Of a DNA stretch of 42,389 bases, positions 1-42,389 are shown one piece after another; positions within the stretch are counted from its first letter, which is position 1, and each line of letters begins with the position of its first letter. The DNA is from Candidatus Micrarchaeota archaeon. GTDB taxonomy: Archaea > Micrarchaeota > Micrarchaeia > Norongarragalinales > Norongarragalinaceae. A model generated the notes under the pieces. The model did no database searches, was not told where the DNA came from, and saw nothing but the letters and a program-made list of their open reading frames with translations. The position numbers and the translations under genes were made by a program. The stretch is taken from assembly GCA_964634375.1 (NCBI GenBank), contig CAZWIQ010000003.1, positions 1-42,389 on the forward strand, given 5' to 3'.

Positions 1-1
1 G

Positions 2-589
2 CTCGGCAAGCACCTAGACATGGAAGTCGCGTGCGTCATCACCGACGGCTCGGAACCAGCAATGAACTGCGTGGGACCCGCGCTGGAAGCCAAGCGCGTG
101 CTCGAAATACTCGAAGGCAAGGCAAGCGCGCCCCTCGTCGAAAAAGCGTGCGTCGTCAGCGGAGTCCTGCTCTCGACGGTGAAAGGCGTCACCCGCCAAG
201 AAGGCTACAAGATGGCGAAACAACAACTCGAAAGCGGCAAAGCCCTCGAAAAATTCCGCGAAATCGTCGCGGCGCAAGGCGGCAACCCTCGGGTGCGCCC
301 GGGCGACATCCGCTTCGCGCACCACTCGCAAAAAGTGCTCGCCGCCGAAAGCGGGGTGGTCTCGCACGTCGACAACAAAGTGCTTTCGCGGGTCGCGCGC
401 GTTCTCGGCGCGCCGTCCGACAAGGAAGCGGGAATCGCGCTGGAAGTCGCGAAAAACTCGCGCGTCGCCGCGAAGCAGCACGTGGCGACGCTTTACAGCG
501 ACAGCGAGGAAAAAATCGGTTTCGCTCTCGACCAGCTCAAGAAAACGCCGCTCATCGAAATCGAGAAGCTCGTCTTCGACGTCGTGTGA
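2..589 (+). CDS. AMP/thymidine (pyrimidine-nucleoside) phosphorylase family, C-terminal part; 5' end lies outside the window
   Basis: The frame is open from the window edge (LGKHLD precedes the listed M at 20). VGPALEAKRVLEILEGK and LGAPSDKEAGIALEV...ATLYSDSEEKI fit the C-terminal pattern of DeoA/AMP phosphorylase as I remember it. No search was run. Confidence 0.6.
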   Translation, partial: LGKHLDMEVACVITDGSEPAMNCVGPALEAKRVLEILEGKASAPLVEKACVVSGVLLSTVKGVTRQEGYKMAKQQLESGKALEKFREIVAAQGGNPRVRPGDIRFAHHSQKVLAAESGVVSHVDNKVLSRVARVLGAPSDKEAGIALEVAKNSRVAAKQHVATLYSDSEEKIGFALDQLKKTPLIEIEKLVFDVV

Positions 590-591
590 AA

Positions 592-609
592 CGCGAATTG
601 CGCGAATTG
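592..609. repeat. Tandem 9-mer CGCGAATTG x2 upstream of the POR-gamma gene
   Basis: Read directly. It lies just upstream of the TATA-like CTTTAAAA and is a possible regulator site. Confidence 0.3.
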
Positions 610-663
610 CAAAAACTTTAAAACCGCGGCTTCCGAAAACACTGTTCCTTGAGGCGCAACGCA

Positions 664-1221
664 ATGATTGAAATCCGTTTTCACGGCCGCGGCGGGCAAG
701 GCGCGGTCACGAGCGCCGAAATCCTCGCGAGCGCCGCGTTCAACGACGGGAAAAACGCCCAGTCGTTTCCAGCCTTCGGCCCCGAACGCAGCGGCGCCCC
801 CGTAAAAGCGTTCTGCCGAATCGCCGAAGCGGGCGAAGGGGAACGCATACGCCTGCACGAGGAAGTCAACGAACCCGACTACTTGCTAGTTCTCGACGAA
901 ACACTTGCGGACGCCGCGTTCGCGGGCGGCGTGAAGAAAGGCGACGGCGCCACAGTCGCGATTATCGCGACTAAAAAAGCCGCGTCGGATTTCACCGCGC
1001 CGGCAGGCGTAAAAGTCCTCGTCGTCGACGCTTACTCGATCGCGCGCGAAATGCTCGGCGCGCCCTTCGTCAACACCATAATCTTGGGGGCGTTCGCGAA
1101 AGCCAGCGGGCTCGTCACGCTAACGAGCGTTGAAACGGCGCTAAAACACCGGTTCAACGAGCAAGTCGCCGCGAAAAACTACGCCGCAGTGCGCAAGTGC
1201 TACGACTCGCTGAAAACCTGA
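664..1221 (+). CDS. 2-oxoacid (pyruvate):ferredoxin oxidoreductase gamma subunit
   Basis: [21 protein letters not shown]...[12 protein letters not shown]...NTIILGAF is the POR-gamma hallmark. ATG 664 is preferred over the listed 649. A TATA-like CTTTAAAA lies about 45 nt upstream. Confidence 0.8.
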
Positions 1222-1263
1222 AAATGCCGCCCCCGCTGAAAAGGCCTGCGGTCGCTCGCCCGT

Positions 1264-2547
1264 TCACTGCTGCGGCCCGAACTCCTGCAGCTCTTCCTGC
1301 TTCTTCCGGTAGTAAGCGAAAGCCGCGACCGCGAGAAATATTATCACGAACGCTGCGAACAACGGCGAATAGTCCGGCGCCTTTTCCACGTAAGGCTTCG
1401 GCGTCGACACGCTCGAACCGCACAACGCGTAAGCGCGCTGAACCTCGGCTAGCTCCGCCTTAACCGCTTCCGCCTTCTCGAGGGCGCGCGAAAAGCCGAG
1501 CGCGTTTTCCTTCGACAAAAAGTAGCGGGCGTCGTTCCAGTCCTTGCGGAGCTTCGCGAGCGAGTCGCTCGAAACGCCGCAAGCGGCTACCGCCGCCTCG
1601 TTCTTGAGCAACGACTCGACCGACGCGCTGAGTCCGCCCACCGCGTCAAGCGCCTCGCGGCGCGTCTTGCGGTAAAGCGTGGACTCGATGCTGTCGTTCA
1701 CCCACCTGTCGCTCGACGCGAGCAAGCGGGAGAATTCCAGCCGCGGTTTTTGCGAGACGAACTTGTTCCGCAAATCCGAGAGCCCGTCCTCGCGCAGCAC
1801 GTCCAGGTTCTGGTTGATGCTCGAAGCGTCCGCCGCGCTCACGTTCGCCTTGTAAAGCTTGAACGAGAAATCGCTTAACTCGCTTTGGTAGGCGTCGTGC
1901 GCCGCGAAAAGCGATTCGAGCAAGCGAAGCGAAACATTGTACTGGCGGAACATAGCGTTGAAAGACGACGACGAGTAGTCGGAAGCGAACTGCGCTTCCA
2001 ACGCGCTGCCGTCCCGCGCCGCGCCGCCGGCAGCAAGCACTTGGTCGCTGAGCCTTGAAAGCGCGGCGTCGACGCGCGAAAACGACGGCGCAAGCGACGG
2101 GTACAAGCCTTGCGTTTGCGCCGAGAAATCCGACAGGCGGCGCTGGTCGTCGGAAACCACGCTCTCGGCGGAAGCGAGCACGGGTTCGACCGCGTCGAAA
2201 CCCCACCCGCGCGCCTTGAGGAATTCTTCCACAATCGCGTAATCGTAAACCACCGTGCCGACGCGGTAAAGCTTGTCGCGCTCCGTCACGATTTCGCTTT
2301 GCGAGTCGCTGACGGCGACGAGCATGCGCGTGGGCGAGTAAATCGAGAAAAAGAAAACCCAGTACGAGTCGGAACCCACTTCGAGCGGCTGGCTCAGCGA
2401 GTTCGCTTGCTTCGCGTCGTCCCCGAGAATCTCGCCCGCCTTCTCCTGCGCCGCGCTGCTCGACAATCCCGCGGAAGCAAAGCCCGCCAAAAACAGCAGG
2501 CTCAAGCAAAAAAGCGTTGCAACAATTCTTTTAACCACGCGGCGCAT
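1264..2547 (-). CDS. Secreted or membrane-anchored hypothetical protein (N-terminal signal/TM, C-terminal TM anchor)
   Basis: Starting at ATG 2547 gives MRRVVKRIVATLFCLSLLFLAGFASAG, which is signal-peptide-like. The C-terminus PLFAAFVIIFLAVAAFAYYRKKQEE is a TM segment followed by a basic tail. I recognise no family. Confidence 0.55.
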   Translation of the reverse strand: MRRVVKRIVATLFCLSLLFLAGFASAGLSSSAAQEKAGEILGDDAKQANSLSQPLEVGSDSYWVFFFSIYSPTRMLVAVSDSQSEIVTERDKLYRVGTVVYDYAIVEEFLKARGWGFDAVEPVLASAESVVSDDQRRLSDFSAQTQGLYPSLAPSFSRVDAALSRLSDQVLAAGGAARDGSALEAQFASDYSSSSFNAMFRQYNVSLRLLESLFAAHDAYQSELSDFSFKLYKANVSAADASSINQNLDVLREDGLSDLRNKFVSQKPRLEFSRLLASSDRWVNDSIESTLYRKTRREALDAVGGLSASVESLLKNEAAVAACGVSSDSLAKLRKDWNDARYFLSKENALGFSRALEKAEAVKAELAEVQRAYALCGSSVSTPKPYVEKAPDYSPLFAAFVIIFLAVAAFAYYRKKQEELQEFGPQQ

Positions 2548-2579
2548 TACTCTTTCGGCGTTAAAAAAGGTTTTCAGCC

Positions 2580-3329
2580 ATGCCGAAAAAAACCGCTTCA
2601 AAAAAACTGGCAAAAACCAACTCGGCCAACCAGCCCGCCTTGGAACTGGCTTGCGTGCTCGTCCGCCCGATTCACGAGCTCAACGTCGGCTCGGCGGCGC
2701 GCGCTTGCACCAATTTCGGCGCGAAAATGGTTTTAGTCAATCCGCAGTGCGAGCTCGGTTTTCAGACGCGCTTGTACGCGAAACACGCTTGGCCGCTGGT
2801 GAAGAACGCGCCAATATTCAACGAGCTTTCGCAGGCAATAAAAGGCTTTGACTTGGTTATCGCGACGACGGGCGTTCCGTCGCGCTTCCGCTCCGCCGAG
2901 TTCAAGAACTGCATTACAGCCGCTGCGGCGGCGCTCAAAGCCAAGAAATCAGGAGTCAAGAGCGCGGCTTTGGTTTTCGGTCCCGAAGACGCGGGGCTCA
3001 GCCAAAGCGAAATAGCGGAATGCGATTTCTGCGCGTTCATTCCTACGCAAGCGCACTACGCGGTAATGAATTTGTCGCACGCCGTCGCGGTAATGCTTTA
3101 CGAGTTCCGCCGCGAGGAAAGCCAAGCCACTAAAATTTACTCCGCGGCTTCCCCCGAAAAAAGAAAAGCGTTGGCGTCACTGTTTGAAGAAATCGCGAAG
3201 AAAACCCCGGGAGTGAGAGACAAGAAAAAAGTCAGCTTGGCTTTCAAGCGCGTGTTGGAGCGCGCTTGCGTGGCGCAAGACGAGGCGCAAGCTTTGTTCG
3301 CGGAATTCGGGGAATTAGCCAAGAAGTGA
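2580..3329 (+). CDS. SpoU/TrmH-class RNA 2'-O-methyltransferase, TrmJ-like
   Basis: VLVRPIHELNVGSAARACTNFG...LVFGPEDAGLS...IPT...MNLSHAVAVMLYE is the SPOUT knot motif set with a TrmJ-like C-terminal extension. Confidence 0.7.
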   Translation: MPKKTASKKLAKTNSANQPALELACVLVRPIHELNVGSAARACTNFGAKMVLVNPQCELGFQTRLYAKHAWPLVKNAPIFNELSQAIKGFDLVIATTGVPSRFRSAEFKNCITAAAAALKAKKSGVKSAALVFGPEDAGLSQSEIAECDFCAFIPTQAHYAVMNLSHAVAVMLYEFRREESQATKIYSAASPEKRKALASLFEEIAKKTPGVRDKKKVSLAFKRVLERACVAQDEAQALFAEFGELAKK

Positions 3330-3334
3330 CGCGC

Positions 3335-3805
3335 ATGCAAAAACAAAAGGAAAAGCAGAAAATGAAGACTGATTTCCGTAAGAGCGCGGGAATAATCGTT
3401 TACCGCGTCAACAAGGGAACGCGGGAATACCTCTTGCTCGAGTACGGCGCAGGCGGGCACTGGGATTACGCTAAAGGCGGAATCGAGCCGGACGAAGACG
3501 AGCGCGCCGCCGCGTTGCGCGAACTCCGCGAGGAAACCGGCTTGACTGACGTCCGCGTCGTTGACGGCTTCAAGGAGTCGCTGCACTATTTTTTCCGCGA
3601 ACGCGGCGGGCTCGTTTCCAAAACCGTCGTCTTCCTTCTCGGCGAAGTCCCGCCGCAAGCCGAAGCAAAACTCTCCTTCGAACACTCGCGTTTCGCGTGG
3701 CTTCCGTTCGAAGAAGCGCTGCAGCGCGCGACTTACGGGAACGCGAAGGAAACGCTTCGCAAAGCCGAGGAATTCCTGAAAACGCGGCAGAGAAAAAAGC
3801 TTTAA
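3335..3805 (+). CDS. NUDIX hydrolase (Ap4A-hydrolase-like)
   Basis: Nudix box GGIEPDEDERAAALRELREETGL (GX5EX7REUXEEXGU). ATG 3335 lies just after the upstream stop. The listed 3266 start overlaps the previous gene. Confidence 0.8.
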   Translation: MQKQKEKQKMKTDFRKSAGIIVYRVNKGTREYLLLEYGAGGHWDYAKGGIEPDEDERAAALRELREETGLTDVRVVDGFKESLHYFFRERGGLVSKTVVFLLGEVPPQAEAKLSFEHSRFAWLPFEEALQRATYGNAKETLRKAEEFLKTRQRKKL

Positions 3806-3886
3806 TAGCCTTTTCTGGTAAAGCGTAGTCCCCTTTCAAAACACTTATTTTTGAAAAAAAGAGGCGTTAAAAGCCGAGAAGCAATA

Positions 3887-3910
3887 ATTTCTTTCCGCAT
3901 TTCTTTCCGC
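3887..3910. repeat. Tandem 12-mer ATTTCTTTCCGC x2 immediately upstream of the ppsA SD
   Basis: Read directly. It ends 2 nt before GAGGTGG. Confidence 0.3.
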
Positions 3911-3924
3911 AAGAGGTGGAATTG

Positions 3925-6357
3925 ATGGCAAGCGAAATGAAGAATATTTACTGGTTTGAAGAGTTAGGCAAGGAAAACCTGCTTCAAGCGGGCGGGAAAG
4001 GCGCTAACCTCGGCGAAATGACGCGCGCGGGACTGCCCATCCCCCCGGGATTCATCGTCAGCGTAGGAGCCTACTACCGCGCCATCCGCGAAAACAACTT
4101 GGCTGGCTTCATCGAAGGCAAGTTGCGCAACCTCGACGTTCAAAACGCTGAAGCGCTGCAACGCGCGAGCGACGAAATCAAGGCGGCAATCGAGCGCGCC
4201 CCCGTTCCCGCGGACATCCGCACCGACATCGTGCGCGCCTACAACCGCATGTGCGGCGTAAGCGGGATTCCGAGCGCGAACCAGGAAATCCTCGTCGCGG
4301 TGCGCAGCAGCGCGACCGCCGAAGATTTGCCGACGGCTTCGTTCGCCGGGCAACAGGCGACTTTCCTGAACATGAAAGGCGCGGAACAAGTCGTCGACGC
4401 GGTGCGGCGCTGTTGGGCCTCGCTCTTCGAGGCGCGCGCGATTTACTACCGGAACGAGAACGGTTTTGAACACATGCGCGTTGGCTTGAGCGCCGTCATC
4501 CAAAAAATGATTCAAAGCGAGTCAAGCGGAGTAATGTTCACCGCCGACCCCGTGAGCGGCGACCGCTCGAAAATAATCATTGAAGCTGGGTTCGGGCTCG
4601 GCGAAGCCGTCGTGTCCGGGCAAATAACGCCCGACAACTACGTCGTCGACAAGGAAACGCTCAAGATTCTCGACAAATTCATTTCGCAACAGGAAATGAT
4701 GATTATTCGTTTGCCGAACGGCAAGACGGACCACGCGGACGTTCCAGAAGAAATCCAGGAAAAACAGAAAACGAACGACGACTTCATAGTGCAAATCGCG
4801 AAATTCGGGCGCAACATCGAAAAGCACTACGGTTACCCGCAAGACATCGAGTGGGCGGTAGAGAGAGGGCGCGTTTACATCACGCAAAGCCGCGCGATTA
4901 CGACGATCAAGGGGAAAGGCGAAGAAAGCGCGAAAAGCGAAGCAGCGCAAACGAAGCAAAGTGAAGCCAAGCCAAGCGAAGCCAAACCCCAAAGCGCGGC
5001 AGCAAGCGAAACCAAGGCCGGCGACGCGAAAGATGCGAAAGTAATCCTCAAGGGACTCGGCGCGAGCCCTGGAATCGCGAGCGGCGTCGTCCGCCTCGTA
5101 ACCGACAAAAACCAACTAGGAAAAATCGGGAAAGGCGACGTACTCGTAACCGAGATGACTAGCCCCGACTACGTTCCCGCGATGAAGCGCGCCTCGGCAA
5201 TCGTCACGGACGCGGGCGGAATGACGTGCCACGCCGCGATTGTAAGCCGTGAGCTAGGAATCCCGTGCATCGTTGGAAGCAAGACGGCGACGCGCGTTTT
5301 GAAAGATGGGCAGACGGTTACGGTCGACAGCAAGCGAGGCGTCGTCTACGACGGAAAAATCGCGCTCGAAGCAGAAACCGCGGCTGCAAGCGCTGGCGGA
5401 GCTCAAAGCCAAGCCACGACTATCGCCGCAGGAGGAGCGTATTCAACCGCAACGAAGATTTACGTCAACATAGCAGACGCGACGGTTGCTGAAAAAGTTG
5501 CCGGCAGGGACGTCGACGGAATAGGACTGCTTCGAGCCGAATTCATGATTGCGGGACTAGGGGTTCACCCGAACAAGCTCGCGAAAGACGGACGCGCAAA
5601 CGAGTTCGTCGACATGCTTGCCGAGAATCTCCGCAGAAGTTGCACCGCGTTCGACCCGCGCCCAGTGATTTACCGCGCGAACGACTTCAAGACTAACGAG
5701 TACCGCGGCTTGCCGGGCGGCGAGGAATTCGAGCCCAAGGAAGAAAACCCGATGATTGGTTACCGCGGGTGCGCGCGCTACGTCCGCGATCCGACCGTGT
5801 TCAAGATGGAAATTGAAGCCATCAAGAAAGTCCGCAACGAGTACGGACTCAAAAACTTGTGGCTCATGATTCCGTTCGTGCGAACAGTCGAGGAATTGCG
5901 AGAATGCAAACGCATTTGCGAGGAAAACGGGCTCAAGCGCTCGCGCGACTTCAAATTCGGAATAATGGCTGAAGTTCCGTCGGTTTCGATTGTTCCCGAG
6001 GAATTCTGCAAAGTCGGAATCGACTTCATGTCTATCGGGAGCAACGATTTATGCCAATTAGTGCTCGGCCTGGACCGCGATAATCAAACAATCGCCGACA
6101 GTTTCGACGAGCGCGACCCGGCGGTCGTCACGGCGATGAAAAACATTATTGAGACGTGCCACAAGTACGGAACGAAAGCGTCGATTTGCGGGCAGAGTCC
6201 AAGCACTTACCCTGAAATCGCCGAAGCGCTCGTCCGCTTCGGAATCGACAGCATGTCTGTGAACGTCGACGTCATCGAGAGGACGCGCAAATCGGTTGCG
6301 AGCGTTGAAAAGAAAATCCTGCTCGAGAGAAGCAAAAACGCCGCGGAAAAAGAGTAG
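3925..6357 (+). CDS. ppsA: Phosphoenolpyruvate synthase (pyruvate, water dikinase)
   Basis: N-terminus LGKENLLQAGGKGANLGEM..GLPIPPGF, phospho-His swivel motif GGMTCHAAIVSRELGIPCIVG and a C-terminal PEP-utilizer TIM domain. GAGGTGG lies 5 nt upstream of ATG 3925. Confidence 0.95.
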   Translation: MASEMKNIYWFEELGKENLLQAGGKGANLGEMTRAGLPIPPGFIVSVGAYYRAIRENNLAGFIEGKLRNLDVQNAEALQRASDEIKAAIERAPVPADIRTDIVRAYNRMCGVSGIPSANQEILVAVRSSATAEDLPTASFAGQQATFLNMKGAEQVVDAVRRCWASLFEARAIYYRNENGFEHMRVGLSAVIQKMIQSESSGVMFTADPVSGDRSKIIIEAGFGLGEAVVSGQITPDNYVVDKETLKILDKFISQQEMMIIRLPNGKTDHADVPEEIQEKQKTNDDFIVQIAKFGRNIEKHYGYPQDIEWAVERGRVYITQSRAITTIKGKGEESAKSEAAQTKQSEAKPSEAKPQSAAASETKAGDAKDAKVILKGLGASPGIASGVVRLVTDKNQLGKIGKGDVLVTEMTSPDYVPAMKRASAIVTDAGGMTCHAAIVSRELGIPCIVGSKTATRVLKDGQTVTVDSKRGVVYDGKIALEAETAAASAGGAQSQATTIAAGGAYSTATKIYVNIADATVAEKVAGRDVDGIGLLRAEFMIAGLGVHPNKLAKDGRANEFVDMLAENLRRSCTAFDPRPVIYRANDFKTNEYRGLPGGEEFEPKEENPMIGYRGCARYVRDPTVFKMEIEAIKKVRNEYGLKNLWLMIPFVRTVEELRECKRICEENGLKRSRDFKFGIMAEVPSVSIVPEEFCKVGIDFMSIGSNDLCQLVLGLDRDNQTIADSFDERDPAVVTAMKNIIETCHKYGTKASICGQSPSTYPEIAEALVRFGIDSMSVNVDVIERTRKSVASVEKKILLERSKNAAEKE

Positions 6358-6466
6358 AAACCGAAGACGCCGCGAAACTTGTTTGAACAAGGTTCAGCGG
6401 AGGCTTGGCGGCGCATTGGTTTTAAAGGCGCGCGCAAGTAAGTTTCCTCGCTGGTGGGAAAAAACC

Positions 6467-9259
6467 GTGTCTTCCGAAGCTGAAATCGAAGCCGCTAAAA
6501 AAACCGTCGCAACGCTGGTCGCCCAATTCGACGAAGTTGTCGCTAGCGGGCGGTTGAAAACCTTCAACGAGGAAAACACGAAGCGCGCTTTCATAACGCC
6601 CCTATTCCGAGCCCTCGGCTGGGCCGTCGAAACCGCCGGCGACGAAGTCACGAACGAAGACCGGGTCTCGAAAGGACGCGTCGATTATTCGTTTCGCTTG
6701 AACGGCATACCCAAATTCTTTTTGGAAGCCAAAGCCGCCAGCAAGGAACTCGAAGACAAAGACACCGAGCAAGCGATTAACTACGCTTACTACAAGACGA
6801 CGACTTGGGCAGTCCTCTCAAACTTCCGCACGCTCATAATCTACAACGCGGACTGGAAAGGAAAAGAAGCCAGCGACTTCCGCTTCATCCGCTTCGAATA
6901 CAAGGAATTCCTCGACCGATTCCCGCAACTCTGGCTCCTCTCGAAACCCGCGTTCCAACAAGGATTGCTCGACAAGGAAGCAGCCAACCTCGGCAAAAAA
7001 GACTACCGCCCGAAAGTAGGCGACTTGCTCCTCCAAGAACTAACCAAACAACGCGAAGCCCTCTCCAAAAACATCGTGAAAAACAACGCCAAGCGCGACT
7101 TAAGCGAGGCAGACGTTGACGAAGCAGTCCAACGCATCATCGACCGTCTAATCTTCATTCGAACTACGGAAGACCGCAACATCGAAGAACCCCGCCTCAA
7201 AACCCTCGCGCGCGAATTCGCGGGAGGCAAACGCGGCAAAGTCACTGCCGCGCTCAACGAGATTTACTTGAAGTACGACAAGACTTACAACAGCAAGCTC
7301 TTCACTTTCAAGCAAGAGGACGAAACCCAACGCCACTTGTGCGAAACCCTGGAAATCGACAACGAAACCCTCCTCAGCCTAATCGAAAACTTGATGAAAT
7401 ACGATTTCTCGGCGATTGACGCCGACGTCCTCGGCAACATTTACGAGCAATACTTAAGCCACATCTTGCGAAAGACTGAGAAGCGCGCGAAAGTCGAAAG
7501 CAAGGAAGCCCACCGCAAAGAACAAGGCATTTACTACACGCCGACTTACATCGTGGACTACATCGTGCGCAACACGCTCGGCGAAGCAATCAAAAACAAG
7601 AAGCCCGACGAAGTCGACGAGATTCGCGTTCTCGACATGGCTTGCGGCAGCGGCTCCTTCCTGCTCAAGGCTTTCGACGTTCTCGACGGCTACTACAAGA
7701 CTCACGACAAGCAATACGCGCAGTCCGCCCTTGACACCGCCACCGACGCCGCGAAAGTCACGCGCAAGACGAAGATTCTCCGCAACAACTTGTTTGGAGT
7801 CGACCTGGACCCTAAAGCCGTCGAAATCGCGCAGCTTAACCTGCTCCTCAAAGCCGCGGAGACGAAGCACCGCCTTCCGGACTTGCGTGAGAACGTCAAG
7901 CAGGGGAATTCGCTTATCGACCAAGCTCTGGGGGAGGATGCGCGGGCGCGTGCGTTTGACTGGAAGAAGGAATTCTCTGAAATCGTCGGCACTGGCGGTT
8001 TCGACGTCATCATCGGCAACCCGCCATACGTGAGCGGCTGGAACATGAGTTTAGAATTTCGCGACTGGATAAAAAAATCAGGCGCATATGCAACGGCGGA
8101 CAAGCATTGGGATATTTACGTTTTGTTTCTCGAACGAAGCATTAAACTAATGAAGAATGGCGCGCGGCTTGGAATGATTCTGCCATACTCTTTCCTTAAC
8201 CAAGCGTATGCACAAAAAATAAGAAGAATGATTTTAGACTCCTGTAAAATTCACGCAATAGTCGATTTGTCTGAAATCGATGTTTTTGCTGACGCGACCG
8301 TAAGAAATTGTATAATAATCTTAGAAAAAAACAATAAAACAGAAAACATTGTGACAATAATAAAAGCAAAGACTGCGGGCGGAATCAGCGAAACAATTGA
8401 ACACAAAATATCTCAAAAAACGTTCAACGAAACGCCAGAAAATATGTTCCGCGTCGATTTGCAACCACGCGACATCAAACTTATAGAAAAAATAAAAACC
8501 AAAAGCATAACACTCGATAAAATTGTTTATTCGACTACAGGGGTCGTCCCACACAGTGAAAAGGAAGGAAAGGGAAAGGAGGCATACATCTCGACTCAAA
8601 AAAAGAGTCAGAAGAGCGTTCCGTATATTGAAGGAAAAAATGTAAACAGATACCAAATAGATTACGACGGACGATTTCTCGAATACGACCCGGACATCGT
8701 TTACAGGCCGTCTTTACCAGAGCTGTTGAAACAACCTAAAATTCTAATAAAAAACGTCGTTGGAAAAAATGGAATTACGGCAACTTTTGACGACTTCGGC
8801 TATTTTACTAATGAAACAGTTAATTGTGTGACAACAAAAAATAAAATAGCTGGCGTTGAACGAAAAGACATTAGATTTTCAAAAAATGAGCTAAGTGAAA
8901 GTGAAAAATACGATTTGAAATTCATCTTAGGACTAATCAACTCTAAACTATCTAATTGGGTTTACCGAAAGATGATTAGCGGAGAACTACATTTCTATCC
9001 AAAGGACGTTAGATCGTTACTGGTGTTCGACATCGAAAAAAACCCAAATAAAAAAGAAGTAATTGAAATAGCCGCAGCTACCGATAAAATGCTAAAGCTA
9101 CATAAGAAACTTACTCCGAACACAGACAAGCAAACAGATGAGCGCACGCGGTTGGAGAAGGAAATCGCTGAGACGGATGCTCGGATTGACGACTTGGTTT
9201 TTGATTTGTACGGGTTGACGGCGGAAGAACGCCGAATCATCGAAGAGGCGGTAAAATGA
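6467..9259 (+). CDS. Type IIG restriction-modification enzyme (PD-(D/E)xK nuclease + gamma-class N6-adenine DNA methyltransferase + target-recognition domain)
   Basis: N-terminal nuclease-like GRVDYSF...FFLEAKAAS. MTase motif I is VLDMACGSGSFLL and motif IV is IIGNPPYV. A long C-terminal TRD follows. GTG 6467 is preceded by GGTGGG. The listed 6296-6466 extension overlaps ppsA and is Arg-rich. Confidence 0.85.
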   Translation: MSSEAEIEAAKKTVATLVAQFDEVVASGRLKTFNEENTKRAFITPLFRALGWAVETAGDEVTNEDRVSKGRVDYSFRLNGIPKFFLEAKAASKELEDKDTEQAINYAYYKTTTWAVLSNFRTLIIYNADWKGKEASDFRFIRFEYKEFLDRFPQLWLLSKPAFQQGLLDKEAANLGKKDYRPKVGDLLLQELTKQREALSKNIVKNNAKRDLSEADVDEAVQRIIDRLIFIRTTEDRNIEEPRLKTLAREFAGGKRGKVTAALNEIYLKYDKTYNSKLFTFKQEDETQRHLCETLEIDNETLLSLIENLMKYDFSAIDADVLGNIYEQYLSHILRKTEKRAKVESKEAHRKEQGIYYTPTYIVDYIVRNTLGEAIKNKKPDEVDEIRVLDMACGSGSFLLKAFDVLDGYYKTHDKQYAQSALDTATDAAKVTRKTKILRNNLFGVDLDPKAVEIAQLNLLLKAAETKHRLPDLRENVKQGNSLIDQALGEDARARAFDWKKEFSEIVGTGGFDVIIGNPPYVSGWNMSLEFRDWIKKSGAYATADKHWDIYVLFLERSIKLMKNGARLGMILPYSFLNQAYAQKIRRMILDSCKIHAIVDLSEIDVFADATVRNCIIILEKNNKTENIVTIIKAKTAGGISETIEHKISQKTFNETPENMFRVDLQPRDIKLIEKIKTKSITLDKIVYSTTGVVPHSEKEGKGKEAYISTQKKSQKSVPYIEGKNVNRYQIDYDGRFLEYDPDIVYRPSLPELLKQPKILIKNVVGKNGITATFDDFGYFTNETVNCVTTKNKIAGVERKDIRFSKNELSESEKYDLKFILGLINSKLSNWVYRKMISGELHFYPKDVRSLLVFDIEKNPNKKEVIEIAAATDKMLKLHKKLTPNTDKQTDERTRLEKEIAETDARIDDLVFDLYGLTAEERRIIEEAVK

Positions 9260-10641
9260 CTTTTTCGTTTGCCGACTTGCAGAAGTGGATTACTGAATGG
9301 GAAGGTCCAACGCTGGAGTTCAAGCTAAGGGTCAACGAAGACGCTGGGAACACGATTTCCGCGTTCGCCAACACCTTCGGCGGAACAATCGTTTTTGGGG
9401 TCGAATCCAAAAAAAAAGAATTAACGGGGTTAAGCAACGTCGACGAGGAAAGCCGGCGGCTGCGGCAAATCCTAGATTCCTGCAAGCCAAACCCAAAACC
9501 TGAAATAACCCACATCAAAGGAGAAGGAAAAACGTTTATCGCAGTCAGAGTCGAACAAATTGCTTATTCGCAGACGCCGTGCTTTTTCAAAAAACGCTGT
9601 TTCATAAGGCAAGGAACAACAAACCTAGAACTAGCGGGAGAAGAACTCATCGACTTTTTGAGAAAGCGAGCAATCCTTAATTTTGAGGAATCAAAAACCA
9701 GTGCCAGACTGCACGACTTGGATTTGGAGAAAATCAAGCGTTTTCTGAAGCAAAGGAAAACAAGTTATGAAAACCTAAATGAGGAAGAAACCAAGAGAAT
9801 TCTTGCGGGGCTAAGCGTAGCGAATTACAACGGAGAATTCTTTCTGAAAAACGTTGCGCTTCTTTTTTTCGCTAAAGACCCCCAAAAACTTTTTTCTAAT
9901 TTGGAGGCAAGAGTGGTCAGGTTCAAAGGAACAGAAGCAGAAGTAGGCGCAATCATTTTGGACAAACGCGTTTGCGGCACGATTCCGGAACTAATAAACG
10001 GAACTTACAAGCTTGTATCAGAAAATATTGGAAAAACCTTCAGATTAATCGGACCAGAGAGGAAGGAAATTCTGGACTACCCAGCCGAATCGCTTCGAGA
10101 GGTTATCACGAACTCGTTTGGACACCGGGACTACTTCGAAACAAAAGAAGTTTTAATCGAAATTTTTGAGGACAGACTAAGCATAACCAACCCAGGCGGG
10201 CTCCTACCTGGCCAAAATATTGCTAATTTCGACAAAACACCCCGCCATCGAAACCCAATAACCTATCGGTTGCTTCATGACCTAGGCTTGGGAGAAGGGC
10301 TCGGTCTCGGGGTCAGGTTGATTCGACGGCAATTTCGGGAAACCGGCTTGCCCGACCCAGAATTCTACGACGTTGGCAATGCGTTCCAAGTCGTTTTTTA
10401 CAATCATTCAAGCAAGAAGCCACGCCACGCAGTTGAATTTGAAAACGATAGGCAAAAGCAGGCGTTAGCTTACCTTCAAAAAAACAAGTCGATAAAATCG
10501 GCTGAATTCGCTCGCCTTGCGGGCGTTTCTATCCCAACAGCTCTTAAAGATTTGAAGGAATTGGAAAAGCAGGGCAAAATCAAAAAAATCGGAAAATACA
10601 AGGGGGCAAAATACGAATTGGAGAAACCTATAAAAACATAA
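9256..10641 (+). CDS. Schlafen-type AlbA_2 domain / HATPase_c_4 / C-terminal winged-HTH protein (COG2865-like)
   Basis: EGPTLEFKLRV....ISAFANTFGGTIVFGV is AlbA_2. HRDYFE...LSITNPGGL...RHRNP...GEGLGLGV is the RecG-C/HATPase_c_4-like part. C-terminal HTH is SAEFARLAGVSIPTALKDLKELEKQGKI. An ATGA overlap links it to the RM gene stop. Confidence 0.8.
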   Translation: MTFSFADLQKWITEWEGPTLEFKLRVNEDAGNTISAFANTFGGTIVFGVESKKKELTGLSNVDEESRRLRQILDSCKPNPKPEITHIKGEGKTFIAVRVEQIAYSQTPCFFKKRCFIRQGTTNLELAGEELIDFLRKRAILNFEESKTSARLHDLDLEKIKRFLKQRKTSYENLNEEETKRILAGLSVANYNGEFFLKNVALLFFAKDPQKLFSNLEARVVRFKGTEAEVGAIILDKRVCGTIPELINGTYKLVSENIGKTFRLIGPERKEILDYPAESLREVITNSFGHRDYFETKEVLIEIFEDRLSITNPGGLLPGQNIANFDKTPRHRNPITYRLLHDLGLGEGLGLGVRLIRRQFRETGLPDPEFYDVGNAFQVVFYNHSSKKPRHAVEFENDRQKQALAYLQKNKSIKSAEFARLAGVSIPTALKDLKELEKQGKIKKIGKYKGAKYELEKPIKT

Positions 10642-10684
10642 ACTTTCAGAAACTTTAAGTAATTTAAAGTAAGTTTAAGTAAAG
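10641..10684. repeat. Four 10-bp phased degenerate repeats (AACTTTCAGA AACTTTAAGT AATTTAAAGT AAGTTTAAGT)
   Basis: Read directly. The exact 10-bp period begins at the last base of the stop codon (10639-10641) of the AlbA_2 gene. Confidence 0.5.
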
Positions 10685-10692
10685 GCGATGTT

Positions 10693-10857
10693 TTGAGCGG
10701 CGTTAACGTAAACTCTAATGTTCCTTGGCAAGTCGCCATCTTCATTTTGAGCCTGCTAGCGCTGTTCTTTAGCGGAAACCTGTTGGGCGGAGACTGGTGG
10801 AAACTTGCTATTCCGGCACTAGTTGCGGCTATAATCTCGTTTATTTCAATGCTTTAG
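10693..10857 (+). CDS. Possible 54-aa two-TM mini-protein (TTG start), not in the supplied track
   Basis: Hand translation gives LSGVNVNSNVPWQVAIFILSLLALFFSGNLLGGDWWKLAIPALVAAIISFISML*. It has two hydrophobic segments and I see no SD. Confidence 0.25.
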   Translation: MSGVNVNSNVPWQVAIFILSLLALFFSGNLLGGDWWKLAIPALVAAIISFISML

Positions 10858-10867
10858 AAAAACACGA

Positions 10868-11029
10868 TTAAGTTATCTTCAATCCAGTGCGCTTTTCGAA
10901 TTCTTTAGCGTTGTAAACCTTCATTTTTCCGGCTTTAATCAACTTCAAAATTCGTTTGGCGTCGCGAACGTCTTCTTCATCTTCGCGCTCTTCCAATTCC
11001 CGCAATTGCTTCGCAGTTAATTTCACCAT
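10868..11029 (-). CDS. Small charged protein, antitoxin-like (53 aa)
   Basis: MVKLTAKQLRELEEREDEEDVRDAKRILKLIKAGKMKVYNAKEFEKRTGLKIT. GGTGG lies 6 nt upstream of the ATG at 11029. The acidic stretch followed by 'short visit + GL' resembles C-terminal parts of RHH/RelB-type antitoxins. No adjacent toxin is seen. Confidence 0.35.
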   Translation of the reverse strand: MVKLTAKQLRELEEREDEEDVRDAKRILKLIKAGKMKVYNAKEFEKRTGLKIT

Positions 11030-11125
11030 TTCAACCACCATTCGAGAAAACAAACGCAACAAACAATAAAAAACCAGCCGAATTTGTAAACAAAGCGCGT
11101 TAACATTTGTTACATTTAGGCGTTT

Positions 11126-12979
11126 TCAAGCGTAATAATAATTTCCGCTTTCTTTTTGTTCGCGGTCCGCGACGCTTCCCGCCTTGTTCGCCCTCGGGCG
11201 CCCCGTCTGCGGGTCGCGGCGGAAAGTCACGCCCATTTCCCGCAGGAAATCGTGCATTCCCTCGCGCTGCGCCTGCGGCGCCCCCGCTCGCCCTTCCTTG
11301 CCCGCCACGCCCGAAAACAGCAGGATTTTGTCCGAAACGGCATCGACGAACAGCAAGTCGTGATCCACCACGAAACAGGGGGTTGCGGTGGCTTCACTTG
11401 TCCGTTTGATGAGTTCGGCGGCTTCGAGCCGCTGCTCAACGTCGAGGAATGCGCTCGGCTCGTCGATTAACCGCAAATCGCATTCCTGCGCGAGCGCGAG
11501 CGCGATTGATAACCGCTGTAGTTCGCCGCCGCTCAGCTCTTTCACGCGCTTGTCGAGCAAGTCCTCGATTTCCAGCTTGCGCTTTATTTCCCCAAAACCA
11601 TCCGGGGGGTTAGTCATGGCTTTCGCGAAGAGTTCGCGCACGGTTCCAGTGAAGTCGCTTTTCAAGTACTGCGGCTTGTAAGCAACCCGCTTCTTCGGAA
11701 TCGAGTGAGCTGCGTCACCATCGCTCTTTTCAACGCCCGCCAAGAGTTTAACGAAAGTCGTTTTGCCTATGGCGTTCGGCCCGAGCACGCCGACGGTTTC
11801 AGCGAACACTTCGCCGCCGCGAACAGTCAAGCCAAAGTCAGAATACTTCTTGGTGAGCGGAGGGTAGGCAAAAACCGATTCCTTGCGGGCATCACTATTT
11901 GCGGGCGCTCGCGCGTGGAAGTGAATCGAGTGGTCGCGGAAACGCACGTTTTCCTCCCGCAGAAAGCCATCCAAGAATTCGTTGATGCCGACCCTCGTGC
12001 TTTTAGGCTGGCTGACTACTCCGAACGCGCTTTTCTCGCCGTAAAGCACGCACACGTTGTCGCTCAAGTAATCGAGAACCGCTAAGTCGTGTTCGACGAC
12101 CACGACGCTTTTTTTGTGTTGTTCAGCGAGCGAACGAACTCCTTTCGCCGCCAAAAGGCGCTGCTTGACGTCGAGGAAACTTGACGGCTCATCAAAAAAG
12201 TAGGTTTGAGCTTCGCGCACGAACGCCGCCGCGATTGCCGCGCGCTGCAACTCGCCGCCGCTCGCCTCGCACAGCTTTCGGTGCAAGCAATTCCCGAGTT
12301 CGAAAACCTTGATTGCTTCGTTGTAAGCGTCGCGCTCGTCACGCTCGCGAACGAACGACTCGATTGAATCGTCGCCGCGCTGCGCGGCGATTTCGTCGAC
12401 GTACTGCTGTTTCGAAACGACGCCGCGTTCGCCTGCCGGAGTCGTGAAAAACTGCGTTGCAGCAGGCGGCAGGTACGACCGAAGTTCTTTCGGCGTCAAA
12501 TCGTAATGAAAAACTCCGAAATTCGGCGCGAGCGAACCGTCGAGCAAGCGCAAGAGCGTCGTCTTCCCGATTCCGTTTACTCCGATGACGCCCGTGACGC
12601 TGCGCTTTTGCGGGAGGAGGAAGCCGAACAAGCGGAACGCGTTTTGCCCGAATTGGAAGAACGGCTCGCCGAGCGCGCGAGGCAGGTTGACGATCTTGAT
12701 TGCGCGGAACGGGCACTTTTTCGCGCAGAGGCTGCAGCCGACGCATTGTTTTTCGTCGATTACTGGGAAAATTTTTGACTTCTTTGCGTGATGAGCAACT
12801 GCGAGAGTTAGCTGGCTTTGCTTTGCTTCATCCTTCGGAATGGCTATCGCTCCGCCGCCCATTCGTTTTACGGGGCACGCTTTCACGCACGCGAAGCCGC
12901 ATTTTTCGGAATCGCACTTCGAAAAATCGATTACCGCGATTCGCGAGCCGCGCGTTCCGCTCGTATTCTTGTCCTTCAC
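11126..12979 (-). CDS. abce1: ABCE1 / RNase L inhibitor homologue (ribosome recycling ATPase)
   Basis: N-terminal di-cluster Fe-S domain (CDSEKCGFACVKACP; CVGCSLCAKKCP). Two ABC cassettes follow (GVNGIGKTT, LSGGELQR; GPNAIGKTT, LSGGELQR). Confidence 0.95.
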   Translation of the reverse strand: MKDKNTSGTRGSRIAVIDFSKCDSEKCGFACVKACPVKRMGGGAIAIPKDEAKQSQLTLAVAHHAKKSKIFPVIDEKQCVGCSLCAKKCPFRAIKIVNLPRALGEPFFQFGQNAFRLFGFLLPQKRSVTGVIGVNGIGKTTLLRLLDGSLAPNFGVFHYDLTPKELRSYLPPAATQFFTTPAGERGVVSKQQYVDEIAAQRGDDSIESFVRERDERDAYNEAIKVFELGNCLHRKLCEASGGELQRAAIAAAFVREAQTYFFDEPSSFLDVKQRLLAAKGVRSLAEQHKKSVVVVEHDLAVLDYLSDNVCVLYGEKSAFGVVSQPKSTRVGINEFLDGFLREENVRFRDHSIHFHARAPANSDARKESVFAYPPLTKKYSDFGLTVRGGEVFAETVGVLGPNAIGKTTFVKLLAGVEKSDGDAAHSIPKKRVAYKPQYLKSDFTGTVRELFAKAMTNPPDGFGEIKRKLEIEDLLDKRVKELSGGELQRLSIALALAQECDLRLIDEPSAFLDVEQRLEAAELIKRTSEATATPCFVVDHDLLFVDAVSDKILLFSGVAGKEGRAGAPQAQREGMHDFLREMGVTFRRDPQTGRPRANKAGSVADREQKESGNYYYA

Positions 12980-13123
12980 TGCAAACCAACTCGAGCCGAC
13001 CGAGCCACTGGAGCGTTAATAGTGAACGCGCGGGAATTAAAAACGAGGCGTTGAGGGGGTCAGGCGCCAAAAGAAAAAGACAAAAAAAAGCCGGGAAAAA
13101 GGTAGGGAAAAAAGTAAAAAAAG

Positions 13124-13324
13124 TCAAACCAGCAGTATGAGGACGCCGAGGAGGATGAGTATCAGCCCGAGCCAAAGCAAGCCGCCGACGAGCAAGTAAC
13201 CGAGAAACGCCATTAAAACCGAGCCGCTCGCGGCTTTCGGAGCGAAAAACAAGAGCCACTCGGCGACGAGTATGAGCAGCCCGACTGCGAGCGCGCCTAT
13301 TCCGAGTTTGCTTACCATGAACAT
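13124..13324 (-). CDS. Small hydrophobic membrane protein
   Basis: MFMVSKLGIGALAVGLLILVAEWLLFF...LLWLGLILILLGVLILLV is almost entirely TM. GGGGGAT lies just upstream. Confidence 0.4.
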   Translation of the reverse strand: MFMVSKLGIGALAVGLLILVAEWLLFFAPKAASGSVLMAFLGYLLVGGLLWLGLILILLGVLILLV

Positions 13325-13440
13325 CCCCCGCAAAAGCGCTTAAAGCGCGGCGGGTTAAAAAACCTTGTTTTTTAAGAACGCCGCAGCAAAACTAGTGAAT
13401 AAACGAAAGACGGAGAAAAAACGAAAAACGGAGAAAAGAA

Positions 13441-14496
13441 ATGAAGGCGAAAACCGAAGCGGGAGAAGGCGGGCTCAGCGTGCTCCGGCTTGAACCGGAG
13501 AGCCTTGAAGACTTATGGGTCGTCACGCGCCTAGCGCAGGCCGGCGACGTTGCGCGCGGCACGACGTGGCGCCGCTTCAAAACCCGCGGACTCGAACGCG
13601 CGGAAAGCGGAGAGAAAAAGAAAATCAAAGTCGAAATAAAAATCGGGAACGTGGAATACGCCGAAGCCGCGAACAAAGTGCGCTTGACCGGCGTGATTCT
13701 CCGCGGCGAACCCGAAGAATTCGCTCCCGCCGGCGAACACCAGACGCTCGACGTGGAAATCGGCACGCGCTTCGAACTCCGCAAAAAAATCGGGGTTTAC
13801 GAACGCAAAACGCTTGACGCCGCGCGCAAACGCGCGGCGCGCATAGACGCGCTGATCGTCGCGCTCGACGACGAGCGCGCAACGCTCGCGCAACTGACGC
13901 CGTCAGGCGTGCGCTACGCCTACGAAATCGAGAGCGAAGCCAGCAAGCGCGACCCGAAATCGTACGCGGAACTCCGCAAAAAGTATTTTTCGGAAATACT
14001 AAAGGCGTGCGAGGCGGCGGCGCAACGGGGCGCGAGTTTGATTGTCGCCGGCCCCGGATTCGCTAAAGACGACTTCAAGAAATACGCCGAACGGCAAAAC
14101 GCCGAAATTGCGGGGCGGATCGCGCTCGAAAACACGAGCAGCGCCGAACGCACGGGCGTAACCGAACTCGTCAAACGCGGAATCGTCCAGAAACTCCTCG
14201 GCGAACAAAAACAAACGGCGGAATGGGAAAAACTCGACGAACTCAAGAAAAGAGTCGCGCGCAACGGACTAGTCGCTTACGGACCCGGCGAAGTCGAGCG
14301 CGCAGTCGAAGCGCGCGCTGCTAGCGAAATACTCGTCTTGGACGACGTGCTCCGCAACGACGAGCGCGCGCAGCGCGCCGTAGAGCGCGCGGAACGCGGG
14401 GGGGCGGGCGTCTTCGTCTTCGATTCCCGCGACGAGGCGGGCCGCGAGTTCGCGGCGTTCGGCATTGCGTGCACGCTCCGCTACAAGCTAAGCTGA
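13441..14496 (+). CDS. pelA: Pelota (Dom34 homologue, aRF1-like ribosome rescue factor)
   Basis: LRLEPESLEDLWVVTRLAQAGDV..., a central domain and an eRF1_3-like C-terminus (GLVAYGPGEVERAVEARAASEILVLDDV). Confidence 0.9.
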   Translation: MKAKTEAGEGGLSVLRLEPESLEDLWVVTRLAQAGDVARGTTWRRFKTRGLERAESGEKKKIKVEIKIGNVEYAEAANKVRLTGVILRGEPEEFAPAGEHQTLDVEIGTRFELRKKIGVYERKTLDAARKRAARIDALIVALDDERATLAQLTPSGVRYAYEIESEASKRDPKSYAELRKKYFSEILKACEAAAQRGASLIVAGPGFAKDDFKKYAERQNAEIAGRIALENTSSAERTGVTELVKRGIVQKLLGEQKQTAEWEKLDELKKRVARNGLVAYGPGEVERAVEARAASEILVLDDVLRNDERAQRAVERAERGGAGVFVFDSRDEAGREFAAFGIACTLRYKLS

Positions 14497-14534
14497 AAAA
14501 AAGCGAGCGCGCCGAAACGGATGCCGAAGCGGTT

Positions 14535-14765
14535 TCAAGGGCGCAGGTTGGGAAAACGCAGGTTTTCGTGCGCAGTCTTGCGCCCCGACCAAACGTTGAA
14601 CGCCAGGAACAAAAGCATCGCCGCCAGCGCCAGCACCGTCAGGTTTCCCGCGACCAGAAAGTAAGCCGCGGCTAGGACCGCGACCGCCGGAACGAGGAAG
14701 TCGTTCGCAGAAAAAAAGCCGGATTCTTGATTGAAGTAGTCCATGTCGCTATCCTCTTTTTTCAT
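14535..14765 (-). CDS. Small membrane protein (2 TM)
   Basis: FLVPAVAVLAAAYFLVAGNLTVLALAAMLLFLAFNVW. I recognise no family. Confidence 0.35.
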   Translation of the reverse strand: MKKEDSDMDYFNQESGFFSANDFLVPAVAVLAAAYFLVAGNLTVLALAAMLLFLAFNVWSGRKTAHENLRFPNLRP

Positions 14766-14776
14766 TTAAACCACGA

Positions 14777-14860
14777 GCCGCGCTTCGCGCGGCAATGCAC
14801 GCGGAAGAGCAGGGGAAACCTGAAAGAGGAACACCCCCTGCGCGAATCCCCTGCCTCCGC
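14777..14860. other. Two strong hairpins: a 7-bp GC stem with a TTC loop (14777-14793), and a ~14-bp interrupted stem (14801-14816 paired with 14847-14860)
   Basis: Paired by hand. An inner helix is better on the minus-strand RNA (G-U versus A-C). This is a candidate structured leader or ncRNA upstream of the minus-strand ORF 14535-14765. Confidence 0.3.
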
Positions 14861-15002
14861 GGCACCACAACGGTTTTCCACGCAGCGCCAAAATGAGAAT
14901 AAAAAACGCGCAAACGCGAATAAACCCGGCTACCACCCCCCGCAAACATAAAGTTAAATTAATATAAATACTTTTCGTTTTTTGCTTTTTTTGTTATATT
15001 TT

Positions 15003-15018
15003 AAACACACGTGTGTTT
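15003..15018. promoter_or_regulatory. Perfect 16-bp palindrome AAACACACGTGTGTTT in an AT-rich divergent promoter region
   Basis: Read directly. It is a candidate operator. Confidence 0.35.
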
Positions 15019-15118
15019 TTTGCGTTGGCGGCGTTAGGCTTCTTTTTAAACCATTTTTAAAGACGGCGAAGGTTTTTTAATTAAGGCGCGAGTAACGCAT
15101 TCCCGTTTTTCGTTTTTC

Positions 15119-15166
15119 GGGTTGCGCTGGCGGCGGGGTTGCGCGGGTCGCGGCGGGCGGGTTGCG
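15119..15166 (+). repeat. Three exact copies of GGGTTGCG (15119, 15136, 15159), embedding a canonical G-quadruplex motif GGGG-N6-GGG-N7-GGG-N1-GGG (15135-15161)
   Basis: Counted by hand. It lies in the leader of the 15211 gene on the coding strand. Confidence 0.5.
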
Positions 15167-15210
15167 GCGAACGGGTTTCTGTGGCTGGATTGCGGCGGTT
15201 GGTGGGAGTC

Positions 15211-15933
15211 ATGGCGTTAAGCGTTTCGGACGCGGTTCTCGACGTCTTGGAAAACATGCACTTCTTGAAGCCGGCGATGAAGCTGGACTTGATAAACTAC
15301 TCGGCGCTAGCGCGCGTCATCCGCCCGTACGTCGAGGAAAAAATCGGGGCTCCCGTTGAACTCGAAACCATGGTAATGGCGATTCGCCGCAACGCGCACC
15401 TCCTGACGAAAACGCCTTCGCCCCTCGTCTTCGACGTAATCAAGGACATGAAGGTCGAACTCACGACGGGAATGAGCTTCGTGACGCTGAAACGCAAGCA
15501 CGGCGTTTACGAGCAGCTCATGGACCTCGTAAAGAGCGTGAACGCCGAGCAGATGGAAAACATTTGGGTGACGCAGCGCACGGACGAGATTTCCGTGATC
15601 ATTCCCGACCAGCTCCTGCAAAAACTCTCCAAACTCCCCGCGATAAGGAAGGACAAGTCGATAATCGCCGAGATTAGGAACGAGCTCGCGCTCATAAACA
15701 TCAAGGTGCCGAGCACGCACCTGGAAATCCCGGGAATTTACGGGGTTTTGACGACGAGGCTCGGCGACATGGGAATCAGCTTGTACAGCATAATGGCTTC
15801 GTTCACGAAACTCTCGTTCTTGTGCCGGGAAGAAGACGCGCCAATGGCGTACGACCGAATCAACCGCTTGATTCACGAAAGCAAGGAGTTGTCGCGGCTA
15901 GGCCGCGAATCCAAGAACCACTCGCTGATTTGA
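15211..15933 (+). CDS. Hypothetical protein, possibly with a C-terminal ACT-like domain
   Basis: ATG 15211 is preceded by GGTGGGAG. The C-terminal INIKVPSTHLEIPGIYGVLTTRLGDMGISLYSIMASFTKLSFLCREEDA looks ACT-like. The listed 15139 start lies in a G-rich repeat leader. Confidence 0.5.
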   Translation: MALSVSDAVLDVLENMHFLKPAMKLDLINYSALARVIRPYVEEKIGAPVELETMVMAIRRNAHLLTKTPSPLVFDVIKDMKVELTTGMSFVTLKRKHGVYEQLMDLVKSVNAEQMENIWVTQRTDEISVIIPDQLLQKLSKLPAIRKDKSIIAEIRNELALINIKVPSTHLEIPGIYGVLTTRLGDMGISLYSIMASFTKLSFLCREEDAPMAYDRINRLIHESKELSRLGRESKNHSLI

Positions 15934-15970
15934 AAAAAAAGAAATTTTAAAAAAGAAGAGACTAAACGGG

Positions 15971-16963
15971 TTACGCCCGCGCTTTTTTTCCCGCGAGCGC
16001 GAGCTGCGCGAGCAACGCCTCGAGCTGGACGCGCTCGTTAGCGCCCTCGCCTATCCGGAAATCGTATTCGCCGACTCGCTCGACGAGCGCGATCTTCGTT
16101 TCGTCGCCGACGTCGAGCGCCACGACTTCCTTGTAGACTTGCGCGATGACGTCTTCCCCGCTCAAACCGTACCGAAGCATCAAGTCGTCGAGAAGCGTCC
16201 GCGCTTTCAGGAATTCGCCGCGCAGCGCGAGCTGCACCATCTCGCCTACTTCCTTCGGCTTCGCGCGCGACGCGACTTTGTAAATGTCTTCTTCGCCGAC
16301 TTTCTTTTCGCCGAGCCCGCTCGCGCCTTGCAGGACGTTTATCGCCTTGCGCGCGTCCCCGTCCGCGACGTAAACGACTGCGTCCGCCGCCTTATCGTCG
16401 AGCTTGAGCCCTTCCCCGTCGGTGATTCGCGAAACGATTTTGCGCACGTCGCCTTCCGCGAGGCGCGGAAACCTAAAAACCGCGCAACGGCTTTGAATGG
16501 GCTCGATTATGCGCGACGAGTAATTCGCGCTGAGTACGAAGCGCGTGTTGCCCGAGAATTGTTCCATGGTCCTGCGCAGGGCTTGCTGCGCGTCGCCCGT
16601 CATCGCGTCGCATTCGTCGAGCAGAATGAGTTTGAACGACACGTCGGAAAGCGGGAGCGTGCGCGCGAAGTCCTTGATTTTGCCGCGCACGACGTCAATC
16701 CCCCGTTCATCAGAAGCATTCAATTCAAGAAAACACTGCCCGATTGCGTCACCATAAAGCTCGCGAGCCATGGCGAGCGCGCACGCGGTTTTGCCGCTGC
16801 CGGGCGGCCCGCAAAACATCAAGTGCGGGAGGTTCTTCGATTTCACGAACGCCTCGAGGCGCTTCGTAATCGCGTCGTGCCCGATGACGTCCTTCAGTTT
16901 GTGCGGGCGGTATTTCTCCACCCACGGAATGAATTCTTTAGCATCTTTCGACAACGAAACCAA
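15971..16963 (-). CDS. rfcS: Replication factor C small subunit
   Basis: WVEKYRPHKLKDVIGHD...LMFCGPPGSGKTA...LILLDECDAMT...SRC. The start may instead be the TTG at 16954, 9 nt after AGGTGGG. Confidence 0.95.
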   Translation of the reverse strand: MVSLSKDAKEFIPWVEKYRPHKLKDVIGHDAITKRLEAFVKSKNLPHLMFCGPPGSGKTACALAMARELYGDAIGQCFLELNASDERGIDVVRGKIKDFARTLPLSDVSFKLILLDECDAMTGDAQQALRRTMEQFSGNTRFVLSANYSSRIIEPIQSRCAVFRFPRLAEGDVRKIVSRITDGEGLKLDDKAADAVVYVADGDARKAINVLQGASGLGEKKVGEEDIYKVASRAKPKEVGEMVQLALRGEFLKARTLLDDLMLRYGLSGEDVIAQVYKEVVALDVGDETKIALVERVGEYDFRIGEGANERVQLEALLAQLALAGKKARA

Positions 16964-17129
16964 CCCACCTAAAAAGCGGTTTGCAAAAAAGCAAAAAAAG
17001 CGAGGACAACGCTTTAACAGCTACTCTTTTTTAAACCGAACGCTGGCTTTAATGCTTTCGCTAAGCGATGTTTTTAAACTCGAATCAAGCAAATTAATTC
17101 GCCTTGCTTTGTAGTCAAAAGCAGCGAAC

Positions 17130-17732
17130 CTAGGCTCGCTCCACGTCGTCGTGTCCAGGGAGCAAAACGCGCCAACCCAGTCCACCGAGCGTTTTGAGCG
17201 AGCGCTCCATCGCGCGCTGGTCGCCGCCCTCAAAATCAGTGCGGCCGAACGCGCCCGCGGCGAAAAGCGTGTCCCCGCTGAAAAGAATTTTCTTTCGCGC
17301 TTCCCAAAAGCAGACGCTTCCCGGAGTGTGCCCAGGAGTCGGCAAAACGGACAACGCGAAGCTCCCGAAAACGATTTTCTTCTTCAACGGCTTGAAGCGG
17401 GCTTTGCCTTCCCCGTGAATCAAGTAAAAGTCTTTCTCGCTCAAGAAAACGGGCGTTTTGCTCGGCAAGGCTTTTATTCCGCCGACGTGGTCGTAGTGCC
17501 CGTGAGTGCAGTAAACCGCTTTCACGGCGCCCTTCAACTCCTTGATTGCGGCGTTCAACTCCTTCGCCGTCTGCTCGCTCAAATTACCGCAGTCTATAAG
17601 CAGCAAAGAACCCTTGTTTTTAAGGAAAAAGCAGTTGCTGGAAATGTTGTCGAACGCCTCCCAGCCGCGCAGGAAGAAAACGCCGGGCGCCACTTTCTCA
17701 AGCACGCGAACACCCTCCTGAAGCGGTTTCAC
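17130..17732 (-). CDS. Metallo-beta-lactamase fold hydrolase
   Basis: LLLIDCG...THGHYDHVGG...TPGHTPGS...SGDTLF...LPGHD. GTG 17732 overlaps the TGA of the upstream zinc-ribbon ORF (GTGA). An alternative start is the ATG at 17783. Confidence 0.8.
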   Translation of the reverse strand: MKPLQEGVRVLEKVAPGVFFLRGWEAFDNISSNCFFLKNKGSLLLIDCGNLSEQTAKELNAAIKELKGAVKAVYCTHGHYDHVGGIKALPSKTPVFLSEKDFYLIHGEGKARFKPLKKKIVFGSFALSVLPTPGHTPGSVCFWEARKKILFSGDTLFAAGAFGRTDFEGGDQRAMERSLKTLGGLGWRVLLPGHDDVERA

Positions 17733-25817: not shown

Positions 25818-28043
25818 ATGGAACTAATAATCGCTGAAAAGCCGAACGCCGCCACCAAAATCGCCGCAGCCCTGGCGCGCGGCAAGCCGCCAGAGCGGAA
25901 AACGAAAGGCAAGACTTACTGGTTCGAAGTCGAACGAAACGGCAAAAAAATCGCCGTCGCGCCCGCGGTCGGGCACTTGTTCGGAATAGCGCCGAGCGCA
26001 AGCGGGAGCGATTACCCGTTGCTCGAAGGCGAGTGGCGCCCGACGTTCGAAATCAGCGACGACAACGCTTACGCCAAAGACTATTACGAAAACATCCGCG
26101 CGCTGGCGAAAAACGCGGACTCGTTCGTCAACGCGTGCGACTACGACGTCGAAGGAGAAGTAATCGGAGACAACATCATCGAATTCATCTGCAAAGCGCG
26201 CGCCGCGCGCCGAATGAAGTATTCGACGTTGACGGCGGACGAACTCGAAGCGTCTTACGAAAACGCTGCGCCCCAAGCGAGCCACGGGATGCGCGACGCG
26301 GGACGCGCGCGCCACTACCTCGACTTCGCGTGGGGATTAAGCATAAGCCGCGCCCTCATGGCGGCGGTGCGCCGCGCGGGCGCTTTCCGCGTGCTCAGCA
26401 TCGGCCGCGTGCAAGGCCCAGCGCTCGCGTTGCTCGCCGAACGCGAAAAGAAAATCGCCGCGTTCGAAAGCACGCCGTACTGGCAGCTCGTCGCGTTGTA
26501 CGAAGGCACCGAGTTCCTGCACCGCAAGCAACGCTTCGAAAACGAGGCGGAAGCCGACGCCGCGCTAGCGCGCTCGGACAAAGACGGTTTCGTGAGCGTC
26601 CTCGACAAGAAAAAACTGAAACTCAAGCCGTTGCCGCCGTTCGATTTGACGACGTTGCAGACGGAAGCCTACCGTTGCTTCGGCGTTAACCCCGCGCGCA
26701 CGATGCAAATCGCGCAATCGCTTTACGAAGCCGCGTTCATTTCGTACCCGCGCAGCGCTTCGCAAAAGCTCCCGCCCCAGCTCAACCTCAAGAAAATCAT
26801 TACGCAGCTCGCCGCGAACCCCGCTTACGAAAAACACGCGAAAGAACTCTTGGAAAAAAACCGCACGAAGCCCGCTGAAGGCGACAAGACTGATTCCGCG
26901 CACCCCGCAGTACACCCGACTGGGCTAAAGCCGGGCGCTAACGCGCTGCGCGGCGAAGCGGCGAAAATCTACGATTTAATCGCGCGGCGATTCCTCGCGT
27001 GCTTCGCCGAAGAAGGCGAAGCCGAGCGAGTCGGCGCCGAACTCACGCTCGGGCGCGAGCGTTATTTCGCTCAAGGCGACCGCGTAACGAAGCGGGGGTG
27101 GATTGACTACTACGCGCCTTACGCGAAAATCGAGGAAAAACAAATGCCCGAGTTGCGGCTGCACCAGAAACTCCGCGTCGAAGAAATCTCGAAGCTGAAA
27201 AAAATGACTCAGCCGCCCAAGCGCTTCACTCCAGCGAGCATAGTGAGCGAACTCGAGGAACGCGATTTGGGAACGAAGGCTACGCGCGCCGAAATAATTG
27301 AAACCCTTTATCGGCGCGGCTATGCCGAAGGAAAAAGCGTTACGGTGACGGCGCTCGGGCTCGCGGTTGCCGAATCGCTGCACAAGCACGTCCCCGAAAT
27401 AATGAGCGAGAAGCTCACGCGGCACTTCGAAAAGGAAATGGACGCGATTCAAGAAGGAAAAACGACTGAACAACGCGTAGTCGATGAAGGCAAGCGCGAA
27501 ATCGCGAAAATCTGCGCGGAATTCAAGCCCAAGGAAGAAACGATTGGACGGGAATTGCTCGGCGCGGTCAACGAAATGCACCGCAAGGCGAGCGTGCTCG
27601 GCAAGTGCGACAAGTGCGCTAAAGGCGAAATCGTCGTGCGACGCGGAAAGTACGGGCTCTTCGCTGCGTGCAACGCTTACCCCGAGTGCAAGAACACTTT
27701 CCCGGTGCCTCGCGACGCCGCGATTCTCGCGACGGGAAAAACGTGCCCGCATTGCAAGCTGCCCGTCGTCAAAGTCGTGCGACGCGGCAAACGCCCGTTC
27801 GAAATGTGCTTGAAGCCGGGCTGCGAAAGCAAGGCGAATTGGGGAAACAAGAACTACAAGAAGAAAGAAGAAAAAGAAGCCAAGAAGGAAGAAAAGAAAG
27901 AAGAAAAACAAGAAAAGAAAACCGAAGCGAAAAGCGAAGCGGGTCCCGCCGCCGAGGAAACGCGCGCCGCCAAGCCAGCGAAACCAGTCAAGGAAAAAAC
28001 AGTGAAAGAAAAAACCAAGAAACCGAAAGGCGAAGCAACGTGA
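25818..28043 (+). CDS. topA: Type IA DNA topoisomerase with C-terminal zinc ribbons and a Lys/Glu-rich tail
   Basis: Toprim LIIAEKPNAA...CDYDVEGE, the topoisomerase core (SIGRVQGPAL, FISYPRS) and zinc ribbons CDKCAKG...ACNAYPEC and CPHCKLP...C..PGC. Confidence 0.9.
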   Translation: MELIIAEKPNAATKIAAALARGKPPERKTKGKTYWFEVERNGKKIAVAPAVGHLFGIAPSASGSDYPLLEGEWRPTFEISDDNAYAKDYYENIRALAKNADSFVNACDYDVEGEVIGDNIIEFICKARAARRMKYSTLTADELEASYENAAPQASHGMRDAGRARHYLDFAWGLSISRALMAAVRRAGAFRVLSIGRVQGPALALLAEREKKIAAFESTPYWQLVALYEGTEFLHRKQRFENEAEADAALARSDKDGFVSVLDKKKLKLKPLPPFDLTTLQTEAYRCFGVNPARTMQIAQSLYEAAFISYPRSASQKLPPQLNLKKIITQLAANPAYEKHAKELLEKNRTKPAEGDKTDSAHPAVHPTGLKPGANALRGEAAKIYDLIARRFLACFAEEGEAERVGAELTLGRERYFAQGDRVTKRGWIDYYAPYAKIEEKQMPELRLHQKLRVEEISKLKKMTQPPKRFTPASIVSELEERDLGTKATRAEIIETLYRRGYAEGKSVTVTALGLAVAESLHKHVPEIMSEKLTRHFEKEMDAIQEGKTTEQRVVDEGKREIAKICAEFKPKEETIGRELLGAVNEMHRKASVLGKCDKCAKGEIVVRRGKYGLFAACNAYPECKNTFPVPRDAAILATGKTCPHCKLPVVKVVRRGKRPFEMCLKPGCESKANWGNKNYKKKEEKEAKKEEKKEEKQEKKTEAKSEAGPAAEETRAAKPAKPVKEKTVKEKTKKPKGEAT

Positions 28044-28837
28044 AGATTCGCTTGGACGTGCGCAAGACGGTTTGGCAGAACGCCACGGATTACTTCGACA
28101 AAGCCAAGCGCGCACGCGCGAAAGCCGAAGGAGCGAGGCGCGCAATCAAGGAAACCGAGGCGCGCGTAGAAAAAATGCGCGCGGAAGACGCTGCCGCGCA
28201 AGCGCGCGCAGAAGCGGAAGCCGAAGCCGCGAAAACGCGTTTCAAAGTCAGGCAAATCCGAGAACGGGCTTGGTTTGAAAAATACCGTTTTTTCACGACG
28301 AGCGGCGGATTCCTCGTCATCGCCGGGAAAGACGCGAAGCAAAACGAAACGCTCGTCGCGCACCACCTCGAAGACGCAGACTTGTTTCTCCACGCGGACG
28401 TGCACGGCGCGCCAGCAACAATCTTGAAGGAAGGAACTAAGGCGGGAGAACAGAATTTGCGCGAGGCGGTGCAGTGGGCGGCATCGTACTCGAGCGCGTG
28501 GAAGGCGGGAAGCGGCGCGTGCGACGCTTACGCGGTGCGCCGCGAGCAAGTAAGCAAGTATTCGCACGGCGAGTACGTCGCGAAAGGCGCGTTCGTCATA
28601 CGCGGGCAACGCCAGTGGTTCAAGAACACGGAACTCGCGTTGTTAATCGCTGAAGAAAACGAGCGCGCGATAGCGTTGCCTGCGGTGCACGCCGCTGCAC
28701 CCAAAAACTCGGTTCGCGTCAAGCCGGGCGCGACGAAGAAAAGCGAGGCTGCGAAGAAAATCGCTTTGAAGTTGGGTTGCGATGCAAACGAAGTCGAAAA
28801 ACTCCTGCCGGGCGACTGCGAAACCAGCGGATTGTAG
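28040..28837 (+). CDS. NFACT-R (DUF814) protein, equivalent to the coiled-coil + C-terminal half of Rqc2/NEMF/FbpA-family proteins
   Basis: WFEKYRFFTTSGGFLVIAGKDAKQNETLVAHHLEDADLFLHADVHGAPATILK...AASYSSAWKAG...VSKYSHGEYVAKGAFVIRG closely parallels the NEMF NFACT-R signature. GTG 28040 overlaps the topA TGA (GTGA). Confidence 0.8.
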   Translation: MKIRLDVRKTVWQNATDYFDKAKRARAKAEGARRAIKETEARVEKMRAEDAAAQARAEAEAEAAKTRFKVRQIRERAWFEKYRFFTTSGGFLVIAGKDAKQNETLVAHHLEDADLFLHADVHGAPATILKEGTKAGEQNLREAVQWAASYSSAWKAGSGACDAYAVRREQVSKYSHGEYVAKGAFVIRGQRQWFKNTELALLIAEENERAIALPAVHAAAPKNSVRVKPGATKKSEAAKKIALKLGCDANEVEKLLPGDCETSGL

Positions 28838-28948
28838 AAAACAAAAACCTTATTATTAAGCTCTGCGCAACAATTCCTTCCAACGAGACAACGAGTTTTT
28901 AATAAACCCAGCAACCCTACTCGTAGCAATCAAAACCCGCTCGGCTGA

Positions 28949-31123
<2,175 letters not shown>

Positions 31124-31166
31124 AAAGATAAGCGACAAAGCATAAGCCAAAAGAGAAAGCATAAGC
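31124..31166. repeat. Three spaced copies of AAAG(C)ATAAGC, two of them exact 11-mers AAAGCATAAGC at 31137 and 31156
   Basis: Read directly. It lies between the cdc48 stop and the next gene. Confidence 0.4.
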
Positions 31167-31212
31167 GGATAAAAGCAGAGGCGCACACATTACTATTGGT
31201 GACTTGAAAAAA

Positions 31213-31716
31213 ATGAATTTGCGAGTCGCGGCGAACGCCGCAATGCTGTTCATCGCGAGCGCGCTCGTCGTTTACGGAATGAGTGGGTGGATTCACGCCT
31301 CGCTCGGCTGGAAGGAAAGCGTGCTAGGCGACGTTTGGAAACTAGTCGCCATCGCCGTAGCGCTCGCCATCGCCGCGGGTTACGCTTGGCCGCGAATGCG
31401 CGGCGTGCGCCGAGGAGACGTGCTGATAACGTTCGTCCGCCGCCACCAGCAAACGCCTTTCGGAGTCGCCACGATAAACGAGCCGGTGTTCGTCACCGCG
31501 CTCGAGAACGGCCGCGTGGGCAAGAAGATTCGCGTGAGCCTGCAAAACGGTTCTCTCGCGGAAGGAGTCATCGAGGAATACGCGGGAACTATTTCGCCGC
31601 CGAGCATCCGCCTGACTGAAACCGAGAATATCGGCGGAGCGGAAGTGCGGTTTGAAGGCGGCACTCGCGGCAAGCGCGGCAGCACCAACAATTACGGCGA
31701 ATACAAGGAAGAGTGA
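31213..31716 (+). CDS. Membrane protein (2 TM) with a soluble beta-rich C-terminal domain, function unknown
   Basis: AANAAMLFIASALVVYG and WKLVAIAVALAIAAGYAW are the TM segments. Its stop overlaps the possible GTG start of the next gene. Confidence 0.5.
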   Translation: MNLRVAANAAMLFIASALVVYGMSGWIHASLGWKESVLGDVWKLVAIAVALAIAAGYAWPRMRGVRRGDVLITFVRRHQQTPFGVATINEPVFVTALENGRVGKKIRVSLQNGSLAEGVIEEYAGTISPPSIRLTETENIGGAEVRFEGGTRGKRGSTNNYGEYKEE

Positions 31717-31721
31717 TTGAG

Positions 31722-32315
31722 ATGGCGAGCAAAATAGGATTGTTTTCGTTCAGCGCGGTCGAAGTCACGCACATACTCGTTTCCGTAATCACGATTTCCC
31801 TCGCGTTCTCGTTGTTCAAAGGAGACAACTACGTCTTCGACCCGAACTACTTCCTCGTCGTCCTCATCGCAGTCGGCAGCGCGTTCATTTTGCACGAGCT
31901 AGGGCACCGCACTGTCGCGCGCTCGTACGGCGTGCACAGCGAATACCGAGCGTGGACGTGGGGGTTGTTCCTCGCGATACTCATGGCGTTCGTCACGCGC
32001 GGCGCATTCGTTTTCGCGGCGCCGGGCGCGGTCTACATTTTCGGCCGCGTTTCGCGCGAGCAAAACGGGAAAATCTCGATTGCCGGCCCACTTACGAATC
32101 TCCTCGTCGCACTCGCTTTCCTCGCGTTGTTCTTCATCACGCCTTACAAGGAACTGTGCGCGACGGCGGCGTACGTCAACGTGCTCCTCGGCTCGTTCAA
32201 CATGCTTCCCTTCGGTCCGCTAGATGGAACGAAAATCGCTGCTTGGAACAGCCGCGCGTGGGGCTTGCTTTTCGCCGGCTTCCTCGCGTTGTTCCTCGCC
32301 ATGGCGTTTGTTTGA
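31722..32315 (+). CDS. M50 (site-2 protease) family zinc metalloprotease
   Basis: HELGHRTVA (HExxH) in a TM helix, and NMLPFGPLDG (NxxPxxxLDG). An alternative start is GTG 31713, which overlaps the upstream TGA. Confidence 0.8.
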   Translation: MASKIGLFSFSAVEVTHILVSVITISLAFSLFKGDNYVFDPNYFLVVLIAVGSAFILHELGHRTVARSYGVHSEYRAWTWGLFLAILMAFVTRGAFVFAAPGAVYIFGRVSREQNGKISIAGPLTNLLVALAFLALFFITPYKELCATAAYVNVLLGSFNMLPFGPLDGTKIAAWNSRAWGLLFAGFLALFLAMAFV

Positions 32316-32322
32316 ACGCGGT

Positions 32323-32346
32323 TTTAGCGCGCGCTTGAGCGCTAAA
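32323..32346 (+). terminator. 8-bp stem hairpin (TTTAGCGC-N8-GCGCTAAA) flanked by T-run and A-run just after the M50 gene
   Basis: Read directly from the sequence. The T-tract lies 5' and the A-tract 3' on the plus strand, so terminator function on the plus strand is uncertain. Confidence 0.3.
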
Positions 32347-32439
32347 AAAACGGCGTAAAATCAACGGCAAAGTAGTTACGAAAAGTATTTAAAGCCCAGT
32401 CCGCTAGCACTAAAACGCCGAAAAAAAACGGCGCACGAC

Positions 32440-32455
32440 AATCAATATATTGTGG
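32440..32455. promoter_or_regulatory. NrdR-box-like operator 1 (AATCAATATATTGTGG)
   Basis: 13 of 16 matches by hand to the bacterial NrdR-box consensus acaCwAtATaTwGtgt. It contains the perfect 10-bp palindrome CAATATATTG. Confidence 0.6.
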
Positions 32456-32472
32456 CTGGGCAGGCGCGCAAA

Positions 32473-32488
32473 GCGCCATATATAGTGT
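32473..32488. promoter_or_regulatory. NrdR-box-like operator 2 (GCGCCATATATAGTGT), overlapping the TATA-like element
   Basis: 13 of 16 matches to the same consensus, with a perfect right half-site TATAGTGT. Its centre is 33 bp from box 1. ATATATAG is the best TATA candidate upstream of the nrd ORF. Confidence 0.6.
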
Positions 32489-32601
32489 TTTCAAAGCGAA
32501 AATAGCGGCAAGCTAGCAACCCGTTTTTTCGTCGTTTGACGATAAAAAACAGCGGAAAACCGGGTTTTCTGGGTTTCGGGTTTGAACGGAGTTGGTGGAA
32601 A

Positions 32602-35214
32602 TTGAAGTGTCCTTATTGCGGGAATCCGGAAACGAGCGTCGTCGACTCGCGCGACGCTGAAGCCGACGAGAAGACGCGGCGCAGGCGCGAGTGCAAGAAT
32701 TGCGGCAAGCGCTTCACGACTTACGAGGAAGCCGCGCTCGAGTTGTTCGTGCTCAAGAAAAGCGGGAGGCGCGAGCCTTTCGACCGCAAGAAGATTAAAA
32801 ACGGCGTGGAACACGCTTGCTTCAAGCGCCCCGTCTCCGAGGAAAAAATCGATTCGCTAGTCGACGAAGTCGAACGCGAGCTGCGCTCGCGCGACGTCAG
32901 CGAGATTCCGAGCCGCGACATCGGCGAACTCGTGATGGACAAGCTGCGCGGCGTCGACGAAGTCGCTTACATTAACTTCGCGAGCGTTTACAGGCAGTTC
33001 CGCGATTTGACTGCGCTCGAACGCGAAATCAAGGCGCTGCGCGTCGTGCGCGAGGAAAGCGAAGGCGAAGCGCAAGCGAAAGACTCGACTGATTTCATGC
33101 AGCTCATAGTTGAAAGCCCTACGCAAGGCATCGCGCAGCTTTGGGACAGGACGCGAATAACGGAAGCGCTCGTCAAGGAAACGGGGCTCGCGCAAGCAGA
33201 GGCGGAAGACATCGCTCTCGCGGTCGAGCGGCGCTTGTCGGTTTCGGGAATGAAGAGCATCAGCGTGTCGCTGATTCGCGAACTCGTGAACAACGAATTG
33301 TTCGAGCGCGGGCACAAGCGCAAGCTAAGCAAGCAAGAAATTTTGGGAATCGCCGTTTACAACCTCAACCAATTGATTTTCGCGAAGAGCAACGAGAACA
33401 GCAACATCATGGCGAACAACCCCGAGGCGGTGAATCTCGCAATCGCGGAAACCGTGCTGAAACAATACGCGTTGAAGGAAGTTTTTTCGCGGGAAGTAAG
33501 CGAAGCGCACCTCAGCGGAGCAGTCTACCTCCACGACTTGGGTTACATCGTCCGCACGTACTGCTCCGGTCACAGCCCGGAATACATCAAGAAATACGGC
33601 TTGCAGTTGATGAACCTCGCGTCGCACTCTTACCCGGCGAAACACGCCGCGACGCTCACGGGCCACCTCAACACTTTCCTCGCCTCGATGCAGGCGAATT
33701 ACGCGGGCGCGCTCGGGCTCGCTTACCTCAACGTTTTTTACGCGCCGTTGCTCCGCGGCTTGAGTTACGAAGAGTTGAAGCAGCACGCGCAACACCTGAT
33801 TTTCGCGTTCTCGCAAAACGCTTTTTCGCGCGGCTCCCAAACGCTTTTCATCGACATCAACCTGCACTTCGGAGTTCCCGATTATCTCCGCGGCGTGCCC
33901 GCGATTGGCGAGGGAGGAAAATACATGCTGCAGCGGCCGAACGGCGAAGTCGAACGCCTCGACGACGTGCCTCGAGACGCGCAAGGAAAGCTCGTGCAGC
34001 CGAGCGACGCGGCGCGCGACGGGCGCATTCTCACTTACGCGGACTACGAGCGCGAAGCCCAGCAGTTCACGCGCGCGCTCCTCGAAATCGCTCGGAAGGG
34101 CGACAGCGAAGGCAAACCCTTCGCTTTCCCGAAACTAAACTGCCACGTCGACGCCGCGACTTTCGCCGACGCGGCGCAAGACGAGCTCCTGCGCTTCGCT
34201 TGCGGCGTGAGCGCCGCTAACGGCGCGCCTTACTTCATTTTCGACCGGGAGGCGGCAACGCTGAGCCAGTGCTGCCGCTTGAAAACGAAAATCGAGGACC
34301 CGTGGCTGCTCAATCACCCGGAAAGCATTCGGTTCTGCGGATTCCAAATCGTAACGATCAACCTTCCGCAGGCGGCTTACCGCGCCGCGCAAGCAAGCGA
34401 GAAAGTCGGAGCGAAGCCGACCGTGGAAAGCGTCGTGCGCGAAGTCGAGTGGGCGATGGACACCGCGATGAAGGCGCACTTGCAGAAAAGAAAGTTCATC
34501 CAAAAAATCATGAGCAGCCCGGGAACGCCGTTGTGGACTGTCGGCGCGCCTGCCGCTGACGGCAAACCTTACCTCGACCTCGACAAGGCGAGTTACATCA
34601 TCGGCATGATCGGGCTCAACGAGTGCGTGAAAACGATTACGGGGCAAGCGCTTCACGAAAGCGACGCCGCCTTTCGAGTCGGCGTGCGCGTAATCGCGGC
34701 GATGCACTTGAAAGCGAAGGCGCTGGAAGCCGAACACAAGATGAAGGTGGTGCTCGAGGAAACGCCTGCGGAGAGCGCGAGCCTGCGGCTCGCGAGAATC
34801 GACCTCCAACGCTTTCCTCAGTACGCGCGCGGGCTCGTGCGCGGCAACGCTGAAACCGGCGAAGTCTATTATACCAACAGTATTCACTTGCAGGCTGACG
34901 CGCCAGTCGACATCATTGAACGCATTGAAAAGCAAGCGGTCTTCAACAACTTGATCGAAGCCGGCTGCATCACGCACGTATTCCTCGGCGAACAACAGCC
35001 TAGCCCCGAGAGCGTTTACGCGCTCGTGCGCCGCACGTGGGAAAACACCCAGAGCGCGCAAATCGTTGTTTCGCCGGAATTCACCGTCTGCAACGACTGC
35101 GGCGCGGTGAGCCGCGGCTTCAACCGCGATACTGAAGCGCCAGTAAAACAAGCAACGCAGGCAGCGCCAAGCCAAGCGAAGGGCGACGTGGTGTTCGAGA
35201 AAATAACTAGATGA
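32602..35214 (+). CDS. nrdD: Fusion protein: NrdR module (zinc ribbon + ATP-cone) - second ATP-cone - class III (anaerobic) ribonucleoside-triphosphate reductase NrdD core, lacking the glycyl-radical tail
   Basis: (M)KCPYCGNPETSVVDSRDAE...RRRRECKNCGKRFTTYE plus an ATP-cone (FDRKKI...VAYINFASVYRQF) forms the NrdR module. A linker and a second ATP-cone (WDRTRITEAL...) follow, then the NrdD core (GAVYLHDLGY..., ...EFTVCNDCG). TTG 32602 is preceded by GGAGTTGGTGG. Confidence 0.85.
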   Translation: MKCPYCGNPETSVVDSRDAEADEKTRRRRECKNCGKRFTTYEEAALELFVLKKSGRREPFDRKKIKNGVEHACFKRPVSEEKIDSLVDEVERELRSRDVSEIPSRDIGELVMDKLRGVDEVAYINFASVYRQFRDLTALEREIKALRVVREESEGEAQAKDSTDFMQLIVESPTQGIAQLWDRTRITEALVKETGLAQAEAEDIALAVERRLSVSGMKSISVSLIRELVNNELFERGHKRKLSKQEILGIAVYNLNQLIFAKSNENSNIMANNPEAVNLAIAETVLKQYALKEVFSREVSEAHLSGAVYLHDLGYIVRTYCSGHSPEYIKKYGLQLMNLASHSYPAKHAATLTGHLNTFLASMQANYAGALGLAYLNVFYAPLLRGLSYEELKQHAQHLIFAFSQNAFSRGSQTLFIDINLHFGVPDYLRGVPAIGEGGKYMLQRPNGEVERLDDVPRDAQGKLVQPSDAARDGRILTYADYEREAQQFTRALLEIARKGDSEGKPFAFPKLNCHVDAATFADAAQDELLRFACGVSAANGAPYFIFDREAATLSQCCRLKTKIEDPWLLNHPESIRFCGFQIVTINLPQAAYRAAQASEKVGAKPTVESVVREVEWAMDTAMKAHLQKRKFIQKIMSSPGTPLWTVGAPAADGKPYLDLDKASYIIGMIGLNECVKTITGQALHESDAAFRVGVRVIAAMHLKAKALEAEHKMKVVLEETPAESASLRLARIDLQRFPQYARGLVRGNAETGEVYYTNSIHLQADAPVDIIERIEKQAVFNNLIEAGCITHVFLGEQQPSPESVYALVRRTWENTQSAQIVVSPEFTVCNDCGAVSRGFNRDTEAPVKQATQAAPSQAKGDVVFEKITR

Positions 35215-35227
35215 GGTGAAAGCAACA

Positions 35228-35461
35228 ATGACGGAAGAAAAGACAGTTCATGGTCCCCACTGTCCTCACTGCGGCAGCGAAAACGTTTTCGGGATATCGC
35301 GCGTAGTCGGCTACTTCAGCCGAATCAACAACTGGAACAAGAGCAAGACCGCCGAATTCAAGGACAGGCAAAAAGGAAATTACGCCGTCCCGCAAACCGC
35401 GAAAGCGGTGGACGCAGAATTCGACTCGAAAGCGCTGACGCAGAAAGCCAAGTGCGCGTGA
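35228..35461 (+). CDS. Stand-alone glycyl-radical C-terminal piece of NrdD (77 aa)
   Basis: HCPHCGSENVFGISRVVGYFSRINNWNKSKTAEFKDRQ is the second Zn Cys pair plus the RVxGY glycyl-radical motif of class III RNR. GAGGTGA lies 8 nt upstream of ATG 35228. The ORF is in a different frame from the large ORF. Confidence 0.8.
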   Translation: MTEEKTVHGPHCPHCGSENVFGISRVVGYFSRINNWNKSKTAEFKDRQKGNYAVPQTAKAVDAEFDSKALTQKAKCA

Positions 35462-35505
35462 GCGCGCGAATGCGCGGGCGCGCGAGGATGCGCGAGCGTG
35501 AGTTC

Positions 35506-35763
35506 ATGCCGAAAGTAAAGATTTTCTGGAAGGAAACTTGCCCGAACTGCCCGGCGGCGAAAGAGTTAGGCAAACGGCTGGCGGCTGAAGGCGCCGTCGT
35601 CGAATTCCTCAACGTCAAGGACGCCGACGGGCTCACGGAAGCCGTGCTTCACGGAGTCATGGCGACGCCGAGCGTCGCCGTCGTCGCGGACGACGGAACG
35701 GAGAAAACCGTGTGGCGCGGCGCCACCCCGAAGCTCGACGAAGTCAAGGAAGCACTCAAGTAA
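35506..35763 (+). CDS. Small glutaredoxin/NrdH-like thioredoxin-fold redoxin
   Basis: KVKIFWKETCPNCPAAKEL...GVMATPSV is a CxxC redoxin with cis-Pro context, 85 aa long. Confidence 0.8.
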   Translation: MPKVKIFWKETCPNCPAAKELGKRLAAEGAVVEFLNVKDADGLTEAVLHGVMATPSVAVVADDGTEKTVWRGATPKLDEVKEALK

Positions 35764-35787
35764 GAGATGCCAACACCCTAACGCTTA

Positions 35788-35799
35788 TATACTAGTATA
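35788..35799. promoter_or_regulatory. Perfect 12-bp palindrome TATACTAGTATA in the AT-rich spacer upstream of the toxin-antitoxin-like pair
   Basis: Read directly. It is a candidate promoter/operator for the AbrB-type antitoxin. Confidence 0.35.
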
Positions 35800-35836
35800 A
35801 CTAATTATAATCAATAAAACTCAGCGGGCGGTTGGC

Positions 35837-36061
35837 TTGGCGCGGAAGGAATTCATTTTTTCGAAGCACTACCGCGAAGACAAGGACATCGACGTAAGCC
35901 TTGCAGTAGACTGCATTCACACGGGAAAAAAGGAACCGGAAGAAGAACCGAACAAATTCAAGGCGCGGAAAAACTACCGGAAAGGCGAGTTAATCGTCGT
36001 TTTCAAGGACTGCGGCGAGTATTTTTTCGTGGTAACCGCTTTTTGGAACGTCAGGAAATGA
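35837..36061 (+). CDS. DUF4258-like putative toxin (74 aa)
   Basis: FIFSKHYREDKDIDVSLAVDCIHTGKK...GELIVVFKDCGEYFFVVTAFW fits the DUF4258 pattern (f.S.H.......I......i..G, then l.VV.....i.VvTay) from memory. TTG start. Confidence 0.45.
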   Translation: MARKEFIFSKHYREDKDIDVSLAVDCIHTGKKEPEEEPNKFKARKNYRKGELIVVFKDCGEYFFVVTAFWNVRK

Positions 36062-36082
36062 GAAAGCAAGGGAGTGATGGGC

Positions 36083-36409
36083 ATGGCTTTGAATCTCGAC
36101 GGAAAAAAGTGTTGCGCGTGCGGCAAAGGCAGGCTCCGCAAGATTCAGGATGAAATCGAACCCGGCATTTTCGTCGAAGCGTTCAAGTGCAGTGAATGCA
36201 ACGAAATCGTTTACCCCCAGCATGTCATGGAAAAAGTGGAGGCGTTGTACCGCGACAAAGCTGCCGAACGCAGTTTAATCAAAGTCGGCGCTAGCTTGGC
36301 GTTCGCGATTCCGAGCGAAATCGTGAAAAAACTGGGGTTGCGTCCGAAGGAAAAAGTTTTCATTACGAGCAAGGGAAACGAAATCATCGCGCGCGTTTCC
36401 CAAGCGTGA
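36083..36409 (+). CDS. Putative antitoxin: MqsA/YgiT-like zinc ribbon fused to an AbrB/SpoVT-type DNA-binding domain
   Basis: CCACGKGRL...FKCSECNEIV, then IKVGASLAFAIPSEIVKKLGLRPKEKVFI. GGGAGTGA lies upstream. Alternative starts are at 36074 and 36077. Confidence 0.55.
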   Translation: MALNLDGKKCCACGKGRLRKIQDEIEPGIFVEAFKCSECNEIVYPQHVMEKVEALYRDKAAERSLIKVGASLAFAIPSEIVKKLGLRPKEKVFITSKGNEIIARVSQA

Positions 36410-36437
36410 AAAACTAGTTTCAACATGGCGACGAATA

Positions 36438-36995
36438 ATGGGTTTGGGTAGCGTTAGAAACGCGGCAGCCATTCTGCGGCAAGAAAAGTACGCGAGCGTA
36501 TTGCGCCTAAGAGACACGGAGATAATACCCCGCGGAAGTTGGCTGGGCATACTCGTTCCAGCAAGAGGATACGAACGCATTTCCAGAGAAGACTTATTGA
36601 GGCCAAGGTGCATCGCTAAAAGAATACCCGCACTGCCGTTAGCGACTGAATTAGGAGACGCTTTAAGGCGAGAAGAATTTGCGCCTATCGTCGAGGTAGG
36701 CAACGAGGCACGCGCGGAAGGACGCATGAGATTCTATCACGAGCTTGTAGCAAAAGAGTTACCTGAAGAAGTTCAAAAAAGAATGAAAAAATTAGGAGAA
36801 GAACAAGAAAAAGCAAGAACACGTTGCGGGCAGTCCACTGGCGATGCGCCTTCACATAAACAGAGTTGGAAAATAGCCGACAGGAATGCAAAGGCGCTAT
36901 TCGCGTTGGCGCAAGACCCGCCCGATTACGAACCTTTGTTGGCTGCGCTTAAAACGCTTACGGCGCGGGCAATGACGGTGAAGGCTAAGAGTTGA
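36438..36995 (+). CDS. Hypothetical protein (185 aa), no recognisable domain
   Basis: The ORF fills the gap between the antitoxin and nrdG on the same strand. It appears lower in GC than the backbone (not counted). Coding status is uncertain. Confidence 0.35.
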   Translation: MGLGSVRNAAAILRQEKYASVLRLRDTEIIPRGSWLGILVPARGYERISREDLLRPRCIAKRIPALPLATELGDALRREEFAPIVEVGNEARAEGRMRFYHELVAKELPEEVQKRMKKLGEEQEKARTRCGQSTGDAPSHKQSWKIADRNAKALFALAQDPPDYEPLLAALKTLTARAMTVKAKS

Positions 36996-37001
36996 ACAAA
37001 C

Positions 37002-37715
37002 ATGCTCGACATCAAAGGATTAATGCCTACGTCGCTAATCGAATACCCCGGCAAAATCGCCGCCGTCGTCTTCTTGAACGGCTGCAACTTCCGTTGCCCC
37101 TTCTGCCAAAACGCGAGCCTCGCCCTCGGCACCGAGCAAGCGCCGTCGATTCCTCGCGAGCAAGTCCTGAACTTTCTCAAAAGCCGCAAGAAGTGGCTCG
37201 ACGGAGTCGCGATAACGGGAGGCGAACCAACGCTCGCGGGAAGCGAGTTAATCGACTTCATCAAGGAAGTCAAGGCGCTCGGCTTCGCGGTCGAACTCGA
37301 GACGAACGGCTCCAGCCCCGAACTGCTTCACGAACTCATGAAAAACCGTCTCGTCGATTACTACGCGATGGACTACAAGGCGCCGCTCGACGATTACGAC
37401 CGCGTCACTGGAACGAAAGTCGATAAGGATAAAATCAAGGAAAGCGCGAAAATGCTGATTCGGGAACAAGAAAGCGCTTGCTTTGATTACGAGTTCCGCG
37501 CAACCGTCGTACCAAGGCTGTTCGACGAGCGCACCGCGTTGCGCGTAGCGCAAGAACTCAAAGGCGCGCGCCGATTTTTCCTGCAGCAGTTTCAAGCGCG
37601 CGATTGCCTCGACGCCTCGTTCAACAAGCTCGCCGCGTTTCCGCCGAAGCGCCTGCAGGAATTCGCGCAAATCATGAAGCCTTTCATCGCGGAAGTCAAA
37701 ACGCGCGGAACCTAA
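37002..37715 (+). CDS. nrdG: Anaerobic ribonucleotide reductase activating protein (radical SAM)
   Basis: SLIEYPGKIAAVVFLNGCNFRCPFCQN (CxxxCxxC), GVAITGGEPTL, and an archaeal NrdG-type length and layout. Confidence 0.9.
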   Translation: MLDIKGLMPTSLIEYPGKIAAVVFLNGCNFRCPFCQNASLALGTEQAPSIPREQVLNFLKSRKKWLDGVAITGGEPTLAGSELIDFIKEVKALGFAVELETNGSSPELLHELMKNRLVDYYAMDYKAPLDDYDRVTGTKVDKDKIKESAKMLIREQESACFDYEFRATVVPRLFDERTALRVAQELKGARRFFLQQFQARDCLDASFNKLAAFPPKRLQEFAQIMKPFIAEVKTRGT

Positions 37716-37788
37716 TTTTCTTTCAGATACAATTCACTGGAAGGCTACCTCCGAAAAACAATTGAATTCGCTCGGCATAACCAATCAC

Positions 37789-38703
37789 ATGACTGCAGCA
37801 ATCAAAAATTATGACGACCCGAATTACCTAATCGAACAACTTGAAACAAAAAACTATTTGGAAATAGCGAGAGAAAACAAGGTCGGCAAATCCACAATCC
37901 AACGAAAGCTTAACGCGTTTGGTTTGACGAGAAAAACAAGCGATTGGGCTCCTGAAGAAATAAGGTGCCTAACCAGAAATTATGAATCCGCGGCAATCCA
38001 CAAGCTGTTCCCAGACAGAACAAAAAGTTCCGTTTATCATGAAGCCAATCGCATTGGAGTAAGTAAAGATTCTTGGGGACGGGAGTATAGCGTCAACGAA
38101 AACTTCTTCGAACACCGGAATAGAGAATCCGCGTATTTTCTGGGTTGGATGTACAGCGACGGAAATGTTTCGAAAGACTACAAACGATTTGGGCTTCACC
38201 TCCAAACGGGAGATATAGAAATTCTCAGAAAAATGAAGCGAGCCCTCAAAAGCGAACACAAAATCAAGACCTACAAAAACTCCGCTACGTTTTACGTTCA
38301 CGATAAAAAAATGTGCAGAAGTTTAGCAAAATTGGGTTGCGGACCTCGAAAAACCTTGAAGATACGACTGCCAAAAATTCCGAAACGCTTTCTGAACCAT
38401 TTCGTTAGGGGCTATTTTGACGGAGATGGCAGCATCATGTTTAATTACCCGAACACGATAAAAATTAGGTTCGTAGGATACGAAAAATTTTTGGCGGATT
38501 TAGCCGAAAAAATACGGAAACGGCTCAGAATCCCAACACCGAAAATAACGAAAAGTAATAAGGGAAACGTCTGGAGCGTCAACTACTACGGGGATAACGC
38601 CAGAAAAATTTGTTTTTGGATGTACTCCGGCGCGGGAAATCTCGTTTTGAAAAGAAAGAAAAAGAGATTCGAAAAACACATGAGAATAAGGGATGCTAAA
38701 TGA
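37789..38703 (+). CDS. Free-standing double-motif LAGLIDADG homing endonuclease with an N-terminal HTH
   Basis: The two LAGLIDADG motifs are YFLGWMYSDGNV and FVRGYFDGDGSI. The HTH is IARENKVGKSTIQRKLNAFGL. A hand count gives 23/60 GC in 38281-38340. An ATGA overlap links it to pth2. Confidence 0.8.
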   Translation: MTAAIKNYDDPNYLIEQLETKNYLEIARENKVGKSTIQRKLNAFGLTRKTSDWAPEEIRCLTRNYESAAIHKLFPDRTKSSVYHEANRIGVSKDSWGREYSVNENFFEHRNRESAYFLGWMYSDGNVSKDYKRFGLHLQTGDIEILRKMKRALKSEHKIKTYKNSATFYVHDKKMCRSLAKLGCGPRKTLKIRLPKIPKRFLNHFVRGYFDGDGSIMFNYPNTIKIRFVGYEKFLADLAEKIRKRLRIPTPKITKSNKGNVWSVNYYGDNARKICFWMYSGAGNLVLKRKKKRFEKHMRIRDAK

Positions 38704-39047
38704 GCGGTTTAAAACAGGCGTTGATTGTTAGAAGCGACTTGGGAATGGGACGGGGAAAGATGGCTAGCCAGTGCGCTCACGCAAGCGTCCTCGCCCTCGA
38801 CAAGGCCGACGAACGCGACGCCGCAGAGTGGCGCGCGGAAGGAATGAAGAAAATATGCTTGAAAGTCAACAGCGAAAAGGAATTAATCGAAATATTCAAT
38901 CAAGCCAAGAAAGCAAAACTTCCGGCAGCGCTCGTGCGCGACGCGGGCTTCACGCAAATCGAGGCGGGCACCGCGACCGCCGTCGGAATCGGACCGGCGG
39001 GCGAAGCGAGCGTCGACGCGGTGACGGAAAAACTCAAGCTGCTTTAA
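38700..39047 (+). CDS. pth2: Peptidyl-tRNA hydrolase, archaeal/eukaryotic Pth2 type
   Basis: KQALIVRSDLGMGRGKMASQCAHAS...KICLKV...LVRDAGFTQIEAGTATAVGIGP. Confidence 0.9.
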   Translation: MSGLKQALIVRSDLGMGRGKMASQCAHASVLALDKADERDAAEWRAEGMKKICLKVNSEKELIEIFNQAKKAKLPAALVRDAGFTQIEAGTATAVGIGPAGEASVDAVTEKLKLL

Positions 39048-39129
39048 GCCGACGAAATCGGCGAAACGAAGCTCGCCGCCCGTAAATTGAAAAAGCTTTA
39101 AAGACACCGCCGCCACAAATTCTCTCGCC

Positions 39130-39915
39130 ATGTTAAACGAAACGCATCCTTTCCACCTCGCCAAGCGAGTCCGCTCGAGATTGGGCACCGAATTTCAAAC
39201 GTTGAGCCAAAAGCACCCGGTCGAGCCGAGAAATTTAAACATCAGCCTTCGCGCCACGCCAAACGAACTGGAACTGATTTTCAGCGCCACCCCACCGTCA
39301 TCGCTCGCTTGGAGGAGCGTATCGCCGTCCCAACGCCGCTTCATTCCGGGCGCGGGAAGCGAAGAACGCCTGGCAAAACTCAGTGCGGCAATCGCCGCGT
39401 TTCAAGATGCTTTCGCAGTAGGAATCAACTCGACGAAAGGCATCAGCGCGTTCCTCGGAAAAGGGATTCGCGTGGACAACAAAACCCCGGGCGACCCGAG
39501 AAGCAAAGTCAGAGTCCGATTCGTAAACCCGGTTTTCGACGAAGGCTTCGCGCCTTACACCGAACGAAAAGAGGAAAAGGAGTTGATGGACGCGCAGCAC
39601 GAAGCGAAGCGGCTCATCGCGGGAACGATGACTCAAATAGAGCGCGAAAAAAGCTTTGAGGAAAGAAAGAGAATCTTCAACGCCGCCGAAGCGGCGATTG
39701 TCAAGCTCGAAGAAAAGGCAAAACCGTTCGCAGACAGATTCGCCGTGTCACGGGAAATGCAGGAACTGCTCCCCCGCGCGCAAATACGAACGGAAGTCGC
39801 GTTCAAAGCCGAGCTCCGAAACGAGTTGAGGGCGAGACACGGGCCTTTTGCGCAACGGCTCGGGCTAATAAAAAGCCATGTAGGCGCCTACAAGCAGTTG
39901 CCGCAAAGGCACTGA
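39130..39915 (+). CDS. Hypothetical protein (261 aa)
   Basis: Backbone-like composition and a coiled-coil-like C-terminal half. I recognise no motif. Confidence 0.5.
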   Translation: MLNETHPFHLAKRVRSRLGTEFQTLSQKHPVEPRNLNISLRATPNELELIFSATPPSSLAWRSVSPSQRRFIPGAGSEERLAKLSAAIAAFQDAFAVGINSTKGISAFLGKGIRVDNKTPGDPRSKVRVRFVNPVFDEGFAPYTERKEEKELMDAQHEAKRLIAGTMTQIEREKSFEERKRIFNAAEAAIVKLEEKAKPFADRFAVSREMQELLPRAQIRTEVAFKAELRNELRARHGPFAQRLGLIKSHVGAYKQLPQRH

Positions 39916-39941
39916 CCGGCAGCCCGTCCGGCATCCCGCCG

Positions 39942-40325
39942 TCAACGCAAATCAAGCACTTGCTCGAGCGTCAAGCCCATGCTCCAATCCTTGTCCCCGA
40001 GAACGAAAGCCATGCCCGTTTCGCGCAGGCAGTCGAGAGGAAAGAATTTCCACTCGCGCCGCGGCGCCTTCCACGCGACGTAGACGGGCACGCCCGCGCC
40101 GTTCTGCCACTCGCGCATTATCGCAATCTTCGGTTTTTCGATGCTTGGGCCGTGCTGCCACGCCTTGCACTCCACCGCGAATTTCTTGCGCGAGCTCAGC
40201 ACGACTAGGTCGGGGCTCAAGCCGTCAACGCCCGAAGAAGCGCTCCTGACTACGACTAATCCTTTGGCTCGCAGCAAGTCGCGCAACTGCCGTTCGAACG
40301 CCGCGCCTTTAGCGTAGTGGCTCAC
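39942..40325 (-). CDS. hjc: Holliday junction resolvase Hjc
   Basis: KGAAFERQLRDLLRAKGLVVVRSASSG....PDLVVL....FAVECKA carries the E...D...ExK nuclease motif and has Hjc-typical length. Confidence 0.85.
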   Translation of the reverse strand: MSHYAKGAAFERQLRDLLRAKGLVVVRSASSGVDGLSPDLVVLSSRKKFAVECKAWQHGPSIEKPKIAIMREWQNGAGVPVYVAWKAPRREWKFFPLDCLRETGMAFVLGDKDWSMGLTLEQVLDLR

Positions 40326-40495
40326 GATTAAAGCTAGGCTGCGGGGGAATTAAAGCAAGACGGTAAAAAAGGCGGTTAAAAACGGCGGAAAAAATATAAA
40401 AATCGGTTTCGCACGCGTCAACGCTCTTCGCCGTCCGTCGTTCTGCGGCAATCCAGCCTACGCGTTTTTAAACCGCCTCGCCCAAAAGTATCGTC

Positions 40496-40921
40496 ATGGA
40501 GACAGGGATTAAGGTAGGAGACTGCATGAAGACTGCCCTGGTGACTATCGACGAGAATGCTTCAGTATACGACGCGGCAGCGCTGATGAAAAAGAAAAAC
40601 GTTAGCGGCTTGTTCGTGACCAACGCGAAAGGCGAAGTCCACGCGATGATTACGGACGCCGACATCGTGAAGCGCGCGGTCGCGCCGAAGAAAATGAATG
40701 TTAAAATCAAGGATGTCGCGTCGAAGCCGTTAATCGGCATCGACGCCTCGCGCGACATAAGCGAGGCGGCGAAGCTCATGGGAACGCGCGACGTCAAGCG
40801 CCTCGTAGTCTTCAAGCAAAAGCAAGTCGCCGGAATAATTTCCGTGAAGGACATTATTCGCATTTCTCCCTCCTTGTATGACCTGGTGGCCGAAACGGCC
40901 GCCGCGCACGCTTACGCCTGA
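40496..40921 (+). CDS. CBS-domain pair protein
   Basis: Two CBS repeats: VGDCMKTALVTIDENASVYDAAALMKKKNVSGLFV and IKDVASKPLIGIDASRDISEAAKLMGTRDVKRLVV. Confidence 0.85.
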   Translation: METGIKVGDCMKTALVTIDENASVYDAAALMKKKNVSGLFVTNAKGEVHAMITDADIVKRAVAPKKMNVKIKDVASKPLIGIDASRDISEAAKLMGTRDVKRLVVFKQKQVAGIISVKDIIRISPSLYDLVAETAAAHAYA

Positions 40922-40991
40922 AAAGGCGGCAAAACGCGGGCGAACGCGGTTTCTCCGAAGACAACGGCGTTTTCCTAGGCGACGCCACGAA

Positions 40992-41432
40992 ATGGATGTT
41001 GAATCGACGCGCAAGCTTTTGGAGAAGACGAAACGCGGGCTGGACGATCGCGTCGTAATCGTCGAAGGCAAGCGCGACGAACGAGCGCTCCGCGAAAGCG
41101 GTTTCGCGCCGACCGCGCCAATCGTCAAAGCGGGCGGCAAAAACGCGGGCGAAACCGCGAAGCACGCGGTCGAAGCGCGGAAACGCGAAAAACAAGAAAT
41201 CGCGGTGTTGACGGACTACGACGGGGAAGGCGAACGGCGCGCTGCGGAAATCAACGAAGCGCTCCTCGCACTCGGAGTCGCGCCGGACTCCGCGTTGCGG
41301 CGCAATTTCAGGCGTTTGCTTGGAGTCAATTGCGTCGAAGACGCGCCGACCGCGCTCGAAAGGCTTGAAGAACGGCTGGCGCCCGAAGGAAAAGGAAAAA
41401 GAAGAACGAACAGAAGCGCGATCAAAAAATAA
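40992..41432 (+). CDS. Small stand-alone Toprim-domain protein (COG1658/RNase M5-like)
   Basis: VVIVEGKRDERAL (Toprim Glu) and AVLTDYDGEGE (DxD). ATG 40992 is preferred; the listed 40878 extension is Arg-rich. Confidence 0.7.
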   Translation: MDVESTRKLLEKTKRGLDDRVVIVEGKRDERALRESGFAPTAPIVKAGGKNAGETAKHAVEARKREKQEIAVLTDYDGEGERRAAEINEALLALGVAPDSALRRNFRRLLGVNCVEDAPTALERLEERLAPEGKGKRRTNRSAIKK

Positions 41433-41530
41433 AATGAAAAGAAAAAATAACGCGAAAAGAAGAAAAGAAAAAAAAATCGAAAAGAAAAAAACGACGAGAA
41501 AACAGGAAACAAGAAAACGGAAAAGGTGAT
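41433..41530 (+). repeat. ~100-nt A-rich polypurine spacer between the Toprim gene and dnaG
   Basis: Read directly: AAATGAAAAGAAAAAATAACGCGAAAAGAAGAAAAGAAAAAAAAATCGAAAAGAAAAAAACG.... Confidence 0.6.
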
Positions 41531-41535
41531 ACGGA

Positions 41536-42389
41536 ATGGGAAAAACTTACGTTGACGCGGTGAAATACCTCGTACGCGCCAATTTCGAAATAGACGGAAT
41601 CGTGGAAAAACCGGACATCGTGGGCGCCGTATTCGGGCAAACGGAAGGATTGCTCGGAAACGAACTCGACTTGCGCGAACTCCAGAAAAACGGCCGCATC
41701 GGCCGCATAGAGGTCGACGCGCAAGTGCGCGGCGGAAAAACAACTGGAACGATTCTCGTTCCGTCATCGCTCGACATGGTCGAGACGAGCATTCTCGCTG
41801 CGTCTCTCGAAATCGTTGACCGGGTGGGGCCGTGCGACGCGCGCATCGGCGTGCAACGCATCGAAGACTCGCGAAATTTAAAGCGCAAGCAAGTGCTCGA
41901 ACGCGCGAAGAACCTCTTGAAGAATCTCGTTGACACCGAAATCCCGGAAAGCAAGGAGTTGCGCGAACTCGTCAGCGAGAATCTCAAAACCGCGGAAATC
42001 CGCAGTTTCGGCGAAGACGCGTTGCCCGCAGGGCCCGGAATCACGACCGCCGAAGAAATAATCGTCGTCGAAGGCAGGGCGGACGTGATCAACCTCCTGC
42101 GCAACGGCATCACGAACGTGGTCGCAATCGGCGGCGCGAACGTGGGCAAAACCATCGCGGAGTTGGGACGCAAGAAGGAAGTCACCGCGTTTCTCGATGG
42201 CGACCGCGGCGGAGACATAATTCTGCGCGAACTCATGAACGCGACCGACGTCGACTTCGTCGCGCGCGCTCCGCCTGGCAAGGAAGTTGAGGAGTTGGCG
42301 CGCAAGGAAATAATCAAGAGCCTGCGCGGACGCATTCCAGCCGAGCAAGTCGCGGGTTACGCCGACATAATGAAGGAACGCGCCGAAGG
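41536..42389 (+). CDS. dnaG: Archaeal DnaG primase/exosome-associated Toprim protein, 3' end outside the window (absent from the supplied track)
   Basis: Hand translation gives MGKTYVDAVKYLVRANFEIDGIVEKPDIVGAVFGQTEGLLGNELDLRELQKNGRIGRIEVD... and Toprim IIVVEGRADVINLL...AFLDGDRGGD. AGGTGAT lies 5 nt upstream of the ATG. There is no stop before the window end. Confidence 0.9.
   Translation, partial: MGKTYVDAVKYLVRANFEIDGIVEKPDIVGAVFGQTEGLLGNELDLRELQKNGRIGRIEVDAQVRGGKTTGTILVPSSLDMVETSILAASLEIVDRVGPCDARIGVQRIEDSRNLKRKQVLERAKNLLKNLVDTEIPESKELRELVSENLKTAEIRSFGEDALPAGPGITTAEEIIVVEGRADVINLLRNGITNVVAIGGANVGKTIAELGRKKEVTAFLDGDRGGDIILRELMNATDVDFVARAPPGKEVEELARKEIIKSLRGRIPAEQVAGYADIMKERAE

Follow-up and report, generated by a model that had tools for sequence, protein, structure and literature searches.

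Organization of the locus

The window, that is, the whole stretch of 42,389 nucleotides analysed here from a Candidatus Micrarchaeota archaeon (contig CAZWIQ010000003.1), harbours a probable two-gene defence cassette in which the gene of a type IIG restriction-modification (RM) enzyme is followed by a Schlafen-type gene, as read from open reading frames, translations and Pfam searches. The features of the locus are as follows; handles of the form G000 denote the genomes compared, and A1 and A2 are the alignments of the Schlafen and RM proteins, respectively.

3916-6357: ppsA, flanking gene (Pfam)
6358..11125, no strand: inserted island of about 4.8 kb, from the stop codon of ppsA to that of ABCE1 (comparison with empty sites)
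6420..6427, + strand: TTTTAAAG, likely TATA box of the operon, 47 nt ahead of the RM start (sequence; upstream regions of G030, G015 and G039)
6467..9259, + strand: type IIG RM enzyme of 930 aa, a single chain that carries nuclease, methyltransferase and target-recognition parts (Pfam, PADLOC, A2)
6677..6736, + strand: PD-(D/E)XK nuclease motif, D73 ... E87-x-K89, invariant in 7/7 A2 sequences
7634..8029, + strand: methyltransferase motif I (D390..GSGSF) to motif IV (N518-P-P-Y), invariant A2 columns
8621..9001, + strand: TaqI_C-type target recognition domain, aa 719-845, low-GC and hypervariable (Pfam)
9245..9259, + strand: GAGG ribosome-binding-like site (9245-9248) and ATGA stop/start overlap (9256-9259), homologous junction in G030, G015 and G039
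9256..10641, + strand: Schlafen (AlbA_2), GHKL (HATPase_c_4) and winged helix-turn-helix (wHTH) protein, 461 aa, ATG start (Pfam, predicted structure, Foldseek)
9301..9324, + strand: Schlafen catalytic motif E16-x4-E21-x-K23, with E16 invariant in A1 and E21 almost so
10096..10200, + strand: GHKL N-box (E282, N286, HRDY 290-293) and N312-P-G314 loop, invariant A1 columns
10444..10590, + strand: C-terminal wHTH, aa 397-445 (Pfam HTH_DeoR, HTH_24, DIP2311-like_C)
10642..10684, + strand: downstream array of TTTAAAGTAA-like 10-mers directly after the Schlafen stop, exact copy at 10663-10672
10693..10857, + strand: 54-aa ORF, a putative gene, with two hydrophobic stretches, directly after the downstream array
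10868..11062, - strand: 64-aa ORF, relic of older hotspot cargo (similarity to same-site ORFs in G001 and G003)
11126-12979, minus strand: ABCE1, flanking gene (Pfam)

The island-like placement between ppsA and ABCE1, proposed in the original prediction, is confirmed by the Pfam assignment of both flanking genes and by empty sites in relatives. In two genomes of the same genus the ppsA-ABCE1 gap measures about 127 nt (G004, contig C8) and about 130 nt (G002, contig C48), and comparison with these empty sites puts the left junction of the island near 6380. The same site is occupied by other cargo in G001 and G003 and is a hotspot with changing cargo. The C-terminal half of the 64-aa ORF matches an 86-aa ORF at this site in G001 and also a tail fused to a Schlafen-like gene at this site in G003. 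The 54-aa ORF gave no Pfam match; at the equivalent position G015 has a 63-aa hydrophobic ORF. Lower-GC DNA had been ascribed to the Schlafen gene and the small ORFs behind it, and both 60-mers in question (9781-9840 and 9901-9960) do contain 28/60 G+C, but the drop starts at about 8050, within the RM gene: G+C is 0.54 in 6467-8050, 0.38 in 8051-9259, 0.44 in the Schlafen gene and 0.40 in 10642-11125, against 0.57 for the genome.

The two encoded proteins

The RM gene product is matched by the PADLOC model REase_MTase_IIG (PDLC03604, 4.5e-124) and by the Pfam domains HSDR_N (2.8e-10), Eco57I (1.9e-41), N6_Mtase (1.8e-32) and TaqI_C (4.4e-12). Its GTG start at 6467 is backed by the orthologue alignment and by a GGTGGG 8 nt upstream; a start at TTG 6296, as in the longest frame, would overlap ppsA. 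As in Eco57I-family type IIG enzymes, an N-terminal PD-(D/E)XK (PD-ExK) nuclease, a gamma-class N6-adenine methyltransferase with motifs I and IV and a C-terminal target-recognition domain of TaqI_C type share a single chain, whereas the closest sequences with solved structures belong to lone methyltransferases or to BREX proteins (7LNI, 8C45, 8W0P). BREX PglX belongs to the same methyltransferase family. An assignment to BREX was nevertheless rejected: the NCBIfam PglX models reach at most 137 bits against cut-offs of 400 to 900, and the neighbours are ppsA and ABCE1, whereas BREX needs PglZ and BrxL nearby. Among orthologues the target-recognition part shows a pairwise identity of 18-38%, as against 59-69% for aa 1-690, and its GC3 is 0.36-0.45 in 4/4 of them.

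In the Schlafen protein, Pfam recognizes SLFN_AlbA_2 at aa 16-125 (1.1e-19), HATPase_c_4 at aa 297-381 (1e-20) and a wHTH at aa 397-445, the latter through HTH_DeoR (2e-5) and HTH_24 (7.7e-5), both above the cut-offs. The domain calls first made for the two proteins from the letters alone agree with Pfam and PADLOC. Foldseek matches of the structure model (pLDDT 85) include 3LMM, SLFN N-domains, the SAMD9 tRNase domain and the GHKL folds of PDK and VanS. DIP2311 of Corynebacterium diphtheriae (PDB 3LMM) is the only solved full-length structure with the architecture of the Schlafen protein (profile match E 5.8e-21, Foldseek E 1e-21, about 16% identity), and as an uncharacterised structural-genomics entry it offers a likeness of architecture and fold.

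The Schlafen motif Ex4(E/D)xK, as defined in PMC13056530, is kept in 11/13 relatives in A1, and the catalytic motifs of both proteins of the pair are intact (A1, A2). The protein is predicted to be an RNase on account of this conservation, since no activity was found for its class, the GHKL and GHKL-HTH Schlafens, in the literature searched: HisKinase fusions were among the candidates in PMC13056530, in which protection is reported from the DUF262 and Ig-like fusions only. ATP binding by the GHKL module is uncertain, because the G1 box reads N-P-G and not the expected D-x-G-x-G (A1).

The gene junction and the constancy of the pairing

The 4-nt overlap of RM stop and Schlafen start is homologous in the genome of the window (G000), G030, G015 and G039, in which the flanking genes differ. 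These four genomes represent three families and share 54-77% identity in the Schlafen protein and 59-69% in the RM enzyme. In G061 the RM gene, a 158-aa ORF and the Schlafen gene follow each other in this order with a 4-nt overlap at each junction. Such overlaps are by themselves not rare, being found in 3/23 co-directional neighbour pairs of the whole window, and the pairing is judged to be above chance because three further genomes, in which the flanks differ, repeat the same overlap. The ATGA overlap and the coupling read from it at this locus are borne out. A junction kept across such diverged genomes implies that the two genes have long travelled and diverged together.

The partnership is nonetheless less strict than the fixed one originally envisaged. 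Among the 11 full-length Schlafen genes of the close clade (identity of at least 51%), five are preceded by an orthologous RM gene and six are solo, the latter being intact and located between housekeeping genes or beside an integrase. The linked or solo state changes at least three times on the close-clade tree. In G052, one of the solo genomes, a 22-residue relic of the RM 3' end lies directly ahead of the Schlafen start (E 1.6e-8), which reveals that the RM gene was lost here while the Schlafen gene was kept intact. Paralogous type IIG genes have other genes downstream, namely HTH_3-Peptidase_M78 and DUF4411 (G030, G015), ATPase_2/DUF234 (G009) or ORFs without assigned function (G000, contig C55, and G001).

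The neighbourhood survey suggested with the original prediction gave a divided answer, in that RM association was found in the close clade (5/11), whereas distant homologues were mostly unlinked, with RM genes at 5/75 genome loci and RM or BREX parts at 7/24 viral-contig loci. Arrangements in the viral sample include Schlafen genes nested as hsdM-Schlafen-hsdS and PglX-Schlafen-PglZ. The majority of distant homologues lie next to housekeeping genes, lon and gyrA among them, and the family therefore also includes members with non-defence or unknown roles. The pairing of RM and Schlafen genes is real, yet not fixed.

Motif arrays around the Schlafen units

Arrays of the 10-mer TTTAAAGTAA bracket these archaeal Schlafen units and enclose the RM gene wherever one is present. 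Flank zones making up 2.3% of 256,406 nt hold 43/71 of the motif matches, an enrichment of about 65-fold, and exact copies occur only three times across the G000 genome, one of them at 10663. A blind scan for the motif in 68 genomes returned 15 new sites, leading to five further Schlafen genes; the arrays travel with the Schlafen gene. The arrays contain a TTTAAA box, which lies 26-38 nt ahead of the unit's first start codon, and in units with an RM gene they precede that gene. The upstream array is degenerate in G000 itself, where TTTTAAAG probably acts as promoter and looks like a degenerate remnant of the upstream array of orthologous units. The arrays may be operator sites of the Schlafen protein's own wHTH; the downstream array could alternatively form a terminator hairpin or serve as promoter for the small ORF that follows. 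The bracketing of these archaeal Schlafen units by arrays is possibly a new point.

Relation to described Schlafen systems

The description of such proteins as poorly characterised, and the doubt as to whether the pairing had been described, are outdated by papers from 2026 that tie Schlafen-ATPase-HTH proteins to RM and BREX (PMC13462974, PMC12839542, PMC13056530), a tight association being reported in the first two for Schlafen-ATPase-DNA-binding proteins. The locus is a new example and not a new system, the Schlafen-RM/BREX association being already published. Cluster 7 (RM) and cluster 2 (BREX) of PMC13462974 and the BREX-linked Schlafen-minimal kinase-wHTH proteins of PMC12839542 resemble the present protein in domain order and type of neighbourhood, but in the present case a stand-alone type IIG enzyme serves as partner and the host is an archaeon. 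Furthermore, these two papers give no cis-element, whereas TTTAAAGTAA arrays are present here. "Schlafen" and "type IIG" did not co-occur in the literature searched.

Schlafen domains are described as Mn-dependent tRNases in phage defence, with E15/D20 as catalytic residues in RorSlfn5 (PMC13056530). The HisKinase-HTH architecture, which accounts for 19.2% of 5,930 pSlfns (Perez Taboada et al., Nat Microbiol 2026, PMC13056530), combines an N-terminal Slfn/AlbA_2 domain with Ex4(E/D)xK, an ATPase of the minimal histidine-kinase type and an HTH at the C-terminus, and the present protein, which is placed in this class, has the AlbA_2 domain with this motif (residues 16-23) and the C-terminal HTH of the class. 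That survey covered complete RefSeq genomes and not metagenome-assembled DPANN, to which the present archaeal protein belongs. Schlafen with GHKL, with or without HTH, is the largest prokaryotic Schlafen group: it comprises 34% + 19% of the 5,930 counted in PMC13056530, and the SLFN-pAgo preprint (bioRxiv 10.64898/2026.05.29.728809) puts its share at 58.6% of 103,533. In the portion of the literature searched, no demonstrated activity or trigger was found for stand-alone members without an Argonaute part.

The "Schlatpase" supradomain of SLFN-pAgo (bioRxiv 10.64898/2026.05.29.728809) likewise joins Schlafen and GHKL, and residues 26-388 of the present protein align to the Schlafen-bearing pAgo model PDLC02394 (1.2e-23, PADLOC), but the Argonaute part is missing and a wHTH stands in its place. 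Cleavage of tRNA and GHKL-driven tetramerisation, reported for SLFN-pAgo in that preprint, are assumed by analogy for the present protein. The locus adds an archaeal (DPANN) Schlafen-GHKL-HTH example with a type IIG partner and documents a Schlafen gene outliving its RM partner; apart from this and the arrays, the pair is the expected kind of defence-island content.

Interpretation

The locus is best explained, with a probability of roughly 0.55, as a compact, horizontally moving defence cassette of two stacked defence genes, in which the Schlafen protein would be a latent RNase effector in its own right and not a dedicated RM regulator; among the roles offered for it by the original prediction, that of second effector is favoured. 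The cassette was inserted into the ppsA/ABCE1 hotspot of a Micrarchaeia (DPANN) genome, where the type IIG enzyme would mark the cell's own DNA and cut unmarked invader DNA. The Schlafen gene, presumably read off the same transcript via the stop/start overlap, would supply a second line of defence in the form of a latent RNase, most likely a tRNase. Its GHKL module is expected to govern an assembly that depends on ATP, and its wHTH is expected to be a DNA-binding part whose target may be the TTTAAAGTAA arrays, which flank the unit on both sides and include its promoter. Inside this bracketed unit the RM gene would be an optional passenger and not an obligate partner.

A more far-reaching version of this reading, which we hold to be doubtful, makes the Schlafen-GHKL-wHTH gene an autoregulated mobile cassette whose own wHTH binds the bracketing TTTAAAGTAA arrays and brings a captured gene, here the type IIG RM gene, under the same control. 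Occupancy of the arrays, or competition for the wHTH from incoming DNA or RM-made DNA ends, would license the RNase. If true, the commonest class of prokaryotic Schlafens, as yet uncharacterised, would thereby gain its first DNA ligand together with a testable model of its trigger.

The position of the Schlafen gene inside the RM transcription unit, behind a conserved coupled junction, would also suit a PrrC-like guard, that is, an RNase silenced by the type IIG enzyme or watching its products, which fires on viral inhibition of restriction or on cut DNA ends and stops translation. In PMC13462974 it is conjectured that Schlafens linked to RM sense structures which arise when DNA is cleaved, and the SLFN-pAgo preprint (bioRxiv 10.64898/2026.05.29.728809) reports a fusion of a Schlafen-GHKL module with a type I specificity subunit. 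The resemblance to PrrC and EcoprrI would lie in an RNA nuclease that is latent, has an NTPase module and is encoded within an RM locus. PrrC, however, joins an ABC ATPase to a nuclease of unrelated fold, and Pfam detected neither an ABC-type NTPase nor a PrrC nuclease domain next to AlbA_2 and HATPase_c_4 here; moreover, prrC is described as always RM-linked, whereas linkage is 5/11 in the close clade. A toxin silenced by the RM enzyme should not outlast RM loss, and the six intact solo genes, together with the deletion in G052, therefore count against a guard, as does the free swapping of the RM target-recognition part beside a partner that is retained. We consider such a guard unlikely.

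Adjacency by accident of two independent defence genes sharing a transcript is more improbable still: the hotspot changes its cargo and type IIG paralogues have other downstream genes, but the same junction in four genomes of three families with differing flanks is hard to reconcile with chance. The stacked cassette remains the preferred reading, and autoregulation by the Schlafen protein is compatible with it without replacing it. Controller (C) proteins are small HTH proteins encoded ahead of the nuclease gene that bind operator boxes in their own promoter. A regulator of this type, whose wHTH would bind the TTTAAAGTAA arrays in the promoter of the operon and set how strongly, or when, the RM gene and its own gene are expressed, and whose Schlafen and GHKL parts would be ligand sensors and not a killing nuclease, would agree with the DeoR-type and DIP2311-like "transcriptional regulator" matches, with the conserved arrays at the TTTAAA-containing promoter and with the rarity of the motif elsewhere in these genomes, but it is the least probable alternative, as the product has 461 aa in three domains, is encoded after the RM gene and retains its nuclease motif, a type IIG enzyme, being a single chain, leaves no separate nuclease whose appearance could be delayed, 6/11 close relatives are without any RM gene, and the upstream array of G000 has degenerated.

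The gene pair and its products

The original prediction of a restriction-modification (RM) gene overlapping an AlbA_2 gene by ATGA, with the domains named and between ppsA and ABCE1, was confirmed. We favour, at a probability of about 0.55, a reading in which one mobile unit would carry the RM enzyme and the Schlafen protein as two stacked defences, the latter acting autonomously as a latent RNase effector. Among the roles initially proposed for the AlbA_2 protein this is the second effector, whereas the fixed partnership gives way to an optional pairing. The window is the entire contig C3 of a 1.04 Mb assembly (98 contigs, 82.5% complete), here G000, with the following features:

3916-6357, ppsA, left flank of the pair (Pfam)
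6467-9259, plus strand, type IIG RM gene (930 aa)
9256-10641, plus strand, Schlafen-GHKL-wHTH gene (461 aa), with Pfam matches to SLFN_AlbA_2 (aa 16-125), HATPase_c_4 (aa 297-381) and a winged HTH (aa 397-445)
11126-12979, minus strand, ABCE1, right flank of the pair (Pfam)

The overlap joins the plus-strand frame ending at 9259 to the ATG frame 9256-10641. The RM start is most likely the GTG at 6467, the residue at which the alignment of the orthologues begins; GGTGGG is found 8 nt and TTTTAAAG, a likely TATA box (6420-6427), 47 nt 5' of it. Judged by its sequence, the first protein is a type IIG RM enzyme, matching HSDR_N, Eco57I/N6_Mtase and TaqI_C in Pfam and REase_MTase_IIG in PADLOC (4.5e-124). 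No variation is seen among the seven aligned homologues in the nuclease residues D73 and E87-x-K89 or in the methyltransferase motifs I and IV (NPPY).

In the second protein the Schlafen catalytic motif reads E16-x4-E21-x-K23 and is kept in 11 of 13 relatives. Its AlphaFold model (pLDDT 85, pTM 0.59) matched DIP2311 (3LMM) along the entire length in a structure search, as well as the RNase domains of SLFN13, 12, 14, 11 and 5, the tRNase domain of SAMD9 and the GHKL ATP-binding domains of PDK and VanS, and a sequence-profile search was consistent with these matches. Since the G1 box of the GHKL module reads N-P-G despite a conserved N-box, ATP binding is only putative.

A variable insertion site

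The content between ppsA and ABCE1 differs among genomes of the same genus, and 6358-11125 is therefore considered an island in a site that repeatedly takes different cargo. The gap is about 127 nt in G004 (C8, L155) and about 130 nt in G002 (C48, L148), which represent the empty site. In G001 (C161, L156) the C-terminal 139 aa of an RM enzyme survive as a relic, together with small ORFs, and G003 (C92, L012) carries a distant Schlafen-like gene (30% identity) on the opposite strand. When the contigs of three DNA runs were compared with 5600-11900, two of the runs covered the region piecewise at 100% identity; within this coverage, no contig joined ppsA directly to ABCE1.

Several minor features were observed at this site. 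At the left margin of the island, directly 3' of the stop codon of ppsA, lies a perfect palindrome of two 6-nt halves around a 2-nt spacer (6378-6391), the first half of which can be aligned to the empty site in G004. The C-terminal half of a 64-aa ORF on the minus strand (10868-11062) matches an 86-aa ORF of G001 as well as an in-frame tail of the Schlafen-like gene that G003 carries at this site; the 64-aa ORF is probably the relic of an earlier small gene. In G001 a 100-aa ORF (L156, 107-409, minus strand) has the look of a RelE/ParE-type toxin, by eye only.

The low GC remarked upon earlier is correct for the two 60-mers concerned (28/60 G+C in both) but incomplete, as the drop starts inside the RM gene near 8050. 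The GC content is 0.54 before about 8050, 0.38 for 8051-9259 and 0.44 in the Schlafen gene, with 0.57 for the genome. The recognition-domain part of the RM gene has a GC3 of 0.36-0.45 in all four orthologues and is barely alignable, at 18-38% identity versus 59-69% for aa 1-690; such low GC and divergence would fit frequent swapping of specificity. In the 10 other loci of the close clade (Schlafen genes of at least 51% identity) the GC content of the Schlafen gene is within 0.06 of that of the host locus. The exception is G000 (0.44 versus 0.55), and since GC departs from the locus only there, a recent arrival of the gene in this genome is suggested.

Linkage to the RM gene is recurrent but optional

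Of the 41 genomes searched in the order, 12 were matched by the Schlafen query and 12 by the RM query. In G030, G015 and G039 an orthologous RM gene immediately precedes the Schlafen gene, the 4-nt overlap being the same and the junction homologous; these genomes represent three different families, and the genes flanking the pair differ. A motif-guided search added G061, in which a 158-aa ORF of no assigned family is placed between the RM and Schlafen genes, and solo Schlafen genes, lacking the RM gene upstream, in G052, G060 and G067. Solo genes were also found in G012 (C114) and L043, and in a metagenome locus (62% identity) where the Schlafen gene comes after a tyrosine integrase, one of only two loci from a metagenome scan with a single Schlafen protein.

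The close clade (11 full-length genes, support 100/100) thus divides into five RM-linked and six solo genes. This label requires at least three changes on the tree and is not more clustered than when shuffled (382 of 500 shuffles gave a value as low). Directly before the Schlafen start of G052 a 22-residue relic is 86% identical to the end of the G030 RM protein (E 1.6e-8), showing loss of the RM gene with retention of the Schlafen gene; a suspected relic 5' of the solo gene in G067 was seen by eye only and was not significant by BLAST. None of the nine other full-length homologues in the order (at most 44% identity) has an adjoining RM gene, and in one of them, G035, a 123-aa nuclease-domain fragment comes next. 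The fixed partnership originally proposed is not borne out by these counts, with five of 11 close-clade genes linked, one RM gene lost and distant homologues rarely linked; rather, across close and distant homologues the sequences indicate that the pairing is recurrent and old, but optional.

A PrrC-like guard of the RM enzyme is an unlikely role for a Schlafen protein whose gene recurs both beside the RM gene and alone. That the two are mere neighbours is improbable for genes sharing the same overlap and junction in different families, and a regulator, as had been entertained initially, is likewise an improbable identity for a protein with the conserved Schlafen motif.

Distant homologues and published systems

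The neighbourhood survey proposed earlier showed RM linkage to be rare among more distant homologues. RM or BREX parts were at most two genes away in 7 of 24 viral-contig loci, in arrangements such as hsdR-hsdM-Schlafen-hsdS and PglX-Schlafen-PglZ-BrxL, and a DNA methyltransferase was that close in 5 of 75 genome-wide loci. The genome-wide sample (80 loci kept of 557 confirmed; 75 with a callable focal ORF, five dropped) was mostly Chloroflexota at 25-31% identity, with mostly housekeeping neighbours, e.g. lon and gyrA. The neighbour scan used 118 cluster representatives and took in genes two steps away only from multi-member clusters; Pfam was chosen for it since a phmmer search of the survey ORFs with the complete RM protein proved too insensitive, finding only two methyltransferases. 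The large Chloroflexota Schlafen-GHKL-wHTH group (L050-L121, 25-31% identity) has conserved housekeeping contexts, with Lon at most three genes away in 13 loci and GyrA in seven, which suggests vertical inheritance and possibly a non-defence role. Two bacterial genomes (L055, L112) combine a helicase (825-1086 aa), Schlafen-GHKL and an Eco57I-type methyltransferase (1078-1114 aa) in differing orders.

The pair belongs to a known kind of locus. One survey defined 55 pSlfn architectures, HisKinase fusions making up 34.0% and HisKinase-HTH fusions 19.2%, and found a defence gene no more than 10 kb away from 69.6% of pSlfn genes; it demonstrated Mn-dependent tRNase defence for an Ig-like fusion, and protection was described for just the DUF262 and Ig-like fusions among the seven systems that it tested (PMC13056530). 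Schlafen homologues with ATPase and DNA-binding domains are described as 'tightly associated' with BREX, RM and type I CRISPR, their activation being left open by the authors (PMC13462974). At BREX loci, at least 1,017 taxa carry Schlafen-minimal kinase-wHTH genes, which are read as backup effectors (PMC12839542), and the SLFN-pAgo preprint (bioRxiv 10.64898/2026.05.29.728809) names the Schlafen and GHKL pair 'Schlatpase' and reports ATP-dependent tetramerisation in a Schlatpase-Argonaute fusion. Our literature text search returned none pairing 'Schlafen' with 'type IIG', and published supplements may list RM-linked members.

Motif arrays flank the unit

The 10-mer TTTAAAGTAA forms arrays, with copies in both orientations, just 5' of the first gene of the unit, i.e. 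before the RM gene where one is present, and directly after the Schlafen stop codon. Allowing up to one mismatch, the motif was hit 71 times in 22 archaeal locus records (256,406 nt), and 43 of these hits fall inside 130-nt flank zones totalling 5,940 nt, an enrichment of about 65-fold. Exact copies number three in the G000 genome versus 0.57 expected, one of them at 10663; here the 5' array copy is degenerate and the 3' array intact. Neither the RM-paralogue loci nor the empty sites contain an array cluster, and of 97 bacterial or viral survey loci only 2 do, in neither case at the focal gene. A doubled-motif scan of 68 genomes gave 30 matches versus 10 for the reversed control; 15 sites were new, and five of these adjoin a Schlafen gene or fragment. 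Five doubled-motif hits on viral contigs were dismissed as chance, all being in DNA of 24-35% GC with neither Schlafen nor RM genes.

The wHTH encoded by the unit itself may use the arrays as operators; alternatively, they could serve as terminator hairpins or as promoters of small downstream ORFs, and they offer a direct experimental handle. A TTTAAA box, read off the sequences, is found 26-38 nt ahead of the start codon in the 5' arrays, which are thus likely to include a promoter. As RNA, the 3' array has folding z values of -4.5 (G030) and -4.7 (G012), falling to a mere -1.2 for G000; the 5' array of G030 does not fold. Recombination sites of att type are less likely, given that the empty sites of G004 and G002 lack any copy. 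Papers containing the motif string were unrelated among the matches listed, and the arrays are the one element of the locus for which we could not find a description in the literature.

At L199 (G057:C66, 4100-4700) a 44-residue C-terminal Schlafen fragment between two arrays, beside SecD/F genes, looks like a decayed unit. Just beyond the motif array, about 50 nt after the Schlafen stop, begin a 54-aa ORF with two hydrophobic stretches in the window (10693-10857, plus strand) and a 63-aa counterpart in G015 (L027, downstream of 2160, minus strand), between which no sequence similarity was established.

Other partners of type IIG genes

Type IIG paralogues in G030, G015 and G009 are followed by other genes. 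Those in G030 (L040, 6185-10919) and G015 (L041, 4726-9392), at 37-38% identity, precede HTH_3-Peptidase_M78 (IrrE-like) and DUF4411 genes, and a 42%-identical gene in G009 (L038) precedes an ATPase_2/DUF234 gene. Another contig of G000 (C55, L039, 1-519) begins within a second type IIG-like gene, of which it retains the final 22 codons; the stop of this gene overlaps by GTGA a 150-aa ORF without Pfam match. This ORF and the 158-aa ORF of G061 share no convincing similarity (E 0.006 over 78 aa). The C55 arrangement may be another case of a variable slot after such RM genes.

Follow-up and report, generated by a model that had tools for sequence, protein, structure and literature searches.

The window (the whole 42,389-bp stretch of DNA analysed) carries the gene cluster of an anaerobic, class III ribonucleotide reductase (RNR), and also encodes archaeal Cdc48, ABCE1/RLI, Hjc and PTH2. 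The cluster opens with an ORF in which an NrdR-type module is fused to the reductase NrdD. The genes and protein domains are as follows.

32602-35214, + strand: nrdR-nrdD fusion ORF, 870 aa, TTG start (MKCPYCG), with Pfam PF22811, PF03477 and PF13597
32602-32727, + strand: Zn ribbon, aa 1-42 of the fusion protein (Zn_ribbon_NrdR, PF22811, 1.8e-18)
32746-33006, + strand: NrdR-type ATP-cone, aa 49-135 of the fusion protein (PF03477, 2e-30)
33394-35109, + strand: NrdD core, aa 265-836 of the fusion protein (PF13597, 1.8e-108)
35216-35461, + strand: small ORF for the C-terminal glycyl-radical segment of NrdD (CPHCG...RVVGY; positions 521-561 of the Pfam NRDD profile)
35452-35763, + strand: thioredoxin-like gene (PF13192, 3.8e-9), syntenic in relatives
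37002-37715, + strand: NrdG-type radical-SAM activase (PF04055, PF13353)

The enzyme has the parts of a class III NrdD: an NRDD core, a C-terminal Zn site and an RVxGY motif, here on a separate ORF, and an activase encoded nearby. The small ORF aligns to residues 829-889 of the unsplit homologue P0042, and the split between NrdD and its glycyl-radical segment is common to all close relatives and to Bathyarchaeia, Heimdallarchaeota and Micrarchaeia loci. The activase gene adjoins the thioredoxin-like gene in three of the relatives (L081, L083 and L085).

Residues 1-146 of the fusion protein align with NrdR structures over their full length (E. coli 9fxk, 2e-34; S. coelicolor 7p37, 4e-34). The module has the make-up of the NrdR family, with a Zn ribbon containing two CxxC motifs, then an ATP-cone, and the DNA-contact residues. 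The reading frame carries on into NrdD with no intervening stop codon, so the module differs from a stand-alone NrdR of ~150-200 aa, and more than 50 loci are alike in this respect. In the cryo-EM complex of NrdR with DNA, D15 and R17 make base-specific contacts, and backbone contacts come from R26-29 and R37 (PMC9110341). All of these residues are present in the fusion protein of the window (D15, R17, RRRR at positions 26-29, and R37); at position 12 it has S, in contrast to the backbone-contacting R or K of bacterial NrdRs. Across 16 diverse fusions, C3, C6, C31, C34, R17, R27-29 and R37 do not vary, and D15 is kept in at least 90%. The retained Zn cysteines and contact residues (D15, R17, R26-29 and R37), with E values of ~1e-34 to NrdR structures, suggest that the module has kept its DNA-binding function, as had been argued from the sequence at the outset. 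A candidate second ATP-cone lies at residues ~180-260, where there is a weak alignment to residues 52-246 of the Prevotella copri NrdD (domain E = 0.002).

A 286-bp spacer separates the fusion ORF from an M50-peptidase gene (31713-32315); no other intergenic region precedes the nrd cluster. The spacer contains two NrdR boxes, 114-162 bp upstream of the fusion start, along with predicted promoter and leader elements.

32371-32379, + strand: conserved element AGTAGTTAC, immediately before the BRE
32380-32393, + strand: predicted core promoter, BRE-like GAAAAG and TATA TATTTAAA (TATA at 32386-32393), conserved and matching the promoter motif of the genome
32415-32420, + strand: predicted transcription start zone, from the usual TATA-to-start spacing
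32440-32455, no strand assigned: NrdR box 1 AATCAATATATTGTGG, 13/16 to the consensus, 16.01 bits with a position weight matrix (PWM)
32456-32472, no strand assigned: 17-bp linker between the boxes, length kept, sequence free
32473-32488, no strand assigned: NrdR box 2 GCGCCATATATAGTGT, 13/16 to the consensus, PWM 16.45 bits
32489-32508, + strand: conserved leader block TTTCAAAGCGAAAATAGCGG (pairwise identity 0.85, 12/20 columns invariant)
32523-32549, + strand: near-invariant T-run and small predicted hairpin GTTTTTTCGTCGTTTGACGATAAAAAA (18/23 columns invariant)
32588-32598, + strand: Shine-Dalgarno-like GGAGTTGGTGG, 5′ of the TTG start at 32602

Each box differs from the NrdR-box consensus ACACWATATATWGTGT at three positions. 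C4, A6, A8, T9, T11 and G13, identified as highly conserved NrdR-box positions in a 2026 mutational study (PMC13584703), are present in both. On the two strands of the window, boxes 1 and 2 are the only sites with three or fewer mismatches; 0.05 such sites are expected, and none of 100 shuffles gave two or more. The PWM, built from 54 boxes at other loci with the window and its close relatives left out, ranks the same two sites at the top, with the runner-up at 9.58 bits, more than 6 bits under both. A score of 16 bits or above has a probability of ~1e-6 per position, and four single sites at this level were found in 1.05 Mb of control sequence. Tandem pairs are expected in the window 2e-7 times at its own composition and 1.5e-5 times at 35% GC; these PWM statistics, like the PWM counts of pairs across loci given below, are partly circular, as the training pairs were first found with the published consensus, a circularity from which the consensus-only count is free. 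The two boxes are a genuine match, beyond chance.

The starts of the boxes are 33 bp apart, about three helical turns, leaving a linker of 17 bp. The usual length is 15-16 bp, which this linker exceeds by 1-2 bp, but it falls inside the range of 14-17 bp that is functional for NrdR, as is 24-27 bp (PMC12051234). DNA with a 17-bp linker is bound with Kd values of 1 nM, 45 nM and 21 nM by the Listeria, E. coli and Streptomyces NrdR proteins, respectively, and linkers of 15-17 bp allow repression in vivo (PMC12051234). The partially palindromic 16-bp boxes with their key positions, the linker length and the placement at the promoter of an RNR operon are those of an NrdR operator. The initial annotation had described tandem bacterial-type NrdR boxes in an archaeal promoter region, each matching the consensus at 13/16 positions and spaced by about three helical turns. 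Its sequences, coordinates, mismatch counts and spacing (start to start) are correct, and the consensus, the PWM, set against the background of the 42-kb window, and the relatives agree with its description.

Four close relatives (L081, L083, L084 and L085) share the order M50 peptidase, spacer, nrdR-nrdD, and with the window provide five aligned spacers. The proteins encoded downstream show 84-90% identity, and these closest homologues are annotated as Candidatus Norongarragalinales or Micrarchaeota. At these orthologous loci both boxes are kept and the linker sequence is not: pairwise identity is 0.80 in box 1, 0.35 in the linker and 0.84 in box 2, and the linker has no gaps and no invariant columns. 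Substitutions within the boxes fall mostly at positions left free by the NrdR logo and occur without compensation, as with CAACGTATTG in L081 or A5/A12 in both L083 and L084. In bacterial operators, experiments have established that the length of the linker matters and its sequence does not (PMC13584703). Read from the alignment, the pattern of boxes and linker is the footprint of a protein-binding site in which the linker acts by length alone, and the comparison supports selection on the boxes. The start codon column (TTG at 32602) is also kept in the relatives. GGAG or GGAGGT is found 5-14 nt 5′ of the NTG-AAG-TGY start in four of the five sequences, while L081 has GAGAGGT.

The spacing between TATA and start site in archaea is usually ~23-26 nt. 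The BRE/TATA at 32380-32393 is conserved across the five sequences (pairwise identity 0.84, 11/17 columns invariant) and fits the promoter motif of this genome, AAA-N2-4-TTTAAA, located 20-33 nt 5′ of start codons and seen upstream of those at 649, 22881, 24213 and 39130. Transcription most likely proceeds from this element. The TATA is upstream of box 1 by 46-47 bp in the window and in L081, and by 36-37 bp in L083-L085, a difference accounted for by a single ~10-bp indel, one helical turn. The predicted position of the operator is hence ~+21 to +74 in the window and ~+11 to +64 in the three relatives. Directly upstream of the BRE, the element AGTAGTTAC reads GTAGTyAC in all five sequences. 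Exact copies of it number two in the window, where 0.04 are expected, and the second precedes a TATA-like element upstream of a gene for a double winged-helix regulator.

The leader elements of the clade are conserved at least as strongly as the boxes. The 5′ part of 32523-32549 could pair with 32413-32426, which lies at the predicted start site (93% complementarity), and these 14-nt arms bracket the operator; in L083 the pairing is broken without compensation. The folding energy of the leader is unremarkable (MFE z-score -1.9), and the stems of a consensus fold of the five near-identical sequences are invariant, without informative covariation. Rfam searches of the whole window at gathering thresholds and of 32300-32640 at permissive thresholds returned no match, the sole permissive one being a sub-threshold Atu_C9 (16.6 bits, where the gathering score is 40), and a tRNA scan gave nothing meaningful. 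The leader motif TTTCGTCGTTTGACG occurs in the window only at its original site and in chance-level matches. An oligo-T run in an archaeal leader could serve as a transcription terminator, and the predicted alternative pairings of the leader look attenuator-like.

Box pairs and fusions were also surveyed in 166 loci (1.12 Mb in total) among the matches listed; the domain and taxonomy of many of these metagenomic loci were assigned from similarity to named proteins and from promoter type. The Zn-ribbon, ATP-cone and NRDD architecture is common, with hits in Micrarchaeia, Aenigmatarchaeota, Asgard archaea (Heimdallarchaeota) and Bathyarchaeia, and is found among the matches listed in Planctomycetota, Verrucomicrobiota-related and Synergistaceae bacteria as well. 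A search with the consensus alone found 41 tandem pairs in the 1.12 Mb of matches listed, of which 38 lie 54-253 bp upstream of an nrdR-bearing gene. When a PWM pair was defined by at least 18 bits and a position no more than 350 bp upstream, one was present, among the matches listed, at 50 of 58 nrdR-nrdD fusion loci, at 14 of 19 where nrdR directly precedes nrdD, at 9 of 71 stand-alone nrdR genes, mostly bacterial, and at none of four NrdD loci without a Zn ribbon. Control sequence (1.0 Mb) yielded only four loci with such a pair. Matches from a genome-collection search with the full-length fusion alignment, among those listed mostly bacterial stand-alone nrdR and few archaeal loci, were used as bacterial controls. 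Pairs are also found in named archaeal genomes of Bathyarchaeia (L166), Heimdallarchaeota (L168), Micrarchaeia (L169, 1.3 Mb) and Aenigmatarchaeota (L171).

A canonical TATA precedes box 1, and none falls within box 2, in each of the archaeal NrdR-NrdD lineages examined. The gap from this TATA to box 1 is 0-3 bp in L169 and L171 (TATA ATTTATAA and TTTAAATA, respectively), 14-17 bp in most Micrarchaeia- and Aenigmatarchaeota-like loci (cTTTATATAtaa, CTATATAA), 21 bp in L096-type loci (ATTTTAAA), 24-25 bp in L145, L166 and L168 (TTTATATA) and 38 bp in L148 (also TTTATATA). Box 1 thus sits mostly on or just past the predicted start site in these other archaeal lineages. In bacterial relatives with adjacent nrdR and nrdD genes, the promoter elements are TTGACA, immediately next to box 1, and a TATAAT-like hexamer at the start of the linker. 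The comparison indicates that the operator persisted through an exchange of the surrounding basal promoter.

The initial annotation had taken ATATATAG in box 2 as the best TATA candidate of the nrd promoter, so that NrdR would compete directly with TBP and TFB. The core of the box is indeed TATA-like, but its 5′ flank, GCGCAAAGCGCC, is GC-rich and contains no A-rich BRE, the genome uses TTTAAA-type TATA elements with an A-rich BRE, and a better candidate, a conserved and canonical BRE/TATA, is found 46 bp upstream of box 1. All other archaeal lineages likewise have their TATA in front of box 1, and the conservation of box 2 tracks the NrdR consensus positions. Direct competition at box 2 is consequently disfavoured, with the start site placed by prediction, and we consider it unlikely; at some archaeal promoters competition is nonetheless plausible, the TATA abutting or overlapping box 1 in L169 and lying 2-3 bp upstream of it in L171. 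Box 1 was also rejected as a TATA, on the same grounds as box 2: no BRE, the wrong type of TATA, and a conserved canonical promoter upstream. If transcription starts near 32417 the boxes are themselves transcribed, and the palindromes might then act in RNA, as hairpins of a structured 5′ leader or an attenuator, alongside the invariant T-run and hairpin and the 14-nt complementarity that brackets them. Such a role is very unlikely, given that substitutions in the boxes are not compensatory, the linker varies freely, the z-score and the Rfam searches are as described above, and bacterial relatives carry the boxes at untranscribed positions between -35 and -10.

The operator could also be a true one that is bound by a separate, stand-alone NrdR, leaving the fused module as an allosteric ATP-cone only. 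Forty-two kilobases of the genome are visible, and stand-alone NrdR genes do occur in other DPANN archaea, among the matches listed in Woesearchaeota (L017 and L056) and Nanobdellati (L026). However, no second NrdR is encoded in the 42-kb window or in ~48 kb of the relatives' contigs, the Zn cysteines and DNA-contact residues are invariant in the fusions, which is unexpected for a purely allosteric domain, and among the matches listed the boxes go with the Zn ribbon (present at 50/58 fusion loci and at 0/4 NrdD loci that lack it). We argue that the fused module itself would bind the boxes because a purely allosteric ATP-cone would have no need of the DNA-contact residues, and in view of the co-occurrence of fusions and boxes; a separate repressor appears improbable. 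The bacterial fusions (Planctomycetota, Verrucomicrobiota-related, Synergistaceae) make horizontal transfer plausible, and with it a decaying relic of an acquired bacterial nrdR-nrdD. A relic, like a chance match, is scarcely credible: both are ruled out by an expectation of ≤1e-5 and by conservation of the boxes while linker and flanks diverge, and the boxes persist in several archaeal lineages, each of which has an archaeal-type TATA of its own in front of them. Repeats of an archaeal replication origin (ORB) and a chance palindrome were also considered, and were ruled out by the tight association with nrdR genes across both domains.

We regard it as highly probable that the two boxes are a functional NrdR operator of the nrdR-nrdD, glycyl-radical and thioredoxin cluster, possibly including nrdG, of a Micrarchaeia (Norongarragalinales-like) archaeon, with transcription starting from the BRE/TATA and the fused module as the most likely repressor. 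From the sequence we infer DNA binding, its nucleotide dependence, the oligomeric state, the position of the start site and the sign of regulation. The repressor of the cluster would then most likely be the N-terminal NrdR module of the NrdD enzyme, and the gene product would probably repress its own operon when dATP accumulates. By analogy with bacterial NrdR, an assembly loaded with dATP and ATP, presenting four Zn ribbons as two pairs, would bind both boxes and bend the DNA sharply, while ATP alone would favour non-binding oligomers and so release from the DNA.

Other archaeal repressors with operators downstream of the BRE/TATA are expected to block the recruitment of RNA polymerase. Here repression would likewise more probably act on polymerase recruitment, promoter escape or early elongation than by displacing TBP, because the predicted start site falls at the operator or upstream of it. 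The operator of this clade is 36-47 bp past the TATA, further than classic archaeal sites, which makes the mechanism of repression uncertain. Fusion to an enzyme of ~720 aa might hinder the tetramer geometry of free NrdR. For the Prevotella copri NrdD, dATP is known to drive tetramerisation (PMC11226230). Should dATP also induce oligomerisation of this NrdD, the four Zn ribbons required for both boxes could be brought together in this way and, more speculatively, one dATP-induced tetramer could be both the inactivated enzyme and the DNA-binding unit. A single assembly would, if so, couple the allosteric shut-off of the enzyme to transcriptional shut-off.

We lean towards the broader proposal that in many archaea (Micrarchaeia, Aenigmatarchaeota, Asgard archaea including Heimdallarchaeota, and Bathyarchaeia) and some bacteria the catalytic subunit of the anaerobic RNR itself serves as the dATP/ATP-sensing repressor of its own operon, with a bacterial operator placed behind archaeal BRE/TATA promoters. 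The literature treats NrdR as essentially bacterial, describing it as 'rare in archaea', as present in 22% of archaeal genomes (a 2026 paper) or, in one preprint, as absent, and its interplay with the archaeal transcription machinery is unreported there. Our searches of the openly searchable literature turned up no account of an NrdR-NrdD fusion, of a DPANN NrdR or of the placement of NrdR boxes in archaeal promoters. We rate the operator and the sensor as already known, and the fusion partner and the basal-promoter context as new. With a single polypeptide, a single operator and a single canonical archaeal promoter, the locus is a compact natural system, suited to testing how a repressor of bacterial type, which bends DNA and senses nucleotides, works on an archaeal promoter, and whether one dATP-dependent assembly switches both enzyme activity and gene expression. 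Scanning for NrdR boxes offers a route to annotating RNR regulons in uncultured archaea.

PutA, BirA and NadR each combine an enzyme and a metabolite-responsive repressor of its own operon in one polypeptide. Their folds and ligands are unrelated to those of the fusion protein, in which the ATP-cone is proposed to read dATP/ATP and the Zn ribbon to bind DNA. Among archaeal repressors, MDR1, LrpA, Phr and NrpR have operators at or downstream of the TATA or start site. They share with the nrd locus an operator past the BRE/TATA and the expected block of polymerase recruitment, as opposed to TBP/TFB binding; they differ in using HTH/wHTH or RHH domains, and the operator of the window clade is one to two helical turns further downstream.

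The stand-alone NrdR of Halobacteria is likewise an archaeal NrdR homologue linked to an RNR operon, in nrdR-nrdB-nrdA and nrdR-nrdA-nrdB operons acquired from bacteria (PMC3019208). Those are separate genes linked to a class I RNR in Euryarchaeota, whereas here we see a fusion to the class III NrdD in DPANN, Asgard and Bathyarchaeia archaea; the text consulted describes no operator for the halobacterial nrdR (PMC3019208). The closest parallels are the bacterial NrdR operators of S. coelicolor nrdRJ and of E. coli and Listeria nrdDG, which have the same two 16-bp boxes, six key positions and spacing of about three turns (PMC13584703, PMC9110341, PMC12051234), and in which, as here, the length of the linker is constrained and its sequence is not. 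The S. coelicolor nrdRJ operator, where nrdR is transcribed together with its target, also resembles the present one in lying upstream of an RNR operon that encodes the NrdR module, an arrangement that leads to autoregulation. In contrast to the bacterial operators, which overlap the -35 and -10 elements, have linkers of 15-16 bp and are served by a free NrdR, the operator described here has a 17-bp linker and lies past the TATA and predicted start site of an archaeal BRE/TATA promoter, and its NrdR module is fused to NrdD.

The distance between the predicted nrd TATA element and NrdR box 1, the upstream of the two boxes of the predicted operator, is 46-47 bp in the window and L081 as against 36-37 bp in three other close relatives (L083, L084 and L085), owing to a single indel of ~10 bp in the segment 32394-32439. 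As this corresponds to one helical turn, it suggests that helical phasing between promoter and operator is constrained. The following elements accompany the promoter and the boxes, or share sequence with the promoter region:

32371-32379, + strand: AGTAGTTAC copy 1, adjoining the nrd BRE and kept in the relatives
21483-21491, - strand: AGTAGTTAC copy 2, preceding a TATA-like element by ~10 nt
32489-32508: leader block TTTCAAAGCGAAAATAGCGG, directly 3′ of box 2
32523-32549: near-invariant T-run and CGTC/GACG hairpin in the nrd leader

The two copies of AGTAGTTAC are the only exact ones in the window, where 0.04 would be expected. The TATA-like element near copy 2 lies upstream of a minus-strand gene (20398-21399) encoding a 333 aa protein with two winged-helix (HTH_24/AsnC-type) domains. 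AGTAGTTAC may represent a second regulatory input. Among the aligned relatives, the leader block has an identity of 0.85, level with that of the NrdR boxes. The 5′ half of the T-run/hairpin element is 93% complementary to 32413-32426, at the predicted start site, so that the boxes are bracketed by two arms. The element might serve as an attenuator or terminator, or as a further site of protein binding; no covariation was observed in the hairpin across the relatives’ aligned spacers, and no Rfam match was found for it.

The origin of the NrdR-NrdD fusion was considered by comparison with loci L097, L099, L103, L105, L112, L122, L127, L138, L141, L144, L164 and L001-L005. Close homologues exist with nrdR as its own gene directly upstream of nrdD, these separate loci having sigma-70-type promoters with TTGACA abutting box 1, and the full fusion is found in Planctomycetota and other bacteria too. 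An nrdR-nrdD operon is therefore the probable source of the fusion, which has probably also been transferred between domains of life. One further segment sits between NrdR module and NrdD core:

33130-33390 (aa ~180-260 of the fusion): WDRTRITEAL...SLIRELVNNELFERG

Its weak alignment with P. copri NrdD (residues 52-246) suggests that it may be a second, degenerate RNR-type ATP-cone.

Several features of the wider window were also recorded:

6296-10641: low-GC island (GC 0.38-0.44 between 8 and 11 kb)
35837-36995: insertion of three small ORFs separating nrdG from the thioredoxin-like gene
36074-36409: one of these three, encoding a MazE/AbrB-type antitoxin-like protein
37762-38703: free-standing LAGLIDADG-like ORF immediately downstream of nrdG

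The island carries genes for a Schlafen/AlbA_2 + HATPase_c_4 + HTH protein and for a restriction-methylase fusion of Type IIG (Eco57I/MmeI-like), and probably represents a defence island gained by horizontal transfer. L084 has a similar, smaller insertion before nrdG, made up of two small ORFs, one of them the MazE-like ORF; L081, L083 and L085 have none there. Some homologous NrdR-NrdD proteins (P0037, P0039 and P0043) carry intein/LAGLIDADG domains inside the enzyme.

NrdD itself is split, its C-terminus being encoded separately from the catalytic ORF (32602-35214):

35216-35461: small ORF for the NrdD C-terminal Zn-site and glycyl-radical segment (CPHCG...RVVGY)

The split is common to all close relatives (L081 and L083-L085) and to Bathyarchaeia, Heimdallarchaeota and Micrarchaeia loci (L166, L168 and L169, respectively); in these and in the window, the separate ORF encodes 68-87 aa and lies 1-82 bp 3′ of the catalytic ORF. 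NrdD is unsplit in the Aenigmatarchaeota homologue P0042, to which the window’s glycyl-radical segment aligns at aa 829-889. This arrangement recalls GrcA, the detachable ‘spare-part’ glycyl-radical subunit.

Follow-up and report, generated by a model that had tools for sequence, protein, structure and literature searches.

A complete NrdR repressor module fused in frame to a class III ribonucleotide reductase in archaea

Introduction

The standard illustration of how a single sensor domain can control expression and activity separately is provided by NrdR and the ATP-cone of ribonucleotide reductases (RNRs). Stand-alone NrdR, for which structures are available from S. coelicolor (PDB 7P37 and 7P3F) and E. 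coli (9FXK), is a free protein of 150–200 aa with a zinc ribbon and a two-site ATP-cone, and is associated with pairs of 16-bp boxes that lie in tandem, some three helical turns from each other, in front of RNR genes. On the enzyme side, the class III RNR of P. copri (PcNrdD) is built in the order N-terminal nucleotide-sensing cone, linker, flap and core, and dATP drives it into cone-mediated tetramers with a disordered NxN flap and glycyl-radical domain.

In the trigger enzymes PutA, BirA and NadR a pathway enzyme is itself the DNA-binding repressor of the pathway genes and is switched by a metabolite. Their folds and ligands are unrelated to those of the protein described here, which differs further in merging into one the two copies of a sensor domain that enzyme and regulator normally each have. 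Among the closest known arrangements is the nrdR–nrdD operon found in Planctomycetota (Brocadiia), Omnitrophota, CPR bacteria and some Woesearchaeota (loci L043, L077 and L032 are examples), in which nrdR lies directly 5' of nrdD.

Here we analyse a 42,389-nt stretch of a contig from a Candidatus Micrarchaeota (DPANN) archaeon (the window), in which a first-pass annotation made from the sequence had noticed a complete NrdR fused in frame to a class III RNR, an oxygen-sensitive enzyme. That annotation knew of no described NrdR–NrdD fusion, and our literature search agrees: the openly accessible NrdR, ATP-cone, RNR-evolution and glycyl-radical papers searched yielded no description of such a fusion and no mention of a split class III RNR or a free glycyl-radical subunit. 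Its remark that NrdR is predominantly bacterial needs qualifying, because archaeal NrdR has ceased to be seen as a great rarity and is reported in 22% of archaeal genomes (PMC13584703).

Results

A single open frame spans NrdR and NrdD

The NrdR–NrdD large subunit is encoded on the plus strand at 32602–35214 by one open frame of 870 aa, bounded upstream at 32536 or 32602 and downstream at 35214. The start codon is TTG at 32602, giving an N terminus of MKCPYCG; in the closest homologues this codon is ATG or GTG. Both the ORF scan and the frame-keeping homologues bear out the original description of an uninterrupted 870-aa ORF. The possibility that assembly or sequencing error removed a stop between nrdR and nrdD, which the annotation had raised, is rejected, and we found no evidence in its favour. 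A separate ENA record lists the identical product, the protein cluster has members from three contigs, and the frame is open in homologues at 84–90% identity and in 100 further clusters, the in-frame homologues coming from many samples and spanning 50–90% identity. Moreover, the canonical NrdD cone of most unfused relatives is absent from the fused proteins (see below), a difference that exceeds one lost stop.

Two separate products, free NrdR and free NrdD, might arise by internal initiation near ATG 33097 or by proteolysis of the linker; the linker is poorly predicted, and gene callers do sometimes pick internal starts (P0103, P0060 and P0065). We nevertheless consider this very unlikely. 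The codon at 33097 exists, as had been pointed out, but the corresponding M166 is not kept in homologues: it is Thr in P0003, which is 86% identical, and Leu, Ile or an alignment gap in more distant proteins. No ribosome-binding site is apparent by eye before it, and as a conserved feature this start can be discarded. From one archaeal phylum to the next the fused frame has stayed uninterrupted, whereas relatives without the fusion keep two separate genes. The short gene calls, which seemed to be variants without a zinc ribbon, are miscalled starts of continuous fused ORFs that include it; real variants of that kind would have pointed to an NrdR cone with an allosteric role only.

Residues 1–149 form a complete NrdR

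NrdR membership is defined by TIGR00244 or by PF22811 together with PF03477. Residues 1–146 cover positions 1–147 of the 147-position TIGR00244 equivalog model, scoring 162.5 bits within the full-length sequence and 168.2 bits when the N-terminal part is taken by itself (cut-off 124.65). This end-to-end match, from the profile search that the annotation had called for, establishes its assignment of the first ~150 aa as NrdR. The E. coli and S. coelicolor structures align full length with the same residues (E ~3e-34). What sets the protein apart from stand-alone NrdR is size and context: here NrdR makes up the N terminus of a much longer, 870-aa chain and is covalently linked to an NrdD core. 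Of the 150 best representatives in a library clustered at 50% identity, 149 are short (144–402 aa) and one is fused (893 aa), in a library that collapses the fused family into very few representatives and so gives no count of fusions.

The zinc ribbon occupies residues 1–42 (32602–32727; Pfam Zn_ribbon_NrdR, 68.6 bits against a cut-off of 27.2) and contains C3, C6, C31 and C34 together with D15, R17, R26–29 and R37, whose roles follow those assigned in S. coelicolor NrdR (PMC9110341). Its cysteine spacing is CxxC-x24-CxxC, correcting the x28 first given. Residues 49–149 (32746–33048) comprise an NrdR-type ATP-cone and the NrdR C-terminal helices; residues 49–135 are the better of two Pfam ATP-cone matches in the ORF. 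The key residues K52, K53, E58, F60, K64, F126, V129 and Y130 align with K50, R51, E56, F58, K62, F124, V127 and Y128 of the S. coelicolor protein, such that the inner-site and outer-site residues and the Tyr-switch C-terminal helix are all present. The cone is NrdR-like rather than NrdD-like, with 46–58% identity to cones of stand-alone NrdR (82–121 bits) against 21–41% in short, weak alignments with NrdD cone 1 (15–27 bits).

Across 81 fused sequences, in which mean column identity is 63%, no variation occurs at C3, C6, R17, R27–29, C31, C34, R37 or K52, and conservation reaches at least 90% at D15, K53, F60, K64, F126 and Y130. In S. coelicolor NrdR these positions make the contacts to DNA and nucleotides. 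The backbone-contact residue R12, which is Arg or Lys in stand-alone NrdR, is Ser in the window's own sub-clade.

NrdR boxes lie upstream of the fused genes

The annotation had placed the gene behind NrdR-type operators, and a motif scan with shuffled controls agrees. Box 1 (AATCAATATATTGTGG, 32440–32455; core CAATATATTG at 32443–32452) has three mismatches to ACACWATATATWGTGT, and its core fits the published NrdR-box regular expression. Box 2 (GCGCCATATATAGTGT, 32473–32488; core 32476–32485) follows 33 bp from box 1, leaving a 17-bp gap between the 16-mers and a core spacer of 23 nt, a spacing at the upper limit of those commonly seen. The two boxes fit the box-pair regular expression of a 2026 NrdR preprint and, like those of stand-alone NrdR, are tandem 16-bp sites about three helical turns apart. 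They are the sole matches in the window, where 0.05 would be expected, and none of 100 shuffles produced two or more. The AT-rich centre of box 2 is a candidate TATA box. A scan of the whole window at Rfam gathering thresholds found no RNA elements, the 113-nt leader that separates box 2 from the start codon included.

With up to 2 mismatches allowed, the 300-nt regions preceding 32 fused genes have 1.58 boxes per kb, compared with 0.005 per kb over the remaining 404 kb, an enrichment of 100–300-fold. At least one box is present at 29 of the 32 fused loci and a pair spaced 30–34 nt at 10, with no such pairs elsewhere; the published box-pair expression is matched at 21 (13-fold enrichment). Just two other sites occur at this mismatch limit: a perfect box upstream of a class II RNR (L003) and a box where the ORF for a class I-type large subunit begins (L006). 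At two further loci (L011 and L056) a second box pair faces a divergent ATP-cone NrdB.

The conserved operators and DNA-contact residues favour one of the annotation's readings, that of an autoregulator, and suggest that the fused enzyme is probably also its own transcription factor. They sit poorly with the idea that the NrdR part serves solely as an allosteric or oligomerisation module, no longer binding DNA in vivo, with the boxes served by a separate NrdR encoded elsewhere. The locus data span just 6–42 kb around each gene, and a stand-alone NrdR outside that span could bind the boxes; the reported frequency of NrdR among archaeal genomes and the unfused nrdR genes of some Woesearchaeota speak for this. 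We nonetheless judge the idea improbable. The near-invariance of D15, R17 and the RRRR motif in the 81 fused proteins is not expected of a merely structural ribbon, the fused copy stands at the site of the neighbouring nrdR in unfused relatives, and neither the window nor any fused locus encodes a second NrdR within the span covered.

The class III core has a separate glycyl-radical subunit

Residues 265–836 (33394–35109) match Pfam NRDD (PF13597; 364 bits). They include an NxN flap (NSN, residues 266–268; 33397–33405), a QCCR finger loop (residues 556–559; 34267–34278) and the first CxxC of the C-terminal Zn site (35089–35100). Sequence searches of the core against the PDB gave weak, partial matches only, so fold comparison was needed. 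Foldseek with an AF2 model matched both NrdR and class III RNRs, the latter (9D3X, 8P2C, 4U3E and 1H79) with E values of 1e-18 to 1e-24. Comparison with PcNrdD shows the same fold (E 1e-24), an NxN flap and the same domain order at ~16% identity; the differences are that the sensing cone is NrdR-derived with a DNA-binding zinc ribbon, that the finger loop is of the NrdD3 type and that the glycyl-radical domain is a separate polypeptide.

The annotation was right about an NrdD catalytic core and missed that the core is incomplete. The 870-aa ORF covers NRDD model positions 1–517 of 562, stops after the first CxxC and scores 316.4 against TIGR02487, below the cut-off of 326.35; neither an RVxGY glycyl-radical motif nor a full four-Cys Zn site lies within this polypeptide. 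The next ORF on the plus strand (35228–35461), with GGTGA at 35215–35219 upstream of its ATG, encodes a 77-aa glycyl-radical subunit that supplies model positions 522–561, including the second CxxC (CPHC) and then SRVVGY. The same split recurs in 26 of 31 fused loci. The C-terminal Zn site appears to be shared between the two chains. As a small free-standing glycyl-radical polypeptide the 77-aa subunit resembles GrcA/YfiD of pyruvate formate-lyase. GrcA is a spare part, whereas a large subunit without a glycyl-radical domain of its own makes the 77-aa protein obligatory. In being an RNR of two chains, the system resembles the split class II enzyme NrdJa/NrdJb.

Downstream, both on the plus strand, are a thioredoxin-fold redoxin (CPNC; 35506–35763), the likely reductant of a QCCR (NrdD3-type) enzyme, and an NrdG activase of the radical SAM type (37002–37715; TIGR02495, 193.5 bits against a cut-off of 131.15). 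The NrdD3 subclass is defined by a QCCR/A finger loop without an upstream Met, a redoxin partner and the absence of an active-site Glu. On its QCCR motif and the adjacent thioredoxin-fold gene, the large subunit is a candidate NrdD3-like enzyme; other fused homologues have MCCR or ACCR. At locus L028 a TGA codon stands at the finger-loop Cys and may encode selenocysteine.

NrdR occupies the place of the canonical NrdD cone

The architecture of Zn_ribbon_NrdR, ATP-cone and NRDD is found in 100 of the best 120 protein clusters (50–90% identity). Among 80 fetched genome loci, 31 carry the fusion, and these fall in at least seven archaeal lineages, which include Micrarchaeota, Woese-, Nano-, Aenigm-, Nanohalo- and Parvarchaeota, Asgard archaea and Bathyarchaeia. 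The fusion reported for one Micrarchaeota contig is thus kept across many archaeal lineages. Its members are annotated inconsistently, as "transcriptional regulator NrdR" or "anaerobic ribonucleoside-triphosphate reductase". At 42 loci, mostly bacterial with some Woesearchaeota, a separate nrdR of 148–182 aa lies directly 5' of nrdD. In a midpoint-rooted neighbour-joining tree without support values, the fused forms group in one archaeal and CPR clade, within which a small number of unfused members are nested.

In the fused protein, residues 150–178 (33049–33135) form a linker with a conserved DSTD motif (33082–33093) and the non-conserved ATG 33097. These ~30 residues are poorly predicted (pLDDT <50) in the AF2 model, a monomer that is silent on oligomers, and the predicted flexibility would leave room for NrdR-type assembly. 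The linker precedes residues 179–237 (33136–33312) and the NxN flap. Residues 179–237 are the second ATP-cone that the annotation had recognized, here found to be degenerate in that the basic residues of the nucleotide-binding β-hairpin are absent.

The operon-encoded NrdDs belong to the same clade (48–60% identity), have boxes upstream and share the linker motif and the degenerate second cone. Most unfused NrdDs read canonical cone first, then an LKV..(S/T)TD..L.V linker and the degenerate cone; three unfused loci start with an unrelated N-terminal segment instead. Most bacterial operons encode the glycyl-radical domain unsplit; it is split in the Woesearchaeota and some CPR loci. The fused NrdR aligns in the position of the canonical cone. 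These alignments indicate that the fusion arose from adjacent nrdR and nrdD genes and that NrdR replaced the functional cone of the enzyme. The position of the NrdR cone also favours the annotation's reading of an allosteric module, which is compatible with that of an autoregulator.

The same junction bears on whether the fusion matters for catalysis. The fused NrdR could be a transcription factor only, with the fusion tying repressor to enzyme dosage and catalysis running without overall-activity regulation. About a quarter of class III RNRs have no cone, showing that such regulation is dispensable, and a degenerate cone and a poorly predicted linker separate the NrdR cone from the core; conserved operators and DNA-contact residues are equally what a pure repressor would have. 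We regard this as unlikely, since the NrdR module took over the exact junction of the canonical cone and kept its conserved linker, which has the look of a functional substitution.

Discussion

We favour the reading, with reasonable though far from complete confidence, that the 870-aa product is a bifunctional enzyme–repressor in which a single working ATP-cone governs transcription and probably catalysis. The determinants of catalysis and of DNA binding are conserved together with the operators, and it is from this sequence conservation that we infer the dual function.

On this bifunctional reading, a rise in dATP would load the NrdR cones with both ATP and dATP, two enzyme dimers would then join through their NrdR modules in the DNA-binding tetramer known from stand-alone NrdR, and the zinc ribbons would engage the two boxes at 32440–32488. 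Since the archaeal TATA box probably falls on the AT-rich centres of the boxes, binding would repress transcription of nrdRD–grd–redoxin; other box-bearing RNR genes would be repressed in trans. The fused NrdR would, by analogy and in a dATP/ATP-dependent manner, act on archaeal TBP/TFB promoters, unlike stand-alone NrdR. The same nucleotide switch would probably turn catalysis off too, like the canonical cone in P. copri NrdD, because the NrdR cone alone has intact nucleotide-binding residues and is joined to the conserved linker of the canonical cone of unfused relatives. It would probably exert this allosteric effect on the NrdD core across the degenerate cone and the ~30-residue linker. 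With ATP alone the protein would be off the DNA and active. A more specific version, in which one dATP-made tetramer of two reductase dimers both stops catalysis and represses the whole RNR regulon (class I, II and III) at TATA-overlapping boxes, we put forward tentatively, as possible rather than probable.

In the fusion, the expression and activity uses of the ATP-cone appear merged in one polypeptide. It is a natural construct for asking whether an NrdR-type cone gates catalysis and whether a large enzyme acts as a sequence-specific repressor, and by analogy it may offer a bacterial-type repressor on archaeal promoters, Asgard lineages included. The archaeal NrdR signal may partly come from reductase fusions. 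An obligatory free glycyl-radical subunit also bears on how glycyl-radical enzymes handle oxygen damage. If one cone does both jobs, the reductase itself would be the only NrdR in many DPANN, Asgard and Bathyarchaeia genomes, the dose of enzyme would be the dose of repressor, and the detachable 6–9-kDa glycyl-radical subunit would add an oxygen-linked layer of control.

A complete NrdR fused in frame to a class III reductase

The window contains an open frame on the forward strand from 32536 to 35214. Read from a TTG at 32602, where the closest homologues have ATG or GTG, it encodes an 870-residue protein beginning MKCPYCG. Pfam models for Zn_ribbon_NrdR (residues 1–42, 68.6 bits), the ATP-cone (two stretches, the best at residues 49–135) and NRDD (residues 265–836, 364 bits) all match. 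Residues 1–146 cover positions 1–147 of the 147 in the NCBIfam NrdR equivalog TIGR00244 at 162.5–168.2 bits (cut-off 124.65 bits), and the module aligns over its full length with the structurally solved NrdR proteins of E. coli and S. coelicolor (E about 3e-34). In fold comparisons, an AlphaFold2 model of the fused protein (mean pLDDT 78.9, with residues 149–178 below 50) matches class III ribonucleotide reductases (RNRs; E 1e-18 to 1e-24) and, at its N terminus, NrdR structures (40–48% identity).

The open frame, profile matches and predicted structure bear out the first-pass annotation, which had proposed from the sequence that a complete NrdR is joined in frame to the reductase NrdD. Some details need correction: the zinc ribbon is CxxC-x24-CxxC rather than CxxC-x28-CxxC; the second ATP-cone is present but degenerate; and NrdD is not complete within the ORF, which covers NRDD model positions 1–517 of 562 and lacks the C-terminal glycyl-radical part. 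Of the sequence-level traits that define NrdR, the module has all except being free-standing, and of those that define class III RNRs the reductase has all except a glycyl-radical domain of its own.

The fusion is widespread in archaea

An artefactual origin of the fusion is ruled out. A separate ENA assembly record encodes an identical 870-residue product, with DNA identical over 4,018 nt, and the cluster of the fused protein has members on three contigs. The stronger evidence is comparative: the three-domain architecture recurs in 100 of the 120 best clusters of the protein collection (50–90% identity). When one genome per GTDB species was scanned, 560 stretches were confirmed to encode relatives. 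A single fused ORF is present in 31 of 80 fetched loci, from Micrarchaeota, Woese-/Nanoarchaeota, Aenigmatarchaeota, Nanohaloarchaeota, Parvarchaeota, Heimdall-/Promethearchaeati (Asgard) and Bathyarchaeia. The closest of these (86%) is another micrarchaeon of the order Norongarragalinales.

Recent papers describe NrdR as a zinc-ribbon and ATP-cone protein that in archaea is variously absent, rare or present in 22% of genomes (PMC13584703). The NrdR–NrdD fusion is mentioned neither in these NrdR papers nor in an analysis of RNR insertions and extensions or a 2026 review of glycyl-radical enzymes.

Database records of the fused proteins are inconsistent, with products of 850–880 residues named either 'transcriptional regulator NrdR' or 'anaerobic ribonucleoside-triphosphate reductase' (P0004, MEM0475386.1; P0015, MFA6049040.1; P0081; P0091; among others). 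Gene callers at times pick internal starts, and three short entries that seem to lack the zinc ribbon (P0060, P0065 and P0103) result from miscalled starts in continuous fused ORFs. Some fused homologues (P0037, P0039 and P0043) reach 1,323–1,383 residues and contain intein/homing-endonuclease domains (PF14528, PF14890, PF05204).

The glycyl-radical domain is encoded separately

The large ORF ends past the first CxxC of the C-terminal zinc site. A 77-residue ORF follows on the same strand at 35228–35461, with GGTGA upstream of its ATG; it holds the glycyl-radical part, with CPHC followed by SRVVGY, and matches NRDD positions 522–561, so that two polypeptides would contribute to the zinc site. 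Free glycyl-radical ORFs of 52–99 residues occur in 26 of the 31 fused loci, this one included, at distances from a 44-nt overlap to a 1,208-nt gap after the large-ORF stop and in all three relative frames (they lie downstream of the fused gene in L001–L031, L056, L082 and L083). The domain is kept in the same ORF in Aenigmatarchaeota and the Parvarchaeota locus. Some CPR and Woesearchaeota loci that lack the fusion show the split as well, so the one does not depend on the other. The papers found on NrdR, RNRs and glycyl-radical enzymes make no mention of a split class III RNR. Genes of dNTP metabolism, for a dUTPase/dCTP-deaminase family member and for thymidylate synthase, lie near some fused genes (L006; L083:5623–6045; L082:5630–7264). 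In L082 the thymidylate synthase gene stands between the large and glycyl-radical ORFs.

Downstream in the window are genes for a thioredoxin-fold protein (35506–35763) and NrdG (37002–37715). The intervening stretch, 35764–36995, looks like an inserted toxin–antitoxin-like cassette: a very AT-rich segment (35770–35830) precedes three small ORFs, of which the first and third have no family (35837–36061 and 36438–36995) and the second carries a MazE/AbrB-type antitoxin domain and a CxxC pair (36074–36409).

The finger loop of the reductase reads QCCR, a motif known from the NrdD3 subclass. In the fused ORF of an uncultured archaeon (LFW-252_1; L028, CABMEV010000003.1), a lone in-frame TGA (7558–7560) stands exactly at the first cysteine of the CCR (..TLSA-TGA-CRLKTK..), after which the frame is normal. 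This TGA may be a sequencing error or specify selenocysteine; the locus gave no hit in an Rfam scan.

Origin from neighbouring genes

Of the 80 loci, 42 have a separate nrdR, encoding 148–182 residues, directly 5' of nrdD. Most of the 42 are bacterial (Planctomycetota/Brocadiia, Omnitrophota, CPR phyla, Nitrospirota and others), and some come from Woesearchaeota. Most unfused NrdDs examined open with a canonical ATP-cone (VRKRDGR..F...KI ... AKAYILYR), and three (L025, L033 and L036) have an unrelated N-terminal segment instead. In the aligned unfused proteins the canonical cone is followed by a conserved LKV(R/V)K..(S/T)TD..L.V linker, a cone-like domain without the basic hairpin residues, and the core. 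Linker and degenerate cone are common to both forms, and in fused proteins the whole NrdR aligns at the position of the canonical cone. The fused cone shares 46–58% identity with neighbouring stand-alone NrdR cones (82–121 bits), compared with weak, often short alignments to the first NrdD cone (15–27 bits). Judged by these alignments, the fusion joined adjacent nrdR and nrdD genes, at the cost of the reductase's own functional cone. In a rough neighbour-joining tree the fused forms fall into one clade of archaea and CPR bacteria, within which a few unfused members are nested.

NrdR boxes and conserved contacts point to a repressor

Two NrdR-box-like 16-mers, at 32440–32455 and 32473–32488, precede the fused gene. 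They are the only box matches in 42 kb, none of 100 shuffles yielded as many as two, and the pair fits the regular expression that a 2026 NrdR preprint uses for box pairs, in line with the operators that the first-pass annotation had placed here. The 113 nt between the second box and the TTG (32489–32601) contain T- and G-rich repeats (aaaaccgggttttctgggtttcgggttt) and have no Rfam match.

In the 300 nt preceding each of 32 fused genes, sites with at most two mismatches to ACACWATATATWGTGT have a density of 1.58 per kb; in the other 404 kb the density is 0.005 per kb. Of the 32 loci, 29 have one or more sites with no more than four mismatches, 10 have a pair 30–34 nt apart (none elsewhere), and 21 match the published expression upstream (13-fold enrichment). 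Both sites with at most two mismatches in the remaining 404 kb adjoin RNR genes. One is a perfect box that precedes a class II RNR by 12 nt (L003:2402–2417); the other lies at the apparent 5' end of a divergent ORF for a class I-type large subunit, which has two ATP-cones (L006:5440–5455). Second box pairs (L011, about 1595–1642; L056, about 5715–5762) face a divergent NrdB with its own N-terminal ATP-cone. A dUTPase-family gene is likewise preceded, at 12 nt, by a box-like site with three mismatches (L006:9943–9958).

In several loci the proximal box is centred about 22–31 nt from the start codon. A leaderless archaeal gene would have its TATA box at about that distance, and the box-bound NrdR part may repress by occluding it.

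Among 81 fused sequences (mean column identity 63%), C3, C6, R17, R27–29, C31, C34, R37 and K52 are invariant and D15, K53, F60, K64, F126 and Y130 at least 90% conserved. The equivalent residues have known roles in S. coelicolor NrdR: R26–29 and R37 touch the DNA backbone and D15 and R17 read bases (PMC9110341), and K50, R51, F58, K62, F124 and Y128 bind ATP and dATP. The conserved contact residues, the upstream boxes and the boxes at other RNR genes together suggest that the NrdR part is probably still a repressor. The main caveat is a possible free NrdR encoded elsewhere in the genome; neither the window nor any fused locus encodes a second NrdR.

A proposed single ATP-cone for repression and enzyme activity

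The NrdR cone is the sole cone in the fused protein with nucleotide-binding residues. The conserved linker behind it, which in unfused relatives comes after the canonical cone, is connected through the degenerate cone with the invariant NxN flap (N266-S267-N268). The flap and glycyl-radical domain of P. copri NrdD become ordered or disordered when nucleotide binds the N-terminal cone, and dATP induces cone-mediated tetramers. The DNA-binding form of stand-alone NrdR is a tetramer (PMC9110341), and if dATP paired two reductase dimers, the assembly would provide four NrdR modules. More likely than not, the NrdR cone is both repressor switch and enzyme activity switch. That it acts in repression only, with no role in enzyme activity, would fit the boxes and DNA contacts but leave aside the shared linker to the flap, and is unlikely. 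A purely allosteric module, in which the NrdR part does not act as a repressor, would leave the conservation of the DNA-contact residues unexplained, and is less likely still.

Enzyme-repressors such as PutA, BirA and NadR are the closest systems in concept to the NrdR–NrdD fusion. The fusion is real and widespread; what it does is as yet an inference, but one that is directly testable.

Follow-up and report, generated by a model that had tools for sequence, protein, structure and literature searches.

A class III ribonucleotide reductase gene split across archaeal phyla, with the glycyl-radical domain encoded as a separate small protein

Introduction

Can a class III ribonucleotide reductase (RNR) work with its glycyl radical on a polypeptide other than the one that forms the catalytic barrel? 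Characterised glycyl-radical enzymes carry the radical glycine on the catalytic chain, and the only trans-acting radical domains are those of GrcA/YfiD for pyruvate formate-lyase (PFL) (PMC13450708, 2026; PMC8683613, 2021); spare parts for other glycyl-radical enzymes have been raised as a possibility in both publications. The question is posed by a stretch of 42,389 nucleotides from a Candidatus Micrarchaeota archaeon, hereafter the window. A preliminary description of this DNA had reported that the glycyl-radical tail of NrdD is encoded by a separate 77-aa ORF, that the split falls between the two cysteine pairs of the C-terminal zinc site and that a GAGGTGA motif stands 8 nt before ATG 35228, all of which is correct to the base. 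Its premise that characterised class III RNRs hold both cysteine pairs and the radical glycine on one chain also holds (8p23, 4coi, 4u3e; PMC11226230): in the solved class III chains that we matched, 8p23, 4coi and 4u3e, the region equivalent to the small ORF is located at the catalytic chain's own C-terminus.

A split NrdD with a separate radical domain is not described in the searchable literature, with subscription-only papers and RNRdb beyond reach. The near-matches in this literature are phage genes split by introns and endonucleases, the split NrdJ, and Tn7 attachment at nrdD.

Results

Two adjacent ORFs divide one NrdD profile

The features of the split gene are as follows.

32536..35214, + strand: predicted large subunit of a class III RNR, 892 aa from TTG 32536
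32602, + strand: alternative start of the large subunit used by gene callers (870 aa, P0121)
35089..35100, + strand: first CxxC, Cys852-Asn-Asp-Cys855 (Cys codons 35089-35091 and 35098-35100)
35101..35211, + strand: large-ORF tail after the first CxxC, 37 residues, a low-complexity spacer predicted to be disordered
35213..35219, + strand: Shine-Dalgarno motif GAGGTGA, overlapping the TGA stop of the large gene, 8 nt before ATG 35228
35228..35461, + strand: predicted small subunit, 77 aa, in frame +1 relative to the large ORF, TGA 35459-35461
35261-35272, + strand: second CxxC, Cys12/Cys15 of the small ORF (codons 35261-35263 and 35270-35272)
35309-35311, + strand: putative radical glycine Gly28 in the glycyl-radical hairpin RVVG28Y

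At its N-terminus the large ORF carries a zinc ribbon of the NrdR type (aa 23-64), followed by an ATP-cone (aa 71-157); next come the catalytic barrel, the first zinc knuckle and the low-complexity tail, whose terminal motif (D/S)V(V/I)FEKI(T/A)(R/K) is kept among close relatives. It ends in SPEFTVCNDCGAVSRGFNRDTEAPVKQATQAAPSQAKGDVVFEKITR, followed by the TGA stop at 35212-35214, and the interval singled out in the preliminary description opens, at 35089, on its first Cys codon. The product of the small ORF begins MTEEKTVHGPHCPHCGSENVFGISRVVGYFSRINNWNKSKTAEFKDRQKGNY; the protein further includes a helix, NWNKSKTAEFKDRQKGNY, and a C-terminal extension ending KCA.

Pfam matches on the large ORF are PF22811, PF03477 and PF13597 (NRDD), the last covering profile positions 1-517 of 562 (E 2e-108), while the NCBIfam model TIGR02487 matches with positions 1-537 of 581 at 316.4 bits, narrowly below its cut-off of 326.35. 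The small ORF takes up the remaining part of both models (PF13597 positions 522-561 of 562, E 2e-11; TIGR02487 positions 541-580 of 581). Together the two ORFs therefore span the whole family profile, which is cut cleanly in two. The glycyl-radical loop (RxxGY) is absent from the large ORF, so that the radical domain is not on the polypeptide of the barrel. At E <= 0.01 the small ORF matched in Pfam only PF13597 and generic zinc-ribbon models, and it had no match to PF01228, the PFL-type Gly_radical family.

Known structures place the cut within one domain. The alignment of the large ORF with P. copri NrdD (8p23) runs as far as residue 688, and the small ORF corresponds to residues 693-735, the glycyl radical domain of 8p23 being residues 676-739 with the zinc site and Gly711 (PMC11226230). 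This mapping derives from the full-length alignment; a PDB sequence search restricted to the C-terminal 98 residues of the large ORF gave no match. We modelled the two chains with AF2 as one, linked through their natural tails; the model reached a pLDDT of 76, with a bias from fused homologues in the underlying alignment. Residues 697-729 of the joined model, i.e., large-subunit residues 867-892 and small-subunit residues 1-7, had a pLDDT below 50, and the radical part was modelled at 77-83 with the glycine at the tip of a beta-hairpin. The top Foldseek matches of the model were class III RNRs (target-normalised TM 0.63-0.77), with values of 0.69-0.77 against 8p2s, 4u3e and 1h7a.

The split is the majority state in a large archaeal clade

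A search of relatives for the two-gene arrangement versus an intact nrdD, as the preliminary description had proposed, returned mostly split genes: among the 120 proteins closest to the large ORF, 93 break off 9-95 aa past the first CxxC, and the other 27 are fused. The relatives compared are all metagenome-assembled genomes of uncultured organisms. We collected 34 split loci, namely the window, 32 of 80 species-representative loci from a genome scan and one Asgard contig (L090), and 33 of them have a downstream gene on the same strand that encodes CxxC and RVVGY. The exception, L034, has the large gene without any small gene at the locus, including 10 kb downstream. One Asgard assembly carries an unlinked paralogue of the small gene in addition to the operon copy.

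The break point lies between the two cysteine pairs in every split case. In the shortest forms the large protein ends with VSRGYDRD and the small one starts with MAKCxxCGS; many small proteins start 2-4 residues ahead of the CxxC. The small proteins are 47-95 aa in length, and about 121 of the best 150 representatives (50% identity) found with a small-subunit profile are shorter than 160 aa. Fused and split forms are interspersed in a neighbour-joining tree. Judged from these comparisons, the split is the majority state across a large archaeal clade and not peculiar to the genome of the window; its recurrence in dozens of independent assemblies makes chance implausible.

The cysteine pairs are conserved on both chains

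The preliminary description had further suggested that the zinc site may be assembled from both chains, and this is backed by the conservation of the first pair in large and of the second pair in small proteins. Cys852 and Cys855 are invariant in two alignments of split and fused members (A1, 25 large subunits; A2, 40), and the first CxxC is present in 91 of the 93 truncated homologues. Cys12 and Cys15 are invariant in 31 small proteins, together with S17, G22, R25-Y29, W36, N37, K40, E43, R47, G50 and Y52, and the second CxxC was found in 68/68 archaeal-type small proteins. Between the small ORFs of the window and L010, a close relative, dN/dS is 0.08 at a dS of about 1.1. These measures indicate strong purifying selection on the small ORF, and purifying selection on the radical loop and on each of the two half-sites; a pseudogene pattern across relatives, named beforehand as an outcome that would speak against a genuine split, is contradicted by the dN/dS and the invariant residues.

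Free-standing radical proteins of a bacterial type are cysteine-free in 50/50 cases, and some bacterial NrdDs have kept both CxxC motifs and lost RxxGY. At one locus (L063) the gene for a cysteine-free radical protein adjoins a large-subunit gene that keeps both pairs. The cysteine-free proteins thus appear, from this gene neighbourhood, to pair with reductases that retain both cysteine pairs. For a Planctomycete radical protein and a loop-less NrdD in one genome, GCA_021205245.1 and GCA_020861085.1 were retrieved and neither coincided with the examined loci, so that the pairing rests on L063. For the bacterial free-standing radical protein, a fold search with its N-terminal domain (residues 1-70, model pLDDT about 90) gave no PDB match at E <1. 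The number of cysteine ligands totals four in each architecture: 4+0 in fused forms, 2+2 in archaeal split forms and 4+0 with a cysteine-free partner in bacterial split forms.

Two cooperating chains could also leave the zinc site unshared, with docking through the hairpin and the C-terminal helix and with separate metal or redox roles for the CxxC knuckles. The cysteine-free bacterial radical proteins must indeed dock otherwise, and about a quarter of the archaeal small proteins have further C-terminal cysteines that are possibly redox-active. However, the total of four cysteines is conserved through all three architectures, and the spacing of 16 residues between the second CxxC and the glycine (Cys12 to Gly28 in the window) is identical in the small ORF and in 27/27 fused archaeal forms. 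Moreover, among zinc ribbons a single CxxC knuckle is not known to form a stable metal site. We regard an unshared zinc site as unlikely and prefer a ribbon formed jointly by the two chains.

The large ORF retains the hallmarks of a reductase

By its PF13597 match, its finger-loop CCR and its AF2 fold, the large ORF is predicted to encode the catalytic subunit of a class III RNR. The fold of such subunits is a ten-stranded alpha/beta barrel, and a cysteine of its finger loop turns into the thiyl radical. The finger loop reads LSQCCRLK, with Cys579/Cys580 in QCCR, and its CCR is invariant in the alignments of 25 and 40 large subunits. NrdD3 enzymes are the thioredoxin/NrdH-dependent, Methanosarcina barkeri type of class III RNR. 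Their signature is a QCCR/A finger-loop motif that lacks the upstream Met (PMC9669993); the large ORF has QCCR in this form and a redoxin is encoded in the operon, which makes the enzyme NrdD3-like as far as sequence features go. No second RNR was found within the 42-kb window.

Two genes downstream of the small ORF complete the putative operon.

35506..35763, + strand: thioredoxin-like protein, 85 aa, CPNC motif (PF13192; weak TIGR00411 match)
37002..37715, + strand: NrdG-type radical-SAM activase, 237 aa (TIGR02495 NrdG2, 193.5 bits vs cut-off 131.15; PF04055, PF13353)

The thioredoxin-like protein is the probable reductant of the NrdD3-type enzyme, and the NrdG-type protein is the activase that is expected to generate the small subunit's radical at Gly28. 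The gene order with the thioredoxin-like gene recurs in L001, L011 and the Asgard locus L090, and the activase occupies the corresponding position in L001, L002 and L090; the operon is present in Norongarragalinales, Tiddalikarchaeum and one Asgard MAG. The ORF downstream of nrdG has a match of the homing-endonuclease type (LAGLIDADG_3).

The N-terminus of the large ORF resembles NrdR structures (E 1e-32) and exceeds the cut-off of TIGR00244, and several homologues bear the NCBI name 'transcriptional regulator NrdR'. The protein could on these grounds be an NrdR-like repressor that has a degenerate NrdD sensor domain and is no longer a reductase, the small ORF being a leftover or having another role. 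This would be hard to reconcile with more than 130 invariant barrel positions in split and fused members alike, the finger-loop CCR included, with the activase and thioredoxin retained in the operon and with a small ORF that has kept all radical-loop residues. Fused members of the clade, furthermore, share this N-terminal module. We consider a purely regulatory protein very unlikely and treat the large ORF as a catalytic subunit.

The subunits are encoded as separate cistrons

The junction varies freely. Across the 33 linked split loci all three relative frames are used (6, 10 and 17 loci), the gaps between large and small genes range from -17 to +518 nt, nearly all small genes have their own Shine-Dalgarno motif of the GAGGTG/GGAGG type, and the large genes end in TGA, TAA or TAG. 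In the window, the overlap of GAGGTGA with the stop codon of the large gene suggests translational coupling, and the two ORFs are separate, co-oriented cistrons whose translation is probably coupled. In the closest relatives, L010 and L011, the large-subunit protein is 86% identical; the intergenic length is 13 nt in the window, and 30-66 nt (by choice of in-frame ATG) and 7 nt in these two relatives.

A single polypeptide might nevertheless be made through programmed frameshifting, readthrough, recoding or trans-splicing by a split intein, given that the genes are adjacent, overlap by 1-17 nt in many relatives and belong to a family with known inteins (P0159, P0160, P0165). The variable frames and gaps, some with an intervening ORF, the separate Shine-Dalgarno motifs and the three stop codons exclude frameshifting, readthrough and recoding, and neither the unlinked small gene of the Asgard assembly nor the solitary large gene of L034 could be served by such a mechanism. 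A split intein would add about 100 aa of N-intein to the end of the first product and about 35 aa of C-intein, with a final HN before a Cys, Ser or Thr, to the start of the second. There is no room for these halves, least of all in the shortest forms, and their motifs are missing; the tails of 9-95 aa are of low complexity and unconserved, and intein Pfam models gave no match on the large ORF, the small ORF or five of the six neighbouring ORFs. Production of one chain is accordingly highly improbable, and two separate chains are assumed in the following. We also considered insertion of a homing endonuclease as the origin of the split; the ORFs between the large and small genes of L018 (167 aa) and L013 (102 aa) had no Pfam match, and nothing follows from them.

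That the split is an assembly indel or a decaying nrdD, as one might suspect from a single window of an uncultured organism with a low-complexity ORF tail and a change of frame, has a negligible probability and is ruled out by recurrence and purifying selection: most homologues break at this point, as do 34 split loci that come from many phyla and assemblers, L010 and L011 keep the split despite different junction DNA, so that the radical tail is a conserved separate cistron, and the small ORF combines a low dN/dS with invariant catalytic and zinc residues.

Discussion

The locus, from a DPANN archaeon close to Micrarchaeota/Norongarragalinales, probably encodes a functional two-chain class III RNR of the NrdD3-like type, in which a Zn(Cys)4 ribbon extends across both chains and the radical subunit is activated by NrdG. 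In the mechanism that we propose, one Zn2+ would be bound jointly by the two CxxC knuckles, giving a Zn(Cys)4 ribbon from two chains. The shared ribbon would tether the small chain in such a way that its hairpin enters the barrel and Gly28 comes to lie beside the finger-loop cysteine. NrdG, with S-adenosylmethionine, would abstract the hydrogen of Gly28 from a small chain that is unbound or has swung out of the barrel, and the active site would be re-reduced by the thioredoxin-like protein. In glycyl-radical proteins, oxygen breaks the chain at the radical glycine. Damage of this kind would cost merely a replaceable subunit of 5-9 kDa, and with the radical on a separate, replaceable chain the enzyme would carry its own spare part. 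The large chain is without any radical loop, which would make the small chain obligatory. The exchangeability of the small subunit, anticipated in the preliminary description, may find some support in the unlinked Asgard paralogue beside the operon copy.

Canonical single-chain NrdD/NrdG systems (phage T4, E. coli, T. maritima, P. copri, S. thermophilus) and NrdD3 share the barrel fold and the family profile with the window's enzyme, and they are alike in the total of four cysteine ligands and the RVxGY loop and in the NrdG2 and thioredoxin-like genes found in its operon. They differ from it in that the window has the second cysteine pair and the radical glycine on a separate small protein and a full NrdR-type zinc ribbon before the ATP-cone of the large chain. 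GrcA/YfiD of E. coli and Y06I of phage T4 are likewise small stand-alone radical-loop proteins that are activated by a radical-SAM enzyme and insert into the barrel of a partner. However, a PFL keeps its own radical domain, which GrcA, as an optional repair part, replaces after oxygen cleavage, whereas the window's large chain lacks the loop, and GrcA belongs to the PFL-type Gly_radical family (PF01228, IPR011140), whereas the small chain is of the NrdD type (PF13597) with half a zinc site. Spare-part proteins are known for formate lyases only (2026 review, PMC13450708).

The split class II reductase NrdJa/NrdJb of Pseudomonas aeruginosa and Thermus phage phiYS40 also has a C-terminal module on an adjacent second gene that acts in trans; the NrdJb-type module is cysteine-rich and contains a zinc finger (PMC9669993, PMC4520616). 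In contrast to the window's enzyme, NrdJ is of the B12-dependent class, its separated module delivers reducing equivalents and not a radical cofactor, and the break does not cut through a metal site. Phage RNR genes may occupy consecutive ORFs, as with the nrdD intron of T4, Aeromonas phage phiAS4 and the nrdA split by mobE in Aeh1 (PMC3653736). These interruptions of nrdD and nrdA are due to introns, inteins or inserted homing endonucleases and differ in site between individual phages, whereas the archaeal break is fixed and conserved across phyla; no element separates the two genes in the window and most relatives, and in a few a small unassignable ORF does.

More tentatively, and with somewhat less than even confidence, we propose that a replaceable radical subunit of 5-9 kDa on a two-polypeptide Zn(Cys)4 ribbon is the normal form of the sole RNR in many DPANN, Asgard and Bathyarchaeia. 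The extra Asgard copies, together with a cysteine-free version that arose independently in Planctomycetota and other bacteria, would then represent the first spare-part or exchange system beyond PFL, and the NrdR/ATP-cone module might gate release or entry of the radical subunit.

An obligate two-chain class III reductase, if true, would be a natural answer to the spare-part question, and for an enzyme that makes DNA precursors in strict anaerobes. It would provide a system in which to follow the exit of the radical domain to its activase and its return, a step that is hard to trap in single-chain enzymes, and a case in which two polypeptides together form a structural zinc ribbon. The arrangement also bears on annotation: the large subunit scores under the NrdD cut-off and is named an NrdR transcriptional regulator by NCBI, and the small one is often 'hypothetical'. 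With both subunits misannotated, metabolic reconstructions of DPANN and Asgard archaea may wrongly report ribonucleotide reduction as missing.

The radical domain is divided between two genes

The reductase of the Micrarchaeota window is encoded by two ORFs, whose junction has the following features.

32536-35214, + strand: large ORF, with the C-terminus ...SPEFTVC(852)NDC(855)GAVSRGFNRD-TEAPVKQATQAAPSQAKGDVVFEKITR before its stop
35212-35214, + strand: stop codon TGA of the large ORF
35213-35219, + strand: GAGGTGA, overlapping this TGA
35228, + strand: start codon ATG of the small ORF, 8 nt past GAGGTGA and in the +1 frame
35228-35461, + strand: small ORF of 77 aa, MTEEKTVHGPHC(12)PHC(15)GSENVFGISRVVG(28)YFSRINNWNKSKTAEFKDRQKGNY...

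The large ORF covers positions 1-517 and the small ORF positions 522-561 of the 562 in the Pfam profile NRDD; in the NCBIfam model TIGR02487 (581 positions) they cover 1-537 and 541-580. On the class III ribonucleotide reductase (RNR, NrdD) of Prevotella copri (8p23), the alignment of the large ORF reaches residue 688, and that of the small ORF spans residues 693-735. The glycyl radical domain of 8p23 spans residues 676-739 and consists of a structural zinc site followed by the Gly711 loop (PMC11226230). The break therefore separates the two zinc-binding Cys pairs within the radical domain, as had been stated in the preliminary description; its reading of the frame change and of the GAGGTGA ahead of the small ORF was likewise confirmed from the window sequence.

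Behind a variable low-complexity spacer, the large-subunit tail (window 35185-35211) ends in (D/S)V(V/I)FEKI(T/A)(R/K) directly before the stop, which is conserved among close relatives. The same tail carries A(A/T)DGG in more distant relatives, a motif also present in linkers of fused, one-chain forms. C-terminal Cys occur in small subunits (window 35440-35458; homologous proteins P0026 and P0051; relatives' loci L013 and L018), with one to three within the last eight residues in 17 of 68 archaeal small subunits (KCA, KCC, CTCD, CECK), and recall the C-terminal redox cysteines of class I and II RNRs. Fused anammox enzymes (Brocadia, L068/L076) end in ESCxTKC.

Distribution of the split enzyme

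The split class III RNR is widespread. Among the 120 closest homologues of the large ORF (50-100% identity), 93 have no RxxGY loop and end 9-95 residues past the first CxxC, and 27 are conventional fused proteins (CxxC, 13-33 residues, CxxC, 12 residues to the Gly). The small ORF matched only short NRDD-domain proteins of 44-131 aa, from Woese-, Nano-, Aenigm- and Micrarchaeota, Tiddalikarchaeum, Asgard, Bathyarchaeota and Planctomycetes. An archaeal small-protein profile gave 2,236 matches (E <= 0.001) in 1.84 billion cluster representatives, and about 121 of the best 150 of these are shorter than 160 aa. Scanning one genome per species yielded 80 loci. Truncated large genes are found at 34 loci (the window, 32 of the 80 scanned loci and Asgard contig L090), and at 33 of them a gene for CxxC plus RVVGY lies downstream on the same strand, so that the same two-gene arrangement recurs among relatives. 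At L034 (Nanoarchaeia), which has a truncated large gene, no small gene was found within ~6.8 kb upstream and 10 kb downstream.

In Candidatus Tiddalikarchaeum (L002:3600-6180, the same locus as L032), gene calling divides the reductase into three successive ORFs (519, 280 and 59 aa); the barrel may be broken once more, or the assembly may contain a frameshift. Between the large and small genes, an ORF of 167 or 102 aa without assignable family is present in some Woesearchaeota-like loci (L018:4368-4871; L013:12459-12767). Just downstream, L013 also has a partly duplicated small-subunit C-terminus (12979-13089).

Alternative explanations for the split

An assembly error is contradicted by the recurrence of the split (93/120 homologues, 33/34 loci) with differing junction DNA. 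The nearest two relatives, at 86% identity in the large-subunit protein, differ in junction DNA and both keep the split; one of them has a large spacer insertion of about 59 alignment columns. Decay into a pseudogene is contradicted by a dN/dS of 0.08 for the small ORF against the closest relative (dS about 1.1); together with the conserved split, this gives no indication of a pseudogene pattern across relatives.

A recoding site is contradicted by the varied frames and gaps, by the small genes' own GGAGG/GAGGTG and by the use of three stop codons. In split loci, the distance from large-gene stop to small-gene ATG ranges from -17 to +518 nt, the small gene is in frame 0 (6 loci), +1 (10) or +2 (17) relative to the large one, a GGAGG/GAGGTG site lies 5' of nearly every small gene, and the large genes stop with TGA (17), TAA (15) or TAG (2). 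A split intein is ruled out, because many small proteins begin two to four residues ahead of CxxC and many large ones terminate directly after ...VSRGYDRD, which leaves no room for intein halves.

In three truncated large-subunit homologues of 1323-1383 aa (P0159, P0160, P0165) the barrel contains intein and LAGLIDADG domains; invasion of the NrdD family by mobile elements does occur, at a site other than the split point.

Operon, annotation and genomic context

The window, a piece of archaeal chromosome, encodes PEP synthase, RLI/ABCE1, CDC48 and a topoisomerase. An M50 peptidase gene is followed by the large subunit, the small subunit, a thioredoxin-like gene and the radical-SAM activase NrdG, the same order as in a Norongarragalinales MAG (L001/L011). 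Further features of this region are:

32602-33050: complete NrdR-like module of the large subunit (Zn ribbon and ATP-cone), TIGR00244 above its cut-off
35506-35763: thioredoxin-like gene
35837-36995: three extra ORFs between the thioredoxin-like gene and nrdG, absent from the syntenic Norongarragalinales locus
37002-37715: nrdG
37762-38703: free-standing ORF of 313 aa with a LAGLIDADG_3 domain (homing-endonuclease type), directly downstream of nrdG and not inside a gene

The extra ORFs encode 74 aa (no match), 111 aa (Zn ribbon and MazE/AbrB-like antitoxin domain) and 185 aa (no match), and may form a toxin-antitoxin cassette. Elsewhere, window 6296-10641 is probably a small defence island, in which a type IIG-like restriction-modification fusion (Eco57I/N6_Mtase/TaqI_C, 987 aa) precedes a protein with Schlafen/AlbA_2 and HATPase_c_4.

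The activase passes the cut-off of the NrdG2 model. The large-subunit finger loop reads QCCR, which marks NrdD3, a subclass presumed to work without formate (PMC9669993), and the neighbouring thioredoxin-like gene fits this assignment. The N-terminal 150 residues of the large subunit match NrdR crystal structures (E 1e-32). Since the large subunit falls below the cut-off of the NrdD model (316.4; cut-off 326.35) and passes the NrdR model, its homologues are named 'transcriptional regulator NrdR' at NCBI; the split enzyme is currently mis-annotated.

A probable zinc site from two chains and a second form in bacteria

Alignments of 25 and of 40 large subunits, split or fused, show no variation in the first Cys pair; the second pair is likewise constant across 31 aligned small subunits, and each of the 68 archaeal-type small proteins has it. 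Every distribution of parts leaves four Cys ligands per enzyme, as expected for a single Zn(Cys)4 site, so the archaeal ribbon would be built from one knuckle of each chain. This conservation supports the earlier suggestion of a zinc site common to both chains, which we regard as probable.

In bacteria (Planctomycetota and others; L063:11362-11750, also L003-L007 and L091-L093) the radical loop presumed to act in trans has a second form, independent of the archaeal one. Eight bacterial NrdDs (L055, L059, L060, L063, L071, L075, L077, L081) have lost RxxGY and kept both Cys pairs. Bacterial free-standing proteins of 99-131 aa carry the loop (HMTRVVGYFSR...NWNKSK), no cysteines in 50 of 50, and an unrelated N-terminal alpha/beta domain that is confidently predicted and unmatched. 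Their genes are usually unlinked to nrdD, one group being placed after a fur gene; in L063 a loop-less nrdD adjoins the gene for a Cys-free radical protein.

Exchangeability and evolution

A putative exchangeability of the small subunit is plausible, and gains one support from an Asgard assembly (GCA_011366235.1) with a second, unlinked radical subunit. Contig VIKO01000219 encodes a truncated NrdD (806 aa), a radical subunit (82 aa), a redoxin and a radical-SAM activase; contig VIKO01000220 encodes a further radical subunit of 66 aa with CxxC, possibly a binning error.

L090:6478-6726: small subunit of the Asgard operon
L008:6001-6201: unlinked Asgard small subunit

The 66-aa paralogue shows 70% identity over the core. 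Its gene, which may be a spare copy, has unrelated neighbours and lies between Roadblock/LC7-type genes.

In a neighbour-joining tree of 195 barrel cores, too crude for counting fission or fusion events, a bacterial clade of mainly fused forms stands apart from an archaeal clade of mainly split ones. Fused forms occur among the split ones at six or more positions, and loop-less bacterial forms at four or more. Given this interspersal and the A(A/T)DGG common to long-linker fused archaeal proteins and the tails of split relatives, both fission and re-fusion probably took place.

Comparison with known systems and proposed function

Fold, profile, finger loop and operon identify the window enzyme as a class III RNR, yet it departs from one defining feature of NrdD in that its radical domain is off the catalytic chain. 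Comparative evidence supports a radical-bearing peptide that would act in trans, as the preliminary description had interpreted it from the sequence. The small subunit resembles GrcA/YfiD, the spare glycyl-radical protein of pyruvate formate-lyase, as a small radical-bearing protein presumed to dock in trans; however, it has no PF01228 match (Pfam) and stands outside that family, and GrcA/YfiD is a repair part whereas the small subunit is obligatory. The nearest precedent for an RNR with a separate C-terminal zinc-finger gene is the split class II enzyme NrdJa/NrdJb (PMC9669993, PMC4520616), whose separate module, unlike the small subunit, does not serve as radical cofactor. Where phage nrdD genes are fragmented, the cause is an intron, an intein or an endonuclease gene at a different site (PMC3653736). 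In the openly searchable full-text literature, no account of such a two-chain class III enzyme was found.

An AlphaFold2 model of the two chains joined via their own tails, with an alignment of fused and split homologues, reached pLDDT 76 and pTM 0.76, and class III RNR structures were its top Foldseek matches. The junction is disordered (large residues 867-892, small residues 1-7); confidence is good for the small-chain portion (pLDDT 77-83), in which Gly28 occupies the tip of a beta-hairpin and a helix follows. By analogy with the family, NrdG and SAM would generate the radical on Gly28, the radical hairpin would lie inside the barrel beside Cys579 or Cys580 of the finger loop, and the thioredoxin-like protein would re-reduce the active site. 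Oxygen cuts glycyl-radical proteins at their radical Gly (PMC8683613, PMC12288474); damage of this kind would cost the two-chain enzyme only its small chain.
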